Below, one piece after another: positions 1 to 64,000 of a DNA stretch of 64,000 nucleotides. A model generated the notes under the pieces. The model was not told where the DNA came from. It did no database searches and saw only the letters and a list, made by a program, of their open reading frames with translations. Location: NCBI GenBank assembly GCA_002415345.1, contig DHXV01000001.1, forward strand, positions 332,517 through 396,516, given 5' to 3'. Positions within the stretch are counted from its first letter, which is position 1. The number at the start of each line of letters is the position of its first letter. Source of the stretch: Patescibacteria group bacterium UBA5147 (GTDB lineage: Bacteria > Patescibacteriota > Saccharimonadia > UBA4664). A program made the translations under genes and the position numbers.

Positions 1-2054
1 AGGCCTTTTTGGGTCATCTTGCCACTTGCGTCATAGGTGTCCGCGATGTCATATTTGGCGATTTCCGCATCGGTGAAGCCGTAGCGCTGAAGCTTATTGG
101 GGTTGGCATAACTGCTGGTATCGGCGTATACCGGATTAATGAGAGCCAGTAGATGGTTAGAAAAGACTTGGCGAATGTTGAAGAAGCTGCCGGAGAGAGA
201 GGCTATCGCTGATTGGGGGCTTGATGGCGATTGATCGATAAGGCGCGATATCATTGAGCGCGGATTTTCAGTTGAGAAGACATTAAAGTATATGCCCTTG
301 CCTCTGTCAGCGATGGCCTGCTCTTGGTCGGCGGCCATGGCGAGCGTGGTGTAAGCCTGGTCGGAAATTGGGGCGGACCCACTGGCCCGGCCGTAGTCGT
401 GGGCCATCATCTCCATGCCGGTGCCACTCATGGCAATCTGCTGGACGGCGTTCTCGGTACCGGTGATGGCAAGGCCTGAGGCGGAAGCCAAAACGGTTGG
501 TACTACTTTAATCATTAGGGCGGCCTGCAGGGTGAGCTTGGCGGCATTTGACGCAATGGCCTCGCTACCGCCGATGAAGATGTTGGCGACGAGTTCCACG
601 ATGGACAAGAACGTACCGAGCGGGCTTAGGATGAGACTACAAACCTTGTCACCCAGCCCGCCCGCCGCGCCGGTAATGGAGTTGATTGTTGCCATAATCG
701 TAGCGAGGCCGGTTTTGCCATCGGGGTTGGCGCCGGCGCTCAGCTCGACATCGCCAGAGGTCACTGGCTGGTTGGTCGCACGCTTCCAGTCGGCTGATTG
801 GGTGAAATCCTTGGTGTCGTCGGTGGGGATGGTTTTGCCGGTCTGCTGATCGACCGTGGTAGCCGCTGGATCACCGACGTATGTTTCCATGAGGTAATTA
901 AGGGTTTGCGGGTCAACCGTCTCGCCCTTGCGGAGTTGCGCGGCACTGGAGAGCAAAGCCCCGCCCGTACGCATGAGCTGCTTGGCGCGTATGTCGTAGC
1001 CATTAGCCAAGGCGTCGTTGGCCAGTTGTTGGATGGTACAGATGATAGCAACGATACCGATGGCGCCAGCGGTTTTGCTATTGAAGACTGACTTGGCCCC
1101 CTCCCTCAGGGCTAGTTTGATGTCGCCCGATTCGCCAAAGACCCGCTTGACGACGGAGGTCGACTCGTCAGCTGCTGCGGCCGCGGCTTTTACGTCGGCC
1201 GCGGTGGTTTCCGGCGTCGTACCTTTGGCAGCAGCAACCTCGGCGGCCGAGGCACCATTTTGAATTTTTTTGAAGCGGTCTTTTAGGTACTCGGCCGCCG
1301 TCTTGAATTTTTCGTTAGTGAAGAACTTGAACGATACGCCGTACCGGGCCGTCATGAGGCGGATTAATTTGACGCGTTGTCCGACGCGCCAAGGCGGGAC
1401 GTTTTCATTGACTACGGATGCAAGGCGCCCTAGCTTTTCGCCTTGGGGCAGCCCTTTGGTATTCTCGATGATGCCGTTGCGCTCGATTGAGACGAGTTCT
1501 TTAGATGCGGGGTCAAAATTTAACTTCACGCCTTTTTCAGCCAGGCTCGCTTCAAAACGATCTAAACTGAACGTCGCCCACTTGTTACCAAAGAAACCGC
1601 GGCCTTTGATCTTGTAGCGGCCATCCTTGTCGAACATGCTCAGGGAGCCGCGCATCAGTTTGGATGCCATACGTGCTTCCGTACGTTGATTCGGCTGGAA
1701 TATGTGATTAAACATGTTCTGCTCGATATGGAGCAGCTTTAGCGGCAGCAGGCTCGAGAAGCCAAACAAGGCGGCCGCAATGATGCCGATGATCCCACCG
1801 CCAGCTCCTAATTTCTTCTTATTGCCGGCAAGATATGAGGCGCCGGCTTTGGCGGCGTTCGCCAGCTGACTGAAGCGGCCGCCGTCTTGATCATTGCCTG
1901 CGCTGCCTGGGTTGGACCCTGAGGCGTTCTTGGGGTCGTTGGCAAAGGCTTCGGCCTGGTCGGTACCGCCGCCGACGTAGTCCTGGGTGGCCTTGTCCTG
2001 GGACGCCTGGTTCGTTTCGGCGTCCTTAACTAGCTGGTCACCCTCGGTTTCCAC
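1..2054 (-). CDS. Partial CDS (3' end beyond window), more than 680 aa. Bitopic membrane protein with about 65 aa cytoplasmic N-terminus, one TM (GIIGIIAAALFGFSSLLPL) and a large extracytoplasmic domain; T4SS-associated hypothetical.
   Basis: Hand translation of the minus strand from GTG at 2054 stays open to position 1, with the frame consistent at both ends. A GGAGG sits 9 nt upstream of the GTG, 2 nt after the virB4 stop. It is absent from the ORF track because no stop lies within the window. Confidence 0.55.
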   Translation of the reverse strand, partial: METEGDQLVKDAETNQASQDKATQDYVGGGTDQAEAFANDPKNASGSNPGSAGNDQDGGRFSQLANAAKAGASYLAGNKKKLGAGGGIIGIIAAALFGFSSLLPLKLLHIEQNMFNHIFQPNQRTEARMASKLMRGSLSMFDKDGRYKIKGRGFFGNKWATFSLDRFEASLAEKGVKLNFDPASKELVSIERNGIIENTKGLPQGEKLGRLASVVNENVPPWRVGQRVKLIRLMTARYGVSFKFFTNEKFKTAAEYLKDRFKKIQNGASAAEVAAAKGTTPETTAADVKAAAAAADESTSVVKRVFGESGDIKLALREGAKSVFNSKTAGAIGIVAIICTIQQLANDALANGYDIRAKQLMRTGGALLSSAAQLRKGETVDPQTLNYLMETYVGDPAATTVDQQTGKTIPTDDTKDFTQSADWKRATNQPVTSGDVELSAGANPDGKTGLATIMATINSITGAAGGLGDKVCSLILSPLGTFLSIVELVANIFIGGSEAIASNAAKLTLQAALMIKVVPTVLASASGLAITGTENAVQQIAMSGTGMEMMAHDYGRASGSAPISDQAYTTLAMAADQEQAIADRGKGIYFNVFSTENPRSMISRLIDQSPSSPQSAIASLSGSFFNIRQVFSNHLLALINPVYADTSSYANPNKLQRYGFTDAEIAKYDIADTYDASGKMTQKG

Positions 2055-2055
2055 G

Positions 2056-3948
2056 CTACGCTACCTCCCCGACTTCCTGGGCCGCGGCCGCGGCTTGCTC
2101 CTTGCGGGCGGCCTCAAGGGCCTTGGGGTCGGTGGAGATAAGCTGGGACTCGGTCTCGGAGGCCAGGATGCGGATGACGACGTGGTTGAGGCCGGCAAAG
2201 AACAGGCCCTCGCCCACAGGGAACTGGCTGAGGCGGTTCTTTTCCTCGCTGGTGAGCTTGAAGGTTTCGGCCACGATGTCGATGGCGCTCGGCGCCTGCT
2301 TGAGCAGCAGCTGAAGGGACGAGTTCGCCACCACGGCGCGGCCCATCTTGTTGCTCAGGAAGTCCTCGACGTCCTGGCTGATGGTTGTCAGGCCCAGGTA
2401 GTACTTACGGGCGCGCTTGGCCAGCGAGAACATGAAGGCGGCGGAGTCGTCGTACTTCATCAGCTGCCAGGCCTCGTCGATGATGAGGATGCGCTTGCGC
2501 TTGTCGCTTTTGACCTTGTTCCAGATGTAGTTGAGGACGATATACATCCCGACCGGGCGCAGTTCGTCTTCCAGGTCGCGGATGTTGAACACCAGGAAAG
2601 GGTTGTCGAGCTGGACGTTGGATTGTTCGCTGAAGATGCCGCTGAAGGTGCCGGTGGTGTACTTGCGCAGGCGCTGGGCCAGCGACGGGCCGTTGCCGGT
2701 CATTGAAGCCAACGTGTTGTAGAGGTCATTCATGGTGGGCGGCGTGGCGTTGTGGGTCAGAGGGTCCTTGGAGATACCGGCCCGGGCGTAGGTGTTGATG
2801 ATGGCCACGTCCATGTCGGCGTCCTCGGCCGGGGTCAGGGGCGAGGTCAGGGTGGCTCCGGTGGTTGAGTTGACCGTGGCGCCGCCCATCATCAGGCGCA
2901 GGAGGCCGTGGAGGGTAATGATGTTGGCCTGCAGGGCGTTGTCGGCCTCTTCCTGGTCGAAGACGCGGGGCAGGTCAAACGGGTTGATGCGGGTTTGGGA
3001 GGCCAGGCTCAGGCGCAGGTAGCTGCCGCCGACAGCGTCGCTCAGGGCGCGGTACTCGTTTTCCGGGTCGATAACGATGACCTCGACGCCCATCATCAGG
3101 CTGCGCAGGGCCTCTAATTTAATGGCGAAGGATTTACCGGCACCGGACTTGGCGAAGACCACCATGTTGGCGTTCTCCAAACTGAAGCGGTCGAACAACA
3201 CCAGGCCGTTGTTGTGGCGGTTGAGGCCGTAGAGGATGCCCTCGTTGCGGCTGAGTTCCGAGGAGGTGAAGGGGAAACTGGTGGAGAGGGCGCCGGTGTT
3301 CATGTTGCGGCTGATTTGCATCTGGTCGCTGGCCAGAGGTGTAGTGGTGTTAAAGCCCTGCTCCATCTGCAAGGTGGCCGGCTTGGTATAAATGAGCGAC
3401 TGGCCAAAGATGCCTTCGATCTTACGGCCGATCTGCGTGAGCTCGTCGATGCTGTTGGCGTACATCGTCAGGTACAGGCCGAAGCGGAAGAAGCGCTCCT
3501 CGCCCACCTGGAGCTTGTCGCGGAGTTCCTCGGCGTCTTGGATGGCCGCTTCCAATCCGGGGTCGCGGACACGGCCCTTTTCCTGGTTGATGGAATAAGA
3601 CGCCTCCAGTTGGCCGACCTTACGCTTAAGGTTATCAAGCACTACGCGGCTTTCGACCGGGTAGATGTAAAGGGAGATATCGATGATTTCGTCCAGGTTG
3701 ATGATGGGCGACAGCCAGCCGGTGAAGACTTGGCGGGGGTAACCGTAGACGTAGACGGTCTTGGCGTAACGCTTGCCAATGCGGATGTAGCCCGAATCCA
3801 CTTCAATTGAGGGCGGGGCGATGAGGTCGCGCATAGTGACTACGCCCTGACGGTAAATCAGCTCGGCTTCGCGCTGTTCGGCGGCGCGTTGTGACTCGGC
3901 CAGTGCACCCGGATCGATCTGTTCATTTTTTTTGCCAAATAGTGCCAT
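2056..3948 (-). CDS. virB4: Type IV secretion/conjugation ATPase, VirB4/TrbE/TraE family.
   Basis: Walker A FAKSGAGKS and Walker B RILIIDEAW (the DEAW is typical of VirB4). Size of 630 aa is typical of monoderm VirB4. The start overlaps the upstream stop in a TAATG. Confidence 0.85.
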   Translation of the reverse strand: MALFGKKNEQIDPGALAESQRAAEQREAELIYRQGVVTMRDLIAPPSIEVDSGYIRIGKRYAKTVYVYGYPRQVFTGWLSPIINLDEIIDISLYIYPVESRVVLDNLKRKVGQLEASYSINQEKGRVRDPGLEAAIQDAEELRDKLQVGEERFFRFGLYLTMYANSIDELTQIGRKIEGIFGQSLIYTKPATLQMEQGFNTTTPLASDQMQISRNMNTGALSTSFPFTSSELSRNEGILYGLNRHNNGLVLFDRFSLENANMVVFAKSGAGKSFAIKLEALRSLMMGVEVIVIDPENEYRALSDAVGGSYLRLSLASQTRINPFDLPRVFDQEEADNALQANIITLHGLLRLMMGGATVNSTTGATLTSPLTPAEDADMDVAIINTYARAGISKDPLTHNATPPTMNDLYNTLASMTGNGPSLAQRLRKYTTGTFSGIFSEQSNVQLDNPFLVFNIRDLEDELRPVGMYIVLNYIWNKVKSDKRKRILIIDEAWQLMKYDDSAAFMFSLAKRARKYYLGLTTISQDVEDFLSNKMGRAVVANSSLQLLLKQAPSAIDIVAETFKLTSEEKNRLSQFPVGEGLFFAGLNHVVIRILASETESQLISTDPKALEAARKEQAAAAAQEVGEVA

Positions 3949-4679
3949 TACAGTTTTGCTCCTGGGAGCGGCCGGTGCGGCGCGGCGCCCTCACCCTTTT
4001 CCACGACCGGTGTCATGAGCTGGGCGGTATCGATTAGTTTCTGGTTGACGGCCACGTCCGGGTTGTACCAGCCGTAGTAGAGGTCGATGAGTTCCTGGGT
4101 GCCGAGCGCGATGGCGCGGATGCCCATTTGGCTCATGCCGCTCGATACCAAGGCCACGCGTTGGGATAATTCCTGCTTGTAGTGCTTGAAGTCGTCCTCG
4201 GCCACAGTGATGACCGGCGTCGGTTGGAAGGCGGCCTTGAGTCCGGTGATGAGGCTGGCGCTCTTCTTGACGTTGACCGGCGGGAAGAACGGCACCACCA
4301 CGTAGAACTGCTTGTCCATGATGTTGACCTCCTCCACCAGGGCGCGGATGTTGGCGATGTAGTCTTCCATGAGGAGGCCCAACAGGTCGTTGGATTGCTG
4401 GGTGCGCAGGCCCACCAGCTTCTCAATGTAGTTGTCGAGGTCGATTTTCTGGCTCTTGATGACGATTTGGACCGGGAAGTGCAGCGAGTTCAAAAATCCC
4501 TGGTAGGCGAACTCGACGCCGTCCTGTTCCTGGGGGCTCATGAGGTCAAAGTTTATGGCACTGCCCAATACCACGGCGCGCATGCTGCCGTCTTTCATCA
4601 GCACCACACCGTCCTTGATCTCGGTGATCAGGAGCGTGTTCTGGGTACTCTTACTGGTCTTATTTACTGCTTGAGCCAT
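3948..4679 (-). CDS. Hypothetical soluble protein, translationally coupled to virB4 (TAATG overlap).
   Basis: 243-aa ORF with no TM or recognisable motif. Its position inside the T4SS block suggests an accessory role. Confidence 0.5.
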   Translation of the reverse strand: MAQAVNKTSKSTQNTLLITEIKDGVVLMKDGSMRAVVLGSAINFDLMSPQEQDGVEFAYQGFLNSLHFPVQIVIKSQKIDLDNYIEKLVGLRTQQSNDLLGLLMEDYIANIRALVEEVNIMDKQFYVVVPFFPPVNVKKSASLITGLKAAFQPTPVITVAEDDFKHYKQELSQRVALVSSGMSQMGIRAIALGTQELIDLYYGWYNPDVAVNQKLIDTAQLMTPVVEKGEGAAPHRPLPGAKL

Positions 4680-5520
4680 TGCTTCGTAATTCCACCGACT
4701 GACCTTCTTGTAACGGCGTAATGCGCGTGGCGGTTGCCGCCAGTTGCGACACCGTAAGGTCGTCTCTCTCCGTTGCTAATTTAAGTATATCGTTCGGGTT
4801 GGCTGTTGTCACGCTTGTGCTTATCTGCCGATTGTCGGCAACCTTGGGGGCCGGGCGACCGGTCATCTGGTCGATGGCTTCCTGGCGGATATCCACGGCG
4901 GCCTCCTGGATGAGCGAGGCCAGATTCTGCGCCAGAGGACTTTGCTGCAGGTCGAGCATATCGGGGGCCTGGGTTTCGTCGGCGACGTGCGGGGAGGTTT
5001 GGGCAGGTTCCACCAGTCGGTCGGAAACCACGTTCGGCTGGATGATCAGCGCGTCGGAAGCCGCCGAGGGCGGTGCGTTCCAGCCGCGCGAATCGATCAT
5101 GGTCCCGAGCCGCTCCAGCTCGCTGCGAACCTCCCTGGGGTTGCGCTGCGTCTGCTCCACCACCACGGCGTTGGGTTGGATGCGGAAGGAATCCACAACC
5201 TCGTCCTTGCGCCATAACCGTTGCCGCGACTGGGAGAAGTACCCCACCATGGCAATGAGCAATTGCTCAAAGTTCTGGCCGTCGCGCTGATAGAACGCCA
5301 GCAGGAGGAACAAAATGGTGACGGGCGCCGCCATGATAATCATCAACGGAACGACAGCGTGGAGCAGGGCATAACTTAACCCCGCCCACGTCACGCCGAT
5401 GATGGCGTAGATAAACTGCTTGAGCGTCAACGGCCCAAGAATATGGTCTTCGGCCTCAACGTTCTGCGGCACTTTATACTGGCTCATACCCTCTTGCTCC
5501 CTCATTCCACGCCCGCTCAC
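4660..5520 (-). CDS. Membrane protein with two adjacent N-proximal TM helices, possibly VirB3/PrgI-like, and a long C-terminal soluble region.
   Basis: Hydrophobic hairpin FIYAIIGVTWAGLSYALLHAVVPLMIIMAAPVTILFLLLAFY immediately upstream of the virB4 partner gene, the conserved VirB3-VirB4 order. Overlaps the downstream ORF by 20 nt. Assignment by architecture only. Confidence 0.4.
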   Translation of the reverse strand: MSGRGMREQEGMSQYKVPQNVEAEDHILGPLTLKQFIYAIIGVTWAGLSYALLHAVVPLMIIMAAPVTILFLLLAFYQRDGQNFEQLLIAMVGYFSQSRQRLWRKDEVVDSFRIQPNAVVVEQTQRNPREVRSELERLGTMIDSRGWNAPPSAASDALIIQPNVVSDRLVEPAQTSPHVADETQAPDMLDLQQSPLAQNLASLIQEAAVDIRQEAIDQMTGRPAPKVADNRQISTSVTTANPNDILKLATERDDLTVSQLAATATRITPLQEGQSVELRSNGSSSK

Positions 5521-5620
5521 TTTAATAGCGGAACATACTTGAGCTTATTATCGCCTACTTACTATCACCTATCAAGCAATGGGTCATCGTACACCCGGAC
5601 CGGCGGACGTTCAAGCCCAG

Positions 5621-8600
5621 CTAGTTGATGCTGCGGTCGTCGCCTGGTTCATTGGTTTGGTCGCGCGGAGCGAGACGGAGCGACGTACTCGGGCCGTTCG
5701 TTCGACTGCCAGGAGTGGTCGGCAAGATAATGGTCCCGTAGTCGGGGCGCCCGCCGGATTGCTTCAACCTTTCGGAAAGTGTAAAACTGGGTCGCTCCGA
5801 CGTTACATTCGGGATGTCAGTAACTGATGAACCTTGGTTGGGCGCAGTTCGCCACGTCATGGTTGCCGGCGGACTCATCGTAGTCGGCGCAGGTTCGGGT
5901 GTGCCTCCGCCAGGTACGTTAATAGTCACGTTAGTATCATAGGCATTGCTCGACGAAGGATTATGGTTGGGCAGGATCAAATTAGGATTTGGATTAACGC
6001 TAGTAGTAGGAATAACCAGGCCGTTTGGCTGGGTTGACCAACCGCCCGAGACGCCGCTTCTGGCTTGGGCAGCATTGGGATTGGGGCTGGTATTTTGATT
6101 GTAAGGAATGTTTTGGGTCGGCGCAGGGCCTGCAGAGACACCCGATGGAGCCGAGCTGGCCGCGGGTGCACTACCCCCAGCACTTGTCCCTGATCCGCCT
6201 CCACTCGGGGTACTCCCGCTAGGTCCAGAGCCGCCACCCACTGGTCCGGATCCTGTGACCGCACCGCCGGCCCTTTGGGCCGCTAGTAAATTGGCTTTCT
6301 CAACCGGGGTATGAACGCTTACTCCGATATCTGTGCCAAGTTGGTTCAGGGTATCTCGGGTATCATTGTTGATATTGTTAACGCCGGTCGTTGATCCGTT
6401 GATACCGACTACTACGTTTCGCATATTCTCATCAAAGGCATCCAGCTGCTGTTTTGCTGCAACTTCGCCCGTACTTCCGATAGCGGATACGTGCGCAGCC
6501 TTCAATGCGTTGCGACGGTTGACCATAGCTTGTGCGCCGACGTTATCAAGCCGGACGCCTTTCTCGGCCTTGATATTATCGTAAGCAGCTGCACCTCCGG
6601 GAGAGACTAAATGGGGTGCCTTTTCTTTTAGGCCGGAAAAATTCCCCGCCGTTGCCTTAATCCACTCGGAATTAGTCGTGTCGTTGCCATATTTATTGGC
6701 TAGGACGGTCTGTAGTTTTCCGGTATCTTCAATCGCCGCCAGCTTAGCCGTAGCAGCCCGGCTTGTGAACTGACTTGATTTGGTATCTAACGCCTTAGCT
6801 AACAGTGTCGACGGATTATCATTCTCTAGCAGGCGACCGGCCGCTGTCAGCTGATCTTTATCATTCTTTTCAAGAGCTCCTGCCATACGGTTAGGATCGA
6901 TTTTGTCGATACTCAGACCCGCCTGTTGTTGGGCTAATTTACGCTGGGTCCCCTGCTTTAAACGACCAAAACCGGTAGTTGCGGGACCCGCCTGATTTAA
7001 GGAATTGATTTTGGAAAGTCCCTTCTGCTGGCGGTTGTAAGCCCGGTTCTGTTTCATCTTGTCCTGCGCCCCGGAGATGGCGCTGTGGCCACGTTTGGCA
7101 TGGCCACTAATAAAGCCATGGCCCATCATCAAGGCGCTACCGGCAAATTTGAACGTTGCCGGAATAAGGAACAAGGCAATGATTGGCGCTAGGGCAGAAC
7201 CGAGCTTAGTCCAGTTTGAGGCATCCCCCGAACCTGTAATGACGACACTGAAGAATTTGGATGTCGCAAGCAATAGGACAATAATCGGGTACATTAGCAG
7301 CAGCTTGACAAGGGTTTCGCGCCACATCTTGAAGTACTTGTCGGTATTGGGCAGGACCCAAAGTAGAAAGGCTATCGGAGCTATAATAATCAGGAAGTCT
7401 ATGAGCATGATGCGAATCTGAAGAGTAATAAAGACCGCTATCAAACCAATAATAGCTGCGGCCAGGGCTAGTAAAAGCGGTATGGCAAACTCCGCGAGGA
7501 ATGGCGCGAAAGTCGCTGCCGCAACACCCGCACCAACACCCGCGCCGACTAATTCAACGGCGCCCGCGATTTGCATAACCCCTTCATTACCGGTTTTTAC
7601 CCCTCCGGGGATTGCTGCGGCCATGAGACTGTCGATACCCATACCCAGCACATTAGAGATGTCCACCATGAAGCCTACCAAAAGGTAGGAGAATTGAACG
7701 AGAACGGCTGCCGCTATGAGGCGGGGAAGGATTTTTTTGACCGTGTAATTATCGAGACCCATACTGGTGCCAAAAATAACAATAAAGAATATAAGCACAA
7801 AAAAGACGTCCGCTAGATTCCTAAACACAGCCCAGGCAGGCTTTAGGCCTGTGTCGCCAGACGCTAGGGGCGTGAACTTCAGTTGGTTCTTGACGACGCC
7901 GGTAAGATTGTTAACTGCACCTTGGGCTATGCTAATGACCGGACATAACAACCAGGTAAGACTGTCGACGGAGCAGACGGCTTGGACCTCGCTGGGTGTT
8001 GGATCTGTTGTCGGAGCAGCAGGAGCGTTGTTCTGACTGAGATTTAATGTATTTGACCCGGCCGCCAATACTACGCCGGGTTTGGTAATTTTTACGGGGA
8101 AGGAGGCCAGTCCTGGGCCTTCGCTGTACGCGCCATCAATAGTGACAGTGTAAGTTCCGGGCTTCAAATTTCCGAGAGTAAAACTGCCATTTGTGTTCAA
8201 GGGGACTTTTTGGGTTCCGCTCGGCCCGCCGGAGACGGTAAGGTAACCCGAGGTTACCGGCATGTCTTTTTTTAGGCCCTGGTCAAAAAAAGTGGCGGTG
8301 CCGGAGAGCGTTGCGGTCTTGGCTACGGCTGCCAGTGTCTTAACAGGTATCGTAACCTGGTCTAATTTGCCACCGACCGTACATAGATTCCGGCTGGGTC
8401 CACCGAGAAGCGTACCCCAGGTAAGAGAACTGGTGGGTGAACCCGTTCGGTCGGAAACTGAGACATTAAATAGGACGGTGTTATCGCATCCGCCGGAACT
8501 GCTTACCTGAGTGTTGTTTATCGGGCCGGATTTCCAGGTCTTCGACTTGGCATCATAGGTTAAGTTGACGGTTACGGGTTGTTCATTTGTGTCGCGTCGC

Positions 8601-8779
8601 GTGGCGATAACGGCAACATTGCTTGTCATGTTTGGAGTAAGGGTAACCTCTACTCCTCCGCGTCCCTGAGGATCTCCGGTGGTCGCCTGCGCCTGCGCTG
8701 GAAGTGCGGCAAATAAGTTACCTATAGACAATAAGCCTGTAGCCACCACCAACAACATTCGAGATAGTCTTTGCACCAT
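5621..8779 (-). CDS. VirB6/TrbL-like polytopic membrane protein (1052 aa) with signal peptide, a roughly 300-aa extracellular N-domain and a roughly 280-aa Ser/Gly/Pro/Asn-rich disordered C-terminal tail.
   Basis: Multi-TM core (FFVLIFFIVIFG...ILPRLIAAAVLVQFSYLLVGFMVDISNVLGMGI...) is paralogous to the core of 10157-12769. A LKPGTYTVTI Ig/CarbopepD_reg-like segment lies in the N-domain. The tail is low complexity (GSGPVGGGSGPSGSTPSGGGSG..., NPNPN). Confidence 0.6.
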   Translation of the reverse strand: MVQRLSRMLLVVATGLLSIGNLFAALPAQAQATTGDPQGRGGVEVTLTPNMTSNVAVIATRRDTNEQPVTVNLTYDAKSKTWKSGPINNTQVSSSGGCDNTVLFNVSVSDRTGSPTSSLTWGTLLGGPSRNLCTVGGKLDQVTIPVKTLAAVAKTATLSGTATFFDQGLKKDMPVTSGYLTVSGGPSGTQKVPLNTNGSFTLGNLKPGTYTVTIDGAYSEGPGLASFPVKITKPGVVLAAGSNTLNLSQNNAPAAPTTDPTPSEVQAVCSVDSLTWLLCPVISIAQGAVNNLTGVVKNQLKFTPLASGDTGLKPAWAVFRNLADVFFVLIFFIVIFGTSMGLDNYTVKKILPRLIAAAVLVQFSYLLVGFMVDISNVLGMGIDSLMAAAIPGGVKTGNEGVMQIAGAVELVGAGVGAGVAAATFAPFLAEFAIPLLLALAAAIIGLIAVFITLQIRIMLIDFLIIIAPIAFLLWVLPNTDKYFKMWRETLVKLLLMYPIIVLLLATSKFFSVVITGSGDASNWTKLGSALAPIIALFLIPATFKFAGSALMMGHGFISGHAKRGHSAISGAQDKMKQNRAYNRQQKGLSKINSLNQAGPATTGFGRLKQGTQRKLAQQQAGLSIDKIDPNRMAGALEKNDKDQLTAAGRLLENDNPSTLLAKALDTKSSQFTSRAATAKLAAIEDTGKLQTVLANKYGNDTTNSEWIKATAGNFSGLKEKAPHLVSPGGAAAYDNIKAEKGVRLDNVGAQAMVNRRNALKAAHVSAIGSTGEVAAKQQLDAFDENMRNVVVGINGSTTGVNNINNDTRDTLNQLGTDIGVSVHTPVEKANLLAAQRAGGAVTGSGPVGGGSGPSGSTPSGGGSGTSAGGSAPAASSAPSGVSAGPAPTQNIPYNQNTSPNPNAAQARSGVSGGWSTQPNGLVIPTTSVNPNPNLILPNHNPSSSNAYDTNVTINVPGGGTPEPAPTTMSPPATMTWRTAPNQGSSVTDIPNVTSERPSFTLSERLKQSGGRPDYGTIILPTTPGSRTNGPSTSLRLAPRDQTNEPGDDRSIN

Positions 8780-8891
8780 AATAAACTAACTTTAGCATTA
8801 GCGTTATGTATACGTAAATGCGCAAATAAAAAACACCCAGATGTGACACTCGAAAGAGTGTCACATCTGGGCTTATTTCTACGGGACGCGA

Positions 8892-9995
8892 TCAGTGTGA
8901 ATTCGCCCACAAGTTGGTATATCCGCCGGGGTCCGGCGAACTGAACCAGTTGTACATGAGCGAACGGGAGATGGTTTTGCCACCCCTCTGCTCGGTAGCC
9001 TCAACGGTTATTGTGCCCGGGTGGGCAGGCCCCGTTGATTTGAGCAAAGTTGACGTGAAGCCCGTTGGAACCTTGCCAGCCTTGAGGTCGGCAATTTCCT
9101 GGATTTCGACGGGATTGTCGCCCATTTCTCCGGGGTAGTAGAACCGAAGGAGGCCCTCGCTCTTTTGGATGAAAGCCTGCTGGCGCATACCCTCAAGCCG
9201 GGCGACGACCTTGGCCGGGTCGTCCTGAACCGATTGTCCGGTTTCAACCTGGGCGAACGAGGAGTTCGCCATGAACGCGGGCGCACCAACGATGAGCCAG
9301 TGCGTGCCTTCCAGACGGACGAGAACGGGACCCCATGACTTGGGGTCGCCTCCATTCGTGAACGAAAGCGACAGGTCGTACCAGCGGCTGGTCGAACCGG
9401 CTGCTGCCTGAGGGTCCGAAACGACAGTCGGTTCATTGGTCAGTGAGACGATTCCGCACAAGGCGGGCGACTGCTGACCGTACTGGACGTACCAGAATGA
9501 CTTCATCTCCTGCATGAACCCCCACAGGTAGTGAGGGTTAAGAGTAGACTTGCCGCCGTGACCGCACGATGCGGACCACGCGATGTTGAAACCTCCGAGG
9601 ATTTTGTCGATTCGATCGGTCGCCGCGCCCTTTATCGGAGGAAACTCCGGGAGGGCGTCAGCCGTCTTGAGGCGCTGGGCCAAAGGCACCCGTGCATCGG
9701 CAATACTGCCGACAAACGCCTTTGGGGTCGCAGGTACGTGTGCCGGAGCGACAGGCGCGTTGCCGGAGTTGCCGGTAAGAGGAGCCCTTACTGCCGGGTC
9801 GCTGAAGATGTTTGCAGATCCGGCGTTGTCCTGATTCACGGCGTTGATGAGGGAGGTTGCGAACCACGCCGCGCCAATGACCAGAAGAACCAGGGCAATC
9901 CAGACGACTCGCATGACCTTCTTCTTGGTGCTGGTCGGCTGCGGCTGGATTGAGGGAGTCTCGGTGACCCCATCAGTGTGACGTGTGGTAGTCAT
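8892..9995 (-). CDS. Bitopic protein (27-aa cytoplasmic N-terminus, one TM, about 310-aa extracytoplasmic domain); candidate VirB8/TcpC-like T4SS component.
   Basis: The topology matches VirB8-like proteins and it lies between the two VirB6 paralogs. No sequence motif was recognised. Confidence 0.4.
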   Translation of the reverse strand: MTTTRHTDGVTETPSIQPQPTSTKKKVMRVVWIALVLLVIGAAWFATSLINAVNQDNAGSANIFSDPAVRAPLTGNSGNAPVAPAHVPATPKAFVGSIADARVPLAQRLKTADALPEFPPIKGAATDRIDKILGGFNIAWSASCGHGGKSTLNPHYLWGFMQEMKSFWYVQYGQQSPALCGIVSLTNEPTVVSDPQAAAGSTSRWYDLSLSFTNGGDPKSWGPVLVRLEGTHWLIVGAPAFMANSSFAQVETGQSVQDDPAKVVARLEGMRQQAFIQKSEGLLRFYYPGEMGDNPVEIQEIADLKAGKVPTGFTSTLLKSTGPAHPGTITVEATEQRGGKTISRSLMYNWFSSPDPGGYTNLWANSH

Positions 9996-10078
9996 GAGCT
10001 TCCCCTTCCGGGAAAAAGAACTTGGATGTCAAATTCCGCGGAGTGCGGAACTGCCTACGGTTGATGCCGTTATATCAG

Positions 10079-10108
10079 TTTATACAGCATAACCGGTAAA
10101 ATGTCAAT
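10079..10108 (-). promoter_or_regulatory. Sigma70-like promoter (TTGACA-N18-TGnTATAAA, extended -10) for the 8892-9995 gene. The 5' UTR contains a TTCCGC-N5-GCGGAA hairpin.
   Basis: Read on the minus strand. A GGAAGG RBS precedes the ATG at 9995. Confidence 0.45.
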
Positions 10109-10156
10109 GCTTACCTCTCGAAGTACTCCTTGATCGGTCCGGCTGCACCCAACATA

Positions 10157-12769
10157 TTATGAGGTAGGTGGCGGCGTGGTATTGCGCCCGATATTCTTCA
10201 ACCGGGCAGCCTCCTGCTTTGTCACCCAATTGCTAGCATCTGAATTGAGCTTGAGAGTACTGGTTGCGGGGTTATACTTGCGGCCCTGCATCAACTCATA
10301 GGCTACCCATGCCTTGGTTGTCGTCGATAGATTATCGAGCAAGGTAGCCGGTACGCCGGCTTCGCGGGCAAGCTCGTGGGTTATATCTGAGTCGCGGTGG
10401 AAGTCGGCTGTGAGAGCCTCATATTTATCGCGTCCCACTTGCGTTGCGGTGATGGCAGCCCGCTGGGATGCAAAGGCTCGGGCCATTTTGAGGCGGTGTT
10501 CAACCGGGGCCATGTTGCGACCCGTAACGTCAAATGCACCGGTAATTGAACGCTGAGGCAAGCTGGCTGCCACACGCTCGGCGCTTTCCCTGGACACGCG
10601 TTTTTCAAGTTCGGTGGCATCCGGCTCCTGGCCTTTGAGGATAACGCCCCAGTTGTCGGTGGAAAACTTGTCGCCCAGGGTGTTGGCGGTGGTCTTGCGG
10701 AGCTGCTTATCGATTGAGGTCCAATCCAGGTCGCCGCGTTCGCGCTTCATTACCAATTCAACTTCATTGCCGCTGGAGTCGATGACCTTCATGGGCTGTC
10801 CTGCCGCATCCTTAGGGGTATATTTATCTTTGGCTTCTGTCATGCGCATCGTGGAAAACGGGTTGGAGGAGCGACTCTTGCCGACTTCACTCATCAATGC
10901 GGCGTATTCGGACGCGGGATCGCGACTGACGCTCGTGGGGTTAGAGAGCCTACCGGCCTTTAAGACGTTGTTGACATCGTTGTCGGTTAGGAAACCCTTG
11001 TCGCTGAGGCGGCTGAGTATCGCCCGGCGTCCGGTTTGGTTGGAGCCTATTTGTGCCAGGTTGGGTACGGTACGGTTCAGATCGTCAATCCTTCCCCTAC
11101 GTTTGGCTGCGTCCGGTTCGGCGTAGGCGGCCAAAACATCTTGCATGTTCTTTGGGCTCTGAGCCTCGGTCAGGTCATCAAGTAATTTGCCGTCCGACTT
11201 TACCAGCTGTGCATTTCTCTTATCCAGTGCGCGCTTGCTGGTTGGCCCGCCTGCCAGCATGCCGCCGCCGAAGCCGACCATCGCCGCCCCGGCGACTCCG
11301 CGCTTTAATTTATTACCGCTCGAGAGTGAGGTTATCGGCTTTGAATTCATGAAGTTTTCCATATGCTGGTTCTTACGCTTTTTGCGCTCATCAACCCCGC
11401 GCTGCCAGAAATCGCTGCTCTTGAGGGCGCCTTTTCCGCGTTGGGCGTGGCCGTTCATCAGATCGTAGGCCCGGGTGAGGCCCTTTCCGGCTAGTTTGAA
11501 CGTCACAGGAATAATCAGGAAGGCCGCAATGACCACTATGGGTTTGATCAGGTTTCCGGCCATACCGGCGCCAACACTGTCGGCGGTTGAACTGCCAGCT
11601 GGCAGGATTGAGTTGACGAGGCCGGCCAGAGAAATTACGCCGACGATAATCGGATACATTAAGACGAGCCGAAATAACAGCTCCATCCAGTCCTTGGCCC
11701 AGTGGCGCGTGTTGGGCAGAACCCAGGCAACCATGGCCAAAGGTGAAACCACGATGAGAATGGCGATGAGCAGGAAGCGCAGGCCCAACACCAGGAAGAC
11801 GACCAGGAGCGAAATGGCCATGCTCGCCAGGAGCGGCGCGATTGCTACCCACGACGCGGCACCTAGAACAGCGCCAAGCGCCAGGGCGCCGGCCAGACCT
11901 ATTCCAACCAGGTTAGTCAGGACGTGGGCAAAGCTGGCGTCGCTTTGCGGCCCGGTAGCCGCTCTCAGCAGGTCTTCAATCCCCGCCCCCATGACGTTGC
12001 CGATATCCACCATGAACCCGACAAGCAGGAATGAAGCTTGGACTAAGATCGCCGCTACCACGAGCCGCGGCAGGACCTTTTTGATGGTGTATTGATCGAA
12101 GTAGCCGATATCCTGCTGGGTGATGGTCGCAAAAATAATAACCAGGAAAACCAGCAGGAACATAATCTCTGCCAGATTGACCATTTTGAGCCAGATATCG
12201 TATAGCTCGGGCGTGGACTGTTGATTGATGGCCTTCACCCGAAGGAGCGGTATCAGGACGCCGTTCGCGAGCTTAGTGATGGCGCCGGTAGCGTTGTCGA
12301 TGAACGGACACATGAGCCAGGACATGCTGCCCTGGTCGCACGAGGCGGCGGCCGCCTGCTGGTCGGCCGTGGTGGTACCGTCCGCTTTGGCCACGGCAAT
12401 AGCGAGGTCAAAGGCGGCACAGGATGCCTCGGACGGAACAGTCAGGTTCGCCAGGGTCGGATAAATCTTTTTGAAGTCGGCATTGCTGACGTCAAGGGAG
12501 ACTTTGGAGGTTTTTGCGGCCCCGCTGCATGTGTAGGAGACGTCGCCCGTGAAGGTCGCCGCGGAGGTAGCGGCGGTCTTCTTGAGGGTTCCGCTGACCT
12601 GGCCACTGCCCCCGGCTACCGTCACAGATTGGTTGGTATCGTCGGCCCAGGCGTATGTTTCCCCCGCCGCGTGCGCGGGCTGAGCTATCAAGGTCAGCGC
12701 GGCTATTGCGACTGCCGCCAAAAACGCGCGGCTAAAGTGTAGTTTTAAGATAGATATAAGGTAAAACAC
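10157..12769 (-). CDS. VirB6/TrbL-like polytopic membrane protein paralog (870 aa) with signal peptide, Cys-containing extracellular N-domain and about 420-aa hydrophilic C-terminal domain.
   Basis: TM core MFLLVFLVIIFAT...TIKKVLPRLVVAAILVQASFLLVGFMVDIGNVMGAGIEDLL closely parallels the 5621-8779 core. A shared pre-TM motif (SMSWLMCPFI versus SLTWLLCPVI) is present. Confidence 0.6.
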   Translation of the reverse strand: MFYLISILKLHFSRAFLAAVAIAALTLIAQPAHAAGETYAWADDTNQSVTVAGGSGQVSGTLKKTAATSAATFTGDVSYTCSGAAKTSKVSLDVSNADFKKIYPTLANLTVPSEASCAAFDLAIAVAKADGTTTADQQAAAASCDQGSMSWLMCPFIDNATGAITKLANGVLIPLLRVKAINQQSTPELYDIWLKMVNLAEIMFLLVFLVIIFATITQQDIGYFDQYTIKKVLPRLVVAAILVQASFLLVGFMVDIGNVMGAGIEDLLRAATGPQSDASFAHVLTNLVGIGLAGALALGAVLGAASWVAIAPLLASMAISLLVVFLVLGLRFLLIAILIVVSPLAMVAWVLPNTRHWAKDWMELLFRLVLMYPIIVGVISLAGLVNSILPAGSSTADSVGAGMAGNLIKPIVVIAAFLIIPVTFKLAGKGLTRAYDLMNGHAQRGKGALKSSDFWQRGVDERKKRKNQHMENFMNSKPITSLSSGNKLKRGVAGAAMVGFGGGMLAGGPTSKRALDKRNAQLVKSDGKLLDDLTEAQSPKNMQDVLAAYAEPDAAKRRGRIDDLNRTVPNLAQIGSNQTGRRAILSRLSDKGFLTDNDVNNVLKAGRLSNPTSVSRDPASEYAALMSEVGKSRSSNPFSTMRMTEAKDKYTPKDAAGQPMKVIDSSGNEVELVMKRERGDLDWTSIDKQLRKTTANTLGDKFSTDNWGVILKGQEPDATELEKRVSRESAERVAASLPQRSITGAFDVTGRNMAPVEHRLKMARAFASQRAAITATQVGRDKYEALTADFHRDSDITHELAREAGVPATLLDNLSTTTKAWVAYELMQGRKYNPATSTLKLNSDASNWVTKQEAARLKNIGRNTTPPPTS

Positions 12770-12814
12770 AATATACCAACGTAACAGGATTTGACTGTTT
12801 TGTCAAAAGCTGTT

Positions 12815-12843
12815 TTGACTTATTGTTTCCGCTTGGCTATGAT
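12815..12843 (+). promoter_or_regulatory. Promoter TTGACT-N17-TATGAT. The -10 ends 6 nt before the ATG at 12850, implying a leaderless or near-leaderless pilin transcript.
   Basis: Hexamers read directly. Divergent from the VirB6 paralog gene. Confidence 0.5.
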
Positions 12844-12849
12844 TTGGCC

Positions 12850-13281
12850 ATGAAGCGCATATTTCTCGCAATCTGGATAGCTCTCGTTTTGGCTGCCGCG
12901 GCAATGCCAGTCAGCTATGAGTTAACCAGCGGCCGAATGACAGTCGTCTCTTCTATGGCCCTCGCAGCATGTCCTGACGGTCAAGTTGAATTGAGTGTCA
13001 AAGTTAATAGCACCGATAGCGGATGCGTTAAGCCTGATCCTAATGGCGGGGTAATCATTACTTATCTCAAGACGATCTTGAAGTTCTTGAGCGGGGGCGT
13101 CGGCATTGTCATTTTGCTTATGCTCACCATAGCGGGCGTCCAATACATGACCGCTGTCGGCCAACCCGAGCAGGTGAAGGCTGCCAAGACCCGGATCCAG
13201 AACGCCCTCACCGGCTTGGTGCTGTTCCTTATTGCCTTCGCCGTCCTTAACTTAATCATCCCCGGGAGTATCTTCGGCTAA
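12850..13281 (+). CDS. VirB2/TrbC-like T4SS pilin paralog 1 (the ORF track starts at TTG 12823; the ATG at 12850 gives a clean signal peptide MKRIFLAIWIALVLAAAAMP).
   Basis: Signal peptide, a variable region with a Cys pair (AACPDG...DSGCVKPD), then two C-terminal hydrophobic helices separated by a short polar loop (VGQPEQVKAAKTR). Confidence 0.5.
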   Translation: MKRIFLAIWIALVLAAAAMPVSYELTSGRMTVVSSMALAACPDGQVELSVKVNSTDSGCVKPDPNGGVIITYLKTILKFLSGGVGIVILLMLTIAGVQYMTAVGQPEQVKAAKTRIQNALTGLVLFLIAFAVLNLIIPGSIFG

Positions 13282-13625
13282 TGTTTGCTTTAAGCTTCTT
13301 TAAACTGGCCGCCGCCTGCACGACGACCACCAAAGGCGGAATCGCTCCGGGGTTGTATGATAACTTGTGCTCGAACGGCACAGATATGTTTTCCAGCTTG
13401 ACTGACATCTGGATCGTCGTCGCCAACGTCATCCGTATCCTGGTGGCGCTCGGCGGGGCGCTGGCGGTTATTTTCATCATCGTCGGCGGCCTGTTCTACG
13501 TCGTATCATCGGGAGATCCCGGCCGCATCAAGCGGGCCAAGGACATACTCAAGGAATCGATTATCGGTCTGATTATTACATTGATAGCGTATTCGGCTAT
13601 AACGTTTATAGCGGCGCAGTTTTAG
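13281..13625 (+). CDS. VirB2/TrbC-like pilin paralog 2.
   Basis: TAATG overlap with paralog 1. N-terminal region has a Cys pair, followed by IIVGGLFYVVSSGDPGRIKRAKDILKESIIGLIITLIAYSAITFIAAQF. Confidence 0.5.
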   Translation: MFALSFFKLAAACTTTTKGGIAPGLYDNLCSNGTDMFSSLTDIWIVVANVIRILVALGGALAVIFIIVGGLFYVVSSGDPGRIKRAKDILKESIIGLIITLIAYSAITFIAAQF

Positions 13626-13627
13626 CG

Positions 13628-13936
13628 ATGATGAACTTACAGCACCTTTATTCCGTCGTCGCCCCCATTTCGGTTAAGGCCGATGAAATCGGGCTTCCTC
13701 ACTCCACAGAAACCGTCGGCGGGGCACTGAACGTCGCTGTAAAAATCCTGATCTTCCTGATCGGGATGCTGTCGGTGGTAATGATTATCGTCGGCGGAAT
13801 TAAGATTGTCGTTTCAAATGGCGACCCGGGTCGGTATAAATCGGGACGGGACACCATAACCTACGCTATAGTTGGTCTGATTCTATCCTTGGTAGCCTAC
13901 TCGATAGTAATTTTCATCGCCAGTAACGTTAAATAG
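13628..13936 (+). CDS. VirB2/TrbC-like pilin paralog 3.
   Basis: MIIVGGIKIVVSNGDPGRYKSGRDTITYAIVGLILSLVAYSIVIFIASNVK. No Cys pair and a weak N-terminal hydrophobic region. Confidence 0.45.
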   Translation: MMNLQHLYSVVAPISVKADEIGLPHSTETVGGALNVAVKILIFLIGMLSVVMIIVGGIKIVVSNGDPGRYKSGRDTITYAIVGLILSLVAYSIVIFIASNVK

Positions 13937-13947
13937 AAGGATTCATC

Positions 13948-14256
13948 ATGCCTGCCACTTTTTTGGCCAATGCCAGCGACATTATTAAACAATCAGCGGA
14001 TCTGGCATGTAAGACCGACTGTAACACCAGGGGCCTCCCGCTCATCATCCAGTCGGTAACTACTGCACTCCTGGGAGTCATCGGGGCGCTGGCGGTAATC
14101 ATGATTATCGTCGGCGGTCTTCGGTATGTCACCTCCGGAGGCGACCCGAAGAAAACGGCCGATGCTAAAAATACCATAATGTACTCTATCGCCGGCGTCG
14201 TGGTGGCGATTATGGCTTATGCGATAGTGAAGTTTATCATCGCCTCGGTAAAATAG
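13948..14256 (+). CDS. VirB2/TrbC-like pilin paralog 4.
   Basis: RBS AAGGAT. Cys pair CKTDC, followed by IMIIVGGLRYVTSGGDPKKTADAKNTIMYSIAGVVVAIMAYAIVKFIIASVK. Confidence 0.5.
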   Translation: MPATFLANASDIIKQSADLACKTDCNTRGLPLIIQSVTTALLGVIGALAVIMIIVGGLRYVTSGGDPKKTADAKNTIMYSIAGVVVAIMAYAIVKFIIASVK

Positions 14257-14334
14257 CGCTCCGTTGCCATACCTCAAACGGTATGGTAATCTCAGCGTAA
14301 GTTATTCAACAAAAATAAGGAGTCATATACTCAG

Positions 14335-14754
14335 ATGAGAATCGCAATCCTCGGCAAGAAAATTGCCTTAACCATGCAGGCAGTCGCCATCGGCCTGGGC
14401 TTTAGCGCCTTCAGCCTGGCTGCCGTAACAGTTGTCCCGTCAACTGCCCTAGCCGCAGACTGTTCCACTCTCAATATTTCAAACGGAGCCGACTGTGCCG
14501 CCCCGACTGGTGCCAAACCCACATTGTTCGGTGAAGGCAGCATCTTCAACACCGTTGCCAACACCCTGATCTTCCTGGTCGGCGCCATTGCCGTCCTGTT
14601 CCTGATTATCGGCGGTCTCCGCTACGTCGTATCCAACGGCGAGGCCAAGAACGTTGAAGCAGCCAAGAACACCATTCTCTATGCCATCATCGGTATCGTC
14701 GTGGCGATCCTGGCCTATGCGGCCGTCAAGTTCGTCATCACGTCCCTGGCCTAG
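14335..14754 (+). CDS. VirB2/TrbC-like pilin paralog 5 (clear signal peptide).
   Basis: RBS AAGGAG. Cys pair CSTLNISNGADC, followed by FLIIGGLRYVVSNGEAKNVEAAKNTILYAIIGIVVAILAYAAVKFVITSLA. Confidence 0.5.
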   Translation: MRIAILGKKIALTMQAVAIGLGFSAFSLAAVTVVPSTALAADCSTLNISNGADCAAPTGAKPTLFGEGSIFNTVANTLIFLVGAIAVLFLIIGGLRYVVSNGEAKNVEAAKNTILYAIIGIVVAILAYAAVKFVITSLA

Positions 14755-14862
14755 TCCCGACTCAAATAAATAGGCTCAACCAAGCCGCAAAGAGCGCCTC
14801 CCAGGAGGCGCTCTTTAGTTGCTTGTGACTTCCATGAATCGGATTAACCAATCCGCTGGCAA

Positions 14863-14897
14863 TAAAAAATAGCCCCTATCGGCAGGGGCTATTTTTT
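14863..14897. terminator. Bidirectional rho-independent terminator (AAAAAAT-AGCCCCTATCGGCAGGGGCT-ATTTTTT) between the pilin array and hsp20.
   Basis: Perfect 8-bp stem flanked by an A-run and a T-run. Confidence 0.8.
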
Positions 14898-14929
14898 AGA
14901 TTTGCATTAGGCCCGAACGGTGGTCGTAA

Positions 14930-15373
14930 CTAGACGACCGGCTTGACCTTGATCTTCTTGACCTTGTCCTGAGCAACCTTGGGGATGCTGATGGTGAGGA
15001 CGCCGTCCTTGAGGCTGGCGGCAGCCTTCTCGGCGATGGTTGAGGTGGGCAGGATGACGCTGCGGCTGAATGAGCCCCAGTAGCATTCCTGGACGTAGTA
15101 GTGCTCGCGGTCGACTTCTTTGTCTTCGATACGCTCACCGCGGATGGTGACGACGTCTTCGGCGACTTCGATATCAATCTTGTCCGGAGTCACGCCGGCG
15201 ATAGGCGCCTTGATGATGACGTTCTCTTTGGTCTGGTAAACGTCGACGGCCAGCTGGCCTTCTTCGGCTTCGGCCATCCAATCCTCTTCGCCTTCAATGG
15301 GCGTATCGAGGAAATCGTCCTGCAGGACGTTGTTGTCTTCTTCTAACTGGGGAGCGTTTTTTTTGCCCGACAT
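14930..15373 (-). CDS. Small heat-shock protein, Hsp20/alpha-crystallin family.
   Basis: Alpha-crystallin domain pattern (VDVYQTKENVIIKAPIAGV...LKDGVLTISIPKV). Confidence 0.85.
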   Translation of the reverse strand: MSGKKNAPQLEEDNNVLQDDFLDTPIEGEEDWMAEAEEGQLAVDVYQTKENVIIKAPIAGVTPDKIDIEVAEDVVTIRGERIEDKEVDREHYYVQECYWGSFSRSVILPTSTIAEKAAASLKDGVLTISIPKVAQDKVKKIKVKPVV

Positions 15374-15517
15374 TGCTTGGTGATCTCCACATTAATAACT
15401 AAGGACGAAGTCTTGAACGGCTTCGGATTTTTTGCCCACACTTTTTGTCATTTGCATTTATGAGCGTGTTTTACCTATTATAGTCAAATCTTCAGCTAGA
15501 ACGCAAGGAACCGCTTC

Positions 15518-16180
15518 ATGCTCGTACAAAAACTCATCGAACTGCTGGCTCCGGCATACTGCGTCGGCTGCACTAAAGAGGGTGATTGGCTCTGCCGTAA
15601 CTGCCAGACCGCCAGCGTAATCGTGCCGGCCCCAGCCTGCTACCGGTGTGAAAAGCTGACATTGAACGGCGACACCTGCACCGGCTGCCGCGAGGTCGGC
15701 GGGCTGACGCGGGTTACCTCGGCCGCGGTTTATGGCGGGCCGGTGAAGGAACTGATCCGCGTCCTAAAATTCAAGCGTGGACGGTCGGCGGCGGGTGTGG
15801 CTGCCAGGTTAATTTTACAACACCTGCCCGCGGTCGCTGACTTCGACCTGGTTACGGCCGTACCGATTTCGCCGTCGCGCTACCGGGAGCGCGGCTATAA
15901 CCAGAGTGAACTCATTGCTAAAATTATCGCCAGTCAGGTTGGCGTGCCTTATCGTTCTGCGCTCATGCGTTCGACCTCAGTTCACCAGATCGGCCGCAGC
16001 CGCAGTGAGCGGCTGGCCGCCATCCGTGGCAGCTTCCAGGCGATCCGCCCGGTGGACGGCCGACGAATCCTCGTCATCGACGACGTACTGACCACAGGAG
16101 CCACCCTGGCCGAATGTGCGGCCGTACTGTCGGCCGCCGGCGCCAGCAGCGTCCAGGGAGCCACAGTGGCCCGCCGCTAG
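15518..16180 (+). CDS. comF: ComF family protein (phosphoribosyltransferase-type, ComFC-like).
   Basis: N-terminal 4-Cys zinc finger (CVGC...CRNC...CYRC...CTGC) and a PRTase motif ILVIDDVLTTGATL. Confidence 0.75.
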   Translation: MLVQKLIELLAPAYCVGCTKEGDWLCRNCQTASVIVPAPACYRCEKLTLNGDTCTGCREVGGLTRVTSAAVYGGPVKELIRVLKFKRGRSAAGVAARLILQHLPAVADFDLVTAVPISPSRYRERGYNQSELIAKIIASQVGVPYRSALMRSTSVHQIGRSRSERLAAIRGSFQAIRPVDGRRILVIDDVLTTGATLAECAAVLSAAGASSVQGATVARR

Positions 16181-16232
16181 GTCTTGAGTCCCCGCCCCGC
16201 TCGCGGTATCATGTGTGAGTTCGACAAGGCAA

Positions 16233-16325
16233 GGAGAGGTACCCAAGTGGCTGAAGGGGCGGGTTTGCTAAACCTGTAGGGGGAAGTAATTCCCCGCGAG
16301 AGTTCGAATCTCTCTCTCTCCGCCA
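16233..16325 (+). tRNA. tRNA-Ser (anticodon GCT), class II long variable arm, CCA encoded.
   Basis: Hand-folded cloverleaf. T-arm GGTTCGAATCC. Anticodon loop TTGCTAA. Confidence 0.8.
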
Positions 16326-16327
16326 AG

Positions 16328-16360
16328 AAAAAGACCCGGTTTGTAGCCGGGTCTTTTTCT
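16328..16360. terminator. Bidirectional terminator (AAAAA-GACCCGGTTTGTAGCCGGGTC-TTTTTCTT) shared by the tRNA-Ser and the convergent 16369-18849 gene.
   Basis: 8-bp stem plus T-run. Confidence 0.8.
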
Positions 16361-16368
16361 TGGCTTAA

Positions 16369-18849
16369 TTAGTTGTCGTAAACAATCCCGGCCACTCTTT
16401 GGTCTTTTGAATCGATTTGGTCGGAACGGAAAGTAACGTTACCGTCCGGCTCAATAATAAAGGCGCCCTTCGTGGCAAACGGCGACCCCGCTACCGACAA
16501 GTTGTGCTCCTGGCTAAGTGTCTCGGCGATATTGCGCCCTCCCTTTGGTGTTCCGGCCGTGGAGCAGGCCTGGAGGATGACCCGGAAATTCGGTCCGAGA
16601 TGGCGGGTATAGTCGTTAGCCCGACCATGAATCTTAGCGCGTTTGGTATCCAGGTCGATAAAATCAGCAACATCTATCCCCTCATTAACGTCGTTCCTGC
16701 TCCCCAGCAGGAGGCCGTCCGGATTTGCATGGCCGTGGATGATAAGGTTTTTAACCGTGCCTTCTTTGAGCGGATCGCGGCCGTTGGCTCGGTCGCGGCT
16801 CCCAATCGCCACTAGGTCTTTGGCGAGCGAAGTCGAGTCACCTGCCTCAAAGTAAACCGCTGAGGAGCCGATTTGGCTGGTGAAATCCGAACCGACATCC
16901 TTAACCGCTCCGTTCCAGTCTGACTGTGCAGCAATAATCACATTTTCGTAAGTTGCGGAGCCGTCGTCCCAGCTGGCGAGTTGATTATGGAGTTGGCCAG
17001 GCCTGTAGCGGCGGAAGTTGCGTATGCCAAAAGTGTTTATGACCGAATTGAGCTCATTGGCCCCATAGCTGTCGGCGTAGTCGGTGAAAGCTTCGACTTG
17101 GCTCGCGATCATTTCGCACTGGTTTTTTTCTACGCTCATCAGCTCGCCCGAGCTTACTTCGGGCTTTGCGCCTGAATTGAAGCGCAACATAGAGAATGCC
17201 GAGAATTCGGTCCAGGTATCGAACATCTCCCGCGCGGCCTCATCGGTTAGGCCGGATTGGTCGAACTCGGCTGCCAGGGTCGGCATATCCTCAAACCTGG
17301 GCCTCAGCGCGCGGTCCGCTGAGCTGGCCAACCCGGATGCGGCTACAGGAACTAAACCGCGCTCAAAGGCCTTGGCGTATTCGCTGTTGATCTTCCAGTT
17401 GGTGCAGAATCTTTCAACCTTGGCGTCGAGCTGCTCGCTGTCGTGATGGGCTTCAACCAGGCTCTTGAGGGAGAGGAACGATTTACTATCGATGGAACCG
17501 GAATTTATATCCTGGGCAGACAGGCTACGGGCAGTTTCAATGAAGGCGTTGGCGGTTGCCTGCGGTTCCGGGCCGGTAGCCAAGGCGTCGACAAACATGT
17601 TTTTTAACTGGGGTGAGGCGTCCGCCAGAAGCGGCTTCGCTACCAGCAGGGCCTTGGCAACCTCAAGTGGCTGATTGCCTCTGATGACGCGGTCGGCAAA
17701 ATCGGGGCTGCCATCAAAATCAGTGCCGACGATGTCCAAACCCTGCCGGATGACGTCGCAGGTTCGCGTTGGCTCTGCCTCATCACGGACGCGTCGGGCA
17801 ATCAAATCCAGGTACGGCGTAGCCTGCGGGTCCGCAGCCGCATCTTTGAGGGCGATAGCGAAACCGGGACTGAACTCGATAAGATCAGTGGGGTATTTAT
17901 CGCAAAGCGCTGCAAACTGCCTGATAGTCTGCGCGTTCGGTTCGCCGAAGATCGCTTCGCTGGCGCGGAGGGCGACCACAGGATCAGCAAACGGGGCCAC
18001 GCTCTTAATGGCGTTTTGACGCGCTGCCGATGACGGGTTATCCGGTTCAATCGTTGCCAGGGCTTCGGCAGCCAGTCGGGCTGAGTCGAGGTAGATCTTG
18101 CGATCGGCCGGGTCCTTGAGCTTGGTCGCGTTGGGAACAAATTCCCCGGCGTAGTTACCTAAGCCGCGGTCAACAACCCCGCTAATCAATTCCATTCGTA
18201 CGGCAATATCGCCCTCAAAGTTTGAAGCTTCACGCTTGGCTGCATCCGGGTAGGCAGGCAATTCTTGCCAGATTTTCTGCGGGACGGTCGAGGCTGAATC
18301 CGGCGAACCCGCAGTTTCGATTAAGATATTGGCGCTTTGAGCATCCAGACCGTTACCGGTGATTGTCGTAAAGAGCTCGCGGTGTTTTTCTTCGCTGAGG
18401 CGGGCAATTGTAGTCCTTACCCGCTCAGCTTCTTCCGGTTCAAGGGACGCGTTGGTCAGTGGAAATTCGATTACTTTAGCTTCGCTAGGGGAGGCAGACA
18501 CCAAACCCTTGGCGGCTTCAATCTGGCCTTGTCTTACAAGGAGAATCAAGGTGGTGTCGAGTTTATACTTGGCTCCGTCGTTGTCTCGGTAAGGACTCCC
18601 CACCTCTCTGGTAGTACAGAGCGCGGCCAGATGGGTCTTCGCAGCCTCAGGATTCGCCGCGATAGCTTCGATAATTGCTGTCGACAGGTCTTCCGGGGTG
18701 GCGGATTCGCGCAGGCCGGCGATACTTGATTCAAGGCTTTCGGCAGCCTTTTGTTGCTCTTGGATTGCTAACAGATTTTGGGCCAATTCAGCACCAGATA
18801 AGGAAGGGGCTTCTTGATTGGTGGGTAACGGCTCTGCTTCAGTGTTCAT
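16369..18849 (-). CDS. Large (about 826 aa) protein with a helical/repeat N-terminal region and a C-terminal caspase-like (CHAT / clan CD peptidase) domain.
   Basis: C-terminal candidate dyad: His in LIIHGHANPDG and Cys in RVILQACSTAG (compare the caspase QACRG motif). The track start at 18897 falls inside the tRNA at 18870-18955, so the Met17 start at 18849 is used. Confidence 0.45.
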   Translation of the reverse strand: MNTEAEPLPTNQEAPSLSGAELAQNLLAIQEQQKAAESLESSIAGLRESATPEDLSTAIIEAIAANPEAAKTHLAALCTTREVGSPYRDNDGAKYKLDTTLILLVRQGQIEAAKGLVSASPSEAKVIEFPLTNASLEPEEAERVRTTIARLSEEKHRELFTTITGNGLDAQSANILIETAGSPDSASTVPQKIWQELPAYPDAAKREASNFEGDIAVRMELISGVVDRGLGNYAGEFVPNATKLKDPADRKIYLDSARLAAEALATIEPDNPSSAARQNAIKSVAPFADPVVALRASEAIFGEPNAQTIRQFAALCDKYPTDLIEFSPGFAIALKDAAADPQATPYLDLIARRVRDEAEPTRTCDVIRQGLDIVGTDFDGSPDFADRVIRGNQPLEVAKALLVAKPLLADASPQLKNMFVDALATGPEPQATANAFIETARSLSAQDINSGSIDSKSFLSLKSLVEAHHDSEQLDAKVERFCTNWKINSEYAKAFERGLVPVAASGLASSADRALRPRFEDMPTLAAEFDQSGLTDEAAREMFDTWTEFSAFSMLRFNSGAKPEVSSGELMSVEKNQCEMIASQVEAFTDYADSYGANELNSVINTFGIRNFRRYRPGQLHNQLASWDDGSATYENVIIAAQSDWNGAVKDVGSDFTSQIGSSAVYFEAGDSTSLAKDLVAIGSRDRANGRDPLKEGTVKNLIIHGHANPDGLLLGSRNDVNEGIDVADFIDLDTKRAKIHGRANDYTRHLGPNFRVILQACSTAGTPKGGRNIAETLSQEHNLSVAGSPFATKGAFIIEPDGNVTFRSDQIDSKDQRVAGIVYDN

Positions 18850-18869
18850 AACGGTAGTATAGCGATTTT

Positions 18870-18955
18870 TGGCGGAGGGGGTGGGATTCGAACCCACGGA
18901 GCTTTCGCTCGCCGGTTTTCAAGACCGGAGCACTCGGCCACTATGCGACCCCTCC
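18870..18955 (-). tRNA. tRNA-Ser (anticodon TGA), long variable arm.
   Basis: Reverse complement reads GGAGGGGTCGCATAGTGG...CTTGAAA...GGTTCGAATCCCACCCCCTCCGCCA. Confidence 0.8.
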
Positions 18956-19074
18956 GTGCCAACCTATTGTAGTTACCTGGCCGATATTTTCAATCCTGTT
19001 CTTACCCAACCATAACCATTGTATTGTACAATCGCTGCGCTATCGGCCATAATGAGAGCGAATAAGGACTACTC

Positions 19075-19692
19075 ATGGACGATTCCAACGTCTCCCCTAC
19101 CCAGCCTAAAGATCAGCAAGATACGGCTTCCTCGGACAACGAAGCGGCAGCCGAAGTTTTAGAGGCGCCTAAGGACGGGGCCGCCGAGGAGGTGGAGAAC
19201 CAGCAGCCTGAGCTCCAGGAGCAGGAGCAAGAGCCGGAGCCGGATTTCACCTGGCAGGCCAGCGAGTACGTCCATCATCATAAGGGAGCCGGTTGGTATG
19301 CCAGCCTGGCAGGAATTATCGCCCTGTTAATAATCGTTGCCGTGTTCTATAAATCATGGGTCAGCATAGGTGTTTTTCTAGCCATGGGTGCGGCCATTGC
19401 CGTATACGCGCAGAAGCCGCCGCGGGTTCTGACCTACGAATTGGATTCCCAAAGCGTGACGATTGAAGGTAAGGCGTACCCGTACAAGAACTTCCGTTCG
19501 TTCGGCGTCATCAGCGACATCGAATGGCACACCATCGACCTTGAACCAACCCAGCGCTTCATGCCCCGCCTGACGGTTCTGTTCAGTGATGAAGATTTTG
19601 ACTCAATTGTGGATCACATGTCGCTCCATCTCCCCCGCGCCGACCGCCAGCCGGACGTGATTGAGCGGCTCACCCGCTATTTACGCTTTTAG
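19075..19692 (+). CDS. Hypothetical membrane protein with an acidic N-terminus (E/Q/D-rich), two TM helices and a C-terminal domain.
   Basis: 205-aa ORF with a single coding frame and hydrophobic segments AGIIALLIIVAVFY / IGVFLAMGAAIAVYA. Confidence 0.5.
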   Translation: MDDSNVSPTQPKDQQDTASSDNEAAAEVLEAPKDGAAEEVENQQPELQEQEQEPEPDFTWQASEYVHHHKGAGWYASLAGIIALLIIVAVFYKSWVSIGVFLAMGAAIAVYAQKPPRVLTYELDSQSVTIEGKAYPYKNFRSFGVISDIEWHTIDLEPTQRFMPRLTVLFSDEDFDSIVDHMSLHLPRADRQPDVIERLTRYLRF

Positions 19693-19744
19693 CCGCCCGG
19701 GCTCTTCACGCACAGCCTCAAATATGCTATCTTCATTAGGTCGT

Positions 19745-19820
19745 GCGCCTGTAGCTCAGTGGATAGAGCATCGCCTTGCGGTGGCGGGGGTCGCAGGTTC
19801 GAGTCTTGCCAGGCGCACCA
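19745..19820 (+). tRNA. tRNA-Arg (anticodon read as GCG; verify).
   Basis: 76-nt cloverleaf GCGCCTGTAGCTCAGTGGATAGAGC...TTGCGGT...GGTTCGAGTC...CACCA. Confidence 0.7.
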
Positions 19821-19919
19821 AAGAAATTACCTCACTAACGTGGGGTTATTTCTTTTTTATGCTAAGTTGTATTGGTTGATAAGCCTTTTCATATCGAAAT
19901 AACTTATGCTTACATATCC

Positions 19920-20009
19920 GGAGAGGTCGCATAGTGGACTAGTGCGCCGCACTCGAAATGCGGTGAGGCCGCAAGGCTTCCGAGAGTTCGAATCTCTCCC
20001 TCTCCGCCA
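19920..20009 (+). tRNA. tRNA-Ser (anticodon CGA), long variable arm.
   Basis: GGAGAGGTCGCATAGTGG...CTCGAAA...GTTCGAATCTCTCCCTCTCCGCCA. Confidence 0.8.
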
Positions 20010-20012
20010 AAG

Positions 20013-20043
20013 AAAAACCCCACGATTTGTGGGGTTTTTCTTT
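20013..20043 (+). terminator. Rho-independent terminator (AAACCCCACGATTTGTGGGGTTTTTCTTT).
   Basis: 7-bp G/C-rich stem plus T-run directly after the tRNA. Confidence 0.8.
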
Positions 20044-20203
20044 GGCGATGCCCGGAACGATATTCCGAACGGAGTTCGGGTGACGAACACTAGGCAGCTT
20101 AAGGCAAGTAACACGTGAGGAACGTGGCAAAGCCACAATATCTCCCTCGCCGCAGGCCAACAATCCCCTGCCTTACTTGCTCAATCTTTCGCCATGAAAA
20201 CGC

Positions 20204-21034
20204 TTATGGTCGACCGGAATCAAGTCGATTGAGCAGCTTTTGCTCCGCATCCGCCGCCGCATAGTCTTTCTGCGCCCGAAGCACGGCAATCAGCTCAGTT
20301 CGGGCAGCCGTTGCGGCCGGATCAAGCGCAATTGCCTCGCGGTACAACTTTGCGAGCGCCGGCAGGTCGGCGGCTCGTCCGTCGGCCTTAATGAGGCTGG
20401 CCAGCAATAAATTCCGCGGAACGCTGACCTCGGACCGTTTCAGGATACTTCTTGAGCTTACTAGAAGCCCTGTGGCCCGCAGCTCAACGGCTAACGTCAG
20501 TTTGGACCCACCGGCCCTCAGAACGCCTTGGATGGCCTGTGGTGAGGTTACACGGGCCTTTAAACCCTCAATCCGCTCAGGCTTCCCCGCTACCCCGTAG
20601 GCCAAGGATGATAAAACCAAATCAGCGTCGGGCGCGCCAGCAGCAGATAATCGGTCGGCGGCGGCTATGGCGTTTCCGATATCCCCGGCTTCCAGTGCGG
20701 CCTTGACCCTTACCCGGTCGGCTCCCCTCTCCTGCCCCGCGTTATTCAGGGTCTTCAGGGCGGCGGCCGGCTCCCCTGCCACCTGCTGGGACTCCGCTAC
20801 CGAGAGTGCTGCGACCTGATTGCCGTGATTCAAAAGGTAGGCCAGCTTGAAGTCCAGACGGGCCTCTTCCCCGTTGGCGCGATTCCCTGCCATGCTCAAG
20901 TTCGTCGACTGCTCGCGGGCGTATGACAAGACCGCCGGCCAGGCAGAGGCTGCGAGGCCGGCGGTGAGCACGATAATGAGGCTGGCGGCGGCCAGGAAAC
21001 TACGGTTTTGGGCTGAAGGCTGCAAGTTGCTCAT
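20204..21034 (-). CDS. Membrane-anchored TPR-repeat protein.
   Basis: N-terminal TM (FLAAASLIIVLTAGLAASAW), then Ala/Leu-rich repeats with TPR-like spacing. Overlaps valS by 35 nt. Confidence 0.5.
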   Translation of the reverse strand: MSNLQPSAQNRSFLAAASLIIVLTAGLAASAWPAVLSYAREQSTNLSMAGNRANGEEARLDFKLAYLLNHGNQVAALSVAESQQVAGEPAAALKTLNNAGQERGADRVRVKAALEAGDIGNAIAAADRLSAAGAPDADLVLSSLAYGVAGKPERIEGLKARVTSPQAIQGVLRAGGSKLTLAVELRATGLLVSSRSILKRSEVSVPRNLLLASLIKADGRAADLPALAKLYREAIALDPAATAARTELIAVLRAQKDYAAADAEQKLLNRLDSGRP

Positions 21035-23570
21035 CTAGCTTTGATAGTAGCATGACGGTTTCCTCCCGGCGATCTTTGGTTTCCTGGACGACAGCCGGCG
21101 GGGCGCTCTGCAAGTAGCGGGCGTTGGCGAGCTTGGCGTCGAGGCTCGTCAGATAACTTCCCTGCTCGGTTTTTTGCTTGGTCAGACGCTCGACGATAGC
21201 GGCCTGCGTCCTGGGGTCGACCTCGATCCAGGCCTTGGATTCCGAGCTTTTGATCAGCAGACCTAGCGAGGCGGGATCAAGCTTGAGCTCCGCTTGGCGC
21301 ACCAGCCCGGCGATCACTTCCCCGTTCTCGTGCCACATAGAGCCTCCGGCATGGGCCAGGATGATCTTGTCCAGGCCAAGGTTGGCACGCGTCGCCCTGA
21401 TTTCGTTAACGATGGCCATGACTGCCTCGAATTCGTGCGGCGAATGGTGGTCGGAGGCGATAAGTGTTCGCATTTTGTTCGCATCAGGCCACTCAGTGAC
21501 AATCAGCTGGTCAGTCTGCCAGGGGAGGTGCTCCCAGATCGCCTCGGTCACGAAGGGGGCTATCGGGTGGGCGAGCTTAAGGATGGTGCCAAGGCCGAAG
21601 ACCAGCATGTCGTGGTTGACCTCAACCTTGGAAGCTTCCAGATACCAGTCGGCAAAATCGTCCCACAGCAGGGTATAGATGGCCTGGCCGGCATCGCTGA
21701 AACGGTAGTTTTCGATATCATCGGTGATGTCGCGGGTGGCGCTGATGATCTGCTCCGCGATCCAGGCGTCGGCCGTAGTGACAGCGGCAGGGACGGCGGG
21801 GGAGTAGCCGTCGGGCAGCTGGCCCAAGATAAACCGGGCGACGTTCCAGAGCTTGTTGCAGAAATTGCGGTAACCCTCGATTTTGGCCTCAGAGAGGGAA
21901 CCGTCGTTGCCGGGCGTGATGCCGATGGTGAGCGCCAGCCGGAGGGCGTCGGTGCCGTACTTGTCGGTCATTTCCAGCGGGTTCATTCCGTTGCCCTTGG
22001 ATTTGGACATCTTCTTGCCGTGTTCGTCGTTGATGAGGCCGTGCAGGTACACGGTGCTGAAGGGAACTTTGCCGGTGCGGTAGAGGCCGAACATGGCCAT
22101 TTTGGTGACCCATTTGGTGAGGATGTCCCGTCCCGTCTCCATGACGCTGGTGGGGTAGAACTGCTCGGCATCTCCCGTAGCCTGCAGCGTGGCGTACGGC
22201 CATTGGCCGCTGGAGTACCAGGTGTCGAAGACGTCGGTTTCGGCGCGGTAATTGCCCTTGCCGTAGTACTCCGCAGCCTCGTTCTCGTCGTCCGTCACCA
22301 GATAAGGCTCCTTGGCAGGGTCGTTCGAGGTTTTGTAGTAGACGGGGATGCGGATACCGAACCAGTTTTGGCGGCTGATGTTCCAGTCGTACTCGTTTTT
22401 GATCCAGTCGAGGGAGATTTTCCTGAAACGCTCGGGCACGAGAGTGATGGCGCCGCTTTGGATCGCCTCGGTTACTTTGGCGTTGGGGGCGGCGACTCGC
22501 ATATACCATTGCTCGGTGATGAGGGGCTCGATGACGGTGCCGCAGCGGTCGTGCGTGCCGACGCTGTGCTCGATGGGGGCGCTGGAAACGAGCTTGCCGG
22601 CGGCTTCCAAGGCCGCGACCACGAGCTTGCGGCCGGCTTCAACCGTTAAGCCCGCGAACTCGTCCGGCACGTTTATGAGCTTGCCGTCCAGATCGACCAC
22701 GGTGATTTCGGGCAGATCGTGGCGCTTGCCGATTTCGTAGTCGTTCTTGTCGTGGGCCGGGGTCACTTTGAGGGCGCCGGTGCCGAAGTCTGTGGCCACG
22801 TGGCTGTCGGCGATTATGCCGATAGGACGGTTAACCAGGGGAATGATGGCGGTTTGGCCGATTAAGCCGGCGTAACGGTCGTCGTCCGGGTTCACGGCTA
22901 CGGCCGCGTCGGCGAAAATGGTTTCGGGGCGGGTAGTGGCGATTTTAACGGTGCCGTAATCGAGCGTGTAGATGGTGTCGGTACGGTCGACGAACCTGAC
23001 CTCGATGTCGGCGAAGCTGGACTGGCAGCTGGTGCACCAGTTGACGATGCGGTTGCCGCGGTAAATGAGGCCGTCGGCGTGCATCTGCTTGAAAGTGGCG
23101 TAGACGGTGGCGACGATGTCGCGGTCCAGAGTGAACTTGAGGCGGCTCCAATCGGCGGAGAAACCAAGGCTGCGCAGCTGGGCGACGATGTTGGGCTGGT
23201 TGGCCAGGGTGAAGTTGAGCGCGGCATCATAGAAGGCTTCGCGCCCCAGGTCATAGCGGCTTTTGCCGGTTTTCGCGAGCTCGCGCTCGTACATGACCTG
23301 GGTTTCGATGCCCGCGTGGTCGGTGCCGGGAAGCCAGAGTGTTTTGTGGCCCTGCATGCGGCGGTACCGCACCATGATGTCCTCGATGACGAACATGGCG
23401 TGGCCCAGGTGGAGGTCGCCGTTGGCATTGGGCGGCGGCATGATGATGGTGAAGGGATCCTTGGGCGCGGCCATGTTAGGCTGAAACGCGCCTGATTCCT
23501 CCCATCGTTCATAGATGGAGGGTTCATATTTCTTGGGGTCGTAAGCTTTATCAAGCTCAAAGCTGCTCAT
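21000..23570 (-). CDS. valS: Valine--tRNA ligase.
   Basis: HIGH motif (PPPNANGDLHLGHA), KMSKS, and N-terminus KKYEPSIYERWEE typical of ValRS. 856 aa. Confidence 0.9.
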   Translation of the reverse strand: MSSFELDKAYDPKKYEPSIYERWEESGAFQPNMAAPKDPFTIIMPPPNANGDLHLGHAMFVIEDIMVRYRRMQGHKTLWLPGTDHAGIETQVMYERELAKTGKSRYDLGREAFYDAALNFTLANQPNIVAQLRSLGFSADWSRLKFTLDRDIVATVYATFKQMHADGLIYRGNRIVNWCTSCQSSFADIEVRFVDRTDTIYTLDYGTVKIATTRPETIFADAAVAVNPDDDRYAGLIGQTAIIPLVNRPIGIIADSHVATDFGTGALKVTPAHDKNDYEIGKRHDLPEITVVDLDGKLINVPDEFAGLTVEAGRKLVVAALEAAGKLVSSAPIEHSVGTHDRCGTVIEPLITEQWYMRVAAPNAKVTEAIQSGAITLVPERFRKISLDWIKNEYDWNISRQNWFGIRIPVYYKTSNDPAKEPYLVTDDENEAAEYYGKGNYRAETDVFDTWYSSGQWPYATLQATGDAEQFYPTSVMETGRDILTKWVTKMAMFGLYRTGKVPFSTVYLHGLINDEHGKKMSKSKGNGMNPLEMTDKYGTDALRLALTIGITPGNDGSLSEAKIEGYRNFCNKLWNVARFILGQLPDGYSPAVPAAVTTADAWIAEQIISATRDITDDIENYRFSDAGQAIYTLLWDDFADWYLEASKVEVNHDMLVFGLGTILKLAHPIAPFVTEAIWEHLPWQTDQLIVTEWPDANKMRTLIASDHHSPHEFEAVMAIVNEIRATRANLGLDKIILAHAGGSMWHENGEVIAGLVRQAELKLDPASLGLLIKSSESKAWIEVDPRTQAAIVERLTKQKTEQGSYLTSLDAKLANARYLQSAPPAVVQETKDRREETVMLLSKLDEQLAAFSPKP

Positions 23571-23738
23571 GTGTCGTACTCCTCTGAACGTTGTCGTTAT
23601 GTGGCGAGGATCGCCGGATTGGTATGTTTAGGCTAATTGTAACGGCTTTTTGGTTTATAGGTAACGTTTGAATGGCAAATCAGGAATATGGCCCGCCGAG
23701 AGTATCGGCGGGCCATTGGAGCGAGGCGGGGTAGGGTA

Positions 23739-24053
23739 TCATGCTCTGACGACGTCGCTTTCGGAGCTGAAAGTGATCTCCGGCTTTTCCGGGTCTTTCA
23801 GATAGCGAGTGACGCAGCCAGAGATTTTTCCTAAATCGATGGTTCCGAAGATCCCCAAGGTAATGATAAGAGCACCGTCTTCTCGTTTGATGCTGCTTGG
23901 CTCTTGGGTTAAGACGCCGCTAGCATAGAGGCGTTCCTTAAGCTGTCGAGTGATGTCTTCATCGCTGATGCTTGCCTTGAGATCGTGAATAAGGATCTTG
24001 ACGGTGTCCATGGGCGTCCTTTGGCTCGGGTCGAAGGAGAGGAACTTAGCCAT
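23739..24053 (-). CDS. Hypothetical 104-aa protein.
   Basis: ORF only. A 12-bp-stem hairpin (23688-23716) lies between it and valS. Confidence 0.4.
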   Translation of the reverse strand: MAKFLSFDPSQRTPMDTVKILIHDLKASISDEDITRQLKERLYASGVLTQEPSSIKREDGALIITLGIFGTIDLGKISGCVTRYLKDPEKPEITFSSESDVVRA

Positions 24054-24089
24054 ACTACACTACATTTATCAAAAAACGCGTTAGTTTAG

Positions 24090-25121
24090 TTATCCCAGAG
24101 ACAAACTTGGATTGGTTTTCAGATCGTCGGGGACGGTGGAGCGGCCTGCCTCGGCCAAAAAGTAGCCCAGGCTGGCTATCATCGCGCCGTTGTCGGTGCA
24201 GTACTCCATGGGAGCGTACGTCATCGGTAGCGGCAATAAGCGGGAAACTTCCTCCCGCAGGCGGGAGTTGGCCGCCACGCCTCCGGCTATTACCACTGAT
24301 TTGGGCTTGAATTCGTTGAAAGCCTTGAGCAGGTTGGCCGTCAGGGTTTCGCAAGTCGTGCGCTGGAAGCTGGCCGCCATGTCGTTCTTTTGGGTGTCTG
24401 TCAGGCGGGCGGGGAGCTGGCTGGATGGCGTGCGGAAGTCGCCGCCCACCTCACGCTGCAACGTGCGCAGGACGGCGGTTTTGAGGCCGCTGAAGCTGAA
24501 ATCGTAGGTGTCGCCCATGTTGGCCCGCGGCAGGGTATAGCGTTGTTCATCGCCCAGGAGAGCGGCCCGGCCGATGCTCGGGCCGCCGGGGTAGGGGAGG
24601 CCCATCATTTTGGCGACTTTGTCGAAGGCCTCGCCGGCGGCGTCGTCGCGGGTGGCACCGAGCAGGCGGTATTCCAGCGGGCTCTCGAAATACAGCAGGT
24701 GCGAATGGCCGCCGGAGACGGAGAGGGCCAGCATCGGGAACTCCGGCTCGGGGGTGGTCAGGAAGTTGGCAAAGGTGTGCGCCACCACGTGATTGACCGC
24801 GTACAGCGGCTTGTTGCGGACGGTCGCAATAGTACGCGCCGTCAGTGTGCCGATCAGCAGGGAGCCCAGCAGCCCAGGCCCGGCGGTCACGGCAATGCCG
24901 TCGATATCGTCCCAAGTACAGCCGGCAGTGGTGAGTGCCTCGTCGATGACCGGCAAAATGACCTCAATGTGGCTGCGGGCCGCAATTTCCGGCACCACGC
25001 CGCCGTACTGGGCGTGGATATCGATTTGCGAGGCCACCACGTTCGACAGCACGCGCCGGCCGTCTTCGACGACGGCGGCCGCAGTCTCGTCGCAACTGGT
25101 TTCGATTCCGAGTATTTTCAT
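24090..25121 (-). CDS. tsaD: tRNA N6-adenosine threonylcarbamoyltransferase TsaD (Kae1/Gcp).
   Basis: MKILGIETSCDETAAAVV and the conserved HxxAH and metal-binding pattern. Confidence 0.9.
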   Translation of the reverse strand: MKILGIETSCDETAAAVVEDGRRVLSNVVASQIDIHAQYGGVVPEIAARSHIEVILPVIDEALTTAGCTWDDIDGIAVTAGPGLLGSLLIGTLTARTIATVRNKPLYAVNHVVAHTFANFLTTPEPEFPMLALSVSGGHSHLLYFESPLEYRLLGATRDDAAGEAFDKVAKMMGLPYPGGPSIGRAALLGDEQRYTLPRANMGDTYDFSFSGLKTAVLRTLQREVGGDFRTPSSQLPARLTDTQKNDMAASFQRTTCETLTANLLKAFNEFKPKSVVIAGGVAANSRLREEVSRLLPLPMTYAPMEYCTDNGAMIASLGYFLAEAGRSTVPDDLKTNPSLSLG

Positions 25122-25191
25122 GAGGCTGATTGTACCGTGCTACGGGCGGTAAGGGAATGCGTTTAAGCGAGTAGTCGGCTACAATGCGGAT

Positions 25192-26181
25192 ATGAAACTC
25201 GTCGAAATCACAGACCGCGATCGTTGGGACAAGTTCGTCACCGTTAATCCCTGGGGCCACCCGCTGCAGCTGTGGGGCTGGGGCGAGGCCAAACGCGCTA
25301 ATAACTGGACCCCTCATCGCCTGGCGTTGATGGAGGGTGATACTATCGTTGCCGGCGCGCAGGTCTTGTTGTGGCCGATTCCGCGGCTCGGTAAGAAAGT
25401 CGCCTACGTGCCGTGCGGCCCGGTAGTTGCGCCATCGGCCGCCAAGGAACTGCTCGGCGAGCTCGCCGAGTGGGCCAGGCAGCATAATGCCCTGTATCTG
25501 CGAATTGAGCCGAGTTGGAAGGACGCCGCCTTGGCCGCCGGCTGGAAGCGCTCGCCTCACGCTATTCAGCTGCGGGAAACCTACACTATCGACCTGACAA
25601 AAGACGAAGACGCCTTACTTGAGCCGATGTCCCGCAAGCACCGCCAGTATATTCGCAAAGCAGAGCGTGACGGCGTCACTGTTGAATTAAGCACCTCCGA
25701 CAACAGCCACTTGGGTGCTATGTATGACATTTACTGCGACACTGCATCCCGGGCGGGCTTCGGGATTCATGACAAGGAATATTACGACCTGCTGTTTACG
25801 GAGCTAGGAGATGGTAACTCCCTCTACACCGCACTGGTCGACGGCAAGCCGGCCGCGTTTTTATGGCTGGCCCACGCAGGAACAACCGTCTATGAGCTCT
25901 ACGGAGGCGTCACCGATGCCGGCCAGGAAGCCAAAGCCAATTATTTCCTCAAATGGACGGCTATCTTGGCGGCCAAGCGCGAGGGCTACCAAATTTATGA
26001 CTTTAACGGCCGCCTGAACGAAGGCGTGAGCCGCTTCAAGGAGGGCTTTGGTCCTACTGAGACCGACTGGATCGGGACCTGGGATTACCCTTTCAACAAT
26101 TTGGGCTACCAGTTGTGGGAACGGTTGTGGCCTATAGCCAAGCCTATTGGGCGCAAACTGATGAAGGCTGTGAAGCGCTGA
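25192..26181 (+). CDS. FemAB-family peptidoglycan interpeptide-bridge aminoacyltransferase (paralog 1).
   Basis: GNAT-like FemAB pattern and N-terminus (NPWGHPLQLWGWGEAK...VAYVPCGPV) typical of FemX/FmhB-like enzymes. Confidence 0.65.
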   Translation: MKLVEITDRDRWDKFVTVNPWGHPLQLWGWGEAKRANNWTPHRLALMEGDTIVAGAQVLLWPIPRLGKKVAYVPCGPVVAPSAAKELLGELAEWARQHNALYLRIEPSWKDAALAAGWKRSPHAIQLRETYTIDLTKDEDALLEPMSRKHRQYIRKAERDGVTVELSTSDNSHLGAMYDIYCDTASRAGFGIHDKEYYDLLFTELGDGNSLYTALVDGKPAAFLWLAHAGTTVYELYGGVTDAGQEAKANYFLKWTAILAAKREGYQIYDFNGRLNEGVSRFKEGFGPTETDWIGTWDYPFNNLGYQLWERLWPIAKPIGRKLMKAVKR

Positions 26182-26185
26182 TCGA

Positions 26186-26983
26186 CTAGATATCGAGCGT
26201 GACACTCACGGGGCAGTGATCCGAGCCCATAACGGCCGGATATATCTCGGCGGCGGTGACATGCTCGCGGAGGCTGGCTGAAACGAGGAAATAATCGATG
26301 CGCCAACCGACGTTGCGGGCTCTGGCGCCGCCGAAGTTGCTCCACCAGGTGTAGTAGCCGTTACCTTCTTTGAATAGCCGCAGCGTGTCGACGAACCCGG
26401 CGTCCAGGAAAGCTTGGAAGCCGGCGCGTTCCTCGAGGGTGAAGCCTTTTTTACCCATGTTGGGCTTGGGGTTGGCCAGGTCCAGCTCGGTGTGGGCCAC
26501 GTTGAGGTCGCCGCAGAAGACAACCGGCTTGGTCTGCTCTAATAATTTACAGTACTCCAGGAACGCCGGGTCCCAGTGGTCACGGCGCAGGGGGATGCGG
26601 CTGAGGTCCTCTTTGGCATTGGGCGTGTAGACGGTGACGACGTAGAACTGCTCGTACTCGGCGGTCAACACACGGCCCTCGGTATTGGGGTCGCCGTAGG
26701 CGTTGTCGGTCATGTCGTATTTGAGCTTTATGTCGTCAGGCAGGCCATTGATGGTGGCTATTGGTTCGGTTTTACTCAAGATGGCCGTACCCGAGTAGCC
26801 CTTTTTTTCGGCTGAGTTGACGTAGACGTGGTAGCTGTCCAGGCCGAGGTTGATTTCCTCAGGCTGGGCCTTGGTTTCCTGCAGGCACAAGATATCGGGC
26901 TGCTCGGCCTCAATAAAGGGGCTGAAAGCCTCCTTGCGCAAGACCGCGCGTATCCCGTTGACATTCCATGAGTAGATTTTCAT
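26186..26983 (-). CDS. xth: Exodeoxyribonuclease III (AP endonuclease).
   Basis: MKIYSWNVNGIRA...DILCLQETK and a C-terminal SDHCPV motif. Confidence 0.9.
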   Translation of the reverse strand: MKIYSWNVNGIRAVLRKEAFSPFIEAEQPDILCLQETKAQPEEINLGLDSYHVYVNSAEKKGYSGTAILSKTEPIATINGLPDDIKLKYDMTDNAYGDPNTEGRVLTAEYEQFYVVTVYTPNAKEDLSRIPLRRDHWDPAFLEYCKLLEQTKPVVFCGDLNVAHTELDLANPKPNMGKKGFTLEERAGFQAFLDAGFVDTLRLFKEGNGYYTWWSNFGGARARNVGWRIDYFLVSASLREHVTAAEIYPAVMGSDHCPVSVTLDI

Positions 26984-27019
26984 ATCCGTATTATATCGGG
27001 TTTACGCTACAATGAGGAC

Positions 27020-28060
27020 ATGAAAATTGCTTCGCAAGACGAAATTAACCGTTGGGACGAGCTGGTCGCGGCCAATCCTGACGGCGGCAACGCTTTGCAG
27101 ACGCTTGCCTGGGGTGACTTCAAAGGCCGCTGGGGCTGGGAGCCTCGCCGCTACGTGGCGACGGTTGGCGGGCGCCAGGTGGCAATCCAGTTTTTGGTCC
27201 GCCGCATCCCATTGTTCGGTGAGGTCTGGTACTGCCCCAAGGGGCCGGGCGTTTCCAAGCAGTCCGACTTGATCGAGCTCGTCGCCCAGATCAAGGCTGC
27301 CGGCACCGGCGCCGCGTTTGTGAAGCTTGAGCCCGAAGTGCTGGAATCGTCGGTCGACCGGAAAAAGATGACTGCCGCTGGTCTGGTCAAGGGCGCCCGC
27401 GACCTGCAGTCCAAATCCACGATATTCATCGACCTGACATCGGGCGAAGAAGGCGTGCTCGCCAGCTTCAACCAGAGCGCCCGACGTAATATCCGCAAAG
27501 CCGAAGCCGGCGGCGTCCAGGTAGAGCCGGTCGAAGCTACCGCTGCCAACCTGGAAACCATGTTCCAGCTTATGAAAGCCACCGAGGCCCGCGCCGATTA
27601 CGGCCTGCGGCCGGCCGCCTATTTCAAGGACTACTGGAAGAGCCAGATCGATGCTGGCCAGGGCCAGCTGTTGTTCGCGACCCACGAGGGCGACGTCTTA
27701 GCCGGATTGTTCGTCACCTTCATTGGTACGCGCGCCTGGTATAAGGATGGTGGTTCTTTTGCAATTAAACGCGAGCTCCAGCCGAGTTACGCCATGCAGT
27801 GGGTAACTATGCGCTGGCTGATGCAGTGCGGAATTACGAGCTACGATACGGTGGGCGTGCCTAATCCGGATGAAATCGGCATCGGTAACGCACGCCAGGG
27901 CCTGTACGATTTCAAATCTAAGTTTAATCCGGAAATTACCGAGTTTATTGGCTGCTGGGATGTGCCAATCGATGCGCGCAAGTACGGCCTGTGGCTCAGA
28001 ATCGGCGAGCGCGCCGCCAGTAAGCTTGCCAATCGGTCGCCGGAAAAGTTCTTATATTAA
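27020..28060 (+). CDS. FemAB-family aminoacyltransferase (paralog 2).
   Basis: Paralogous to 25192-26181 (QTLAWGDFKGRWGWEPRR...VWYCPKGPGV). Confidence 0.65.
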   Translation: MKIASQDEINRWDELVAANPDGGNALQTLAWGDFKGRWGWEPRRYVATVGGRQVAIQFLVRRIPLFGEVWYCPKGPGVSKQSDLIELVAQIKAAGTGAAFVKLEPEVLESSVDRKKMTAAGLVKGARDLQSKSTIFIDLTSGEEGVLASFNQSARRNIRKAEAGGVQVEPVEATAANLETMFQLMKATEARADYGLRPAAYFKDYWKSQIDAGQGQLLFATHEGDVLAGLFVTFIGTRAWYKDGGSFAIKRELQPSYAMQWVTMRWLMQCGITSYDTVGVPNPDEIGIGNARQGLYDFKSKFNPEITEFIGCWDVPIDARKYGLWLRIGERAASKLANRSPEKFLY

Positions 28061-28115
28061 CAAACGCGGCAGTCAATAGTAGCTGACCGTAAACAAGGTT
28101 GTTCTAATATTGGAT

Positions 28116-28168
28116 TATAGTCCATTGGACTATAACTAATGCCCTTTTTTATACTCCGCTTGACTATA
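28116..28168. promoter_or_regulatory. 53-bp double-palindrome operator module, copy A (TATAGTCCATTGGACTATA-N15-degenerate repeat TATACTCCGCTTGACTATA), upstream of the MurE-like gene.
   Basis: Same 19+15+19 architecture as the modules at 41619-41671 and 60209-60261. Confidence 0.55.
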
Positions 28169-28214
28169 ATCCGCCGTATTAGCTGTCGCCTGGATTGTTC
28201 TTAACTGCTAGCCC

Positions 28215-29552
28215 ATGTGGCATACTGGATTCAAGTCAAAAGGAATCATCATGTTTCGCAAAGCCGTCAAACGTCTCATTCCGCGTCAGTTCTTCGCAAA
28301 TATCGAGCCGTACGGACACCTGGCCGAAGCCATCATGTGGAATGTCGTGGAAGGGTTTCCTGCCCGGGGGATGAAAGTAATCGGGGTTACCGGCACCGAT
28401 GGCAAGACGACGACCGCGACGTTTATCTACACCATGCTCAATGATGCCGGGATCAAAACCGGCCTCATGACCACTATCGGATACGGGACACCTGGAAACT
28501 GGCACGACAATCACGTCCACATGACAACCATGCCCACGCGTCCGATGCTCCGACGCATCAAGGAGCTAAAGCGCGAGGGTATCAAGTGGCTGGTGCTGGA
28601 AACGACGAGTCATGCCTTGGCTCAAAACCGTATTTGGGGAGTTCCGTACAATGTGGCCGTAATGACGAACGTCACCCACGAGCACTTGGACTATCACAAA
28701 ACATTCGAACGCTATCGTGATGCCAAAGTACGCTTATTCAAGCTCACGGCCGGCAACGAACGGGGACTGCGTTGTGGAATCGTCAACGCCGACGACCCGA
28801 GCGCGCCGTACTTTTCCAACCGCATGCCCAACGTCATCCGTTACGGCTTGGGCCAAGCCGACCTTAAGGCAACCGACGTAACAAGTACCCCGTTAGGGAG
28901 CACCTTTACGGTAACCTGCGACCAGAAGAAATTTGAACTGACGACCAACCTGCCGGGCAGCTTCAACGTGTCAAACTCGCTGGCGGCGGCGGGAGTGGGT
29001 CTGGCGCTCGGCTTGAGCACGGAACAAATCGCCCGTGGCATCGGCGCTCTAAAAACCGTCGAAGGGCGCATGAACAGCCTTGATGAGGGTCAGGATTATT
29101 CAGTTATCGTGGATTTCGCCCACACGCCGGACAGCTTCGAGAAGATTTTGAGCAGCATGCGCAACCTCACCAAGGGCCGCCTGATCGTGATGTTCGGCTC
29201 GGCCGGACGCCGTGATGAAGCCAAGCGCGCCAAACAAGGGGCCAGCGCCGGCAAATGGGCCGATATCGTGGTGGTGACCGAGGAAGACGACCGCGACATC
29301 GACGGCGACGGCATCATGAACCAGATTGCCGAGGGGGCCGAGACTCAGGGCAAGGTTCGGGATAAGGACTTATTTCTGGTTCATGACCGCACGGAGGCCA
29401 TCAACTTTGCCGTGGCCCAAGCCAAGCAGGGCGACACCGTGATTTTGCTGGGCAAGGGTCATGAAAAAACCATCGAGCGGGCCGACGGCGAATTTCCCTG
29501 GGACGAGACGGCCACCGCCAAAGCGGCCATTGCCGCTGCTTCCAAAAAATAA
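28215..29552 (+). CDS. murE: Mur ligase, MurE-like (UDP-MurNAc-tripeptide synthetase); probable true start near 28251 (MFRKAVK, RBS AAAGGAA).
   Basis: GVTGTDGKTTT ATP-binding loop and Mur ligase middle and C-terminal domain patterns. 445 aa. Confidence 0.7.
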   Translation: MWHTGFKSKGIIMFRKAVKRLIPRQFFANIEPYGHLAEAIMWNVVEGFPARGMKVIGVTGTDGKTTTATFIYTMLNDAGIKTGLMTTIGYGTPGNWHDNHVHMTTMPTRPMLRRIKELKREGIKWLVLETTSHALAQNRIWGVPYNVAVMTNVTHEHLDYHKTFERYRDAKVRLFKLTAGNERGLRCGIVNADDPSAPYFSNRMPNVIRYGLGQADLKATDVTSTPLGSTFTVTCDQKKFELTTNLPGSFNVSNSLAAAGVGLALGLSTEQIARGIGALKTVEGRMNSLDEGQDYSVIVDFAHTPDSFEKILSSMRNLTKGRLIVMFGSAGRRDEAKRAKQGASAGKWADIVVVTEEDDRDIDGDGIMNQIAEGAETQGKVRDKDLFLVHDRTEAINFAVAQAKQGDTVILLGKGHEKTIERADGEFPWDETATAKAAIAAASKK

Positions 29553-30446
29553 CTAGAGCGTATCGAGGGCCAAGGTGGTGCAGCGGATACTGCCTCCACC
29601 TTTCCACAACTGTTCGATCGACCGCTCGATCACGATCATTCCTTCTGCCCGCAGGGCTTCGGCCATGTCGGGGACGCCCGAGGTAATAATCACCGTGGTA
29701 CCGTCGGAAACCAGGTTCAAGGCGGCTTTTTGGGCCTCTTCCAGGCTGACAGGGATAATCCGCAGGTCGCGGCGCGCGGCCAGAAGGAGCTGGCTCTCGT
29801 CGTCGAGCGTAGCCAGGCAGACGGCAATGACGCCGGGCTTGATTATGCCAATCGAGAGGTCGATGTCATACCACTGGCCGCTGACGCTTTGCACCGGAAT
29901 GATTTCATAACCCAGCGTGTCGGCGACGAATTTATCGGAATCGGGGTGGCTGCGCCAGCCGCGGCCTTTGATGAGCGCCCCCGTTCCGGTGGGCAGGGCG
30001 TCGCCCTGGCCACTGAACAGAACAGGGCAGGTAAAGGTCTCAAAGCCGTGGGCCCGGAGCCAGGCTCCGGCCAGCTCCACCTCGCCGGCGCGTTCCTTGG
30101 GCAGGTTGGCGAGCACGGCTTTTTTGCCCCGGATAAGCGCGGTATTGGCCGTATAAACCATGTCCGGCCAGGCGGGATCGGGCTCGATGAAGTGCAGTTT
30201 GCGGCCGAGGGCCTCATGAGCTCCTACGATAGCTGCGTATTCGGGAGCTAGTTTTTCGGGATCAGGCTGAGACGAGGTGTGCATGTAGGGATTGATCTGG
30301 TAGGCGATCCGAAAGAAGTCGGGCCGGCACATAAGTAATTCTTGGTTGTACAAAAGGGGGCTCCCGTAACAGATTTGGTAACTCCAAACATTATAACCTG
30401 ACGGAGCAAAATGGTACGATAGGCTTATGAATATTACCGAATCCAT
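29553..30446 (-). CDS. Amidinotransferase-superfamily enzyme (DDAH / arginine- or agmatine-deiminase-like guanidino-group-modifying enzyme); true start probably the internal Met (MCRPDFFRIAYQINPYM).
   Basis: C-terminal GGGSIRCTTLAL catalytic-Cys motif and an N-terminal F(R)IAYQINP motif. Confidence 0.6.
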   Translation of the reverse strand: MDSVIFISLSYHFAPSGYNVWSYQICYGSPLLYNQELLMCRPDFFRIAYQINPYMHTSSQPDPEKLAPEYAAIVGAHEALGRKLHFIEPDPAWPDMVYTANTALIRGKKAVLANLPKERAGEVELAGAWLRAHGFETFTCPVLFSGQGDALPTGTGALIKGRGWRSHPDSDKFVADTLGYEIIPVQSVSGQWYDIDLSIGIIKPGVIAVCLATLDDESQLLLAARRDLRIIPVSLEEAQKAALNLVSDGTTVIITSGVPDMAEALRAEGMIVIERSIEQLWKGGGSIRCTTLALDTL

Positions 30447-31773
30447 TTTTAAAGCTTATGACATCCGCGGTCTCGTGGGGACGCAACTTACTAATCAGGT
30501 GGCGAAGGCTGTCGGGCGGGGTTTGGCCGATTACCTGCCCACTGCCGGCCCCGTCTGCGTCGGCTACGACATGCGTCCCGATTCCGAGGAGCTCGCTGCC
30601 GCCGTTCGGTCGGGCCTGACCCAGCAGGGCCGCGACGTCATTGATATCGGCTGTGTGGCCAGCGACATGATTTATTTTGCTGTCGGCAGCTTGGGTGCTG
30701 CCGGCGGTGCCATGGTGACGGCCAGTCACAATCCCGGCAAGTACAACGGCATCAAGGTATGCGGCGAAGGAGCCCGGGCCATCGGTTTGGAATCGGGGTT
30801 GTCGGAAATAAGGGACGCCATTAGAGCCGACAGCTTCAAGCTGTCGTCAGCTGAGGGAACGGTCACTGAACGCGACGTCATGGAAGACTGGGTAACGCAT
30901 GCCCTAAGTTTTATTGATACGACGGCCTTAAAGCCCTATCACATCGCCGTGGATGCCGGCAACGGCATGGGCGGAGCGGTGGTTCCGCACTTGGAAGGCA
31001 AATGGCCTGTCACAGTTGAGCCGCTGTTTTTTGAGCTCGACGGGACATTCCCGAACCACATTGCCAATCCGCTGATCGACGCCAATAACCGCTTTCTGAT
31101 TGCCAAGGTCAAGGAAGACCACCTGGACTTTGGTGTGGCTTTCGACGGCGACGGCGACCGGGCGTTTTTGGTCGATGAGCTGGGCCGAACCGTTCCCGGG
31201 CACATCATGTCGGCCATGATGGCCCAGTATTTCCTGCAGAAATTCCCCGGCTCGAATATTATTTACGACGCGCGCAATTCGCGCCTGGTTGAGGAAATTA
31301 TTGCGGAAAATGGTGGCAAGGGCGTGCGTAGTCGGGTTGGTCATTCGTTAATCAAACAGGCCATGCGGCAGTACGATGCCCCCTTTGGCGGCGAGTTCTC
31401 CGGGCATTTCTACTTCCGCGACAATTGGTATGCCGACTCCGGTCTCATCGGTGCTTTGGTGGCCATTCAGGTGTTAAGTAATTCCGGTAAAAAGTTATCC
31501 GAGCTCGTCGGTGAATACAGCAGTCGATATGCCCGCTCGGCAGAAATTAATTTTGAGATAGAAGATAAAGCTGCCAAGCTGGCGGAGCTGCGGGAGAAAT
31601 ACAGCGACGGAACGCCGGACGATCTCGACGGGCTGACGGTCAACTATCCCGATTGGTGGTTTAATGTCCGGGGAAGCAATACAGAGCCCTTACTCCGCCT
31701 GAACGTCGAGGCGCGTACGCCGGCAATGCTCGCCGAGAAATTAGCCGAACTTAACGCCGTGTTATCGGCCTAG
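30427..31773 (+). CDS. Phosphohexomutase (phosphomannomutase/phosphoglucomutase/GlmM family).
   Basis: Active-site TASHNPGKYNGIKV and Mg-loop FDGDGDR. Confidence 0.8.
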   Translation: MNITESIFKAYDIRGLVGTQLTNQVAKAVGRGLADYLPTAGPVCVGYDMRPDSEELAAAVRSGLTQQGRDVIDIGCVASDMIYFAVGSLGAAGGAMVTASHNPGKYNGIKVCGEGARAIGLESGLSEIRDAIRADSFKLSSAEGTVTERDVMEDWVTHALSFIDTTALKPYHIAVDAGNGMGGAVVPHLEGKWPVTVEPLFFELDGTFPNHIANPLIDANNRFLIAKVKEDHLDFGVAFDGDGDRAFLVDELGRTVPGHIMSAMMAQYFLQKFPGSNIIYDARNSRLVEEIIAENGGKGVRSRVGHSLIKQAMRQYDAPFGGEFSGHFYFRDNWYADSGLIGALVAIQVLSNSGKKLSELVGEYSSRYARSAEINFEIEDKAAKLAELREKYSDGTPDDLDGLTVNYPDWWFNVRGSNTEPLLRLNVEARTPAMLAEKLAELNAVLSA

Positions 31774-31790
31774 GATACGCACGCAAAAAT

Positions 31791-31817
31791 CTAGCACTCA
31801 TCGTTATTGAGTGCTAA
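31791..31817 (+). promoter_or_regulatory. CIRCE element (HrcA operator) CTAGCACTC-N9-GAGTGCTAA overlapping the -10 (TAAAAT) of the groES promoter.
   Basis: 8/9 + 9/9 match to the TTAGCACTC-N9-GAGTGCTAA consensus. Confidence 0.85.
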
Positions 31818-31862
31818 AATATACACATAAGGGTCGTCATTTTTTAACAAGAGTGGCGATTC

Positions 31863-32156
31863 GTGATGTTAATCCAAGGAGAAACTATGCAGTTACAGCC
31901 ATTAGCCGATCGAATTGTCGCAAAGCCTGTTGAGGCCGAAGCCAAGACCGCATCGGGTATTTTATTGTCTGAAAACGCCAAGGAAAAGCCGCAGCTGGCA
32001 GAAGTTCTGGCAGTTGGTAAAGACGTTAAGGAAGTTAAGGTCGGCGACCGTATCGTCCACGCTGAATCGGAGTACAGCTCAAACCGCCTGAAAGTTGCCG
32101 GTGAAGATTATTTGATCGTAAAAGAGGAAGACGTCCTCGCAGTGGTGAAAGGTTAA
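31863..32156 (+). CDS. groES: Co-chaperonin GroES (probable start at ATG 31887, MQLQPLADRIV).
   Basis: GroES fold signature (RIVAKPVEAEAKTASGILL, VGDRIV). Confidence 0.9.
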   Translation: MMLIQGETMQLQPLADRIVAKPVEAEAKTASGILLSENAKEKPQLAEVLAVGKDVKEVKVGDRIVHAESEYSSNRLKVAGEDYLIVKEEDVLAVVKG

Positions 32157-32165
32157 GGAGACATT

Positions 32166-33827
32166 ATGGCTAAGAAGATTTTATACGACGCCGAAGCCCG
32201 CGCTGCCGTTTTAGGCGGGGCCAAAGAACTGTATGACGCAGTTAAGGTAACTATGGGACCCAAGGGCCGCAACGTGGTTATCCAAAAGAGCTACGGCGCC
32301 CCGACAATCTCCCACGACGGCGTGACCGTGGCTAAGGCCGTTGATATCGAGATCAAGAAAGACGGCTCCAACCTGGGTTACAACGTCGGCAGCGAGCTCA
32401 TCAAGCAGGCCGCCTCAAAGACCAACGATACCGTCGGCGATGGCACCACTACCTCAACCGTTCTGGCCTATCATATCCTCGATGAGGCCAACAAGATGAT
32501 TGCCGCCGGCCACAATCCGATGGACCTCAAAAAGGGCCTGGACAGCGCCGCCGAGCAGGTGCTGAGCGACATCGCCGGCATGACCGACCAGGTCGCCGGC
32601 AACAAGGACAAGATTGCCCAGGTTGCCACTGTCAGCGCCGGCGACAGTGAAATCGGCAACTTAATCGCCGAAGTCATTGAAGCAGTTGGTGAAGACGGTA
32701 CAGTGACCGTTGAACAGAGCCAAACGCTGGACATGGAGAAGGAAATCGTCGAAGGCTTCAAGATCGACCGCGGTTACGTCTCAACCTACATGGTCACCGA
32801 CCCGGCCCGCATGGAAGCTAGCTATGAGAAGCCGCTGATTCTGGTGACAGACAAGAAAATCGGCTCCATCCAGGAAATCCTGCCCATCATCGAGAAGGTC
32901 GCCCAGAGCGGCCGCAAGGACATGGTTATCATCGCCGAGGACGTCGAGGGTGAAGCCTTGGCAACACTGGTCTTAAACCGCCTCAAGGGCGTCTTCAACG
33001 CGCTAGCCATTAAAGCCCCGGCTTTCGGTGACCGCCGCAAGGCCATCCTCCAGGACATCGCTACCTTAACCGGGGCCACGGTCATCAGCGATGAGCAGGG
33101 CTACAGCTTTGAGAACGCTACCGTCGACATGCTCGGTTCGGCCAGGAAGATTATCTCCACCAAGGACGACACCACCATCATCGAGGGCGAAGGCGACCCA
33201 GAGGCCGTTAAGAGCCGCATCTCAGAAATCAAGGCTCAGGCCGACAACGCCACCAGCGAGTACGAAAAAGAGAACCTGGAAAAGCGACTGTCGGCTCTGG
33301 CCGGCAAAGTCGCCGTCATCAAGGTGGGCGGTGCCACCGAGACCGAAATTGAAGAAAAGAAGTTTCGTGTCGATGACGCCGTGGCCGCCACCAAAGCCGC
33401 CGTGGCCGAAGGTATTGTTCCGGGCGGCGGCGTAATCCTGGTAGACCTCTCAAAGAACCTCAAGGTTGAGGCAACCACCGTGGCCGGATCCGCCGCGGCA
33501 GGCCAGCTGATTCTTAAAAATGCCCTGGCCCAGCCGTTCAAGCAGCTCATGAAGAACGCCGGACTAAACGCCGAGGCCAATCTGGCCGAGGTTCTGGCAT
33601 CCAAGCAGTCCGGATTCGGCTTTGACGTCAATTCGCCCGAAAAGATGGTCAACCTCAAGGACGCGGGCATTGTTGACCCGGCCAAGGTTACCCGTGAAGC
33701 AATCCAGAACGCGGTCAGTATTGCCGGAACGGCCATGACCATGGGCTCGCTCATCGTCGATATCCCCGAAGACAAGGCGGCCGGCGCCGGCGGCGGCATG
33801 CCGGGTGGCATGGGCATGGACTACTAA
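32166..33827 (+). CDS. groEL: Chaperonin GroEL.
   Basis: MAKKILYDAEAR..., GDGTTT and a C-terminal GGM repeat (GGMPGGMGMDY). Confidence 0.95.
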   Translation: MAKKILYDAEARAAVLGGAKELYDAVKVTMGPKGRNVVIQKSYGAPTISHDGVTVAKAVDIEIKKDGSNLGYNVGSELIKQAASKTNDTVGDGTTTSTVLAYHILDEANKMIAAGHNPMDLKKGLDSAAEQVLSDIAGMTDQVAGNKDKIAQVATVSAGDSEIGNLIAEVIEAVGEDGTVTVEQSQTLDMEKEIVEGFKIDRGYVSTYMVTDPARMEASYEKPLILVTDKKIGSIQEILPIIEKVAQSGRKDMVIIAEDVEGEALATLVLNRLKGVFNALAIKAPAFGDRRKAILQDIATLTGATVISDEQGYSFENATVDMLGSARKIISTKDDTTIIEGEGDPEAVKSRISEIKAQADNATSEYEKENLEKRLSALAGKVAVIKVGGATETEIEEKKFRVDDAVAATKAAVAEGIVPGGGVILVDLSKNLKVEATTVAGSAAAGQLILKNALAQPFKQLMKNAGLNAEANLAEVLASKQSGFGFDVNSPEKMVNLKDAGIVDPAKVTREAIQNAVSIAGTAMTMGSLIVDIPEDKAAGAGGGMPGGMGMDY

Positions 33828-33855
33828 GTCCAGGTTAATGTCCAGCCAATGAAAC

Positions 33856-33878
33856 GGGACCCTGCGGGGTCCTTTTTC
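33856..33878 (+). terminator. Terminator (GGGACCCTGCGGGGTCC-TTTTTC).
   Basis: Hairpin plus T-run after groEL. Confidence 0.7.
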
Positions 33879-33960
33879 TATTGGCGTAACCGTTTTGTAT
33901 ATCTGTCGCGCAAGTGCAATAATCACAGCATCGTTGTTCCTTCAAACCTCAGGAGCCCTC

Positions 33961-34524
33961 GTGGGAAGAATCAGAGTCCGGGACGGCGTCCTCGTAAGAG
34001 GGGAGCCTAGCGCCCGGAAAAAACGAATCGCCGAGCATGCCAAGCACGAACCGAATCCAAACAAGTTAGTTATCTCCAAACCGCAGTGGGACGGCGTCCT
34101 ATTCCCCCCGCCAGAGGCCGTTACTTCCGAAGCGATGAAGGAAATGGATGTCCGGCGCAAAGAGATCCTAAGCGAGGCCGTGAGACTGAACATTCTCGGT
34201 AATCTGTCGCCAGGCTACCAAGAGCGACTTCAAACACGGTTTACCGGCTCCCCCCGGCCTCTTGAAGAAGAAGCGATGGGTGAGGGACTCGATTCCATCC
34301 AGTACGTAATGCTGCGCCTTAAGGCTCGCGCGGAGTGCGAGCTGCTACGACTCAAGCTTCAGCAGGCCGTAATTACGGGCGGACCTCTGGCAAAATTCAT
34401 CGAGCTCAACGTTCGCTACGACCTCAACGAGGAGACCCCTCGAACGCTTCGTCCCAGTTCCTGCGACGAGCGGTCTGCGCACTTCAAGGAGGCCATTGCC
34501 AAGTATTTGCCGCAGCGTAGCTAA
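33961..34524 (+). CDS. Hypothetical protein (track ORF from 33895; the GTG at 33961 has a GGAG RBS).
   Basis: ORF only. Basic N-terminus and a helical C-terminus. Confidence 0.45.
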   Translation: MGRIRVRDGVLVRGEPSARKKRIAEHAKHEPNPNKLVISKPQWDGVLFPPPEAVTSEAMKEMDVRRKEILSEAVRLNILGNLSPGYQERLQTRFTGSPRPLEEEAMGEGLDSIQYVMLRLKARAECELLRLKLQQAVITGGPLAKFIELNVRYDLNEETPRTLRPSSCDERSAHFKEAIAKYLPQRS

Positions 34525-34542
34525 CTAACCGCTTTACTTATT

Positions 34543-34580
34543 CGCCCGCCCGCCTCCTTACCGGGGCGGGCCTTTTCTTT
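34543..34580 (+). terminator. Terminator (GC-rich stem CGCCCGCCCGCC...GGGGCGGGCC then TTTTCTTTT).
   Basis: Hairpin plus T-run. Confidence 0.6.
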
Positions 34581-34610
34581 TGCTCGCTTAATCTAAATAA
34601 TGCTAGGCTA

Positions 34611-34772
34611 TGTTCATGAATGAACGCATTTCTTCAGAGACGTCGGATGGCTTTTTGGCAGCAAATAAGCTCACCCAGTCCCTCGCTGCGGAACACGCCG
34701 CGACAGTTGCAGAAACCGAACCGGAACACCAATACCAGCAACTGGCGGATAACAACCGTAACCAGGTCTAAT
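34611..34772 (+). CDS. Small acidic ORF (53 aa: MFMNERISSETSDGFLAANKLTQSLAAEHAATVAETEPEHQYQQLADNNRNQV), 2 nt upstream of the 261-aa gene.
   Basis: Hand-translated. Below the track size cutoff. Confidence 0.3.
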
Positions 34773-34774
34773 TC

Positions 34775-35560
34775 ATGAGCATTCAGAACGGTTCACCTGA
34801 AACGATGGTCCAAGGGATAGTAACCACACCTGGCATCACCGTGCAGGTCACGAGCCTGTTTGAAGAACTGGCAAGCCAGTCGCATCTGTATGGCAAGTCC
34901 GAAGCCGTTAATTATCTTGAGGAAGTTTATGCGAACGGGAGCCGGATGGAGCCGATGTCGAGACTGGCATTACTATTGCTTCATGCCGGTCAGCATGCCA
35001 AGTTGCAGACTCTTTTAGACTCTGACAGGGAAGCCTTGCATGGTGGGCGACTTGATCATGAGCAACGTATTGAAACAAGCAATCATTACGAGACCCTTCG
35101 CCATGCGGCGTGTGAGTACAACCACGCAGTACGTAGCTTTATTGAGTCTCACCGCGAAGACGTTACTCGCGACCAACTGGTCGACTGGCTCTCCCAGGCC
35201 AGCCTGGGCAATCACCGTTGGGCCGATGGGGAAGTAACCGGGGCTACCTCGGAAATCGCCCTGCACGCCGCCCTTATGGGTATGCCGGAGCTGGCCGGTC
35301 TCCGCTATGCCACGCTCGAAGAAGACTTGCATGGTTTTGACTTTACGGCCGAGTGGCAGGGCCAGGAGGTAACTATCGATGCCAAGACGGGTCGCTATGC
35401 TCCAATCGTTGAGCGCATGAGAGGGCACCGCCATCTGGAAATATACGTCCCGCGGGACGCAATGGAAGGCTTCCGGCTGACTCGCCACGGTCTGGATTCC
35501 TTGCGGCGTGAAATGCGCGTAGCCTTGGCGCAGGCGGCCCGCCTTCAAATGGCCATTTAG
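34775..35560 (+). CDS. Hypothetical protein (261 aa) with a possible C-terminal PD-(D/E)xK-like motif.
   Basis: GFDFTAEWQGQEVTIDAKTG shows the spacing D-x12-(V)DAK. Weak and unverified. Confidence 0.45.
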   Translation: MSIQNGSPETMVQGIVTTPGITVQVTSLFEELASQSHLYGKSEAVNYLEEVYANGSRMEPMSRLALLLLHAGQHAKLQTLLDSDREALHGGRLDHEQRIETSNHYETLRHAACEYNHAVRSFIESHREDVTRDQLVDWLSQASLGNHRWADGEVTGATSEIALHAALMGMPELAGLRYATLEEDLHGFDFTAEWQGQEVTIDAKTGRYAPIVERMRGHRHLEIYVPRDAMEGFRLTRHGLDSLRREMRVALAQAARLQMAI

Positions 35561-36433
35561 CACATTTCAGGCGTTGGGTTGATAATTAGTATTGACATTA
35601 GTAACCGCAAGTGCTACGCTTCGACACATCTACTTTTTGAGGATAACCTCGAGGTAGTCCATTGACAGATTAGCAAGTCAGAACCAAAGACCTTGGAGCG
35701 GGGTCGCGGCATGTGGTAGCGGACCCGCCCACTCAAGGAAAACGAAAGCCTCTAACGAGGCGACTATCGAAAGGATCGGTGCATATGGCTCGCTTCGGCA
35801 GCCAGGAGTTACCGTAGTTGTCTGATAGGGTGATGGGCGCTACGCTCCTCACTGAAGAAAACAACGATTCGATGGGAGTAGTGATACACCATGCGCGGTT
35901 TTTTCAAAGACTGCTCACGCGCGACTTACGTCCTCGGCAATTAGACGAAGACGATTGCTCGTCCTATACATAGCCCCTTTTAAGGGAGCTGCTCTTGTTG
36001 AAACGGATCTGTTAATTCAGTGACCCTGCACAGGCGGGCTGCAAAGCCTTAATGTACAAAGCTCGGTCATCCCGTTCAACGAGACATTAAACCAGGCCAT
36101 GACGGCCGAACCCGCAGCCAGCGGACTTCTATCGGGACCTCCGGGTAACGCTAGTAACGAATGGCATTCGTGGAATGGCGGTAACGTTGACCAACGACTT
36201 TACCCTTAGGGGAATATTGTCCGGGGTCTTTCATCCTACACCGCGCGCCACACTGGTATACAACTGAATATACAACTGAATATGGTTTGTATAACTGTTT
36301 TGCCGCAGGGGCGGGGATGTGTTGAGCGCAGCTGCATAAGCCGCCCTCCACATCCCCGCCCAAAACGACTTGCTAATCTGTCCCAACCCGCAATTATCCC
36401 AACGCCTTAACGGGCGTTTTCTGATATATAGGG

Positions 36434-36462
36434 TTGACAAAACATTATACTTATGCTACTAT
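36434..36462 (+). promoter_or_regulatory. Near-consensus sigma70 promoter TTGACA-N17-TACTAT, preceded by a small hairpin+T-run insulator (about 36401-36420).
   Basis: Perfect -35, 17-nt spacer, 4/6 -10 (TACTAT). Drives the 36611 gene, giving a 5' UTR of about 140 nt. Confidence 0.6.
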
Positions 36463-36523
36463 GTTATATTCCCTTCCAATACAGGGAATACCTTGACAAC
36501 ATATGCAACCAATTTCCCCGAGG

Positions 36524-36569
36524 CACTCTGCGTCGGGCCGCTCAAAATTAAGCGGTCTGACGCAGAGTG
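36524..36569 (+). promoter_or_regulatory. Long 5'-UTR stem-loop: 11-bp perfect inverted repeat (CACTCTGCGTC...GACGCAGAGTG) enclosing an inner 5-bp stem (CCGCT/AGCGG) with an 8-nt loop; about 40 nt upstream of the ATG at 36611.
   Basis: Read directly. Function (attenuator, riboregulator or protein site) unknown. Confidence 0.5.
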
Positions 36570-36610
36570 GCTCAACCTGAGACTCTCTCAACGCCCGGAA
36601 GGGGCACATC

Positions 36611-37309
36611 ATGAGCATTGCCAGCGCTAGTCCCTCTATGTTCTCTCACAAGCCCAAGCGACCGGCCCTTGTCATGAGTGTCCCCACAACCAAGAAGCCC
36701 ACTCCTCAGCCTCATCGCGAGGTCAAGCCGTGGGACGACCGTGACAAGGTCATCGCAATCGTCGACAGTTTCCTCGGCAAGTACAGGAGCCGCATCTCTG
36801 AGCTCCGTACCTGGCAGCGTAAGCTGCTGGTCCAGCCTGTTCCTGCTGATGCGAATCGGCAGCTGCGGGAGAGCTACTTCAAGGCCGTCAAGTGTGCCGT
36901 GGAACAGTTCAATGGCATGCGCCCCGCACCCGTGCGGGTGGCGAAGTCTCGCCGGTATGCTCCATCGATGCCTGTGGTGACGCCCAGCGCTCCACACCCG
37001 GCAACGGTAGAGGATCACACGTCAATCATGTACACCGTTTACGGCAGCGGTCAGGCGACCCTGTCTACCGGTAAGGCAACGGTTCGTGACATCAGGTCCG
37101 CCCCCAAGAAGGTGGACAACAACGGTTACGGCAAGACTCGTCGGGAACTCACATCTGATGAGCGGGCCACCGCTGATGCGCAGAGCGCGACCGCCATGGC
37201 CAAGAAGGAGGAGATGTTCGCCAGGAAGACCATACCGGTCGTCAAGGCGGACAAGGGATCCTCCAAGAATGGCAAGAAGGGCGCCAAGAAGGACTCTGCC
37301 ATGAAGTAG
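36611..37309 (+). CDS. Hypothetical basic protein (232 aa) with a Lys-rich C-terminus (KADKGSSKNGKKGAKKDSAMK).
   Basis: ORF with a strong promoter. No family recognised. Confidence 0.55.
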   Translation: MSIASASPSMFSHKPKRPALVMSVPTTKKPTPQPHREVKPWDDRDKVIAIVDSFLGKYRSRISELRTWQRKLLVQPVPADANRQLRESYFKAVKCAVEQFNGMRPAPVRVAKSRRYAPSMPVVTPSAPHPATVEDHTSIMYTVYGSGQATLSTGKATVRDIRSAPKKVDNNGYGKTRRELTSDERATADAQSATAMAKKEEMFARKTIPVVKADKGSSKNGKKGAKKDSAMK

Positions 37310-37649
37310 CTCAGGCTGCTTCGGTTCCCAGGAACACAACCGGGCGGGCGACGAGAGTCGCCTGCCCACCCGCATCTACAATCCATCAAGGCATACGTTG
37401 TCTCTCTTCTGAAGTGCTCACGCGAACATTTCAATAGGGGACTTAGCTAAAATTACAATTGACACGGCATGGCCGTGCCTGTATTTTTGGCATAAGTACT
37501 AAGTACGCTCTTTGAAATTCACAGTTCAATCGTGGAAAGAAAAGGGCAACCCCAATCGGGCGACGACTCTATTCCTAGCGTAATGCTATGGATGGACGCG
37601 TCGGTTTTTTATTTCAATCTACCTCACGGAAATAGAAACGGAGAACGTC

Positions 37650-37814
37650 ATGCCACAGCAACGGATTCAAATTTCCAAACGCATTCGCCGCCGCGGCGGG
37701 GGAGATGACACGCCAATTGATGGCATCAACACAGGTGAGGCGGAGCGGGCGAGGCAAACATCCTCCAACGCAGCCAGAGCCATTGCCGAAATCAATCGGC
37801 TGATCGGGCGGTGA
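37650..37814 (+). CDS. Small basic ORF (54 aa: MPQQRIQISKRIRRRGGGDDTPIDGINTGEAERARQTSSNAARAIAEINRLIGR).
   Basis: GGAGA RBS 7 nt upstream. Below the track cutoff. Confidence 0.35.
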   Translation: MPQQRIQISKRIRRRGGGDDTPIDGINTGEAERARQTSSNAARAIAEINRLIGR

Positions 37815-37864
37815 TTCGCCACAAGTAGGGCCTGTCTTGAACCGATTCTAGAAGGGAACGAGCC

Positions 37865-38074
37865 ATGACAACCGCACTTGCACTCCATCCCACCCTCAAA
37901 GCCACCGACCGCTGCGATCGCTGCGGCGCTCAGGCTTACGTCCGAGTTGATCTCAAGACTGGCGGAGGGCTCCTCTTTTGTGCTCACCATGCACGAGAGC
38001 ACCTCCCTAAGCTGCATGCTCTCGCCGCGAACGTCGTCGACGAGACCGGCAGACTTCGAGAAACATCCCCTTAG
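37865..38074 (+). CDS. Small zinc-ribbon-like protein (69 aa; DRCDRCGAQAYVRV...LLFCAHHAREH).
   Basis: C-x2-C...C-x-HH ligand pattern. The motif resembles a small conserved protein family that I associate with Actinobacteria (from memory, unverified). Confidence 0.5.
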   Translation: MTTALALHPTLKATDRCDRCGAQAYVRVDLKTGGGLLFCAHHAREHLPKLHALAANVVDETGRLRETSP

Positions 38075-38229
38075 ACCCTCTGGCGAGTGGCTAGCCGCCT
38101 GCCGCACATTCCAACTACCCAGTGGCCGCCTGAGACTTTCAGGCGGCCACTCATATTACCTACCCCCGGAATTTCGGTTTCGGGGGCCTCTTTATGCCAT
38201 AATGGGAACATTGCCATAGGAGACAACTG

Positions 38230-39261
38230 ATGCTCGACCAACCTGATATGATTGCCCGCTATGATAAAAGTGATGCGCTGGGGGTAATAACCGGTCTCCC
38301 AGGTCAGCTTGGCCATGATTTCCCCGTACCTGAGGGGCTTGCCGAAATGCCCGGGGTTACCAGTATCGTGCTAACCGGCATGGGTGGATCTGCCCAAGGT
38401 GCGGAATTTATCAAGACTTGGCTCGCCGACCGTCTCACTGTGCCGTTCATAGTTGTGCGTGATTACGCTTTGCCGGCGTTCGTCGGACCCGACGCGCTGG
38501 TGATTGCATCCAGTTATTCCGGGAACACCGAAGAAACCTTGGCCGCCATTAGTGATGCGAGTGCCAAAAAGGCCCGAATAGTCGTGATAACGGCCGGCGG
38601 AGCGCTGCTTGAGACCGCCAAAACAATGAAGTACCCGCATTTTGTGCTCCCGGGCGGCCTCCAGCCCCGTTTTGCGGTCCTCTACGCTGTCCGTGCAATT
38701 ACTACGGTGATTGAGTCGATCGGACTGGCGGAAGGCATTCTGGATGAGCTTGAGGCTTCTGGCGAGTGGCTGAGCGGGCAACTGAGTTCCTGGGGGCCCG
38801 GCGTCCCTTCCACCGACAACCATGCGAAACAAGTAGCGCAGGCTCTGGTCGGACACGTGGCGGTGGTTTACGCCGGACCAACGCTTGGTTTTGCGGCCAT
38901 GAAATGGAAAATCGCCTTCAATGAAAACGCCAAGAACATCGCCTTTTATAATTACTTTCCCGAAATGAACCACAACGAGTTCATCGGCTGGCAATTCCCG
39001 CAATCTAGCGGCCTCAAGGTAATTGAGCTGCGCAGCGATCTGGACAATGCCCAGATTACCAAACGCTTTGATATCACCAACCGCCTTCTCTCGGCATCAT
39101 TTTCTCCGATCGAGGTTCACGCCTCCGGCGACACTAAGCTCCGACAGCTGGTGTGGACCATCGGCTTGGGCGAATACGTTGCCACTTACCTGGCTTTCCT
39201 GAACGGCACCGATCCTACACCGGTAGGACTGGTTGAGAAGCTGAAGGCCGAACTGGCCTAG
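38230..39261 (+). CDS. Bifunctional phosphoglucose/phosphomannose isomerase (SIS-domain, archaeal-type PGI/PMI).
   Basis: SIS motifs (IVLTGMGGSAQGA, SYSGNTEETL) and a size of about 340 aa. Confidence 0.75.
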   Translation: MLDQPDMIARYDKSDALGVITGLPGQLGHDFPVPEGLAEMPGVTSIVLTGMGGSAQGAEFIKTWLADRLTVPFIVVRDYALPAFVGPDALVIASSYSGNTEETLAAISDASAKKARIVVITAGGALLETAKTMKYPHFVLPGGLQPRFAVLYAVRAITTVIESIGLAEGILDELEASGEWLSGQLSSWGPGVPSTDNHAKQVAQALVGHVAVVYAGPTLGFAAMKWKIAFNENAKNIAFYNYFPEMNHNEFIGWQFPQSSGLKVIELRSDLDNAQITKRFDITNRLLSASFSPIEVHASGDTKLRQLVWTIGLGEYVATYLAFLNGTDPTPVGLVEKLKAELA

Positions 39262-39272
39262 CCGAACTAATC

Positions 39273-39303
39273 AAAAAGACCCCCGTTGCAGGGGGTCTTT
39301 TTG
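39273..39303. terminator. Bidirectional terminator (AAAAAGACCCCCGTTGCAGGGGGTCTTTTT) between pgi and the convergent ABC operon.
   Basis: Perfect stem flanked by A-run and T-run. Confidence 0.85.
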
Positions 39304-39315
39304 ATTGTGAGGTGC

Positions 39316-40527
39316 TTATTCTGCCTTAAGTGCCTGGATCGGCCGTTTGCGAGCCGCCTTGATGGCAGGGGCAATGCCAAAGACGATTCCCACGCCAGCC
39401 GATACTCCGACGGCAATCAGGATGGAGTTCAGGGTGAACGCGGGCGTGATACCGGCCAGCTTCCCGGCTCCGGTAGCCATGCCTACGGCGGCAACGATTC
39501 CCAGCGCGCCGCCGATAATGCTGATAACCACCGCCTCAATGAGGAACTGGCTGAGTACGGTGGAGCTTGAGGCTCCCAGCGCTTTGCGGAGTCCGATTTC
39601 GCGGGTCCGCTCCGTTACGTTTACCAGCATGATGTTCATGATGCCTATACCGCCGACCAGCAGCGAAATTGAAGCGATGGCGGCGATGAAGGTAGTGAGC
39701 AGGTTCAGGATGGTATTGAAGGTGGCGAGGAGGTCAGCCTGGGTTTGGACATTGAAGTCGCTCTGGCCGCCGTGGTTCTTCTTGACGGCGCCTTTGATCT
39801 GGCCGACGGTCGGGTCAACATTGGTCGCGGAATCGACTTTGGCGTAGATGCGCAAGATGGAGGGGTCGGTGCCGGTGAGGGCCTTGGCGGTTCCTTTGGA
39901 CAGGTAGGAGATGGCGTCCTGCGAAGCGCCGATGGTGCCGCCGGTGTCTTTTTTCTTAACTACGCCGATGACCGTCAGCGGCGTGCCGCGGAAAGTGACG
40001 GCCCGACCGACGGCCTCGCTGGTCCCGAACAAATCGGTCTTAGTTTTGTCTCCGAGGACGATGACCTTGGCGTTCAGATCGGCATCGGCCAGGAAGCGGC
40101 CATCCGCTAAGGGCTGGTCAATAATTTTGGCGAATTCCGGGGTGGTTGAGACGATTAGGGAATCGCTGGAAATTGCCGTGCCATGGGCCAGGATTCCTGA
40201 CAGGAGGCTAATGGAGCTGGCGCCGGAAATGTGTTTAAGCTTACCGATAGTGGCGACGTCGGCGGCGGTAAGCGTTGAGGTGCCCAGGGCGGCTGCAAAG
40301 TTGGCCCCACCTTTGCCCGACGTTTGGGCCTGGCCGGAAGTTATGGTCAGGACGTTGGAGCCGAGGCCGGAAACCTGTTTGGTAATTGAATCCTTAACGC
40401 CCTGGCCGATGGCGGTGATGGCTACCACCGACGCTACGCCGATGATGATGCCGAGCATCGTCAGGAACGAGCGCACCTTGGAGTTACGCAGGCTCGAGAA
40501 CGCCATCTTGATATTTTCCCACATCAT
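39316..40527 (-). CDS. ABC transporter permease, MacB/FtsX-like (N-terminal TM, extracytoplasmic MacB-type domain, C-terminal FtsX 3-TM).
   Basis: 403 aa with architecture typical of MacB/FtsX-family permeases. Overlaps the ATPase gene by 4 nt. Confidence 0.75.
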   Translation of the reverse strand: MMWENIKMAFSSLRNSKVRSFLTMLGIIIGVASVVAITAIGQGVKDSITKQVSGLGSNVLTITSGQAQTSGKGGANFAAALGTSTLTAADVATIGKLKHISGASSISLLSGILAHGTAISSDSLIVSTTPEFAKIIDQPLADGRFLADADLNAKVIVLGDKTKTDLFGTSEAVGRAVTFRGTPLTVIGVVKKKDTGGTIGASQDAISYLSKGTAKALTGTDPSILRIYAKVDSATNVDPTVGQIKGAVKKNHGGQSDFNVQTQADLLATFNTILNLLTTFIAAIASISLLVGGIGIMNIMLVNVTERTREIGLRKALGASSSTVLSQFLIEAVVISIIGGALGIVAAVGMATGAGKLAGITPAFTLNSILIAVGVSAGVGIVFGIAPAIKAARKRPIQALKAE

Positions 40528-41237
40528 TTAACGGCACCTCCAGCGGCGGTTATTTTATGGGACTCGTCGCTGACGATGCCGCCGTCGCGCACGGTTATGG
40601 TCCGGTCGGTTTGGTTGGCGATTTCCGGGTTGTGGGTGACGATGACGATGGTCGTGCCTTGTTCCCGGTTGAGGCGGCGCAGTTCGTCGATGATGGCGCC
40701 GGAGCTTTTGGTATCCAGATTGCCGGTGGGCTCGTCGGCCAGCAGGAGGCTGGGGTTGTTGGCGAGGGCCCGGGCGATGGCGACGCGCTGCGTCTGACCG
40801 CCGGAGATCTGGTTGGGCCGGTAGCCCGCGCGGTCCTTGAGGCCGACCAGTTCGAGCAGTTCCAGGGCGCGTTCACGGCGGTTCTTGCGGCGCTGCCCGG
40901 AGTAGATCATCGGCAGTTCAACGTTTTGGAGGACGTTGAGTCGTGGCAGCAGGTTGAAACTCTGGAAGACAAAGCCGATTTTGTCACGGCGCAGGGCGGC
41001 CAGGACGTGATCCTTGTAGCTTCCGACTGGCTGGCCGTCCAGCAGGTACTCGCCGGACGTGGGAGTATCAAGCAGGCCCAGCAGGTTCATCAGGGTTGAC
41101 TTGCCCGAACCGGACGGCCCGATAATGGCGACGAATTCACCGGCGGTGATGGTGAAATTAATGTTTTCCAGAGCGACGGTCGGTTCGGCCCGGTCGGTAA
41201 AGGTTTTGCCAATTTGGCGTAGTTCAATAACGTTCAT
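40524..41237 (-). CDS. ABC transporter ATP-binding protein (MacB/LolD/FtsE-like); true start at Met32 (MNVIELRQIGKTF).
   Basis: Walker A GPSGSGKST, Q-loop, signature LSGGQTQRVAIARAL, Walker B LLLADEPTGNLD. Confidence 0.9.
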   Translation of the reverse strand: MNVIELRQIGKTFTDRAEPTVALENINFTITAGEFVAIIGPSGSGKSTLMNLLGLLDTPTSGEYLLDGQPVGSYKDHVLAALRRDKIGFVFQSFNLLPRLNVLQNVELPMIYSGQRRKNRRERALELLELVGLKDRAGYRPNQISGGQTQRVAIARALANNPSLLLADEPTGNLDTKSSGAIIDELRRLNREQGTTIVIVTHNPEIANQTDRTITVRDGGIVSDESHKITAAGGAVK

Positions 41238-41253
41238 GCTTAGATTGTAGCAG

Positions 41254-41610
41254 TTAGCGCCGTGCGTTGCGATTGAACAGGAGGCGATGCAGCCCAAGGT
41301 TTGCCTGGTTGATCTGCTCACTGCAGGCAAGTTCCAATACGCTCGTACCTGCGATAGTTAAGTCGAATATTTTGCGTTGGAAGGGTGAGGCGGTACCTGG
41401 TTTGATATCGCATTCCTGGACATATCCGTATTCTCTCAGTCGGTTTAACGTCTTGTAGACGGAGGATGCCTGTATATGACTGTAGCCGGTGTCTATATTG
41501 ATTTGCACGGCAATCCCATATCCGTGCATGGGGGTTTTACATAGGGCTATTAAAGTGAGGGTGTCTAGTTGTGTCAGTGTAGGCGCATCGTCCGGGGAGA
41601 GTTGTTTCAT
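41254..41610 (-). CDS. padR: PadR-family transcriptional regulator, first gene of the padR-ABC operon.
   Basis: Winged-helix pattern LTLIALCKTPMHGYGIAVQI...YSHIQASSVYKTLNRLREYGYV. 118 aa. Confidence 0.75.
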   Translation of the reverse strand: MKQLSPDDAPTLTQLDTLTLIALCKTPMHGYGIAVQINIDTGYSHIQASSVYKTLNRLREYGYVQECDIKPGTASPFQRKIFDLTIAGTSVLELACSEQINQANLGLHRLLFNRNARR

Positions 41611-41618
41611 ATGCTAAT

Positions 41619-41671
41619 TATAGTCCAGTGGACTATAAAAAAGCCACAATGTTATAGTCCAGTGGACTATA
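41619..41671. promoter_or_regulatory. 53-bp double-palindrome operator module, copy B (TATAGTCCAGTGGACTATA-AAAAAGCCACAATGT-TATAGTCCAGTGGACTATA), starting 9 nt upstream of the padR ATG; embeds TGGACT-N18-TATAGT promoter-like hexamers.
   Basis: Two perfect 19-bp palindromes with a 15-bp spacer. Likely autoregulatory PadR operators. Confidence 0.65.
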
Positions 41672-41757
41672 ATCGGATAAATGAGTTCCGCAAAGAAGGG
41701 AGAAAAAGGGGGACATTAATCAACCGCCAGCCCAATCGATAAAATGCCCAAGAAACC

Positions 41758-42330
41758 TTATAAGGAAGCACTTAAAGGGTACCGGAAACACGAAACAAGA
41801 TGATCGTTCACCAGCCCCGCCGATTGCATATGGGCATAAACGATAGTGGGCCCCACAAACCCAAACCCCCGTTTCTTTAAATCGGCGCTGATGACTTCGG
41901 CCAAAGGTGTTGTGGCCGGCACATCACTGTCGTGCTCAAAATGATTCAATATCGGCGTATTGTCGGCGAACCCCCATTGATATCGGTCAAAGCTCCCAAA
42001 CTCCTGCTGCACAGCCAAAAAACCGCGGGCGTTGTTAATAGAAGACCTGATTTTAGCCCGGTTGCGGATGATTCCGGAATTACCCATCAAACGTTCGAAG
42101 TCCGTTTCGTCAAAATTGGCTACGATTGCCGGGTCAAACCCACGGTAGGCCTCACGGTAAGCCTCCCGCTTGCGCAGGACGGTAAGCCAGCTCAAGCCTG
42201 CCTGGGCGCCCTCTAGGACGAGTAGCTCAAACAGCTCGCGGTCATCATGCGTTGGGACGCCCCATTCCTCATCGTGGTAGCGGATGTAGAGCGGGTCGTC
42301 GCCGGGCCAGGGGCAGCGGGTGATATCCAT
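41758..42330 (-). CDS. tag: DNA-3-methyladenine glycosylase I.
   Basis: CPWPGDDPLYIRYHDEEWGVP...ELFELLVLEGAQAGLSW. Confidence 0.9.
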   Translation of the reverse strand: MDITRCPWPGDDPLYIRYHDEEWGVPTHDDRELFELLVLEGAQAGLSWLTVLRKREAYREAYRGFDPAIVANFDETDFERLMGNSGIIRNRAKIRSSINNARGFLAVQQEFGSFDRYQWGFADNTPILNHFEHDSDVPATTPLAEVISADLKKRGFGFVGPTIVYAHMQSAGLVNDHLVSCFRYPLSASL

Positions 42331-42434
42331 GGGCTAATTATATCAACCTGATGGCTCAATGAGTAATTGAGAACTCGGGTTGGTGCCCAACCTTCCGCAA
42401 TGAGGGAAGGTTGGGCTGAGCAGGTGTTGCTCGG

Positions 42435-42770
42435 CTAAGTGGGCAAGCGGTAGTTGGTCTGGCCGACTTGAAGGTCGGCTTCGAGCCGCGCTTCCGCAAG
42501 CTTTCTTCGGGCTTCCGGATCATCATCACCGATGACGGCGACTTCCCTGTCCGGATCTGCGAGCAATTCCGCGCCGCCGTTGAGGACGCTCCGCCGAAGA
42601 ATGACATGGGTGTTGCCCTCGTCATCGACGAACTCCGATCGGCGCCACTTGGAGCGCCGTAGCCGGCGGTTAAGCACCATAGAGTCGATCCGCTTTGTCA
42701 GCAAGAGGAACGTCAGGATGATCGCCCCAGCCATGCAGGCAAAAACGAACAGACCTACGACTTCCTTCAT
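42435..42770 (-). CDS. Small membrane protein (N-terminal TM, charged C-terminal domain); possible SPFH partner.
   Basis: 111-aa ORF immediately downstream of the SPFH-like gene. Confidence 0.4.
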   Translation of the reverse strand: MKEVVGLFVFACMAGAIILTFLLLTKRIDSMVLNRRLRRSKWRRSEFVDDEGNTHVILRRSVLNGGAELLADPDREVAVIGDDDPEARRKLAEARLEADLQVGQTNYRLPT

Positions 42771-42778
42771 GTCTCACC

Positions 42779-43789
42779 TCACTTTGCGGTTATGCCGAAG
42801 CCGGCTCCAGGTGCGAACGTAGTGACACTCGGCGGGATTGCCTTCAGCGTGTCGATGGTGACACAGGCAGGGCAGTTCTTGTAGCCTCTCTGACGTTCGG
42901 CGTTGGCATCGGCGTCTGCCTTTGCTTGCTGAACCTTTGCCAGTGATCCAGCAACGGCCGCGAACTCGCCCTGGGCATCGTTGATTTTATTCTGCACTGT
43001 GGCGGGCAGGGTAATCTTGGCCAGATTGAACCGAACATCGGTGATGAACGGACCGCCCAAGGTGGCATTGAAATCATCTTTGAGGGATGTGTTCACACCG
43101 TCCTGTATCTTGGCAATGTTGAAATTGCTTTTTCCAGCTGTAGCTACATTTGCATCGGCTTTTTTGCCAGATTGGATGAGCGCACAAGAGGCCTGGAGCT
43201 CGGCGCAGGGTATACTACCGATCTGTTGACGAAGATCGTTGCTGATGACCGGTCGTAAGATTTGATCGAGGAACGCGGAGAAACCGGCCTCGTCTTCCCA
43301 AGCGTACTTATACTCCACCGTCGCGTCTGCGCCAGTCGTCATCTTGTAGGTACGTGTTCCGTACTTATTGTCAAACTGCTTGAGGGCAGTATTGTCTCGA
43401 GTGAGCGTGAAATAGACTGTCGCTTCGATGCCTACTTCAACCCCATCAGATGTCGGGATTAGCTCAACATCGACTCCGGTCTTGTCGCCGGCTTTGGGGT
43501 CAGCGGTAATGGTGTAGAAACGCTGTTGGGCGGGGTACTTGTGAATCGAGGACCACCACCCTGTCCAGGTGAGACTGGAGGCGGGCTGTATGACCTGGCG
43601 GATGTTGTTGTTGTCGAATGGGCCGCCGTTACGTACGACGGCTATCTGTCCGCCATCCGTCTTGTCGAATTGCATCCAGGCAGCAATGCCGCCGATGACA
43701 CCGAAGACGAGGAGGGCGATGACCGCCATTCCGACGATACTTGCTGTGCTAGAACTGCCTGGACGATCTGATTCGCCATAGCGAGGCAT
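42779..43789 (-). CDS. Membrane-anchored SPFH/band-7-like protein with a C-terminal coiled coil.
   Basis: N-terminal TM, then GQIAVVRNGG...VDVELIPTSDGVEVGIEATVYFTL and a helical tail with CPAC. Confidence 0.5.
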   Translation of the reverse strand: MPRYGESDRPGSSSTASIVGMAVIALLVFGVIGGIAAWMQFDKTDGGQIAVVRNGGPFDNNNIRQVIQPASSLTWTGWWSSIHKYPAQQRFYTITADPKAGDKTGVDVELIPTSDGVEVGIEATVYFTLTRDNTALKQFDNKYGTRTYKMTTGADATVEYKYAWEDEAGFSAFLDQILRPVISNDLRQQIGSIPCAELQASCALIQSGKKADANVATAGKSNFNIAKIQDGVNTSLKDDFNATLGGPFITDVRFNLAKITLPATVQNKINDAQGEFAAVAGSLAKVQQAKADADANAERQRGYKNCPACVTIDTLKAIPPSVTTFAPGAGFGITAK

Positions 43790-44132
43790 GATCTACCTTT
43801 CTGTCAAAGAGCTTGGCGAAGAAGTCGCCTGCTTAGCAGTAGGATGCTAGCCCGAAGATATGGCTGTGTTAACAGTTACCCCCTCGTGATTGCCGTAAGC
43901 AAATACGAGATAATAACAAAACATAATTTTGACACATTGGTACTTTCCAGTCAACACTGGCGGATTCATGTCTAAACATCTTGAGAAGCACTTCGGTTTG
44001 AACACAAAACTCCCGTTTTGGGCCGGAGTTAGGTTATACCGGGCGCCGAAACGGGAGAGGGTTCGATACCATAGCTTGCTTTAGATGTTATAACACTATA
44101 GGGCATTACTTTAAAGCTGTCAAGAGGATATT

Positions 44133-44162
44133 TTGAACTAACCGGCACCAATAACGTATAAT
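44133..44162 (+). promoter_or_regulatory. Promoter TTGAAC-N18-TATAAT for tRNA-Ser(GGA).
   Basis: Hexamers end about 17 nt upstream of the tRNA 5' end. Confidence 0.55.
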
Positions 44163-44179
44163 GACCAAGTTCCGGTTAC

Positions 44180-44267
44180 GGAGGGGTCGCCTAGTGGCCT
44201 ATGGCGCTCGCTTGGAAAGCGGGTTGGGTGCAAGCCCTCGAGAGTTCGAATCTCTCTCCCTCCGCCA
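44180..44267 (+). tRNA. tRNA-Ser (anticodon GGA), long variable arm.
   Basis: GGAGGGGTCGCCTAGTGG...TTGGAAA...GTTCGAATCTCTCTCCCTCCGCCA. Confidence 0.8.
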
Positions 44268-44270
44268 AAA

Positions 44271-44304
44271 GAAACACCCCACCGCCGTGGGGTGTTTCTT
44301 GTTA
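44271..44304 (+). terminator. Terminator (GAAACACCCCACCGCCGTGGGGTGTTTCTTGTT).
   Basis: 10-bp stem plus a T-rich tail. Confidence 0.7.
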
Positions 44305-44363
44305 TGCTGTAGCATCGGACGCCATCGAGATATAATTAGATCTGATAATGGGGCAGCTTACCA

Positions 44364-44774
44364 ATGAGCGAAGAGATGAAATCCAAGCCCGAAGAATTTT
44401 GGAAAACAAAACTGACGCCGGAGCAGTACCGAGTTCTCCGGGAAAAGGGGACCGATATGCCGTTCATGGGTGAATACGTCAGCAATCATGAAGAGGGTGT
44501 TTACGAATGCGCCGCCTGCGGCCAAGAGCTGTTCCGCTCCAGCGAGAAATTCGACAGCGGTTCCGGTTGGCCGAGCTTTTATGACGTGGCGGCCGCCGGG
44601 CACGTCGATCTCCGCGAGGACAATTCCATGGGTATGCGGCGCACCGAAGTGACCTGCTCCAATTGCGGCGGGCATCTAGGACACTTGTTCCCGGATGGCC
44701 CCATCGACAAGGGCGGACAGCGTTACTGCGTCAACTCAGTGGCTTTAAAATTTGATCCCAAAAAGGACAAATAA
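44364..44774 (+). CDS. msrB: Peptide-methionine (R)-S-oxide reductase MsrB.
   Basis: Two CxxC zinc motifs and the catalytic RYCVNSVAL. Confidence 0.9.
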   Translation: MSEEMKSKPEEFWKTKLTPEQYRVLREKGTDMPFMGEYVSNHEEGVYECAACGQELFRSSEKFDSGSGWPSFYDVAAAGHVDLREDNSMGMRRTEVTCSNCGGHLGHLFPDGPIDKGGQRYCVNSVALKFDPKKDK

Positions 44775-44777
44775 GAC

Positions 44778-45086
44778 GTGAATGTCGCCGAATACTGCCT
44801 GAGTAAAACTCATACCGAAGAAACCTATCCGTTCGGACCAAATGTTACGGTCTTCAAAGTCCGCGGCAAGATGTTCGCGTTGGCGCCGGCCGCCGACGAA
44901 CCGCCCACGCTGAGCCTTAAATGCGATCCCACGCGTGCCATCATACTGCGGCAGGACCATCCCGAAATTACCCCGGGATATCATTTGAATAAGCAGCATT
45001 GGAATACTCTTAGTTTGGTCGGAAACCTTCCGGACGGCCTTGTTCGTGAGCTTATCGACCATTCGTACGCTCTTGTCATCAGATAA
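44778..45086 (+). CDS. MmcQ/YjbR-family protein.
   Basis: KMFAL...LKCDP...ITPGYHLNKQHWNTLSL pattern typical of YjbR. Confidence 0.6.
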   Translation: MNVAEYCLSKTHTEETYPFGPNVTVFKVRGKMFALAPAADEPPTLSLKCDPTRAIILRQDHPEITPGYHLNKQHWNTLSLVGNLPDGLVRELIDHSYALVIR

Positions 45087-45109
45087 TTTCTATCTGTTAC
45101 GATAGGTTC

Positions 45110-45661
45110 ATGAGAAAACCTTTAGAACTTCCCGGTATCAATCCATCGGCCCTCCTGGTGGAGGCAGTGAAGCATTCTAGCGGCGGAACGGCACTTCACT
45201 TGGGAGCTTCAAGTGGCCGAAACAGCCTGTATCTGGCAGCCAATGGCTTTAAAGTAACGGCCGTCGACTCAAATTTGAGCAACATGGAAGTATTGAGCTT
45301 TGCCGCCCACCATGCCGGCCTGGACGTCGCAGTCCTGCAGGCAGACACCTCCGAATTCAAGCCGGAAACTACCTATGATCTGGTGCTGGGTTCGGCGATG
45401 GTTCACCTGTTTGATCGTGAGACGATTGCCGAAACCATCCGCATGATGCAGAGCATTACCAAACCGGGCGGCCTCAACGTCCTGCTGATATCAGCAGAAA
45501 ACGACGATTCCGGCGAGCGCCCCAAGCTGTTTGGGAGCGGCATTTTGCCGGGGTACTACAAAGAATGGGAGCTGATAGCCGAAGAAGAGCAGCTGGCCGC
45601 GCCCTTTGATTTGGACGCCCGCCATGTTCATCGCGCGGGACTCATCGCCAAACGTCCCTAA
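45110..45661 (+). CDS. Class I SAM-dependent methyltransferase.
   Basis: Motif I ALHLGASSGRNSLYLAANGFKVTAVD and post-I acidic loop. Confidence 0.7.
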   Translation: MRKPLELPGINPSALLVEAVKHSSGGTALHLGASSGRNSLYLAANGFKVTAVDSNLSNMEVLSFAAHHAGLDVAVLQADTSEFKPETTYDLVLGSAMVHLFDRETIAETIRMMQSITKPGGLNVLLISAENDDSGERPKLFGSGILPGYYKEWELIAEEEQLAAPFDLDARHVHRAGLIAKRP

Positions 45662-45704
45662 TTAGACGATTCATTAGATACACGCAGGCGATGAAAATGA
45701 TACG

Positions 45705-46121
45705 ATGGTGGGCATGGCAGGATACTCTGATAAAACTTTGCGCGATAAATTGGGCCTTAAAGTGGGGCAGCGCAGTGCAATCGTTCGGTTACCCGAATCG
45801 GTGCGCGATGACCTGGGCGATGTAGCCGATCTCAACACGCTTACCCGCGTGGTCGGCGTGCCGTTTGATTTCATCATCATGTTCATTACCAGCCGTGAGC
45901 AGTTGGAGGCGGTCTTGCCGAATTTGGTACGGCACCTTCACTCGGGCGGCATGCTGTGGCTCGCCTGGACCAAACGCACTTCACCCATTAATCATGGCCT
46001 AAGCGAAAATCTGATCCGGGAATTCGGGCTCAAGGCCGGTCTTGTCGACGTCAGGGTCGCTAGTCTCACTTCCGATTGGTCGGGGCTTAAGTTTGTCCAC
46101 CCAGTAAATAACCGAAAGTAG
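45705..46121 (+). CDS. Hypothetical protein (138 aa).
   Basis: ORF only. Confidence 0.45.
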   Translation: MVGMAGYSDKTLRDKLGLKVGQRSAIVRLPESVRDDLGDVADLNTLTRVVGVPFDFIIMFITSREQLEAVLPNLVRHLHSGGMLWLAWTKRTSPINHGLSENLIREFGLKAGLVDVRVASLTSDWSGLKFVHPVNNRK

Positions 46122-46124
46122 CCC

Positions 46125-47129
46125 ATGTACGAGTCGATGCACAACCACACGGTTATTTCCGATGGCCTGCAATCCCATCTTGAGGTCTTGGAATCTGCCC
46201 ACGAGGCCGGTTTCAAGGTCATAGCTTTTACCGACCACGATGTCTTTCCGGATGATGCCATCATGGGGCAGCTCAAAGGCTATGACGGCCCGGTAACCTG
46301 GACCCTGGGCATTGAATTGTCATGCGGTTTACCGACCGAGCTGGGAGGCACCGACGAAGGCAATCTGCATGTTTTGGGGTACTTCTGTGACCCACAGAAC
46401 TCGCAGCTGCGGGAATACCTCGCGAAGCTGGGTTCAAGCCGGATTGTGCGGCTGGGGCGGCAGGTAAAACATATTCAATCTCTGGGGTTTGACCTCACTG
46501 TTGAGGATTGTCTGGCGGTCGCCGGTATTGGCGCGCCGGGATCGCACCATGTGGTTACGGCTCTTAAACTTAAGCCGGCGAACTTGAATCGCATTGATGT
46601 GCTAAGAAGCGAATTTGAGGCGGCGTCCAAAACCGATACCGACCTTGCCCGCGATTACGCCGTCATGATGGACCGCGGCCCGGTGCAGTATCCGTACGCT
46701 TTATTCATGAAGGGCAGCTCCTTCAAGCCCATGCCCGAGGACACGCTCGGAAGCGGCATGGTAGACTTTGACGATGCCGTGCGACTAATCCGTGGAGCTG
46801 GCGGCATCGCCGTGTTGGCGCATTGGTACTTCCATGAAGACCAGTTCCCCCGCGCCGCACTGAGCACGGTTATCTCGGACGGCCGCATCGACGGTATTGA
46901 GACCGCCGTATATAACCGCCAGATCGGGACGGCGGATTATTCCGCGCAACATCAATATTTGGCCGCCTTGGCCGCCCGCCTTGGCTGCGCCACAGTCATA
47001 GGAATCGACGGCCACTACCCGGACGATTTTCAAGTTTTTCTGGACAGCGGCCTCGCCGGCAGCACCGTCGGGCAGTTCCAGGCGCTAATCGACCGTTTTA
47101 AACCAGCACTAATCATAGGTAATCTCTAA
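46125..47129 (+). CDS. PHP-domain metal-dependent phosphoesterase (TrpH/YciV-like), paralog 1.
   Basis: PHP motif I HNHTVISDG and motif II AFTDHD. Confidence 0.7.
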   Translation: MYESMHNHTVISDGLQSHLEVLESAHEAGFKVIAFTDHDVFPDDAIMGQLKGYDGPVTWTLGIELSCGLPTELGGTDEGNLHVLGYFCDPQNSQLREYLAKLGSSRIVRLGRQVKHIQSLGFDLTVEDCLAVAGIGAPGSHHVVTALKLKPANLNRIDVLRSEFEAASKTDTDLARDYAVMMDRGPVQYPYALFMKGSSFKPMPEDTLGSGMVDFDDAVRLIRGAGGIAVLAHWYFHEDQFPRAALSTVISDGRIDGIETAVYNRQIGTADYSAQHQYLAALAARLGCATVIGIDGHYPDDFQVFLDSGLAGSTVGQFQALIDRFKPALIIGNL

Positions 47130-48139
47130 TGTACGAATCGTTACACAACCACACTTTGGCCTCGGATGGCTCCCAAACCTACTTGGAGGTGCTGGAAACG
47201 GCCAAGGACCTGGGTTTTGGAACCGTGGCTTTTACCGACCACGATTCGCTGCCCGACGAGAAGGCGCTCAACCAGTTGGCCTTCTACGAAGGCCCGGTAA
47301 AGTGGCTGTTAGGCTGCGAGATTTCCAGCGGTCTGCCCAAGGAACTTGGGGGCGAACCCACGGGGTCGCTGCACATCCTGGGATTGTTTACCGATCCTGA
47401 CAACGAAGCTTTGCTCGAGCATTGCCGCAAGGCAAACACAGCCCGGACGGAACGCATGGAGTTGATGGTGAAAAACCTGCAGCGAATCGGCCTGACGATA
47501 TCGGTCGAGGATTGCCTGCACGAGTCCAGCGGCGAAAACGTCGGTCGGCGGCATATTGCCCAGGCTATCTTTGCCCACCCTGAAAACGAGGAGGTAATCG
47601 ACCGTATCAAGGACGAAATGGAGGTTGCAGCACGCGACGACGCCGGAGTGGCGATGCAGTATATGCGCCTGCTGGAGCGCGACCGCAGCGACTACCCGTT
47701 CCGGCTGTTCCTGGCTCCCGAGGCCTACATCGGCGACGTGTATGTCGACTACTTGTATTGGGTTGATATGGACAGCGCTGTAAAGCTGATCCGAGACGCC
47801 GGAGGTATCGCAATCTTGGCCCACTGGTTTACTATCAAAGACTCGATGAGCCTGGAGATGGTTGAGGGCATGCTGAGTGACGGCCGGCTGGATGGCATCG
47901 AAATCATGGGTAAGCCTGGCAACGGCGACGCCGTCCGCGCCGCGCCCGCCATGAAGGAACTGGCCGAAAAAACCGGATGCGTCGCGACTTACGGCATCGA
48001 CGGCCATAGTTACGGGCAGATGCGCGGCTTCGCCAGTGATCGTACGCTGGCTGAAGCAACGGTCGGTCAGACGGCAGCTATTATTAAGCGTTTCAAGCCG
48101 GATCTTGGCTGGACCAACTTCCCTGACGGACTCAAATAG
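47129..48139 (+). CDS. PHP-domain phosphoesterase, paralog 2 (TAATG coupling with paralog 1).
   Basis: HNHTLASDG and AFTDHD. Collinear with paralog 1. Confidence 0.7.
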   Translation: MYESLHNHTLASDGSQTYLEVLETAKDLGFGTVAFTDHDSLPDEKALNQLAFYEGPVKWLLGCEISSGLPKELGGEPTGSLHILGLFTDPDNEALLEHCRKANTARTERMELMVKNLQRIGLTISVEDCLHESSGENVGRRHIAQAIFAHPENEEVIDRIKDEMEVAARDDAGVAMQYMRLLERDRSDYPFRLFLAPEAYIGDVYVDYLYWVDMDSAVKLIRDAGGIAILAHWFTIKDSMSLEMVEGMLSDGRLDGIEIMGKPGNGDAVRAAPAMKELAEKTGCVATYGIDGHSYGQMRGFASDRTLAEATVGQTAAIIKRFKPDLGWTNFPDGLK

Positions 48140-48219
48140 CTTTTCACTTGTAATGCTTTAAGCGTAAGCAGTATTATTGTCATAATACTCCGCATTACAT
48201 CAGGTGAAGGGAGTCGCAC

Positions 48220-48540
48220 ATGTCCAAAAACGCCCGTATCAGTCAGCACGCCATGCAATCGCAATGGAGCGGCCCCACGCATAGAGATGTATTGAATGCC
48301 AGCGGGCGTCGCAACTCAATTATCCGCTTTGTCCGCACCGGCCGTGGTCCCCATATGGAGCTCCTAATCCAGGTTGGCCAAGCCTTCACTGGTAACGACA
48401 ACAAAATCGTCGTTTTCACCGGCCGCACGGTCGACGGCAAATACACCATCAAAGGCGTTCTTGATGGCACAGCTCGCGGCCCGGCGCTAGCCACAATTGA
48501 GCGTACACCGTTCAAATGGGTTGGTCGCCGCGCAAGTTAA
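48220..48540 (+). CDS. Hypothetical protein (106 aa).
   Basis: ORF only. Confidence 0.4.
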   Translation: MSKNARISQHAMQSQWSGPTHRDVLNASGRRNSIIRFVRTGRGPHMELLIQVGQAFTGNDNKIVVFTGRTVDGKYTIKGVLDGTARGPALATIERTPFKWVGRRAS

Positions 48541-48775
48541 TGTTTCTCGGCGCTCAAGTTCGTCACTCTAGCCACACAGGCTCAACATCCCTTATCCACT
48601 GCCCGCCGCCAGGCGGGCCTTATTTTGTTTACGTAAGGTTGATTAGTAACCACAATCCGTGCCTGCAAATGCATCGGCATTGGCTGCATTGTAGTTTACC
48701 CGAGCAATAAAATCTGCTATAACAATAACCTGCGAGACCGTCTCGTTGTATCCTCACAAATTGGAAGTGATTTGG

Positions 48776-48928
48776 CGTGCCCGACATATGCAGACATTGC
48801 AAAACGAGGCTTCAGAAATGTCCTGATTGCGGTGGATGGGGTCATACCACATCCTTTCTTTCAAGGTTCACCTGCAATACGTGCGGCGGTTCAGGCAAGC
48901 TGTGCCCGACGCATGGAAAAAACACGTA
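48776..48928 (+). CDS. Mini-ORF (about 50 aa, GTG start) encoding a DnaJ-type zinc-finger repeat peptide: VPDICRHCKTRLQKCPDCGGWGHTTSFLSRFTCNTCGGSGKLCPTHGKNT.
   Basis: Two exact CxxCxGxG motifs (CPDCGGWG, CNTCGGSG) plus CxxC and CxxHG. GGAAG about 9 nt upstream. Overlaps the track ORF 48772-48963, which is in another frame with a low-complexity product. Coordinates approximate (+/-2). Confidence 0.45.
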
Positions 48929-48996
48929 ATGCCCGCCCGCCCAATTTCTCAAAGAATTCCTAACCAAGAAGCCCTACCGTCAGGTAGGGCTTAGTT

Positions 48997-50835
48997 ATGC
49001 CGCACAGTTTCGTATTTTGTTCGCGCTTTTCAGATAAAGGGTATAATCGGGCTATGGATGAAGTGGCGGAAATCAAGAACCGGCTGGAGATTACGGAGGT
49101 GGTGGCAAATTACCTTCCGCTCAAGCAATCCGGGCGGAACCTGAAGGCGGCGTGTCCGTTCCATCAGGAAAAATCCGCCAGCTTCATGGTGAGCCCGGAG
49201 CGGGGGATATATCACTGCTTCGGTTGTAATGAAGGCGGCGATATATTCAGCTTCGTCATGAAGATGGAGGGGCTGGAGTTCCGCGAGGCGTTGGAAAAGC
49301 TGGCGCGTCAGGCAGGAGTCGAGCTTAAAGCCCGCAAGGGTGAAAGCGCCGACCTCAACCGGCGCCGGACGCGGATTTATGAGGCCACGGAGCTGGCTGC
49401 CCGTTATTTCCAGGCTTCGCTCGTACAGAATCCCAATGCGCTTGAGTACGTCATCAAAAAGCGGCATCTCAACCGTGAAACCGTCAAAGCCTTTCAAATT
49501 GGCTATGCCCCGGACTCTTGGAACGCCCTGACCGACTTTCTGACTAAAAAAGGTTTCAGCCATGAAGAAATGCTGGAGGCCGGCCTGGCGGGTCAAAAAG
49601 AGGGGCGGAACACCGTTTATGACCTGTTCCGCGGTCGGCTGACCTTTACTATTTGCGACCGAGACGGCCGGCCGATCGGCTTCACCGCCCGGGTATTGGA
49701 CGACAGCCTCCCTAAATACCTAAATACCCCCCAAACTCCGTTGTATGACAAATCCAGCGCCATTTTTGGGCTCCATCTGGCCCGCGAAGCAATTCGTGCC
49801 GGCGATGAGGTCGTCCTCGTTGAGGGCAATATGGACGTGGTGGCGAGCCATCAGGCAGGTGTGCTACAGGTAGTAGCGACGTCGGGCACGGCTTTGACGT
49901 TGGACCAATTGCGCACGCTCAGCAAGCTCACCAAAAACATTAAACTCGCCTTCGACTCGGACCGCGCCGGACTGGCCGCTACCGAGCGGGCCATCGAGCT
50001 GGGCCAAAAGCTCGGACTCACGCTCAGAATGGTCGAAGTCCAGGGGGCCAAGGACGCTGACGAGCTGATCCAACAGAGTCCCCAGGCCTGGAGTGAGGCG
50101 ATTGCCAGTGCCAAATACATTATCGACTATTTGATTGACCGCTTTGAACACGATTTTGACCTGACGACCTCAATCGGCAAGCGGCAGTACGCCGACCGTT
50201 TGGCGGCCAATCTTCGCCGCCTCGGCGACCCGGTTGAGCAGGACCACTACGTAAAGGTCTTGGCGGGCAAACTTGATATCGATGAAGACGCCATCAAAGC
50301 CAAGATCAACCAAACGGACAAGGCCGCCTATGCTCCGGCCGGCAGCCCCGGTCCAGTGAGCGAAAGCAACGAACCGTCGCCAAGGGCTAAAATTCAGGCG
50401 CAAGGCAAACCCAGCATGAGCGTCCAACAGGAAGAGGCCGTTCTGGCTATTACTTTGGCCTACCCTCTGACCAGATTGACGCTGCAGGATTTGACGGTCG
50501 ATTGTTTTACCGCGAAATCGCGGCAGGAAATATATGATTTGCTTTGTTCCAAGAGCCAGGATTCCGGCGATATGATCGCATCAAACATGAGCGAGTACGG
50601 CAATTACGCCAAGGAACTGCTGATGATTGCCGAAAAAGAGTACGGACATATGGAAGAGGACAAACTGGCGTTTCAAGCCTTTGAGACGGCCAGCGTGGTT
50701 TTGAAAAACCACTATAAAGCCCTACAGAACGAAATCATCATCCGGTTGCGCGAGGCCGAGCAACAAAAAGATGACGCACTGATTAAGAAACTGAGCCTGG
50801 AATATCAGGAAATTCTCAACAAAAGCGCCGAATGA
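48997..50835 (+). CDS. dnaG: DNA primase DnaG; probable true start at Met20 (49054, MDEVAEIKNRLEI), with TATAAT 7 nt upstream, so possibly leaderless.
   Basis: Zinc-binding CPFHQEK...HCFGCNEGGD and TOPRIM EGNMDVV...DSDRAG. Confidence 0.9.
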   Translation: MPHSFVFCSRFSDKGYNRAMDEVAEIKNRLEITEVVANYLPLKQSGRNLKAACPFHQEKSASFMVSPERGIYHCFGCNEGGDIFSFVMKMEGLEFREALEKLARQAGVELKARKGESADLNRRRTRIYEATELAARYFQASLVQNPNALEYVIKKRHLNRETVKAFQIGYAPDSWNALTDFLTKKGFSHEEMLEAGLAGQKEGRNTVYDLFRGRLTFTICDRDGRPIGFTARVLDDSLPKYLNTPQTPLYDKSSAIFGLHLAREAIRAGDEVVLVEGNMDVVASHQAGVLQVVATSGTALTLDQLRTLSKLTKNIKLAFDSDRAGLAATERAIELGQKLGLTLRMVEVQGAKDADELIQQSPQAWSEAIASAKYIIDYLIDRFEHDFDLTTSIGKRQYADRLAANLRRLGDPVEQDHYVKVLAGKLDIDEDAIKAKINQTDKAAYAPAGSPGPVSESNEPSPRAKIQAQGKPSMSVQQEEAVLAITLAYPLTRLTLQDLTVDCFTAKSRQEIYDLLCSKSQDSGDMIASNMSEYGNYAKELLMIAEKEYGHMEEDKLAFQAFETASVVLKNHYKALQNEIIIRLREAEQQKDDALIKKLSLEYQEILNKSAE

Positions 50836-51082
50836 TTGGTTGACAAAAGTAAGTTTCGAGCATACCATCAAACAGTTACGGGGCAGTCATTCATTAAAGT
50901 GTTGAAACCGCTCCTGCAGACCACAGTATCGAAGCTATTCGACTGACAAGCGGCTGCAAATCACGGTCAAAACATAAATATTTGAATATAAACCGGCTAC
51001 GCTAACCCTTTAAAGAGGGCGAATGCGAGGCTGGATTTCGAGTTAAATATCGTAATCATCGATTTATTTAGGAGTACTAAGT

Positions 51083-52189
51083 TTGGCGAAAAAGCACGTA
51101 GAAGAAGAGTCCGCAGAGAATTCAACCAGTTATTCACCCGAAGTCGAGCGTCTGATTGCCAAGGGCAAGGAACAGGGATTCGTTACCCAGCAGGAAATTG
51201 CCGGAGTTATTCCCGAAGCCGAAGAGAACCTGGAAGAACTGGACGAGCTTTATGCCGCTCTGACCGAGCAGGGCGTAGAAGTAACCGATCAGAAGGACGC
51301 GCTTATTTGGGATAAGGATGATGAGGAGCCGACCTCCGGCGGCGACGATTACATCAAGGATATCGCCGACGACTCCGTCCGCCTCTACCTGCGCGAAATC
51401 GGCAAGATCCCGTTGCTCACCAGCGAGCAGGAAGTTGCCCTTGCCAAGCGCATCGAGCAGGGCGATAAAGCGGCCAAAGATGCCATGGCCGAGGCCAACA
51501 TGCGTCTGGTGGTTTCCATCGCCAAGAAATACATTGGCCGGGGACTCGACCTGTTGGACCTCATCCAGGAAGGCAACACCGGCTTGCTTCGCGCCGTCGA
51601 GAAGTTCGACTACGAGAAAGGCTTCAAATTCAGTACTTACGCCACTTGGTGGATCCGTCAGGCCATTACGCGTGCCATTGCCGACCAGGCCCGCACCATA
51701 CGGATCCCGGTACACATGGTCGAGACCATCAACAAGCTCATCCGCACCCAGCGCCGCCTGGTCCAGGAACTTGGCCGCGAGCCGCTGCCGGAAGAAATCG
51801 CCGCCGAAATGGAAATGGACGTCGAGAAGGTCAACCACATCCTTAAGATCAAGCAGGACATCGTTTCGTTGGAAGCACCCGTGGGCGAAGAAGAAGATTC
51901 CGCCCTGGGCGACTTCATCGCCGACGAAGACGCTCCAACGCCGTTGGAGGCCGCGACCCATCAGCTCCTCAAGGAGCACGTCAACGAAGTGCTGGCCCTG
52001 CTCACCCCGCGCGAGCAGAAAATCCTGCGCATGCGCTTTGGCCTGGAAGACGGCCGCAGCCACACCCTGGAAGAGGTCGGCCAGGAGTTCGGCGTCACTC
52101 GTGAGCGTATCCGTCAGATTGAGGCCAAGGCCTTGGCGAAACTGCGCAAGCACCGCGAGAGCAAGAAGCTTAAGGACTACCTCCGCTAA
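51083..52189 (+). CDS. rpoD: RNA polymerase primary sigma factor (sigma70/RpoD), compact 368-aa form.
   Basis: Regions 1.2, 2, 3 and 4. Region 2.4 [17 protein letters not shown] and the C-terminal [15 protein letters not shown]. Confidence 0.95.
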
Positions 52190-52213
52190 GTCCAAGCTAA
52201 TACTCGGATAGAT

Positions 52214-52242
52214 AAGAAGAGACCCGACCGGGGTCTCTTCTT
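52214..52242 (+). terminator. Strong hairpin (AAGAAGAGACCCGACCGGGGTCTCTTCTT) after rpoD; no clear U-tract.
   Basis: 12-bp stem. Confidence 0.45.
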
Positions 52243-52290
52243 AGTTGTGCAAAGATAGCGTTATCAGATAGGCTGTAAGGGAACTATCCG

Positions 52291-52977
52291 TTGGTACCTA
52301 CTGTTTGGAGCATCATGAGACAACTACCTGACGTGGTTGTGGTCGGCCCGCCCGTCGCCGGCAAAGGGACGGTTAGCAAAGTACTGGTCGAATGCGGCTA
52401 TGGCTCAATCATCGACACGGGCTCGCTCGTGAGGGCTGAGCTCGCAACGCTAGGCGAAACCGCACCCGAGCGCAATCGCCAAGGTGCCTATGCCACCGAG
52501 ATGATTCGCAGGCACGGTGGCGGCTATTTTGTGGATCCATGGCTCGAGTCTGATCAGGGACCCTACGTCATCGACGGGCCGCGGCGTCAGATTGAAATCG
52601 ATCATCTACTCGGGCGTGGCGCCTTGCTGTTGTTCGTGGATGCCCCCATTGATTGGCGCCACGAGTGGAGTAGTGCCCGCGACACCGAGCGCGATGGACT
52701 GACACGTTCGGAGTTTGGAGACAAGGACATGTTGGAGTGGGGGTACAAGGAGTACCCGCTTCATGGGTTTATCAAGCACAATGACCCCCATGAGCGTAAT
52801 CTTCGCCACGCACTCGGTCACGCCCATGCCATCCTCAACAACACCACTAGCCGCGAAACGCTTGAACATCTCACGCAGCTGTGCGTGAAGCACATGTTGA
52901 CCGGCAAGGTGGGGCAGGGCAGCCAATGGGGCCAGCGAGTTTATGGCCTGGCAATGCCGCAGTTTGTCCACGCTTAG
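52291..52977 (+). CDS. P-loop nucleotide kinase-like protein (adenylate-kinase-like N-terminus) with a divergent C-terminal domain.
   Basis: VVVGPPVAGKGTVSKVL Walker A. Confidence 0.5.
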   Translation: MVPTVWSIMRQLPDVVVVGPPVAGKGTVSKVLVECGYGSIIDTGSLVRAELATLGETAPERNRQGAYATEMIRRHGGGYFVDPWLESDQGPYVIDGPRRQIEIDHLLGRGALLLFVDAPIDWRHEWSSARDTERDGLTRSEFGDKDMLEWGYKEYPLHGFIKHNDPHERNLRHALGHAHAILNNTTSRETLEHLTQLCVKHMLTGKVGQGSQWGQRVYGLAMPQFVHA

Positions 52978-53105
52978 CAGCCCGGACGTATCAACATTAC
53001 TGTTGGTATGTCCGGGCTTTGTCATGCGTCGCATTGGGTTGACAACGCATTTCAAGGTGCTAATATATTTGATTCCCAACACGAGGCCGCCACAAGCAGC
53101 CCGGG

Positions 53106-53954
53106 ATGTACCTTAAGGTGAACTCATGTAAATCTTCTGCACCATCGATCCCGTTAGGAGACCGAATCGTGCGACGTTTTAGGATTTTAGAAGCGATTTC
53201 AGCAGTTATCGTACTTGCTCTGATGGCGATGGCTTTCATCATCGGCACGCCAACGGCGTACAAGGGAGAGTCATTCAAGCCTGAGCCGGCTGCTATGGCG
53301 AGCAATTTCAGGCAAACTGTACCTCCTAGCGTAGTAGTCAGCCGCTCGGAAATCCGTCCCGCCATCGAGTCCTCTCGCAGGCAGGCTGACGGTTCCAAGG
53401 CGACTAAGGTCGTCGGGCGCTACACGGTTAAGGGCGGCGACACGCTGTCCCAGATTGCCGTCGACCACCATCTCAGATCGTGGCATCCGTTGGCCGTTGC
53501 AAATACCGACACGATCAAGAACCCGGACCTGATCTTCATCGGGCAGAAATTGCGTGTTCCAACCAACGGTCAGGTTGCCAAAGCCCCCACGGCCCAAACC
53601 CAGCCGAAACGGTCTTCCGTGGCGCATATTGTCGTCAGACAGCCCATTGCCGTAAATGGCAGCCCTCAGGTAATAGCCAGGCAGCTGCTCGTAGGTCGTG
53701 GCTGGAGCAGCCAGTGGAGCTGCCTCAACTCGCTCATCAACCGCGAGAGCGGCTGGAATGTCCACGCCACCAACTCCGGCAGCGGGGCCTATGGTATTCC
53801 GCAATCCCTTCCGGGCGGTAAAATGGCATCGGCAGGTTCCAACTGGCGCGACAGCGCCCGAACCCAGCTTGAGTGGATGATGGGATACATCCACGCCCGG
53901 TATGGCAGCCCGTGCGGCGCCTGGGGACACAGCCAGGCCACCGGCTGGTACTAG
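53106..53954 (+). CDS. LysM-domain peptidoglycan hydrolase (C-terminal lysozyme/transglycosylase-like domain).
   Basis: LysM YTVKGGDTLSQIAVDHH...IFIGQKLRVP. C-terminus ESGWNVHATNSGSGAYGIPQ...GSPCGAWGH. Confidence 0.6.
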   Translation: MYLKVNSCKSSAPSIPLGDRIVRRFRILEAISAVIVLALMAMAFIIGTPTAYKGESFKPEPAAMASNFRQTVPPSVVVSRSEIRPAIESSRRQADGSKATKVVGRYTVKGGDTLSQIAVDHHLRSWHPLAVANTDTIKNPDLIFIGQKLRVPTNGQVAKAPTAQTQPKRSSVAHIVVRQPIAVNGSPQVIARQLLVGRGWSSQWSCLNSLINRESGWNVHATNSGSGAYGIPQSLPGGKMASAGSNWRDSARTQLEWMMGYIHARYGSPCGAWGHSQATGWY

Positions 53955-54310
53955 AAGCAATATGTGAACCGCGATGTGGTTTGAGCTTAGCTGATACGGA
54001 AACGTATCGGCGGATCTCCTGCCCTTTCACCTCTCACATCTTGTTGTCTGCGGTACGAAAGGGCGGGTTCAATCATGAACCTTTAACCTTGGCGTAACCG
54101 CATTGCTTGATTGCACCTGACGTTCGCGCCAATTTGGCGCTTCGTGAGCACCTGTTCCACCCGGTGTCTTAGACCCCGTTCCGGCTTAGCCGTACTAGTC
54201 GGCTTCCACCGTTCGGCCGCGTCTTTCGCGATTTATCTTGGGCGTGTACACCGTCCATCTCGTGTCGCGACGCCCACTTAACCCTGTGCGAGCTGCAGCT
54301 CGCATACATC

Positions 54311-57169
54311 TTGGATGGCTATCCCAGCTATCCGGATAACACCCCTGCCTTGGCCAAGGCAGGGGTGTTCCCGTTTAAACCTGCAAACCTGTACAATAAC
54401 CCTATGAACAAAAAGCCTCTTATCGTACTCATTGACGGCAGCGCTGTGTTTCACCGCGGCTACCATGCTATTCCGCACTTATCTACCCGCGACGGCGTCC
54501 CTACCAACGCGGTCTTGGGCTTTGCCAACATCGTATTAAAGGTCTTAAACGAGCTCAAGCCCACCTATGCCATCGTGGCCTGGGATAAATCGTCCAAGAC
54601 CTTCCGCAATGAGATGTACCCGGCTTACAAGGCTCATCGCATTAAGCAACCCGACGATCTGTACGCCCAAATTCCCGCCACCCATGAACTGGTGGACGCG
54701 CTGCACCTGCCGTGGATTGAGCTGCAAAACTACGAGGCCGATGACATCATTGGAACCCTGGCTCGGATGGCCGAAGAGCGCGGCGACCTGGACATCGTCA
54801 TTGCGACCGGCGATAAGGACCAGCTCCAGCTCATCGACAACCGTACCGTGGTCGACATGTTCAATCCGCGTGGATCGGAGCCCACCCGCTACGACTTGGC
54901 TAAGATGCAGGAACGTTACGGCATGACCCCGGCGCAGTTCATCGACTACAAGGCGCTGGTGGGCGACCCGAGTGATAATATTCCCGGCGTAGCCGGCATT
55001 GGCGACGTGGGCGCACGCAAATTGATCGCCGAGTTCACTACGCTCGACGGAATTTATGAGAACCTTGATAAGATTCCTGGCAAAACCGGCGAGAAGCTGC
55101 GTGATAACCGTGAAATGGCCTACTTGAGCCGGAAGTTGTCGGTTATAGTGCTGGACGCCCCAGTGGAGTTGGATCTAAAAGCGGCACGGGTCGGCCATTA
55201 CGACCGCGAGCACGTTACGGCTTTGTTCCATCGGTTGGAATTCCGCAGTCTGCTGGCCAAACTGCCGCCCCAAATGAGCGATGCGCCAGCTGGGGCCGAA
55301 CCTGCCGGACCGTTGACGCTCTTCGCCCAGAGTGATGCGGCACCCGGCAATGCTGCAACGCCGCCCTCGCGCAAGCATTTGGAGACGGTGAGGTATCAGG
55401 CCATAACGACGCCGCCCGAGTTTAATGCCTTTATGGATAGGCTGGAGGCCCAATCAAACTTTGCCTTTGATACTGAGACGACGTCGGTGGACGTGAGCGT
55501 AGCCGAGCTCGTGGGGTTATCGTTTTCCTGGGAAGACGGTGTGGCGTTCTATATTCCCGTCGGTCATGCAGAGGGGGCACAACTTGATCGCCAGCTGGTG
55601 CTGGACCGCCTGAAGCCGGTTCTTGAGGACAAAGACAAGGGAGTTTACGGCCACAACATCAAATATGACGTCTCGATGCTGGCAAAATACGGCGTTCATA
55701 TCGGCACAGTTGCCTTTGATACTATGATCGCGGCATTTTTGATAAATTCCGCCGGCCGCTCGCAATCGCTGGACGACCTGGCTTACAGCGAACTGGGTAT
55801 TGAGATGATTCCGATCAGCGAGATGATCGGCACCGGCAAAACTCAGACGACCTTTGACCAGGTCACTATTAAGGATGCCACGGTTTATGCCGCCGAAGAC
55901 GCGGACATGTCCTGGCGTCTGGCAATCAAATTACAGAAACAGCTTGAAGACGAAAAATTGGACGATCTCGCCCGCCTGATGGAATGGCCGCTTATTTCGA
56001 TATTATCCAAAATGGAACTGGCCGGCATCGAACTTGACGCTCCGTTCCTGCGCAAGTTCGGGGACCGGCTGAATCTTGAACTGGGGAAGCTCAAAGCCAC
56101 CATATTTGACCTGGCCGGAGAAGAATTTAACCTCAACAGCCCCTCGCAACTGGCGCAGGTTCTGTATGGCAGCCTGGGCCTATCGACGGTCGGACTCAAA
56201 AAAGGCAAGACGGGCTTCTCGACGGCCGCTGGCGAGCTGGAGAAGCTGCGGGAATCGCATCCGATAATTGAGCACATCATGCGGTTCCGCGAGTATGACA
56301 AGCTAAAAAATACCTATGTCGACGCTCTGCCGCTGTTGGTTAAGGCCGATGGCCGTATTCATACCAGTTTCAATCAAACTATTGCCCAAACCGGCCGGCT
56401 GAGCTCAACTAACCCCAACTTGCAGAACATACCGGTGCGGACGGAGATCGGCCGGGAGATCCGCCAGGCCTTTGTGGCGCCGAAGGGCCGCGTATTCGTA
56501 GGTGCGGACTATTCGCAGATCGAACTGCGCGTCGCCGCGGCCTTGGCCCATGACGAAAACATGATCGAGACCTTCAGGAAGGGCATCGACCTGCATCAAC
56601 AGACCGCCGCTGAGCTGTTTGGCGTACCACTTGAAACGGTGACTAAGGAGCAACGGTACAACTCAAAGACTATCAACTTCGGCGTGCTCTACGGCATGAG
56701 CGCGCATGGTCTCAGTGTTGCCACCGGCATGGACCAGAAACAAGCCGCCGATTTCATCATGCGCTACTTTGAAGTGCGGCCAAAGTTAGCACAGTACATC
56801 GAAGACACCAAGAAGTTCGCCCATGACAACCTCTACACCGCCACCATGTTCGGCCGCCGCCGTCCGTGCCCGGAAATCCGCAGCACCAACTTCCAAATTC
56901 GCCAGAGTGCCGAGCGCGTGGCCGTGAACGTCCCCATCCAGGGCACCGCCGCCGATATCTATAAACTGGCAATGATCGCCTTAGACGCCCGCCTGGACGA
57001 CGACTGCCTGCTGCTGCTCCAGATTCACGACGAACTCATCGTGGAGGCGCCGGAGGCCAAGGCTGAAGCCGTAGCCGAATTGATGCGCGACGTCATGGTT
57101 AACGTCTACGACCTGGGTGTGCCATTGGCCGTCGATACCGCAATCGGGAAGAACTGGGGCGAAATTTAA
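54311..57169 (+). CDS. polA: DNA polymerase I (5'-3' exonuclease + 3'-5' exonuclease-like + polymerase domains); likely true start at Met32 (54404).
   Basis: 5' nuclease motifs (LIDGSAVFHRGYHA), Pol A motif A DYSQIELR, motif B RRRPCPEIRS...K, motif C QIHDELIVE. Confidence 0.95.
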   Translation: MDGYPSYPDNTPALAKAGVFPFKPANLYNNPMNKKPLIVLIDGSAVFHRGYHAIPHLSTRDGVPTNAVLGFANIVLKVLNELKPTYAIVAWDKSSKTFRNEMYPAYKAHRIKQPDDLYAQIPATHELVDALHLPWIELQNYEADDIIGTLARMAEERGDLDIVIATGDKDQLQLIDNRTVVDMFNPRGSEPTRYDLAKMQERYGMTPAQFIDYKALVGDPSDNIPGVAGIGDVGARKLIAEFTTLDGIYENLDKIPGKTGEKLRDNREMAYLSRKLSVIVLDAPVELDLKAARVGHYDREHVTALFHRLEFRSLLAKLPPQMSDAPAGAEPAGPLTLFAQSDAAPGNAATPPSRKHLETVRYQAITTPPEFNAFMDRLEAQSNFAFDTETTSVDVSVAELVGLSFSWEDGVAFYIPVGHAEGAQLDRQLVLDRLKPVLEDKDKGVYGHNIKYDVSMLAKYGVHIGTVAFDTMIAAFLINSAGRSQSLDDLAYSELGIEMIPISEMIGTGKTQTTFDQVTIKDATVYAAEDADMSWRLAIKLQKQLEDEKLDDLARLMEWPLISILSKMELAGIELDAPFLRKFGDRLNLELGKLKATIFDLAGEEFNLNSPSQLAQVLYGSLGLSTVGLKKGKTGFSTAAGELEKLRESHPIIEHIMRFREYDKLKNTYVDALPLLVKADGRIHTSFNQTIAQTGRLSSTNPNLQNIPVRTEIGREIRQAFVAPKGRVFVGADYSQIELRVAAALAHDENMIETFRKGIDLHQQTAAELFGVPLETVTKEQRYNSKTINFGVLYGMSAHGLSVATGMDQKQAADFIMRYFEVRPKLAQYIEDTKKFAHDNLYTATMFGRRRPCPEIRSTNFQIRQSAERVAVNVPIQGTAADIYKLAMIALDARLDDDCLLLLQIHDELIVEAPEAKAEAVAELMRDVMVNVYDLGVPLAVDTAIGKNWGEI

Positions 57170-57172
57170 GCG

Positions 57173-57478
57173 CTATATCGCGCAGATCGACATTCCGATG
57201 AACATGGCGCTAAGAATGCCGCCGCTGATGAGCAGTGCGAATACCGTGGCGAAATAGGCCGTTTTCTCGGCTTCCCAGTTCTGGCGCAAGCGGATGGCTC
57301 CAAGGAGGAATACGACGTATGCGACGGCGGCAATGCTGAACTGGATAAGGGACAATTCAAAATTGGGTGAGACCTTAACGCCGGGACAGCTGGGATTGCC
57401 AGTAAGTGTTAATACGCCCTGCATCAGGGAAAGGAAGGCGATAAGTCCGGCTGAGGCTACTATTACCAGCCGTCGCAT
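57173..57478 (-). CDS. Small 3-TM membrane protein (about 101 aa; internal start of track ORF 57173-57760).
   Basis: The N-terminal 94 codons of the track ORF overlap the DUF427 gene in another frame. Met95 begins the hydrophobic protein MRRLVIVASAGLIAFLSL... Confidence 0.45.
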   Translation of the reverse strand: MRRLVIVASAGLIAFLSLMQGVLTLTGNPSCPGVKVSPNFELSLIQFSIAAVAYVVFLLGAIRLRQNWEAEKTAYFATVFALLISGGILSAMFIGMSICAI

Positions 57479-57518
57479 CGGTATCGGCCGCGAATTGGTA
57501 TTAAATAATTTTCTCATC

Positions 57519-57815
57519 CTAGACTCTAACCTCGACGCCGCGCCAGAACGCCATGTAGTCGGTGAAATCTGTCCCGGTCTTTTTGATGGCCGCCGGAAGG
57601 GGTGTCTCATAGGTCCAGGCCATATCCTTGTTTTCTTCGCCCTCAACCATGAGGGAATAGTAGGTGCATTCGCCTTTCCACGAGCTGACATACGGGGTAT
57701 CCGAGGGAACAAGATATTCGCGATGCACCGAGTCGGGCGGGAAGTACTCGTTGCCTTCAATGTTGATGGTCTTTTCAGATTCGGCGATTACCGCCCCATT
57801 CCAGACTGCTTTCAT
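57519..57815 (-). CDS. DUF427-domain protein.
   Basis: MKAVWNGAVIAESEKTINIEGNEYFP...CTYYSL...AFWRGVEV matches the conserved DUF427 pattern. Confidence 0.65.
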   Translation of the reverse strand: MKAVWNGAVIAESEKTINIEGNEYFPPDSVHREYLVPSDTPYVSSWKGECTYYSLMVEGEENKDMAWTYETPLPAAIKKTGTDFTDYMAFWRGVEVRV

Positions 57816-57911
57816 GATTTTCCCTCTTGTTACGGTTAAGTATACATGAAAGCCCCAGATTAGCGGCTGCTTGTGTTGAAAGGTATACTTGAGGGGTAAT
57901 AGGGGAAGATT

Positions 57912-58790
57912 ATGCCGGAGGGTCCAGAGGTTGAAACAATCAGACGCGGGCTGGAGCTGGGCATTGTCGGCCAGACTTTAGGTGCGGTCGAGGTGCTGTG
58001 GGAGAAAAGCTTCCCAGTGCCGCTGGATTTAATCGCCCAGATAGTGACGGGCTCAAAAATCACGCACCTCGGCCGGCGGGCGAAGGTGCTCATCATTGAG
58101 CTGGATAATGGCTATTCGCTGCTTTTCCACCTCAAAATGACCGGCCAACTGGTGCTCGTTAAGGCTGACGGTGAGCGTTTTGCGGGCGGGCACCCCACCT
58201 TGAGCATGAGGGACGCTCTGCCTGACCGCAGCACCAAGGTTATCTTTGACTTTGAAAGCGGCGACCGGCTGTTTTTTAACGATTTTCGCAAGTTCGGCTG
58301 GATCAAGCTGGTGCAGACGGACGAAATCGAGCTTGACTCGCTGGTGGCACGACTGGGGCCCGAGGCGTTGTCAGAGGGGTTTACGCCAGCCTTTCTGCAA
58401 TCACAACTGGACCGACACAAACGCGCGCCAATAAAGCCGGTCATCCTGGATCAATCGACGGTGGCAGGCATCGGGAACATTTACGCCGATGAGTGTCTGC
58501 ATTTGGCCAGGCTGCATCCGCAGCGCCTCTGCGGCAGCCTGACATCAGGCGAGGTAAAGCGGTTGCACGCGGCAATCCGCGACATCATCGCCTCCGGCAT
58601 CGAGCACGGCGGTACCAGCTTCTCGAGCTACGTCAATGCGCTTGGCGGCAAGGGGGATTATCTGGATCACGCCCGCGTCTTTCGCCGCGACGGCCAGTCC
58701 TGTCCGCTACACCCGGATACGCTAATCGAGAAATTCAAGGTTGCCGGCCGCGGGACGCACATTTGCCCAAAGTGCCAGCCTAAGCCGTAG
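57912..58790 (+). CDS. fpg: Formamidopyrimidine-DNA glycosylase (Fpg/MutM, Fpg/Nei family).
   Basis: N-terminal MPEGPEVE, H2TH domain, and C-terminal zinc finger CPLHPDTLIEKFKVAGRGTHICPKC. Confidence 0.9.
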   Translation: MPEGPEVETIRRGLELGIVGQTLGAVEVLWEKSFPVPLDLIAQIVTGSKITHLGRRAKVLIIELDNGYSLLFHLKMTGQLVLVKADGERFAGGHPTLSMRDALPDRSTKVIFDFESGDRLFFNDFRKFGWIKLVQTDEIELDSLVARLGPEALSEGFTPAFLQSQLDRHKRAPIKPVILDQSTVAGIGNIYADECLHLARLHPQRLCGSLTSGEVKRLHAAIRDIIASGIEHGGTSFSSYVNALGGKGDYLDHARVFRRDGQSCPLHPDTLIEKFKVAGRGTHICPKCQPKP

Positions 58791-58821
58791 CTGGGAATAC
58801 TGGATAAGGTAAGATAAAGCC

Positions 58822-59784
58822 ATGACGTTATTCTTTTACGGACCGAATACTTATCTGATGCGCCGCCAGATTGACCAGATGGTGGCGGCGTTCATCAAGA
58901 AGACCGGCTCGGATCTGGGGCTTGAGCGTGTCGACGGGCTGGTAGCCAAGCCGGACGGGGTGCGGGCCGCCCTTCAGGCCACGCCGTTCCTGTCGACGAG
59001 CCGGCTGGTCATCATTGACGGCCTGGCGGCCAACAAGGCCACCTTTGAGAAGCTCGGCAACCCTTTGGAACTGGTGCCCCAGACCACCGTGGCGGTCTTT
59101 GTCGAGTCCGCCGTCGACCAGCGCACCACGGCCTTTAAACTTCTCGGCGGTGCCAACAAGGTGGTAAAATTCGAATCCCAAACGTCGGCCCAGCTGACGC
59201 TGTGGTGCAAGCGGCTCATCGAGGAAGCCGGGGGCACGGCCGAGCGGGGAGCCATCGTTGAACTGTTGAAGCTGGCCGGCGAGGACCAATGGCGCCTGAG
59301 CGAGGAAATTACCAAACTGGTCAATTACTCGCCGCAGGTTACGGTCGAGTCGGTCCGAGTGCTGGTGGTTGCAAGTCCCGAGGTCAGTATTTTTGACCTG
59401 GTTGAGGCGATGACGGCCGGACGTACCGCCGACGCCTACGCGGCCCGGGCTGTCCTGGCAAACCAGAAACAGGATGATATCTATGTCCTGTCGATGATCC
59501 AGTGGCAGCTACGTAACCTGCTGCTCGCCAAAGTCGCGCCGTCCGGAATCACGTCGGCCGAGTTGGCCAAAGCCGCGGGCATGTCGCCGTATGTGGCCGG
59601 GAAAATGCAGTCGGCGGCCAGCAACCATGCCCAGGAGGTGCTGACGGCCGGCCTCAAACTGGCTATCGATTACGAGCATGAGATAAAATCCGGCCGGCGG
59701 GCCAGCGAGGCGGCAGTGGAACAGCTGATATACCGTGTGTCGGTAGCGGCCGCTAGTAGCCGTTCTCCGCGTCGAACTGCTTGA
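58822..59784 (+). CDS. holA: DNA polymerase III subunit delta.
   Basis: LFFYGPNTYLMRRQIDQ and the delta N-terminal fold pattern. 320 aa. Confidence 0.7.
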   Translation: MTLFFYGPNTYLMRRQIDQMVAAFIKKTGSDLGLERVDGLVAKPDGVRAALQATPFLSTSRLVIIDGLAANKATFEKLGNPLELVPQTTVAVFVESAVDQRTTAFKLLGGANKVVKFESQTSAQLTLWCKRLIEEAGGTAERGAIVELLKLAGEDQWRLSEEITKLVNYSPQVTVESVRVLVVASPEVSIFDLVEAMTAGRTADAYAARAVLANQKQDDIYVLSMIQWQLRNLLLAKVAPSGITSAELAKAAGMSPYVAGKMQSAASNHAQEVLTAGLKLAIDYEHEIKSGRRASEAAVEQLIYRVSVAAASSRSPRRTA

Positions 59785-59986
59785 TTTCTTCAAGCAGGGC
59801 CTCCAGCTCGCTGATGAGCTGGCCGACGGCCAGGAGTTCGGTTTGTGCCAGCCAGGCATTGCCCGGGGTGGTAGCGTAGTCGCGCAGCCGTGCCGAACGG
59901 TCGGTGATTTCTTCGATCATTTCCAATAGTTGGACGCGTAAGGGGTCGATTTGAGGTTTTGCCATATCTATCAGATTACAGGTCAC
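59753..59986 (-). CDS. Small helical hypothetical protein (70-77 aa), convergently overlapping the holA 3' end.
   Basis: ORF. GTG at 59986 or ATG at 59965. Confidence 0.4.
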   Translation of the reverse strand: MTCNLIDMAKPQIDPLRVQLLEMIEEITDRSARLRDYATTPGNAWLAQTELLAVGQLISELEALLEEIKQFDAENGY

Positions 59987-60208
59987 AGGCGATGAGGTCT
60001 ACGGATGGGTCTGTTTTGGTGTACCCTGCTGCTTATTTTGTGAGTTTCGGGTATTTCTTATAAGTGTGAGTGGGCCTGGTTGTGGCTGGGCCGGCGGCTG
60101 CTGAATCTGTTTCTACTCTTCTAGTCGTAGGTCGATTTTGTATCATGGGGCGATCTACGGCTGTATTGTCGCATTGTCCTACTCCTATCGGCGACTCGAG
60201 TAGCCGAT

Positions 60209-60261
60209 TATAGTCCAGTGGACTATAAAAAAGCCCCATTATTATAGTCCACTGGACTATA
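60209..60261. promoter_or_regulatory. 53-bp double-palindrome operator module, copy C (TATAGTCCAGTGGACTATA-AAAAAGCCCCATTAT-TATAGTCCACTGGACTATA), about 225 nt upstream of the 59753-59986 gene; a flanking imperfect palindrome ATCGGCGACTCGAGTAGCCGAT lies at 60186-60207.
   Basis: Same architecture and near-identical sequence as copy B. Confidence 0.6.
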
Positions 60262-60317
60262 AGTTAGGTAAGCAGTAGTCCCTCCTGATGCGGCGCTCTA
60301 CCTCAACCGCACGTAAT

Positions 60318-60905
60318 CTACTTTTTAACGGCCAACGCCGCCGTGTAGGTCCGGCTTTGCTTGAGTTTATCGTAGTTGCCGAAGACCTCGGTAAGGTTGC
60401 GCTTCATATAGTCCTTGAGACCGGAAATCGTCACCACGTAGAGCTTCCCGCCAGGGTTGAGGCGGGCAAAGGCGTCGTTTAGGAAAATACTGAGCAGCTC
60501 GCCGCCGATTTTTGCGGGGATATTGGATACGATGACATCGAATTTGAGAGAAGGATCCACATGGCTGAAGCCGTTGGATAGGTAACACTGGGCGTTAGCA
60601 AGGCCGTTAAGTTTGGCATTCTTGGCGGAGTATTCGACGGCCACAAAGTCCTTGTCCACCAGATGCACCTGACCCTTGGGAGCGAGTTTGGCCAGAGTCA
60701 GGCCGAGCGGCCCATAACCGCAACCCAAATCCAAACACACGGCGTCTGGCGCGACTTCCAGATACTTTGCGAGCAGCTCCGTGCCTTCATCGATCCCGCG
60801 TGGGCTGAATAGACCCCAGGTGCTGACGTAGGTGAGTTTCTGGTCGTGCAGCGTAGCGCTAAAGGTCAGGTCGTTTTTGAGTTGGCTGGTATCAGTACTT
60901 GTCAT
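60318..60905 (-). CDS. Class I SAM-dependent methyltransferase (RsmC/RlmG-like small-domain rRNA MTase family).
   Basis: VCLDLGCGYGPLGL (motif I) and VIVSNIPAKIG (motif IV-like NPP variant). Confidence 0.7.
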   Translation of the reverse strand: MTSTDTSQLKNDLTFSATLHDQKLTYVSTWGLFSPRGIDEGTELLAKYLEVAPDAVCLDLGCGYGPLGLTLAKLAPKGQVHLVDKDFVAVEYSAKNAKLNGLANAQCYLSNGFSHVDPSLKFDVIVSNIPAKIGGELLSIFLNDAFARLNPGGKLYVVTISGLKDYMKRNLTEVFGNYDKLKQSRTYTAALAVKK

Positions 60906-60956
60906 ATGGTTTTAAGTGTAATCCAAAAGAGGCCCGGAGGCCTCTTGGTTGGGGAG

Positions 60957-61394
60957 CTATTTGGCGGCGGTTTTCTTGGCGGGAGCCTTTTTGGCTACCG
61001 GCTTCTTTTCAGCGGCTGGTTTCTTCTCCGCGGGCTTCTTGGCGGCGGTGGCGGCCTTTTTGGCGGTCGGCTTGGTGGCAGCTTTCTTAGGGGCTTTTAC
61101 CTTAGTCTCAGCGGCCGGCTTAGCTTCGGCGCCTTCGGCTTTCGCCACGGCAGTGGCAAGTTGGCTCTTGCGGCGGGCAGCCGTATTCTTGTGCAGGGTG
61201 TGCTTCTTTACAGCTCGGTCGATTTCCGAGTAGGCGGCAGCCAGCTTGGTCTGGATTTCGGAGGCTTCACCCGTAACAATGGCTGCGTGCAGGGCAGTCA
61301 CGTCTGCCTTGACGGCGCGCTTTACCTGCAGGTTGCGGCTGCGGCGGACCAGAGACTGCTTGGCTCGTTTAATGGCTTGCTTGATAATCGGCAT
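60957..61394 (-). CDS. rpsT: 30S ribosomal protein S20 with a roughly 60-aa Lys/Ala/Pro-rich C-terminal extension.
   Basis: MPIIKQAIKRAKQSLVRRSRN...EIDRAVKKHTLHKNTAARRKSQL, then an AKKPAEKKPAAEKKP tail. Confidence 0.85.
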   Translation of the reverse strand: MPIIKQAIKRAKQSLVRRSRNLQVKRAVKADVTALHAAIVTGEASEIQTKLAAAYSEIDRAVKKHTLHKNTAARRKSQLATAVAKAEGAEAKPAAETKVKAPKKAATKPTAKKAATAAKKPAEKKPAAEKKPVAKKAPAKKTAAK

Positions 61395-61602
61395 GAGTAA
61401 TCCTTGTAAATAATTTAGCGTACGTTGTCCCCGGAGGAGAGATTGGCGCCATCGGCGGCCAAATACTCAAGGAATATACCGCAATTGATGCGGTTTGTAA
61501 AGTTTACCAGGCATAACCTGTCCGAATCATAAGCGTAAACGTTGACAAAATGCTTATTTATTGGTATGTTAGTGAATTGTTTAATCTCTTAGGCTATCGC
61601 AC

Positions 61603-62967
61603 ATGAACCAAGACCTCACCCCGAAGCAACAGACATCCGAGGCTATCCGGCAAGCGGAAACCATCCTCATAACGACCGGCCAGCATCCCAGCGTTGACCA
61701 GGTTACGGCAGTGTTGTCGTTGGCGGCCTTGCTGCGCAAATTCGGGAAGAAGGTCAGCGTCGTCATATCCGACGCCTTGCCAACCCAGGTTCAGTTCCTG
61801 GATTCGTCAATGGTAAGTCAGAGCCTGAGCGGACTCCGTGACTTCATCGTTAAAGTGGACCTGACACGGGCGGAAGTCGATAAGCTGCGTTATGAGGTGC
61901 AGGACGGCAAGCTCAACGTCTTTATCACCCCTTTCCAGGGAGGCTTTCAGCAAAGCGATGTCAGCTTCGGCTATGGCGACTACCACTTTGACCTGGCAAT
62001 TGTGCTGGGAGTTCCGACGCACACCCGAATAGACCGCGTTTATAGCGACAATCAAAGTTTGTTCAACACGATACCTGTGTTGAACTTGGATTATCATCGC
62101 AGTAATGAGAATTTCGGGGCGGTCAATCTAATTGAGTCCACCGCTTCCAGCTTGTGCGAAATTTTGGTGGCGCTCAGCGAGAGTCTTCAGACCGGTCTGA
62201 TTGACGCCGACATCGCGACCATCATGCTTACGGGCCTCATCAGTTCCACCGACCGTTTTACCGCCAGCCACACTACTGCCAAGAGCATGACGGTAGCCGC
62301 TCAGCTGATGGCGGCGGGTGCTCGCCAGCAGGCAATTATCAAGGGGCTTTACCACGACAACCGCGATAGTTCCGACCGCCAGCCGGCCCGCTCCGACCAA
62401 GCACCTCGCTCCGACCAAGCGACGCGCCCAATTCAGCCTGCACGCACTGAGCGCCAGGATCGTCCGGCCCGTCAGGACAACCGTCCCCAGGCTCAGGTTC
62501 GCCAGGATGCGCCCCGCGGGGAACGCGACGCCGATCGTAATAAGGCGGCATCAAGCCAGGAGAATAAAATTCGCCAAGATATTCCGGCCAGCACCGACGC
62601 CCATTCGTTTGAGCATCCCGCAGACGACCGGCCCGCATCGACCCCGGTAATTACCCCTGCTCCGGCGGTCGAGGCACCAGACGTAGTCTTTCCCAAGGCT
62701 GACCCCGCACCGGCAGAAATCAGCGAGCCTATCATCAACCCAAGCCATATTGAAATGAGCCGGATGGACAGTCATGCTCCAGTCAGCGATCAGCTCGCAA
62801 TCGATGTTCCGGCCATGGCCGATTTTGCCGCTGCCGCCCAGTTCCTGCGCCGCGACGACCAACATCCCGACGCGCGTCCGCAGCAGCAGCCGGAAAACCC
62901 TGCCAAGGCAGCAGAAGCTGAGCCCTCCGACCAGGCGGGCGCTAACTCTGCCCGGGATCAGGCTTAG
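61603..62967 (+). CDS. DHH-family phosphoesterase (NrnA-like) with a roughly 140-aa disordered R/Q/D/P-rich C-terminal extension.
   Basis: DHH/DHHA1 region to about residue 310, then low-complexity repeats (RQPARSDQAPRSDQATRP...). Confidence 0.6.
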   Translation: MNQDLTPKQQTSEAIRQAETILITTGQHPSVDQVTAVLSLAALLRKFGKKVSVVISDALPTQVQFLDSSMVSQSLSGLRDFIVKVDLTRAEVDKLRYEVQDGKLNVFITPFQGGFQQSDVSFGYGDYHFDLAIVLGVPTHTRIDRVYSDNQSLFNTIPVLNLDYHRSNENFGAVNLIESTASSLCEILVALSESLQTGLIDADIATIMLTGLISSTDRFTASHTTAKSMTVAAQLMAAGARQQAIIKGLYHDNRDSSDRQPARSDQAPRSDQATRPIQPARTERQDRPARQDNRPQAQVRQDAPRGERDADRNKAASSQENKIRQDIPASTDAHSFEHPADDRPASTPVITPAPAVEAPDVVFPKADPAPAEISEPIINPSHIEMSRMDSHAPVSDQLAIDVPAMADFAAAAQFLRRDDQHPDARPQQQPENPAKAAEAEPSDQAGANSARDQA

Positions 62968-63045
62968 CTGTGACGCGAACCTTGCGCGCAGCCTATCGCT
63001 CCCTATCGTTCCGCCTGGCATCATTGACGGGTTCATCGTTTATCA

Positions 63046-63879
63046 TTGAGCACGATCATGTTGAATTCAGTGTGGCTCCCAAGAAGCGCTCGTCCAAAGC
63101 TAGTGCAGCTCGGTCTGATTGCGGCCGACGTCCCGCCCACCAAAAGGCCCAGTAGCCTGCCTCAGGCCTTGTCGCATCAACCAACCTCCCGGATACTTAT
63201 AGACATGAACGGACTTTTACTCGTCAACAAACCCATCGGGATAACCAGTTTCGACATTATCCGGGTGCTGCGCCGCAAAACCGGCGTACGCAAAATCGGC
63301 CACGCCGGTACGCTTGACCCGTTGGCCTCCGGGCTCATGCTCATGCTATTCGGCACGGCCTGCAAACAGGCACAGAGCTTTTCCAAGCTCGATAAGCGCT
63401 ACGTTGCCCAGATAACGCTGGGTGCGACGTCAACGACGGGCGACAACGAAGGCGATAAAACCCCCGTGTCACACACGGCTCCCGGCGAAGCAGCGGTCCT
63501 AGCTGCCCTAAACAAGTTCCAGGGGCAATTGACGCAAATACCGTCGGCTTATTCAGCTATTAAGATTAACGGTAAGGAGGCCTACAAGCGAGCAAGGGCA
63601 GGCGAAAAAGTCGAAATGCCTAGCCGAGAAGTGATCGTCTATGAGAATAAGCTCGTTAGTTACGCCTACCCGATAGTTGAAATCGACACTAAAGTCTCCA
63701 GCGGAACCTATATTCGGACACTCGCTCAGGATATGGGGGAGGAATTGGGAACCGGCGCCTACTTGAGCGGGCTAGTTCGCACTGAAGTAGGGGAGTTTCA
63801 GCTGACAGAAGCCATTATCTTGGATGAGGCCGACGCCGCGACCGCGGCGGAGCATATGCGGGATGTCACGGCTAATTGA
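63046..63879 (+). CDS. truB: tRNA pseudouridine(55) synthase TruB; probable true start at Met54 (63205, MNGLLLVNKP).
   Basis: LLVNKPIGITSFD...GHAGTLDPLASGLM catalytic-Asp motif. Confidence 0.85.
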   Translation: MSTIMLNSVWLPRSARPKLVQLGLIAADVPPTKRPSSLPQALSHQPTSRILIDMNGLLLVNKPIGITSFDIIRVLRRKTGVRKIGHAGTLDPLASGLMLMLFGTACKQAQSFSKLDKRYVAQITLGATSTTGDNEGDKTPVSHTAPGEAAVLAALNKFQGQLTQIPSAYSAIKINGKEAYKRARAGEKVEMPSREVIVYENKLVSYAYPIVEIDTKVSSGTYIRTLAQDMGEELGTGAYLSGLVRTEVGEFQLTEAIILDEADAATAAEHMRDVTAN

Positions 63880-64000
63880 CAAAATAAACAATAGTGCTAT
63901 AGTTTAAAGGTTACGGTGTTACCTGACGCTATCTGTTGACCATGTCGACTGATGGCGTGAGGTCTCAGCCTCAAGTGCAATCTGCAAGTACCTCTCAATT

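Follow-up and report, generated by a model that had tools for sequence, protein, structure and literature searches.

The intergenic region and its neighbors

The largest ORF-free gap of the window (the whole 64-kb stretch of DNA that we analyzed) spans positions 35561-36610. A 261-aa ORF (34775-35560) ends directly upstream of it, and a 232-aa ORF begins with an ATG at its downstream edge (36611). In a crude ORF map of the window the gap measures 1050 bp, compared to 574 bp for the next-largest gap and a median of 78 bp. Its longest ORFs are one of 86 aa, which starts with TTG and continues into the next gene, and a minus-strand ORF of 70 aa. Every element that the original prediction had described for this segment could be located in the sequence. 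The segment is also AT-richer, as had been noted (50.7% GC, compared to 56.1% in the window and 56-60% in the two flanking genes), but the earlier estimate of 43-50% GC is slightly too low for the segment as a whole; its sub-blocks range from 34% to 53% GC. Searches of Pfam, NCBIfam, PADLOC and PDB sequences for the function of the flanking genes returned no match, and the structure predicted for the 261-aa protein (pLDDT 92) had no significant fold match in the PDB.

A candidate transcription unit with its own signals

Most of the gap is accounted for by a predicted noncoding RNA (ncRNA), herein Unit 1, that we delimited from consensus signals and conservation. The features that frame it are listed below.

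35592-35620, + strand: P1 promoter, sigma-70-type, conserved in relatives
35627-36422, + strand: predicted Unit-1 ncRNA, 796 nt, from an invariant CAUCUAC at the putative start to the U-run past the terminator hairpin
35630-35657, + strand: 5'-terminal hairpin, a CUAC...GUAG base around GAGG-AUAA-CCUC
35664-35679, + strand: closing helix, left arm GACAGAUUAGCAAGUC, which pairs perfectly over 16 bp with 36367-36382
36309-36361, + strand: GC-rich "E hairpin", GGGCGGGGAUGUG...CACAUCCCCGCCC, a 13-bp perfect stem extending to 20-nt arms
36367-36382, + strand: right arm of the closing helix, GACUUGCUAAUCUGUC, pairing with 35664-35679
36383-36400, + strand: single-stranded tail CCAACCCGCAAUUAUCCC, conserved, 18 nt
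36401-36422, + strand: terminator-like hairpin, AACGCC-UUAACG-GGCGUU followed by UUCU

The P1 promoter comprises a -35 TTGACA (35592-35597), a 17-nt spacer, an extended -10 TG (35612-35613) and a -10 TACGCT (35615-35620). The TTGACA, the TGnTA and the downstream CATCTACTT are invariant across 8 homologous loci, and the pattern is also kept in L046 (with a TCGACA variant), L047 and L049. The TTGACA-N17-TACGCT site singled out in the original prediction is, thus, present and invariant in relatives, even though a promoter scan did not flag it because TACGCT matches TATAAT at only three of six positions. The 5'-terminal hairpin begins about 4 nt from the predicted 5' end; its CUAC/GUAG base is kept in most homologues, and the hairpin that it encloses differs in sequence and length. 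At the other end, the tail CCAACCCGCAAUUAUCCC carries at most one substitution in L016, L034, L035 and L047 and three in L046, and is recognizable in L015 and L025. A 3' hairpin and U-rich run follow in all 10 homologues, with a weak U-run in L016 and L025. The terminator stems of these two loci are fully different in sequence and still complementary. The terminator hairpin at 36401-36422 was not flagged by the scan tool. Unit 1 thus has its own promoter and a downstream terminator, both conserved in relatives, as expected of an independent ncRNA gene.

Distribution and noncoding character

Homologues of Unit 1 with the same delimitation and lengths of 471 to 913 nt are present in at least 11 other Saccharimonadia lineages, adjoining the 261-aa gene in loci L015, L016, L025, L034-L038, L046, L047 and L049; this distribution is biased, as the relatives were gathered via the neighboring protein. 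No such unit was found in 8 more distant loci carrying a neighbor protein of the 261-aa type. Permafrost and soil samples contain such genomes, among them the samples behind contigs L001-L005 and GCA_002429365.1. In L046 the RNA is kept and the body of the next unit is lost, and in L025 the RNA is found on the upstream side of the 261-aa gene. Retention in the former and displacement in the latter indicate that the RNA is independent of the next gene.

The substitution pattern of Unit 1 is that of noncoding DNA. Mismatches to L036 are distributed 91/79/84 over the three codon phases and of the 20 gaps only 4 have lengths divisible by three, compared to phases of 47/23/123 and gaps that are all multiples of three in the neighboring gene. 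Four further comparisons gave the same noncoding pattern of substitutions and indels. Stops interrupt all six frames in all Unit-1 members and blastx searches retrieved nothing at E < 0.01. With flat phases, gaps of this kind and stops throughout, Unit 1 lacks a protein-coding signature, as would an independent ncRNA gene.

Searches for known RNA families were consistently negative. ARAGORN identified only tRNAs in the window, all outside the segment, and Rfam 15, searched at the gathering threshold over the whole window, returned only 5 tRNAs; the signatures of RNase P, tmRNA, SRP and 6S RNA that the original prediction had failed to match by eye were not retrieved by this search either. When E values up to 10 were admitted for positions 35400-36800, Rfam returned only chance matches to microRNA, snoRNA and lncRNA models (14-24 bits, against thresholds of 45-195), and nine homologous loci yielded one tRNA only. 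A scan of a metagenome collection for the promoter/5'-end pattern retrieved six contigs, which we dismissed as chance matches as they carry neither the other modules nor the neighboring proteins; the same scan of a viral collection retrieved none. Nor did we find a description of such an RNA in the literature. Judged by these comparisons, Unit 1 appears to be a previously unlisted ncRNA gene.

A covarying helix closes the unit

The arms at 35664-35679 and 36367-36382 form the longest perfect inverted repeat of the window (16 bp), which is the strongest signal of all and one that the original prediction had missed. By an arithmetic estimate, chance alone would yield about 3e-4 such 16-bp pairs in 1.6 kb. 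The helix joins sites about 40 nt from the 5' end and about 40 nt from the 3' end and encloses the whole interior (the two repeats are set back 37 and 40 nt from the limits of the conserved unit), placing a long-range duplex near both predicted transcript ends as in RNase III-type processing stems. Across relatives it measures 12-16 bp, always starting with GACA and ending with UGUC. Among 10 homologues, 11 of the 16 pairs have changed on both sides and 79% of the alignment cells are paired, compared to 27-39% with slid partners; none of 500 shuffles matched these values. In L016 and L025 both arms are entirely different, yet complementary. Thus, the island is not only present in relatives, the comparison that the original prediction had proposed, it also retains there a covarying closing helix.

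The GC-rich hairpin lies a few to about 15 nt 5' of the right arm. The stem at 36309-36361 described in the original prediction, with 13 perfect pairs, is present and longer than reported (20-nt arms). All 10 complete homologues have a counterpart with 10-22 stacked pairs (-35 to -48 kcal/mol), with compensatory changes in L038, L047, L016 and L025; taken together, the GC hairpin and the terminator have such changes in 8 of 18 pairs. Pairs backed by compensatory changes, the hallmark of a structured RNA, are therefore found in the closing helix, the GC hairpin and the terminator. The predicted fold energy is low relative to shuffles (z = -6.4), with an equal z-score on both strands.

The closing-helix cells are Watson-Crick in 105 of 112 cases, with one G.U and two A.C pairs. 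Such an almost purely Watson-Crick helix does not in itself distinguish pairing in a + strand RNA from pairing at the DNA level, and the 16-bp inverted repeats could in principle be recombination or transposition sites of an invertible segment or a miniature inverted-repeat element. Perfect repeats that stay nearly free of other pairs across species would fit such an element, as would the many assemblies that break inside the unit (L006-L009, L013, L014, L034, L037, L045, L048, L049 and L050) and its location on the opposite side of the 261-aa gene in L025. We regard a DNA-level element as highly improbable, however, because the contig breaks map to the interior, the GC hairpin or the promoter and never to the 16-bp repeats, and because the unit has the same orientation in all relatives and in all 14 contigs of this strain, which are 100% identical. 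The repeats are internal rather than terminal, with the promoter, the 5' hairpin, the tail and the terminator outside them. An invertible segment is further disfavored by the position of both promoters outside the repeats and by the lack of a recombinase or transposase among the scanned flanking ORFs. Furthermore, the multiple copies of a miniature element or insertion sequence remnant were not found: Unit 1 occurs once in the 64-kb window, exactly one copy per locus was recovered with a covariance model of the 3' module, and blastn searches against phage and plasmid collections gave no match. For these reasons we abandoned the earlier alternative of a decayed mobile-element scar, which is also opposed by interior blocks that are better conserved than the neighboring protein gene.

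The interior is a variable set of modules

Between the arms of the closing helix, the interior of Unit 1 is a variable set of conserved modules, which includes short hairpins with UUCG and GNRA loops and one block that is 87-96% conserved. No interior module is common to all Unit-1 members.

35784-35811, + strand: M1, UAUGGC, a UUCG-loop hairpin, then GCCAGGAGUUA
35880-35922, + strand: M2, GUGAUAC..AUGCGCGG..CUGCUCACGCGCG, including the GCGCGGTTTTTT run
36037-36048, + strand: M3, hairpin GGCU-GCAA-AGCC with a GNRA-type loop
36094-36184, + strand: M4, UGACGGCCGAACCCGCAGCCAGCGG..., the most conserved interior block
36244-36252, + strand: M5, motif CGCGCCACA, in this window, L034, L035, L046 and L047
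36257-36280, + strand: tandem 12-mer TATACAACTGAA x2, in an AT-rich (34% GC) spacer

M1 is shared with L036, L038, L034, L037 and L049; its inner stem varies (UCGC.. or AGUCA..UGAC) and its GGC/GCC closure is retained. M2 recurs in L036, L037 (twice) and L049 and partially in L015 and L016, and M3 in L036 (with a GAAA loop), L015 and L016. M4 is 95.6% identical to its counterpart in L035 and 86.8% to that in L046, compared to 76.2% and 64.2% DNA identity for the adjacent 261-aa gene. The better conservation of M4 relative to the neighboring gene suggests selection on the interior. The perfect tandem 12-mer reported in the original prediction was found as described; the TATACAACTGAA duplication is, nonetheless, specific to this strain and absent from relatives, where the spacer is poorly conserved. 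Interior covariation amounted to few events in automated alignments that were sequence-based and poorly aligned, and no single functional core conserved across the members emerged. A 36-codon ORF overlapping M4 (36099-36209) was rejected as a gene, as its start is ATG, TTG or CTG depending on the relative, it has no ribosome-binding site, its stop shifts in position and its substitutions are mostly non-synonymous.

The original prediction had also proposed that a stretch of about 290 nt ends at GCGCGGTTTTTT. The run itself is present (35893-35904); an RNA ending there is not supported, as no stable hairpin precedes the run, the terminator scan did not flag it and it is not conserved. It is probably not a terminator. 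This bears on whether the segment encodes one RNA or, alternatively, several short RNAs (such as one of 290 nt ending at GCGCGGUUUUUU) or a single long 5' leader that acts in cis on the 232-aa gene. The T-run at 35899-35904 does follow a GC-rich stretch, most loci have the unit immediately before the next gene, and the modest U-run of the terminator makes read-through conceivable. These alternatives are improbable nevertheless, since the covarying helix joins sites 700 nt apart, which points to a single molecule, and the next gene is preceded by a separate, strongly conserved promoter. The persistence of the RNA where the body of the next gene is lost or non-adjacent also argues against a leader. 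The original prediction left the number of RNAs open; we read the candidate as one unit of about 800 nt and assign the last 190 bp or so to the next gene.

The next gene has a unit of similar layout

The last ~190 bp of the gap (36423-36610) belong to the 232-aa gene: they contain its promoter and 5' leader, and its predicted transcription unit (Unit 2) extends beyond the segment.

36434-36462, + strand: P2 promoter, TTGACA and TACTAT spaced by 17 nt, TG preceding the -10; 10 of 12 positions match the consensus
36468-36489, + strand: Unit-2 5'-terminal hairpin, AUUCCCU...AGGGAAU
36495-36506, + strand: left arm of the Unit-2 bracket, GACAACAUAUGC, pairing with 37391-37402 with one A.C mismatch in this strain
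36520-36573, + strand: leader hairpin of the 232-aa gene, 26-nt arms and a conserved loop UCAAAAUUAAG
37391-37402, + strand: Unit-2 bracket, right arm GCAUACGUUGUC, located past the 232-aa ORF and outside the segment

P2 is conserved in L015, L016, L035, L036, L038, L047 and L050. The leader hairpin was recovered by RNAalifold from 7 homologues, with 10 pairs changed on both sides; the best Rfam matches at this position were chance hits to microRNA models, far under threshold. The same GACA...UGUC bracket as in Unit 1 surrounds a fast-evolving gene whose protein product has a basic C-terminal tail, and the bracket's equivalents are perfect or compensated in L015, L016, L025, L026, L030, L032, L033, L035, L036 and L038. 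The proteins of Unit 2 range from 185 to 377 aa, have basic tails and evolve extremely fast, and a small hairpin covers the ribosome-binding site of the coding region. Both units follow a common layout: promoter, 5' hairpin, YYUGACA arm, payload, GC hairpin, ...UGUC arm, tail and terminator. They are alike in layout only. We rejected sequence paralogy of the two units after local alignments of the 5' frames, the 3' frames and the interiors proved no better than shuffles. The idea that Unit 1 pairs in trans with the Unit-2 leader was dropped; RNAduplex, run with no length limit, gave only meaningless full-length duplexes. An outer imperfect inverted repeat (35566-35583 and 36393-36410) was likewise discarded as an RNA helix: its left arm lies upstream of the promoter and only its GATAATT/AATTATC part recurs in relatives. 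The repeat would instead reflect a resemblance of the sequences that precede P1 and P2.

The identical order of elements in the two units could also mean that Unit 1 is the relic of a protein-coding cassette like Unit 2, that is, a promoter-to-terminator shell that lost its frame and has decaying contents and no RNA function. The indel-rich, mosaic interior without a universal module and the extremely fast evolution of the Unit-2 proteins are consistent with such an origin. Yet a relic is an unlikely explanation for at least 470 nt kept in at least 11 lineages with streamlined genomes, with promoter and terminator intact and with interior blocks more conserved than the adjacent coding gene. 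Furthermore, we found no leftover protein similarity or frame signal in Unit 1 and no significant sequence similarity between the two units.

Interpretation

Taken together, these results favor, with a probability of roughly 0.6, the reading of positions 35561-36610 as an ncRNA gene (Unit 1) and, downstream of it, the next gene's promoter and structured leader. The candidate ncRNA of the original prediction has gained support from its conserved place and layout in at least 11 lineages, its invariant promoter, its covarying helices, its terminator and its noncoding pattern. Unit 1 is best read as a lineage-specific, end-clamped and stable ncRNA, a description in which transcription and function are deduced from conservation and predicted structure. 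The RNA would be made as a discrete transcript, and the 5' hairpin, the end-to-end clamp and the 3' hairpins would shield both of its ends from exonucleases. Alternatively, the clamp may be a double-strand-specific processing site like those of ribosomal RNA precursors. The outcome would be a long-lived RNA that acts in trans through its variable modules, which most plausibly bind proteins or other RNAs.

A more speculative proposal, to which we assign a low probability, is that Saccharimonadia carry an unrecognized class of "bracketed" units in which a GACA...UGUC helix connects the untranslated 5' and 3' ends, accompanied by a hairpin at the 5' terminus and a GC-rich one on the 3' side. Such a bracket would then be a dedicated processing or stabilization signal, possibly yielding end-protected or circular RNAs and perhaps recognized by a lineage-specific protein, for example the adjacent 261-aa protein with its novel fold. 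Unit 1 would be a modular scaffold RNA that swaps modules between strains, and its sister units would carry hypervariable proteins with basic tails.

In bacteria of the candidate phyla radiation, to which this Saccharimonadia genome belongs, genomes are very small and densely packed, and regulatory RNAs have hardly been described. If Unit 1 is indeed an ncRNA of 0.5-0.9 kb that many Saccharimonadia lineages keep, it would add a new family to the few large bacterial RNAs of unknown function. The clamp common to an ncRNA and a fast-evolving protein gene points to a lineage-specific mode of transcript stabilization or processing.

Comparison with known systems

Unit 1 resembles the large bacterial ncRNAs (OLE, GOLLD, ROOL, HEARO and raiA) in its length of several hundred nucleotides, its own promoter and terminator, its many hairpins, including some with GNRA and UUCG loops, and its confinement to one lineage and to an unusually long intergenic gap. 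Unlike these RNAs, it has no Rfam match even at E values up to 10. The core of known ornate RNAs is fixed and covaries heavily, whereas Unit 1 varies almost two-fold in length (471-913 nt) and has no universal interior module.

The pairing of a 5' region with a 3' region into a closed, stable molecule is also known from the mRNAs of hok-type type I toxins (fbi/tac), and the Unit-2 bracket, as in these mRNAs, encloses a coding region with a small hairpin over the ribosome-binding site. The likeness to hok does not extend to the contents. Unit 1 has no ORF at all, there is neither a small, hydrophobic toxin ORF nor an antisense RNA gene, and the Unit-2 proteins have 185-377 aa and basic tails.

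A parallel to the clamp is found in the processing stems of rRNA precursors, where a long-range helix just inside the transcript ends likewise encloses the body of the RNA. The stems that flank rRNAs are RNase III substrates, and the 12-16 bp helix of Unit 1 is, like them, almost purely Watson-Crick. The enclosed RNA is not ribosomal, however, and the Unit-2 bracket encloses a protein-coding message. Last, both units resemble Gram-positive transcripts with stabilizing 5' stem-loops in having a hairpin within about 4-5 nt of the predicted 5' end, a distance based on the transcription start that the promoter predicts. The 5'-terminal stem-loops of Gram-positive transcripts protect them from RNases J and Y.

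A gene-free segment conserved between groEL and pgi

The original prediction, made without database searches, had singled out segment 35561-36610 as an ORF-free outlier of reduced GC content, carrying either noncoding RNA or the scar of a decayed mobile element. At 1050 bp (median gap, 78 bp) it indeed exceeds every other ORF-free gap in the window, it is lower in GC (50.7% vs. 56.1% for the window), and the promoter-like site, GCGCGGTTTTTT run (35893-35904), 12-mer tandem duplication (36257-36280) and 13-bp stem (36309-36361) described there are all present. The strongest feature had been missed: a perfect 16-bp inverted repeat, the longest perfect one in the window, which would close a predicted noncoding RNA (Unit 1) lying ahead of a second predicted transcript (Unit 2). 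A crude ORF map has other ORF-free gaps of 350-530 bp (1618-2055, 41331-41757, 48541-48996, 53955-54310 and 59785-60317), with no Rfam match at gathering threshold.

Features of the segment and its surroundings
34775-35560, 261-aa hypothetical gene
35592-35620, P1, predicted promoter of Unit 1
35627-36422, + strand, Unit 1
35630-35657, + strand, 5' hairpin, beginning about 4 nt from the inferred 5' end
35664-35679 with 36367-36382, inverted repeat; closing helix (clamp) of Unit 1
36434-36462, P2, strong predicted promoter of Unit 2
36495-36506 with 37391-37402, GACAAC and GUUGUC arms of Unit 2
36520-36573, long leader hairpin of Unit 2
36611-37309, 232-aa hypothetical gene

The local order is groES-groEL, two small hypothetical genes, the 261-aa gene, the segment, the 232-aa gene, two small ORFs and pgi; the order groEL, 261-aa gene, pgi is conserved class-wide. 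Homologues of the 261-aa protein were found solely in Candidatus Saccharimonadia/Patescibacteria assemblies, which places the window in a candidate-phyla-radiation bacterium. Around these homologues we fetched loci (designated L with a number). Both flanking proteins have identical copies on permafrost and soil metagenome contigs and on assembly GCA_002429365.1, and all contigs from the same strain as the window are 100% identical and in one orientation. A long gene-free stretch beside the 261-aa gene recurs in relatives, and the window segment can be aligned with it in L015, L016, L034-L038, L046, L047 and L049; in L025, Unit 1 lies on the opposite side of the 261-aa gene, immediately 3' of groEL. 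Measured from an invariant CATCTAC to the 3' hairpin, Unit 1 spans 796 nt in the window vs. 471-913 nt in relatives. A covariance model of the 3' module found exactly one copy per Unit 1 locus, one in the window, and no match in the 16 other loci searched. The comparison with relatives proposed originally finds the segment kept in position and layout, its helices carrying compensatory changes; a noncoding RNA gene fits it best, and the mobile-element scar is not supported.

The 261-aa protein itself has no sequence match in Pfam, NCBIfam, PADLOC or PDB. Its confident model (pLDDT 92), a helical bundle with a small beta sheet, has no significant fold match in PDB. Invariant GxDF...DAKTG residues are reminiscent of the PD-(D/E)xK nuclease motif, a match to Holliday junction resolvase is weak and non-significant, and several relatives carry a tandem paralogue.

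The frame of Unit 1

Across eight loci P1 (TTGACA, a 17-nt spacer, TG and TAnnnT) is invariant, as are the nine bases CATCTACTT at the inferred start. The 5' hairpin mostly retains its CUAC/GUAG base among homologues, with a variable inner stem-loop. The closing helix always begins with GACA and ends with UGUC. Among ten members, 11 of its 16 pairs have changed on both sides and 79% of cells are paired vs. 27-39% with slid partners, values reached by 0 of 500 shuffles; the alignment was gapless with two sequences out of register, and the result holds despite that. In L016 and L025 the arms differ wholly in sequence and are still complementary. All ten complete members have a GC-rich hairpin of 10-22 stacked pairs, separated from the right arm by anything from a few to about 15 nt; compensatory changes occur in it. 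The single-stranded tail CCAACCCGCAAUUAU is conserved, and a terminal hairpin with a U-rich run, its stems compensated in L016 and L025, is found in all members. That the segment is an inverted-repeat element acting as DNA is highly improbable and conflicts with several observations. An imperfect 18-nt inverted repeat also joins 35566-35583, 5' of P1, to 36393-36410 in the tail and terminator.

The predicted + strand of Unit 1 rests on its promoter and U-rich 3' run. Counts of G.U vs. A.C (9 vs. 4 in hairpins, 1 vs. 2 in the clamp) favor this strand only mildly, and fold energy is equally good for either.

Coding potential and interior

In five pairwise comparisons of the neighboring gene, mismatches are strongly enriched at third positions (e.g., 47/23/123) and nearly every gap is a multiple of three. 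Mismatch phases in Unit 1 are flat (91/79/84), gap lengths divisible by three make up from about one quarter to under half, every member has stop codons in all six frames, and blastx against local proteins gave no match. A relic of a coding cassette is an unlikely identity for Unit 1, at odds with several observations.

The interior is modular: five recognizable blocks each occur in their own subset of members, none universally. Among them are a 90-nt block, a hairpin whose loop is of GNRA type, and the element UAUGGC-hairpin-GCCAGGAGUUA. The central ~300-330 nt are absent from L035 and L046, and ~290 nt from L038; L047 is longer (913 nt, the longest member) and contains an imperfect tandem repeat at 3340-3410 (GAGUCUGCGUUUCCCAUGAGUCGCCGUCUGCGAUUCCCAUGAGACGCCGUCUGCGAG). 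Block 36094-36184 is 95.6% identical to L035 and 86.8% to L046, and the adjacent gene 76% and 64%, respectively, at the DNA level, which may reflect either strong selection or recent exchange. By eye, the 5'-domain hairpins have a few compensatory changes (e.g., GCCUC/GAGGC vs. GCCCC/GGGGC; CGGCGG/CCGCCG vs. CGACGG/CCUCGUCG); automatic alignments are too poor for a formal count; the predicted interior structure is only partly supported.

Contigs of many independent assemblies end within Unit 1 (equivalent to about 35616-36440; L006-L009, L013, L014, L034, L037, L045, L048, L049 and L050), three in the GC-rich hairpin and two at promoters, and in sample DRR331386 the entire unit is absent, falling between two contigs. 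Such breaks point to heterogeneity among strains or to a drop in coverage at the GC hairpin.

A similarly clamped predicted messenger

P2 is followed by a 5' hairpin, the GACAAC arm and the long leader hairpin, whose loop is conserved and whose stem shows ten compensated pairs among seven homologues. The arm GACAAC has its pairing partner, GUUGUC, 3' of the 232-aa ORF; the two form a covarying bracket that joins the 5' and 3' untranslated regions of the Unit 2 transcript; the right arm is followed by a conserved tail, UCUCUUCUGAAG. Ten other loci (L015, L016, L025, L026, L030, L032, L033, L035, L036 and L038) also have this bracket around a protein gene, with many compensatory changes. The leader is highly conserved; the bracketed proteins (185-377 aa, with basic C-terminal tails) are extremely divergent and nearly without database relatives. 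The two predicted transcripts thus have a layout in common; their sequences are not significantly similar. That the segment instead yields several short RNAs, or one long leader, is quite improbable and likewise clashes with several observations.

Sequences directly before P1 and P2 are alike (GGCGTT..GATAATTAGTATTGACA vs. GGCGTTTTCTGATATATAGGGTTGACA). Beyond the Unit 2 bracket, 37403-37650 is a conserved stretch common to L046, L015, L036 and L038. In it are two hairpins, AAUUGACA and a terminator-like one whose U-run overlaps a further promoter-like site, TTGACA-17-TATTTT. Next come an ORF of 54 codons and a DUF7455 zinc-ribbon-like ORF.

Relation to known RNAs

The original prediction had been unable to match the segment by eye to RNase P, tmRNA, SRP, 6S or group II domain V. 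Rfam searches of it at E up to 10 returned nothing beyond chance microRNA-model matches, and nine homologous loci gave no family for Unit 1. ARAGORN found only tRNAs, all outside the segment; tRNA genes lie at 16233-20009 and 44180-44267 (four tRNA-Ser, with anticodons GCU, UGA, CGA and GGA, plus a single tRNA-Arg gene); the latter and three of the tRNA-Ser genes cluster within 4 kb. Phage and plasmid collections gave nothing similar to the segment, and we found no description of such an RNA in the literature searched.

Judging from comparative sequence evidence, we give a probability of roughly 0.6 to an independent, lineage-specific noncoding RNA gene, behind which lie the promoter and the structured leader of a messenger with a similar clamp. 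We infer transcription and the exact ends of Unit 1; hairpins would cap these ends and the long-range helix would clamp them. The clamp could serve as a processing site or stabilizer, and the interior modules may bind partners. The feature is real and absent from Rfam and the literature searched, and it is best described as a new family, a large, end-clamped candidate noncoding RNA in a Saccharimonadia subclade.

Follow-up and report, generated by a model that had tools for sequence, protein, structure and literature searches.

The window analyzed here, a stretch of DNA 64,000 nucleotides in length, carries on its plus strand a block of genes bounded by groEL on the left (32166..33827) and by pgi on the right (38230..39261), the latter encoding a bifunctional phosphoglucose/phosphomannose isomerase (NCBIfam NF006426, 302 bits; Pfam bact-PGI_C). 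groEL doubles as a taxonomic marker: the best named matches of its product are Candidatus Saccharimonadia/Saccharimonadales proteins at 75-79% identity, and on this ground the window is assigned, from its sequence, to the Saccharimonadia. Between the two anchors lie several small genes and two conserved non-coding regions. The 54-aa Arg-rich ORF (37650..37814) and the 69-aa ORF (37865..38074) that the initial annotation placed after a 232-aa gene (36611..37309) are both present as it described them. Well to the left of the block, on the minus strand (2056-12769), is what looks like a type IV secretion-like gene cluster, in which very large ORFs (1051, 366, and 869 aa) without a Pfam match come after a TraG/VirB4-like P-loop ATPase (2056-3948).

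The gene of chief interest is the 69-aa ORF. It starts with ATG, is preceded by the Shine-Dalgarno (SD)-like sequence GAAGGGA, and has TDRCDRCGAQAYVRVDLKTGGGLLFCAHHAREH in its product. The protein matches the Pfam family PF24254 (DUF7455) with an E value of 6.8e-26 and a score of 90 bits, against a curated gathering cut-off of 27 bits, and the match covers the profile from end to end (1-54 of 54, at residues 11-64). A collection of 5.8 billion proteins yielded 6733 homologs, and three PHROG families match as well (1720, 12646, and 11387, with PHROG 1720 at E = 1.5e-12). The dN/dS ratio against positional orthologs is 0.13-0.41, compared with 0.06-0.10 for pgi, and the locus thus appears to be under purifying selection. 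With the end-to-end Pfam match, the thousands of homologs, and these ratios, the ORF reads clearly as a real gene. It is one that annotation easily misses, since the gene tables of five same-species assemblies (L020-L024; e.g., L020 15700-15909) omit it even though their DNA encodes it at 100% identity.

What kind of protein does this gene encode? It is predicted to be a small Cys2-Cys-His(His) zinc-binding protein. The C-x2-C...C-x-H-H motif noted from the start has proved real: C17, C20, C39, H41, and H42 are invariant in a family alignment of 36 sequences, as are D15, R16, D18, R19, G21, and others, bringing the number of invariant columns to 28. In an AlphaFold2 (AF2) model of moderate confidence (mean pLDDT 71, with a core at about 81), the C-x2-C knuckle is followed by a beta-hairpin (residues 26-30 and 35-38), then by a helix from residue 40 that bears the His ligands, and finally by a strand. 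The original label of zinc ribbon is therefore only partly apt. The zinc-ligand pattern is there, but the model has one knuckle and one hairpin, with the second ligand pair (C39/H41/H42) at the N terminus of the helix, an arrangement that is treble-clef-like. The fold may be approximated as a small treble-clef or ribbon-like zinc module. Other small single-zinc modules (zinc ribbons and treble clefs; the B-box, ZZ, and ribosomal S14 type Z proteins) likewise combine a C-x2-C knuckle, a beta-hairpin, and a second ligand pair; the difference is that here the second pair is a C-x-H-H at the start of a helix rather than a second C-x2-C knuckle. No significant match to a solved structure was obtained (PDB Foldseek E of at least 0.33, phmmer E of at least 0.58), the weak matches being generic zinc fingers. 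Against phage DUF7455 models in BFVD, the Foldseek probability is 1.0.

The neighboring ORFs are of a different character. The 54-aa ORF has an ATG start, an SD-like GGAG upstream, and 10 Arg among its 54 residues. It is species specific, in that family searches returned no family and no homolog outside the same species. The DNA segment that contains it (about 37627-37832) is missing from lineage L018, while L027 and L025 have unrelated ORFs of 59 and 68 aa in its position, and its status as a conserved gene appears unsupported by these sequences. The idea that it might be a decayed paralog of the 69-aa gene was considered and rejected, as it scores -1.6 bits against the DUF7455 profile. The 232-aa gene is a lineage-specific orphan with a Lys-rich C terminus and no family match; 1.84 billion proteins contained 4 matching representatives, itself included, and its counterpart in L025 is 34% identical. 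The 261-aa gene (34775..35560, +) belongs to a family of 144 proteins whose named members are all Ca. Saccharibacteria/Saccharimonadia. It keeps its linkage to groEL in every relative examined, the family usually being located close to that gene, and a metagenome scan with the family returned only one locus. Its AF2 model, of very high confidence (pLDDT 92.9), combines an N-terminal helical bundle with a C-terminal alpha/beta domain. This C-terminal half, with E160, D189, and a D202-x-K204 motif, resembles in the model a PD-(D/E)xK nuclease; Foldseek returned weak matches only, to 14-3-3 proteins, Hjc, and MGME1. Finally, the first gene after groEL (33895..34524, +) is a fast-evolving ORF of about 187-209 aa, 35-62% identical to its counterparts in L018, L025, and L027 and with no match in family searches. 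Taken by their sequences, these four ORFs (54, 232, 261, and 209 aa) would be native Saccharimonadia or orphan genes rather than host DNA.

The non-coding DNA of the block is conserved to an unusual degree. Within the 310 nt upstream of the 54-aa ORF, nucleotide identity is 79-84% to relatives whose neighboring proteins are not conserved. This region opens with a promoter-like site found by consensus scan (37459..37487, +), in which TTGACA and TATTTT are separated by 17 nt. The -35 hexamer TTGACA is invariant in six Saccharimonadia lineages, with a -10-like element also present, and a terminator-like hairpin (37463-37477) lies inside the conserved element. The site is followed by a candidate leader RNA or small RNA of about 120 nt (37491..37613, +). 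It contains two invariant boxes, CGTGGAAAGAAAAGGGCA and CGACTCTATTCCTAGCGT, with a hairpin of variable length between them, and it ends in a terminator composed of a 16-bp imperfect hairpin and a U-run, in which one A-U to G-C compensatory change is seen among six sequences. The folding z-score of the leader is -2.9. With a covariance model (R1), scores of 104-131 bits were obtained in six lineages and a score of 21 bits in L035, at the corresponding position; L034 and the actinobacterial loci that were searched gave no match. Every locus with a stand-alone DUF7455 contains the two-box pattern once. This is a structured 5' element with an intrinsic terminator; it is conserved in six lineages, and wherever it occurs the DUF7455 locus lies downstream. 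The search of Rfam gave no family match for it, only sub-threshold hairpin noise, and the element is previously unannotated.

How might the leader act? We read it, from sequence, as a putative cis-acting leader or attenuator of the DUF7455 operon, the alternative being an independent small RNA. An antiterminator-like pairing of box 1 with box 2 can be drawn, but it is weak (-6.8 kcal/mol) and forms in only part of the nascent-transcript folds. The ORF directly downstream of the leader is DUF7455 in L018 and L033; in the window, L027, and L025, an unrelated small ORF lies between the two. On the other side of the gene, ahead of pgi, a consensus scan found a terminator-like hairpin (38163..38196, +) in a region 87% identical to L018.

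A second conserved non-coding block (36300 to 36610-36625, +) lies upstream of the 232-aa ORF and is 77-82% identical at the nucleotide level to L018 and L027. It contains a GC-rich hairpin, a terminator-like hairpin, and a conserved SD sequence with ATG. A scan placed a promoter inside it (36434-36462; TTGACA, 17 nt, TACTAT), and the alignment shows a structured long leader hairpin (about 36519-36576) with compensatory changes in L025. It too matched no Rfam family, with only sub-threshold hairpin noise. The regulatory DNA before the 232-aa ORF is far better conserved than the protein itself.

The block as a whole is syntenic in seven other Saccharimonadia lineages, whose GroEL proteins are 76-97% identical to that of the window. 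The gene order common to the related lineages is groES-groEL, the gene of about 190 aa, the 261-aa gene, a non-coding stretch, variable orphan ORFs, DUF7455, and pgi, with pgi directly downstream of DUF7455 in L018, L025, L027, and L033. DUF7455 occupies the same position in six of the seven lineages (L018, L025/L026, L027, L032, L033, and L035), in one to three copies. Single copies are found in L018 (PGI 83% identical), L027 (GroEL 85%), and L032 (GroEL 78%). Three tandem copies are present in L025/L026 (GroEL 97%; L025 17033-17914), two of the three with damaged zinc ligands, and three more in L033 (GroEL 79%; 12858-13715 of a 1.09-Mb contig); in both triplications, some paralogs are without Cys or His ligands. 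In L035 (GroEL 76%, 1.11-Mb contig), the domain forms the C terminus of a 199-aa protein with a 120-residue N-terminal extension (10911-11510), and a cupin-type GPI (PF06560) takes the place of the SIS-type pgi downstream. The exception is L034 (GCA_017884045.1, Ca. Saccharibacteria bacterium; GroEL 77%), where the 261-aa gene is followed by pgi without DUF7455 or leader RNA (10786-11149); it looks as though the two were lost jointly. From this distribution, DUF7455 appears to be an old, fixed gene in a conserved block. The fixed position and the pattern of divergence among copies are most economically explained by one old acquisition and subsequent vertical descent, with tandem duplication, a single fusion, and a single loss along the way.

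Who else carries DUF7455? Among the best 120 of the 6733 homologs, from which names were drawn and most of which have none, the named proteins are all from Nocardioides or Nocardioidaceae. A scan of 185,579 GTDB species genomes, which did not return the window's own genome, found 14 loci, all 14 in Actinomycetota, including Nocardioidaceae, Streptosporangiaceae, Propionibacteriaceae, Microbacteriaceae, and Jatrophihabitantaceae. All 145 phage records with the domain are actinophages, and the six plasmid records (72,556 searched) are all actinobacterial. Among the matches found, then, the family would belong to Actinomycetota and their phages, being seen outside the Saccharimonadia only there. 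The association of the 69-aa family with Actinobacteria, proposed from the start, is borne out by these records and by the PF24254 match. It does not extend to the other small proteins, as the 54-aa and 232-aa ORFs are without actinobacterial homologs.

The setting of the gene in Actinobacteria is also regular. A parE/gyrB-like gene is divergently adjacent to DUF7455 in 14 of 15 actinobacterial loci, and likewise in L028 and L030; L029 has a fragment of gyrB. In the typical arrangement (L003-L017, L028, and L030), this type IIA topoisomerase B-subunit gene is located about 200-400 bp upstream of the DUF7455 start (locus position ~10001). The adjacency is an empirical regularity from these loci and no part of the Pfam definition; we did not find it described, and it may offer a clue to function. 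Often, genes for a topoisomerase A subunit and a sigma-70 factor are located close by as well. The window and all other Saccharimonadia loci, in contrast, have no parE/gyrB-like neighbor. Upstream they carry the 261-aa gene and orphan ORFs, and downstream, except for the cupin-type GPI of L035, pgi.

How does the window protein compare with its relatives? It shares with PF24254 members such as MAB_3024 the pattern DRCDRCGAQAY...LLFCAHH...DE..RL and a similar length of about 70-80 aa. It differs from actinobacterial copies in being found in Saccharimonadia, upstream of pgi and behind a lineage-specific leader RNA, and in lacking the C-terminal '...ER' ending common among them. Tandem paralogs with degraded zinc ligands, as in some Saccharimonadia lineages, also set these apart from other PF24254 members. 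The actinophage proteins (from Arthrobacter, Mycobacterium, Rhodococcus, and Microbacterium phages in BFVD) have the same domain but are only 44-65% identical to the window protein, below the cellular actinobacterial copies, and their genes have no neighbors in common with the window locus. Five viral contigs from IMG/VR (L036-L040) carry relatives at 44-61% identity and have a GC content of only 31-41%, which is not that of phages of high-GC Actinobacteria; low-GC freshwater Actinobacteria may be their hosts. As for M. tuberculosis, Rv2708c is a candidate DUF7455 ortholog. A literature search on the domain returned one incidental table entry, in which MAB_3024 of Mycobacterium abscessus is listed as a 'DUF7455 domain-containing protein' that is not SigD-responsive (PMC13537577).

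The closest non-self matches of the window protein are 74-76% identical and carry the signature REHLPKL. Three of them were looked up (P0004 at 76%, P0015 at 74%, and P0071); all are on contigs of 65-75% GC, beside a gyrB/parE-like gene or fragment, and this genomic context is of the actinobacterial type. Syntenic orthologs in CPR genomes do exist, as described above, but the closest sequences are actinobacterial. The REHLPKL signature is common to the window-clade copies and one actinobacterial subgroup, and every copy from Saccharimonadia has, on average, a shorter distance to the actinobacterial copies than to its Saccharimonadia counterparts. Such closeness fits a picture in which the Saccharimonadia copies have evolved fast from an ancestor similar to the actinobacterial sequence, which itself evolves slowly. 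When every ORF of the window was compared with 328 kb of actinobacterial DNA around DUF7455, the DUF7455 protein stood at 75% identity and the next-best shared protein, a sigma-70-like ORF, at 56%, which makes vertical descent across phyla unlikely. No other gene of the 34.6-38.2-kb segment has a homolog in those 328 kb. The likely and best reading for the window copy is that the gene moved across phyla; the transfer, if real, would be ancient and would involve one gene only. A neighbor-joining tree of 136 sequences has no resolution, with bootstrap values of 1/200 for Saccharimonadia monophyly and 8/200 for a group of the REHLPKL sequences plus Saccharimonadia, and the direction and number of transfers are thus inferred from distribution and synteny rather than from phylogeny.

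The history that we consider rather probable is one ancient acquisition of DUF7455 by a Saccharimonadia ancestor, with vertical descent since, the product being a zinc adaptor encoded behind an attenuating leader. That ancestor most likely took a single copy from an actinobacterium, long before the compared lineages diverged. The donor copy probably had REHLPKL, at least for the sub-clade of the window, a qualification called for by the deeper lineages that are without the motif. The gene would then have settled between the Saccharimonadia-specific 261-aa gene and pgi and been inherited vertically under purifying selection, with tandem duplication in some lineages, a fusion in one, and loss from another.

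Could the copy in the window be younger than this? In an alternative that we hold to be unlikely, the sub-clade of the window, L018, L025, and L027 re-acquired the gene later from a host with the REHLPKL type, replacing an older copy. The identities lend it some appeal, since REHLPKL actinobacterial copies are 72-78% identical to that of the window, and those of L032, L033, and L035, which are without the HLPK motif, only 38-53%; the tandem arrays in L025 and L033 also speak of a dynamic locus. However, the conserved leader RNA and the flanks run without a break through both sub-clades, and neither actinobacterial flanking DNA nor a high-GC signature accompanies the gene. Three-point distances put the actinobacterial sequence close to the node that joins the window copy and the L027 copy, a placement that differences in rate explain equally well.

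Slightly less likely again is that no gene passed from Actinobacteria at all, the family being either an ancient, vertically inherited one under extreme constraint or one that went from Saccharimonadia or phages to Actinobacteria. It is a short family under very strong constraint, as the invariant columns attest, the tree is without resolution, and the phages that carry DUF7455 could be vectors either way. Against this stand the 75% identity, well above that of the next-best shared protein, and the pace at which the Saccharimonadia copies change: they are 62% identical where GroEL is 97% identical, with dN/dS up to 0.41, which makes deep vertical retention of 75% unlikely. Moreover, the family is widespread in diverse Actinomycetota families in a fixed parE-linked context, and the Saccharimonadia copies resemble one actinobacterial subgroup rather than being basal to all.

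What about the larger transfer first envisaged, in which the whole of 34.6-38.2 kb, with three small ORFs, is an island recently acquired from an actinobacterial host? It now seems very improbable. In its favor are the actinobacterial affiliation of the DUF7455 family, with the window copy 75-76% identical to actinobacterial copies, and a tetranucleotide distance that is mildly raised (z = 2.2, rank 2 of 55). Against it stand the following. (i) Synteny is kept in lineages with GroEL identity down to 76%, and no empty site was found in the related lineages, as the block is present in all seven and only DUF7455 and the leader are missing, only in L034. (ii) The named members of the 261-aa family are only Saccharibacteria, and the remaining small ORFs are Saccharimonadia specific or orphans. 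(iii) The composition of the block (GC, GC3, and codon usage) is native, without a shift toward an actinobacterial donor. Its GC content is 0.55-0.60 (0.56-0.60 for the genes), compared with 0.64-0.75 in the actinobacterial loci; the GC3 of DUF7455 is 0.586, below the genome mean of 0.70 +/- 0.06 (37 background genes); and the codon index of the genes is within about 2 SD of background. In addition, a Pfam search found no integrase or transposase domain among the ORFs of the block, and there is no tRNA within 12 kb of it. The first reading needs correction on this point: a host origin holds for neither the island nor the rest of the small ORFs.

A mis-joining of contaminating actinobacterial DNA into a Saccharimonadia contig, conceivable in that the data are metagenome derived and the closest matches actinobacterial, deserves practically no credence, since the 4.4-kb groEL-to-pgi block is 99.98-100% identical in five independent assemblies (ENA, JGI, and Logan), which excludes a chimera, two shorter Logan contigs contain part of it at 100% identity, the same arrangement recurs in other species, and the block is native in its GC and codon usage.

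To return to the single ancient acquisition, what would the gene be doing in these bacteria? The invariant Cys17, Cys20, Cys39, and His41/His42 most likely hold one zinc in a module of knuckle, beta-hairpin, and helix. The gene would be transcribed from its own conserved promoter through the leader of about 120 nt, and because this leader ends in an intrinsic terminator, expression is probably gated by attenuation. As for the protein, its role may be that of an adaptor, stabilized by zinc, that binds a highly conserved partner, either protein or nucleic acid. This picture of a small zinc-stabilized adaptor with a conserved partner, expressed behind a terminator-containing leader, is offered with low confidence.

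One further speculation, to which we give little weight, is that actinophages and episymbiotic Saccharimonadia, as parasites of Actinobacteria that are unrelated to each other, each captured and kept the DUF7455 of their hosts. The Saccharimonadia copy would then be a mimic or effector that acts on a conserved host target, under the control of an undescribed leader RNA, and its action on such a target would account for its having stayed close to the host sequence. If this were true, one could read from the age of the capture, as from a molecular record, that Saccharimonadia have been associated with Actinobacteria for a very long time.

How does such a transfer compare with those already reported? 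In the reconciliation analyses of Jaffe et al., originations from outside the CPR were reported to be few, and evidence for lateral transfer was noted to be lacking for pairs of host and symbiont that had been profiled experimentally (PMC8406219). Mammal-associated Saccharibacteria are reported to have acquired an arginine deiminase system (PMC8764695). In that acquisition and in the cases of Jaffe et al., as with DUF7455, an episymbiont gains a gene from outside the CPR; DUF7455 differs from the reported Saccharibacteria acquisitions in being a single tiny gene, seemingly old and broadly retained.

Overall, DUF7455 is 75% identical to its actinobacterial counterpart and yet fixed at one locus across divergent Saccharimonadia. 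Saccharibacteria are obligate episymbionts, and the cultured members live on Actinobacteria; to our knowledge, clear cases of gene flow from host to symbiont in this group are few. We also know of almost no RNA regulators in the phylum, and the conserved leader at this locus is a testable candidate regulatory element. The family itself is worth functional study, as it is uncharacterized, extremely conserved, and present in Actinomycetota, in their phages, and in their episymbionts. If the direction of transfer holds, the association with the host would predate the split of these Saccharimonadia lineages.

What the first reader, a model, noticed from the sequence alone, without database searches (positions are those of the whole stretch)
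48776..48928. Unannotated 50-aa DnaJ-type zinc-finger mini-protein upstream of dnaG
The frame encodes C-x2-C, C-P-D-C-G-G-W-G, C-N-T-C-G-G-S-G and C-x2-H-G: two perfect CxxCxGxG repeats as in the DnaJ cysteine-rich domain, enough ligands for two Zn sites. It is below the 60-aa cutoff and uses a GTG start, so the ORF track shows instead an overlapping low-complexity frame (48772-48963) that is probably spurious. Free-standing DnaJ-CR-like mini-proteins are rarely annotated.
Basis: seen in the sequence. Interest (0 to 1): 0.6.

Follow-up and report, generated by a model that had tools for sequence, protein, structure and literature searches.

The report
Uncalled 50-aa zinc-knuckle mini-protein gene
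A real but never-annotated gene for a 50-residue, cysteine-rich (probably two-zinc) mini-protein lies just upstream of the primase gene of a Saccharimonadia (TM7) bacterium; it belongs to a sparse, uncharacterised small-protein family only distantly related to the DnaJ zinc-finger domain, and nothing ties its function to primase.

Summary

This arrangement is not chance: it appeared in 0 of 300 simulated windows. The frame is conserved in free-standing 49-59-aa proteins from genomes of 31-72% GC. In all of them C5, C15, C18, G20, C33, C36, C43 and H46 are invariant. pN/pS is 0.35 in this frame and 1.3-1.5 in the other two frames.

The overlapping 63-aa frame has no relatives and carries stop codons in 11 of 23 family members.

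Gene callers missed the ORF in every public copy of this genome.

A profile of the family matches only the E. coli DnaJ cysteine-rich domain among solved structures (E 8e-7). The peptide itself is below Pfam's cut-off (15 vs 32.7 bits) and has no J-domain. It is therefore DnaJ-CR-like, not a DnaJ-CR member.

The dnaG linkage is positional. The ORF has its own flanking hairpins, and dnaG has its own promoter and appears leaderless. The nearest relatives carry a different small gene in the same slot.

Function is unknown. My best guess is a zinc-stabilised protein-binding module. Interest is modest.

The parts
48777..48929 (+). Coding sequence (GTG start, TAA stop) of the 50-aa Cys7His mini-protein. 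Ligand pairs: C5/C8, C15/C18, C33/C36, C43/H46.
   Evidence: family conservation; pN/pS
48760..48771 (+). ATTGGAAGTGAT, holding a Shine-Dalgarno-like GGAAG (48763-48767) 9 nt before the GTG. The same 12-mer precedes the homologous GTG in L011. GGAAG-type sites precede other genes of the window.
   Evidence: read directly
48695..48723 (+). Tentative promoter, identified by hand: TTTACC, 17 nt, TATAAC. The consensus scanner did not report it because the last base of the -10 is C.
   Evidence: read directly; one search found no site here; inference only
48969..48992 (+). 10-bp hairpin AAGCCCTACC-GTCA-GGTAGGGCTT, 40 nt after the stop, with a poor U-tail. It is a probable weak terminator closing the mini-gene unit. 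DNA homology to the nearest relatives resumes right after it.
   Evidence: L002 and L011 have strong canonical terminators at the same place
48601..48618 (+). G+C-rich hairpin plus T-run: terminator of the upstream 106-aa ORF (48220..48540). It separates that gene from the mini-gene.
49015..49056 (+). dnaG's own promoter and start (not part of the mini-gene, but it bounds it). Conserved TTTTGTTCG (49015-49023), TATAAT (49042-49047), and ATG 49054 six nt later, suggesting a leaderless dnaG mRNA.
   Evidence: 58 of 67 relatives have TANNNT ending 5-9 nt, mostly 6 nt, before the ATG
48772..48963 (+). Overlapping 63-aa ORF. Judged spurious.
   Evidence: no Pfam hit; no relatives; not in the protein collection; this frame has stops in 11 of 23 family members and pN/pS 1.5

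Best explanation
Window 48777..48929 is a genuine, so far uncalled protein-coding gene. It encodes a 50-residue protein built from four metal-ligand pairs: CxxC, 6 residues, CxxCxGxG, a beta-hairpin, CxxCxGxG, then CPxH. It belongs to a sparse, uncharacterised family of free-standing 49-59-aa proteins found in very different bacteria, and that family is distantly related to the cysteine-rich zinc-finger domain of DnaJ. The most likely architecture (inferred) is the nested DnaJ type. The two inner CxxCxGxG knuckles would clamp one zinc (Cys4) at the base of a hairpin. The outer CxxC and CxxH would close a second site (Cys3His), giving a small rigid zinc-stabilised module. The most likely mode of action (inferred, weakly) is binding a partner protein. 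Precedents are the other stand-alone CxxCxGxG modules, namely anti-TRAP, BSD2 and the zinc modules of lambda Q and UvrA. An enzymatic role is unlikely. In this Saccharimonadia genome the gene is a separate small transcription unit. It sits between the terminator of the upstream gene and the promoter of an apparently leaderless dnaG, in a slot where related genomes carry other small genes. The dnaG neighbourhood is therefore positional, not evidence of a role in priming.
For: ORF and motifs. Not chance. Homologues: exhaustive phmmer over 1.84 billion proteins returned free-standing 50-59-aa proteins with 41-52% identity over nearly the full length, E 1.7e-5 to 8.8e-4. A profile search added two more. 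A ligand-spacing DNA pattern found 30 metagenome loci that all encode such peptides. In the 18-sequence alignment C5, C15, C18, G20, C33, C36, C43 and H46 are invariant, and C8, G40 and P44 are at least 90% conserved. Host GC spans 0.31-0.72. Purifying selection: pN/pS is 0.35 on codons not fixed by the search pattern, against 1.5 and 1.26 in the shifted frames. Syntenic homologues lie directly upstream of dnaG in L002 and L011, with a conserved SD-like 12-mer plus GTG in L011 and terminators after each. DnaJ-CR relation: family profiles hit only 1EXK (E. coli DnaJ CR) among PDB sequences at E 8.4e-7 and 8.2e-6. Six of 9 members touch PF00684, best E 3.6e-8. The top Foldseek PDB ranks are DnaJA2, the DNAJA3 zinc finger, anti-TRAP and UvrA, none significant. 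Nested topology: L002's 35-aa version keeps only the two inner knuckles, a complete Cys4 site, and the AF2 model (pLDDT 76.6) places a beta-hairpin at residues 23-32 between them. Separate unit: hairpins on both sides. dnaG has TATAAT 6 nt before its ATG in the window, and 58 of 67 relatives have a TANNNT box 5-9 nt before theirs. The nearest relatives lack the gene, and homology resumes right after the hairpin.
Against: There is no expression evidence of any kind. The codon-usage log-odds score is as poor as for non-coding frames (-0.48 per codon; GC3 0.54 against 0.70 in genes), though Cys-rich composition and possible foreign origin explain much of that. The start is GTG with an imperfect SD, the promoter was only identified by hand, and the downstream hairpin lacks a good U-tract. 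The peptide alone does not reach any curated family threshold. The window copy lacks the family's C-terminal G-x-W. Metal binding is not guaranteed: Haloferax HVO_2753 has four C(P)XCG motifs but binds only one zinc, and AlphaFold predicted a zinc-binding tetrahedral arrangement of the cysteines even at the site that does not bind zinc (PMC11241148). No neighbour is conserved across the family, so the protein-binding role rests on analogy only.
Confidence: 0.8

Rival explanations
1. Same real gene, but the product is a small nucleic-acid-binding regulator (DNA or RNA), like the haloarchaeal zinc-finger micro-protein Brz, rather than a protein-binding module.
For: The window peptide is basic: 7 Lys/Arg against 2 Asp/Glu (counted directly). 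Small C(P)XCG zinc-finger proteins such as Brz regulate transcription (PMC2253796). Actinobacterial members lie convergent to a GerE/LuxR regulator gene.
Against: Charge is not conserved; for example the L096 peptide has equal numbers of acidic and basic residues. No helix or recognised DNA-binding element is predicted. The nearest structural and sequence relatives (DnaJ CR, anti-TRAP, BSD2) bind proteins.
Confidence: 0.2
2. Same real gene, but it acts as a stand-alone chaperone-like holdase or thiol-disulfide redox module, as described for DnaJ-CR-like zinc-finger proteins (DnaJ CR itself, plant BSD2/ZnJ2 and LQY1-type proteins).
For: The only significant solved-structure relative is the DnaJ CR domain. 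Plant and algal proteins with a DnaJ-like Zn-finger domain and no J-domain are described as chaperones (PMC5818400). BSD2 appears among the fold matches, though weakly.
Against: Fifty residues leave little surface besides the metal knuckles. The gene is accessory, absent from the nearest relatives, which is unlike a housekeeping chaperone. No chaperone genes are adjacent.
Confidence: 0.15
3. The ORF is not translated. It would be a chance open frame, a decayed fragment of a dnaJ-like gene, or the true product is the overlapping 63-aa frame or an RNA.
For: Codon-usage score is non-coding-like. Gene callers never called it. The start is GTG.
Against: The motif arrangement is never seen in simulations. 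Homologues from genomes of 31-72% GC start and stop at equivalent positions. pN/pS is 0.35 in this frame only. The 63-aa frame is not conserved. There is no Rfam match at E<=1.
Confidence: 0.04
4. It is a cis-acting leader peptide or upstream ORF, for example cysteine-sensing attenuation, controlling dnaG-rpoD through the downstream hairpin.
For: It has seven Cys codons, a hairpin 40 nt downstream, and a position directly upstream of dnaG on the same strand.
Against: dnaG has its own conserved promoter with TATAAT 6 nt before the ATG, downstream of the hairpin. The amino-acid sequence (Gly, Pro, His, spacing) is conserved, not just the Cys codons. Family members outside Saccharimonadia are not next to dnaG. 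The nearest relatives do without it.
Confidence: 0.02

Closest known systems
DnaJ/Hsp40 cysteine-rich (CR) zinc-finger domain (Pfam PF00684; E. coli DnaJ CR, PDB 1EXK)
   Same: It has CxxCxGxG knuckles and four ligand pairs, enough for two metal sites. It has a hairpin between the inner pairs. The family profile matches 1EXK at E 8e-7 to 8e-6, and it is the only PDB sequence at E<=0.01 with the 18-sequence profile.
   Different: It is free-standing at 50 aa, with no J-domain, G/F region or C-terminal domains. Only two of the four motifs are full CxxCxGxG. The last ligand is His. Spacing is much tighter (6 / 14 / 6 residues between pairs). The peptide is below the Pfam gathering score (15.2 vs 32.7 bits).
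Anti-TRAP (RtpA) of Bacillus (PF15777, NF058604; PDB 2BX9, 3LCZ/3LD0)
   Same: It is a free-standing peptide of about 53 aa built on a DnaJ-like CxxC...CxxCxGxG zinc knuckle pair that works by binding another protein. Anti-TRAP ranks 5th and 7th in the fold search (TM about 0.5, rmsd 2.2-2.9 Å over 36 columns). The 35-aa L002 variant, with its single Cys4 site, resembles it most.
   Different: Scores are far below the family cut-offs. The window protein has a second, outer ligand shell. There is no trp or T-box context. Oligomerisation is unknown.
Uncharacterised mini-protein family: WP_006330001.1 (Gordonia rhizosphera, 'hypothetical protein'), P0004, P0011, P0015, P0021, P0022, P0024 and metagenome loci L093-L122
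   Same: Length is the same, and ligand spacing matches, identically in the 14-residue subfamily (inner gap 14-22 across the family): C-x2-C-x6-C-x2-C-x-G-x12-C-x2-C-x2-[ST]-G-x2-C-P-x-H. Identity is 31-52%. This is the family the window gene belongs to.
   Different: The window copy has two perfect CxxCxGxG motifs, whereas most members have CxxCxGQ in the first. It lacks the C-terminal G-x-W and lies upstream of dnaG. No member has a known function.
Haloarchaeal C(P)XCG zinc-finger micro-proteins (e.g. HVO_2753, HVO_0758, Brz)
   Same: They are free-standing proteins under 70 aa built from C(P)XCG motifs. HVO_2753 has four motifs in one small protein. They are often missed by annotation (PMC11241148, PMC10716476, PMC2253796).
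   Different: No sequence homology was tested or claimed. They are archaeal. [quoted passage not shown]

Membership tests
DnaJ cysteine-rich domain (Pfam PF00684 DnaJ_CXXCXGXG) | Score at or above Pfam's gathering threshold (32.7 bits) | tested here: not met
   15.2 bits, E 0.027 for the window peptide. Six of 9 family members match at E<=0.1, best 3.6e-8, so the link is family-level only.
DnaJ cysteine-rich domain (Pfam PF00684 DnaJ_CXXCXGXG) | Four CxxCxGxG repeats | tested here: not met
   There are two full repeats (C15-G22, C33-G40). The first pair is a bare CxxC and the fourth is CxxH followed by G.
DnaJ cysteine-rich domain (Pfam PF00684 DnaJ_CXXCXGXG) | Inserted in a type I J-protein (J-domain, G/F region, C-terminal substrate-binding domains) | tested here: not met
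   The ORF is 50 aa, bounded by TGA 48768-70 and TAA 48927-29. Homologues are also 49-59 aa.
DnaJ cysteine-rich domain (Pfam PF00684 DnaJ_CXXCXGXG) | Two Zn(II) bound in nested topology (motifs 1+4 and 2+3) | not testable with these tools
   This is only inferred. L002 retains just motifs 2+3, and AF2 places a hairpin between them.
DnaJ cysteine-rich domain (Pfam PF00684 DnaJ_CXXCXGXG) | Detectable sequence homology to a solved CR domain | tested here: met
   Family profiles A3 and A4 against PDB sequences: 1EXK at E 8.4e-7 and 8.2e-6. The match rests largely on the repeated knuckle motif.
Anti-TRAP / RtpA (PF15777, NCBIfam NF058604) | Score above the curated cut-offs (32 and 65 bits) | tested here: not met
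   PF15777 E 8.2, 6.9 bits. There is no NF058604 hit for the window peptide; L011 scores 12.8 bits.
Anti-TRAP / RtpA (PF15777, NCBIfam NF058604) | Single Cys4 zinc site in about 53 aa | tested here: not met
   The window peptide has eight ligand positions. Only the L002 variant has four.
Uncharacterised Cys7His mini-protein family (WP_006330001.1 and relatives) | Free-standing 49-59 aa with C-x2-C-x6-C-x2-C-x-G ... C-x2-C-x2-[ST]-G-x2-C-P-x-H | tested here: met
   All ligand columns are invariant or at least 90% conserved in the alignments. The DNA pattern built from them matches the window once.
Uncharacterised Cys7His mini-protein family (WP_006330001.1 and relatives) | Significant full-length sequence similarity | tested here: met
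   phmmer against 1.84 billion proteins: P0004 E 1.7e-5 (52% identity, residues 5-48), P0011 2e-4, P0014 3.5e-4, P0015 3.6e-4, P0021 8e-4, P0022 8.8e-4. tblastx of their contigs hits the window only in this frame.
Uncharacterised Cys7His mini-protein family (WP_006330001.1 and relatives) | C-terminal [GE]-G-x-W after the His | tested here: not met
   The window ends H46-G-K-N-T-stop. Most members end HGxW or HEGxW.
Haloarchaeal C(P)XCG micro-proteins | [quoted passage not shown] | tested here: met
   CPDCG (15-19) and CNTCG (33-37). This is a descriptive class (PMC11241148), not a homology family, and homology was not tested.

The most novel reading that the evidence does not exclude
The slot just upstream of the leaderless dnaG-rpoD genes in this Saccharimonadia clade would be a maintained cassette position for fast-evolving, exchangeable small proteins. 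The candidates are the type A Cys7His peptide, a type B Cys7His variant, and a helical peptide. The zinc mini-protein would be a trans-acting modulator of the replication/transcription initiation machinery (primase or sigma-70), or an effector used in the epibiont-host interaction. A member of the family occurs in Gordonia (Actinobacteria).
Probability: 0.08. Interest if true: 0.6.

Novelty: new variant of a known kind. Interest (0 to 1): 0.35.

Why it matters
The finding adds a concrete, evolutionarily supported example to the under-annotated small proteome of a candidate-phyla-radiation bacterium. Gene callers missed this 50-aa gene in all four or five public copies of the genome. It also defines a compact Cys4 + Cys3His version of the DnaJ-type zinc knuckle, present as a stand-alone protein in very different bacteria, with no curated family of its own among the libraries searched and no known function. 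That makes it a tractable target for zinc-stoichiometry, NMR and partner-finding experiments. It does not overturn anything and does not by itself open a long-standing question.

Tried and rejected
- The word-indexed protein search found nothing, with the peptide alone or with the 3-peptide alignment. Only the exhaustive phmmer search and a family profile found relatives.
- My first DNA pattern had two N too many and matched nothing. It was corrected.
- The codon-usage log-odds test was uninformative. All six frames of the region score like non-coding, because of Cys-rich composition and low GC3.
- Curated libraries (Pfam, PHROGs, NCBIfam) gave only sub-threshold generic zinc-finger hits for the peptide.
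- There was no Rfam family in 48100-49200.
- There was no match in plasmid or phage records with two different family members, and none in viral contigs with the ligand pattern.
- Foldseek against PDB and BFVD gave no match at E<=0.001. The ranking was plausible: DnaJ zinc fingers, anti-TRAP, and phage 'DnaJ-like' or 'anti-TRAP domain' proteins.
- Neighbour clustering across about 35 family loci found no conserved partner gene. The only recurring one is a convergent GerE regulator plus a 244-aa ORF in the Gordonia-like clade.
- The leader-peptide, DnaJ-pseudogene-fragment and metallothionein readings were considered. The first two are rejected for the reasons given under rivals. The metallothionein reading is rejected because no Metallothio_Pro hit appeared and the knuckle spacing is regular.

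Full report
**What is there.** Window 48777..48929 (+) is an ORF of 50 codons with a GTG start and a TAA stop. It encodes MPDICRHCKTRLQKCPDCGGWGHTTSFLSRFTCNTCGGSGKLCPTHGKNT.
- The four ligand pairs are as described: C5-x2-C8, C15PDC18GGWG, C33NTC36GGSG and C43PTH46G.
- An in-frame TGA at 48768-70 makes GTG 48777 the only ATG/GTG/TTG start that keeps the cysteines.
- GGAAG (48763-67) lies 9 nt upstream of the GTG. Other genes in the window also use GGAAG-type sites.
- A 63-aa ORF in another frame (48772..48963) overlaps it.

**Is it more than chance?** Yes.
- A single CxxCxGxG occurs about 0.8 times per simulated 64-kb window in six frames.
- Two such motifs 5-20 residues apart in one open frame occurred in 0 of 300 simulations.
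- The degenerate DNA pattern for all eight ligands matched once in the window and never in 100 shuffles.

**Organism and neighbourhood.** The downstream genes are dnaG (Zn_ribbon_DnaG, DNAG_N, Toprim, DnaB_bind) and rpoD. Upstream are a TehB-like methyltransferase, two tandem PHP-domain genes and a 106-aa ORF of unknown function. DnaG is 88% identical to that of a Candidatus Saccharimonadia MAG, and the best 80 genome hits are almost all Saccharibacteria/Patescibacteria.

**Is the peptide frame conserved?**
- Among the 80 dnaG loci, two carry a homologous mini-ORF directly upstream of dnaG on the same strand. They are L002 (DnaG 68% identical) and L011 (62%).
  - L011 encodes ...SCRWVTCPDCLGHGYRSNLGGVTTCGTCNGTRTVCTNPTH...
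  - L002 encodes a 35-aa version, MAYKGDCEACNGKGWRSSITGVRNCDVCGGTGKAK, with only the two inner knuckles.
- The conserved Cys and Gly codons differ synonymously among the three (TGC/TGT; GGA/GGT/GGC).
- The 12-mer ATTGGAAGTGAT followed by a GTG is shared by the window and L011.
- The overlapping 63-aa frame matched nothing.

**The wider family.**
- The word-indexed search found nothing.
- An exhaustive phmmer scan of 1.84 billion representatives returned free-standing proteins of 50-59 aa that align over nearly the whole peptide. They are P0004, P0011, P0014, P0015, P0021 and P0022, at 41-52% identity and E 1.7e-5 to 8.8e-4.
- A profile search added P0024 and P0025.
- P0014's cluster includes WP_006330001.1, a 'hypothetical protein' of Gordonia rhizosphera.
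- A DNA pattern encoding only the ligand spacing found 30 metagenome loci, and every one encodes such a peptide, for example MECRKCHSSLYECKYCDGQTKSGPLGGHLTCKTCNSTGWLCPQHEGHWE. It found none in viral contigs.
- In an 18-sequence alignment C5, C15, C18, G20, C33, C36, C43 and H46 are invariant. C8, G40 and P44 are at least 90% conserved.
- The host contigs range from 31% to 72% GC. They resemble the window only in this ORF and only in this frame.
- I measured selection using only codons not fixed by the search pattern, on pairs at least 70% identical. pN/pS is 0.35 in the peptide frame and 1.50 and 1.26 in the two shifted frames. The shifted frames contain stops in 11 and 16 of 23 distinct sequences.

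**Annotation status.** The exact DnaG, 106-aa, PHP and RpoD proteins of this genome are in the 15-billion-protein collection, from NCBI, JGI, ENA and Logan assemblies. Neither the 50-aa nor the 63-aa product is there. The gene table of an identical contig shows an empty gap between the 106-aa gene and dnaG. The gene has been missed by every caller.

**Relation to known families.** The peptide alone reaches no curated threshold.
- PF00684 (DnaJ_CXXCXGXG) scores 15.2 bits against a cut-off of 32.7.
- Anti-TRAP, DnaJ equivalogs and several unnamed PHROGs give E values of 0.002 or weaker.

At family level the link is real but remote.
- Profiles of 9 and 18 members hit the E. coli DnaJ cysteine-rich domain 1EXK at E 8.4e-7 and 8.2e-6. 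With the larger profile it is the only PDB sequence at E<=0.01. Lambda Q and anti-TRAP follow at E of about 0.01 with the smaller profile.
- Six of nine members touch PF00684, best E 3.6e-8.
- An AlphaFold2 model has mean pLDDT 76.6 and a beta-hairpin at residues 23-32.
- Its best Foldseek matches are the DnaJA2 and DNAJA3 zinc fingers, anti-TRAP, the UvrA zinc module, BSD2 and lambda Q.
- Among viral models the best matches are many small phage 'DnaJ-like', 'anti-TRAP domain' or 'CR-type' proteins.
- None of these fold matches reaches E<=0.001.

I therefore describe it as DnaJ-CR-like and do not file it as a DnaJ CR member. It has two full repeats rather than four, a His as the last ligand, much tighter spacing (6/14/6) and no J-protein context.

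**Probable architecture (inferred).** The spacing is symmetric: CxxC, 6 residues, CxxC, 14 residues, CxxC, 6 residues, CxxH. L002 has lost both outer pairs together while keeping a complete inner Cys4 set. These two facts argue for the nested DnaJ-type arrangement, with an inner Cys4 site at the hairpin base and an outer Cys3His site closing the termini. Zinc binding itself is unproven. Haloferax HVO_2753 has four C(P)XCG motifs yet binds only one zinc, and AlphaFold predicted a zinc-binding tetrahedral arrangement of the cysteines even at the site that does not bind zinc (PMC11241148).

**Relation to dnaG.** The evidence points to a separate small transcription unit in a variable slot.
- A G+C-rich hairpin plus T-run (48601-48618) ends the upstream 106-aa gene.
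- A 10-bp hairpin (48969-48992) follows the mini-ORF. The equivalents in L002 and L011 are strong canonical terminators, with fold z-scores of -8.6 and -4.8.
- dnaG has TATAAT (49042-47) six nt before its ATG (49054) and a conserved TTTTGTTCG further upstream. In 58 of 67 relatives a TANNNT box ends 5-9 nt (mostly 6 nt) before the ATG, so dnaG appears to be leaderless with its own promoter.
- The nearest relatives (DnaG 88% or more: L001, L127/L128, L129) lack the zinc mini-ORF and have a different, helical-looking small ORF in the slot. DNA homology to the window resumes at about 48995, just after the hairpin.
- Three further relatives (L003, L005, L007) carry another Cys-rich mini-ORF at the same place: C-x2-C-x6/7-C-x7-H-x2-C-x2-C-x6-C-x2/4-C. 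hhalign aligns it in register with the family at 60% probability, E 8.6e-5.
- Outside Saccharimonadia the family is not next to dnaG. In a Gordonia-like clade it lies convergent to a GerE regulator gene, and elsewhere the contexts differ.
- There is no Rfam match in the region.

**Function.** Nothing here demonstrates a function. By analogy with the other stand-alone CxxCxGxG modules, I consider a zinc-stabilised protein-binding adaptor or inhibitor the most likely role, at roughly 0.35-0.4. The alternatives are a nucleic-acid-binding regulator (about 0.2) and a chaperone or redox module (about 0.15). The leader-peptide, pseudogene-fragment and spurious-ORF readings are each unlikely, for the reasons given under rivals.

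**Verdict.**
- It is a new, uncalled member of an uncharacterised compact variant of the DnaJ-type zinc-knuckle fold.
- It is useful for small-protein annotation and a tractable biochemical target, but not very surprising to a specialist.
- Interest: 0.35.

Noticed in passing
window 49015-49056; loci L001-L080 just upstream of each dnaG start: dnaG appears to be transcribed as a leaderless mRNA throughout Saccharimonadia. In 58 of 67 loci a TANNNT box (mostly TATAAT) ends 5-9 nt (mostly 6 nt) before the ATG, and a conserved TTTTGTTCG lies about 19 nt further upstream. The longest-ORF start at 48997 (612 aa) is therefore probably wrong, and ATG 49054 (593 aa) is the real start. Both versions exist in public gene calls.
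   Followed up: partly
window starts at 27020 (+), 25192 (+), 25121 (-), 26983 (-), 30427 (+): Several other genes in the window also have a TACAAT- or TATAAT-like box (TACGAT at 30427) 6-7 nt before their ATG and no Shine-Dalgarno sequence. Leaderless genes may be common in this genome.
   Followed up: no
L003 5737-5904, L005 about 5500-5661, L007 about 5300-5468 (all + strand, upstream of dnaG): A second type of Cys-rich mini-ORF occupies the same slot in three relatives: C-x2-C-x6/7-C-x7-H-x2-C-x2-C-x6-C-x2/4-C, about 53-55 aa with the starts I assumed for L005 and L007. The three are conserved among themselves and align in register with the window family at hhalign probability 60%, E 8.6e-5.
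   Followed up: partly
L001 5688-5864; L127 136-435; L128 39-338; L129 2226-2474: The nearest relatives of the window genome carry a different small ORF in the slot upstream of dnaG. It is about 58-90 aa and looks helical and charged (...AVSEYSSDSKRRYKIKDAA...). The slot appears to be a hot spot of small-gene turnover. The resemblance between the L001 ORF and the L127/L129 ORFs was judged by eye only.
   Followed up: partly
window 48220-48540 (+): This 106-aa ORF has no Pfam hit. It is conserved in L001 (46% identity) and L129, has been called in public assemblies, and is followed by a terminator at 48601-48618. Its function is unknown.
   Followed up: partly
window 46125-47129 and 47129-48139 (+): Two tandem paralogous PHP-domain (TrpH-like phosphoesterase) genes have overlapping stop and start codons. 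Relatives mostly show one copy next to dnaG.
   Followed up: no
L081 6001-6165 and L083-L088 6001-6231: In a Gordonia-like actinobacterial clade the mini-protein gene is convergent with, and slightly overlaps, a 205-aa GerE/LuxR-type regulator gene, and a conserved 244-252-aa ORF follows. In L083-L088 the other side holds CHAT-protease and DUF87/nSTAND-type ATPase genes.
   Followed up: no
window 48541-49053: The region holding the mini-gene has lower G+C (0.48-0.51) than the flanking genes and the window as a whole (0.55-0.57). The mini-ORF's GC3 is 0.54 against 0.70 in the window's long genes. This is compatible with recent acquisition.
   Followed up: no
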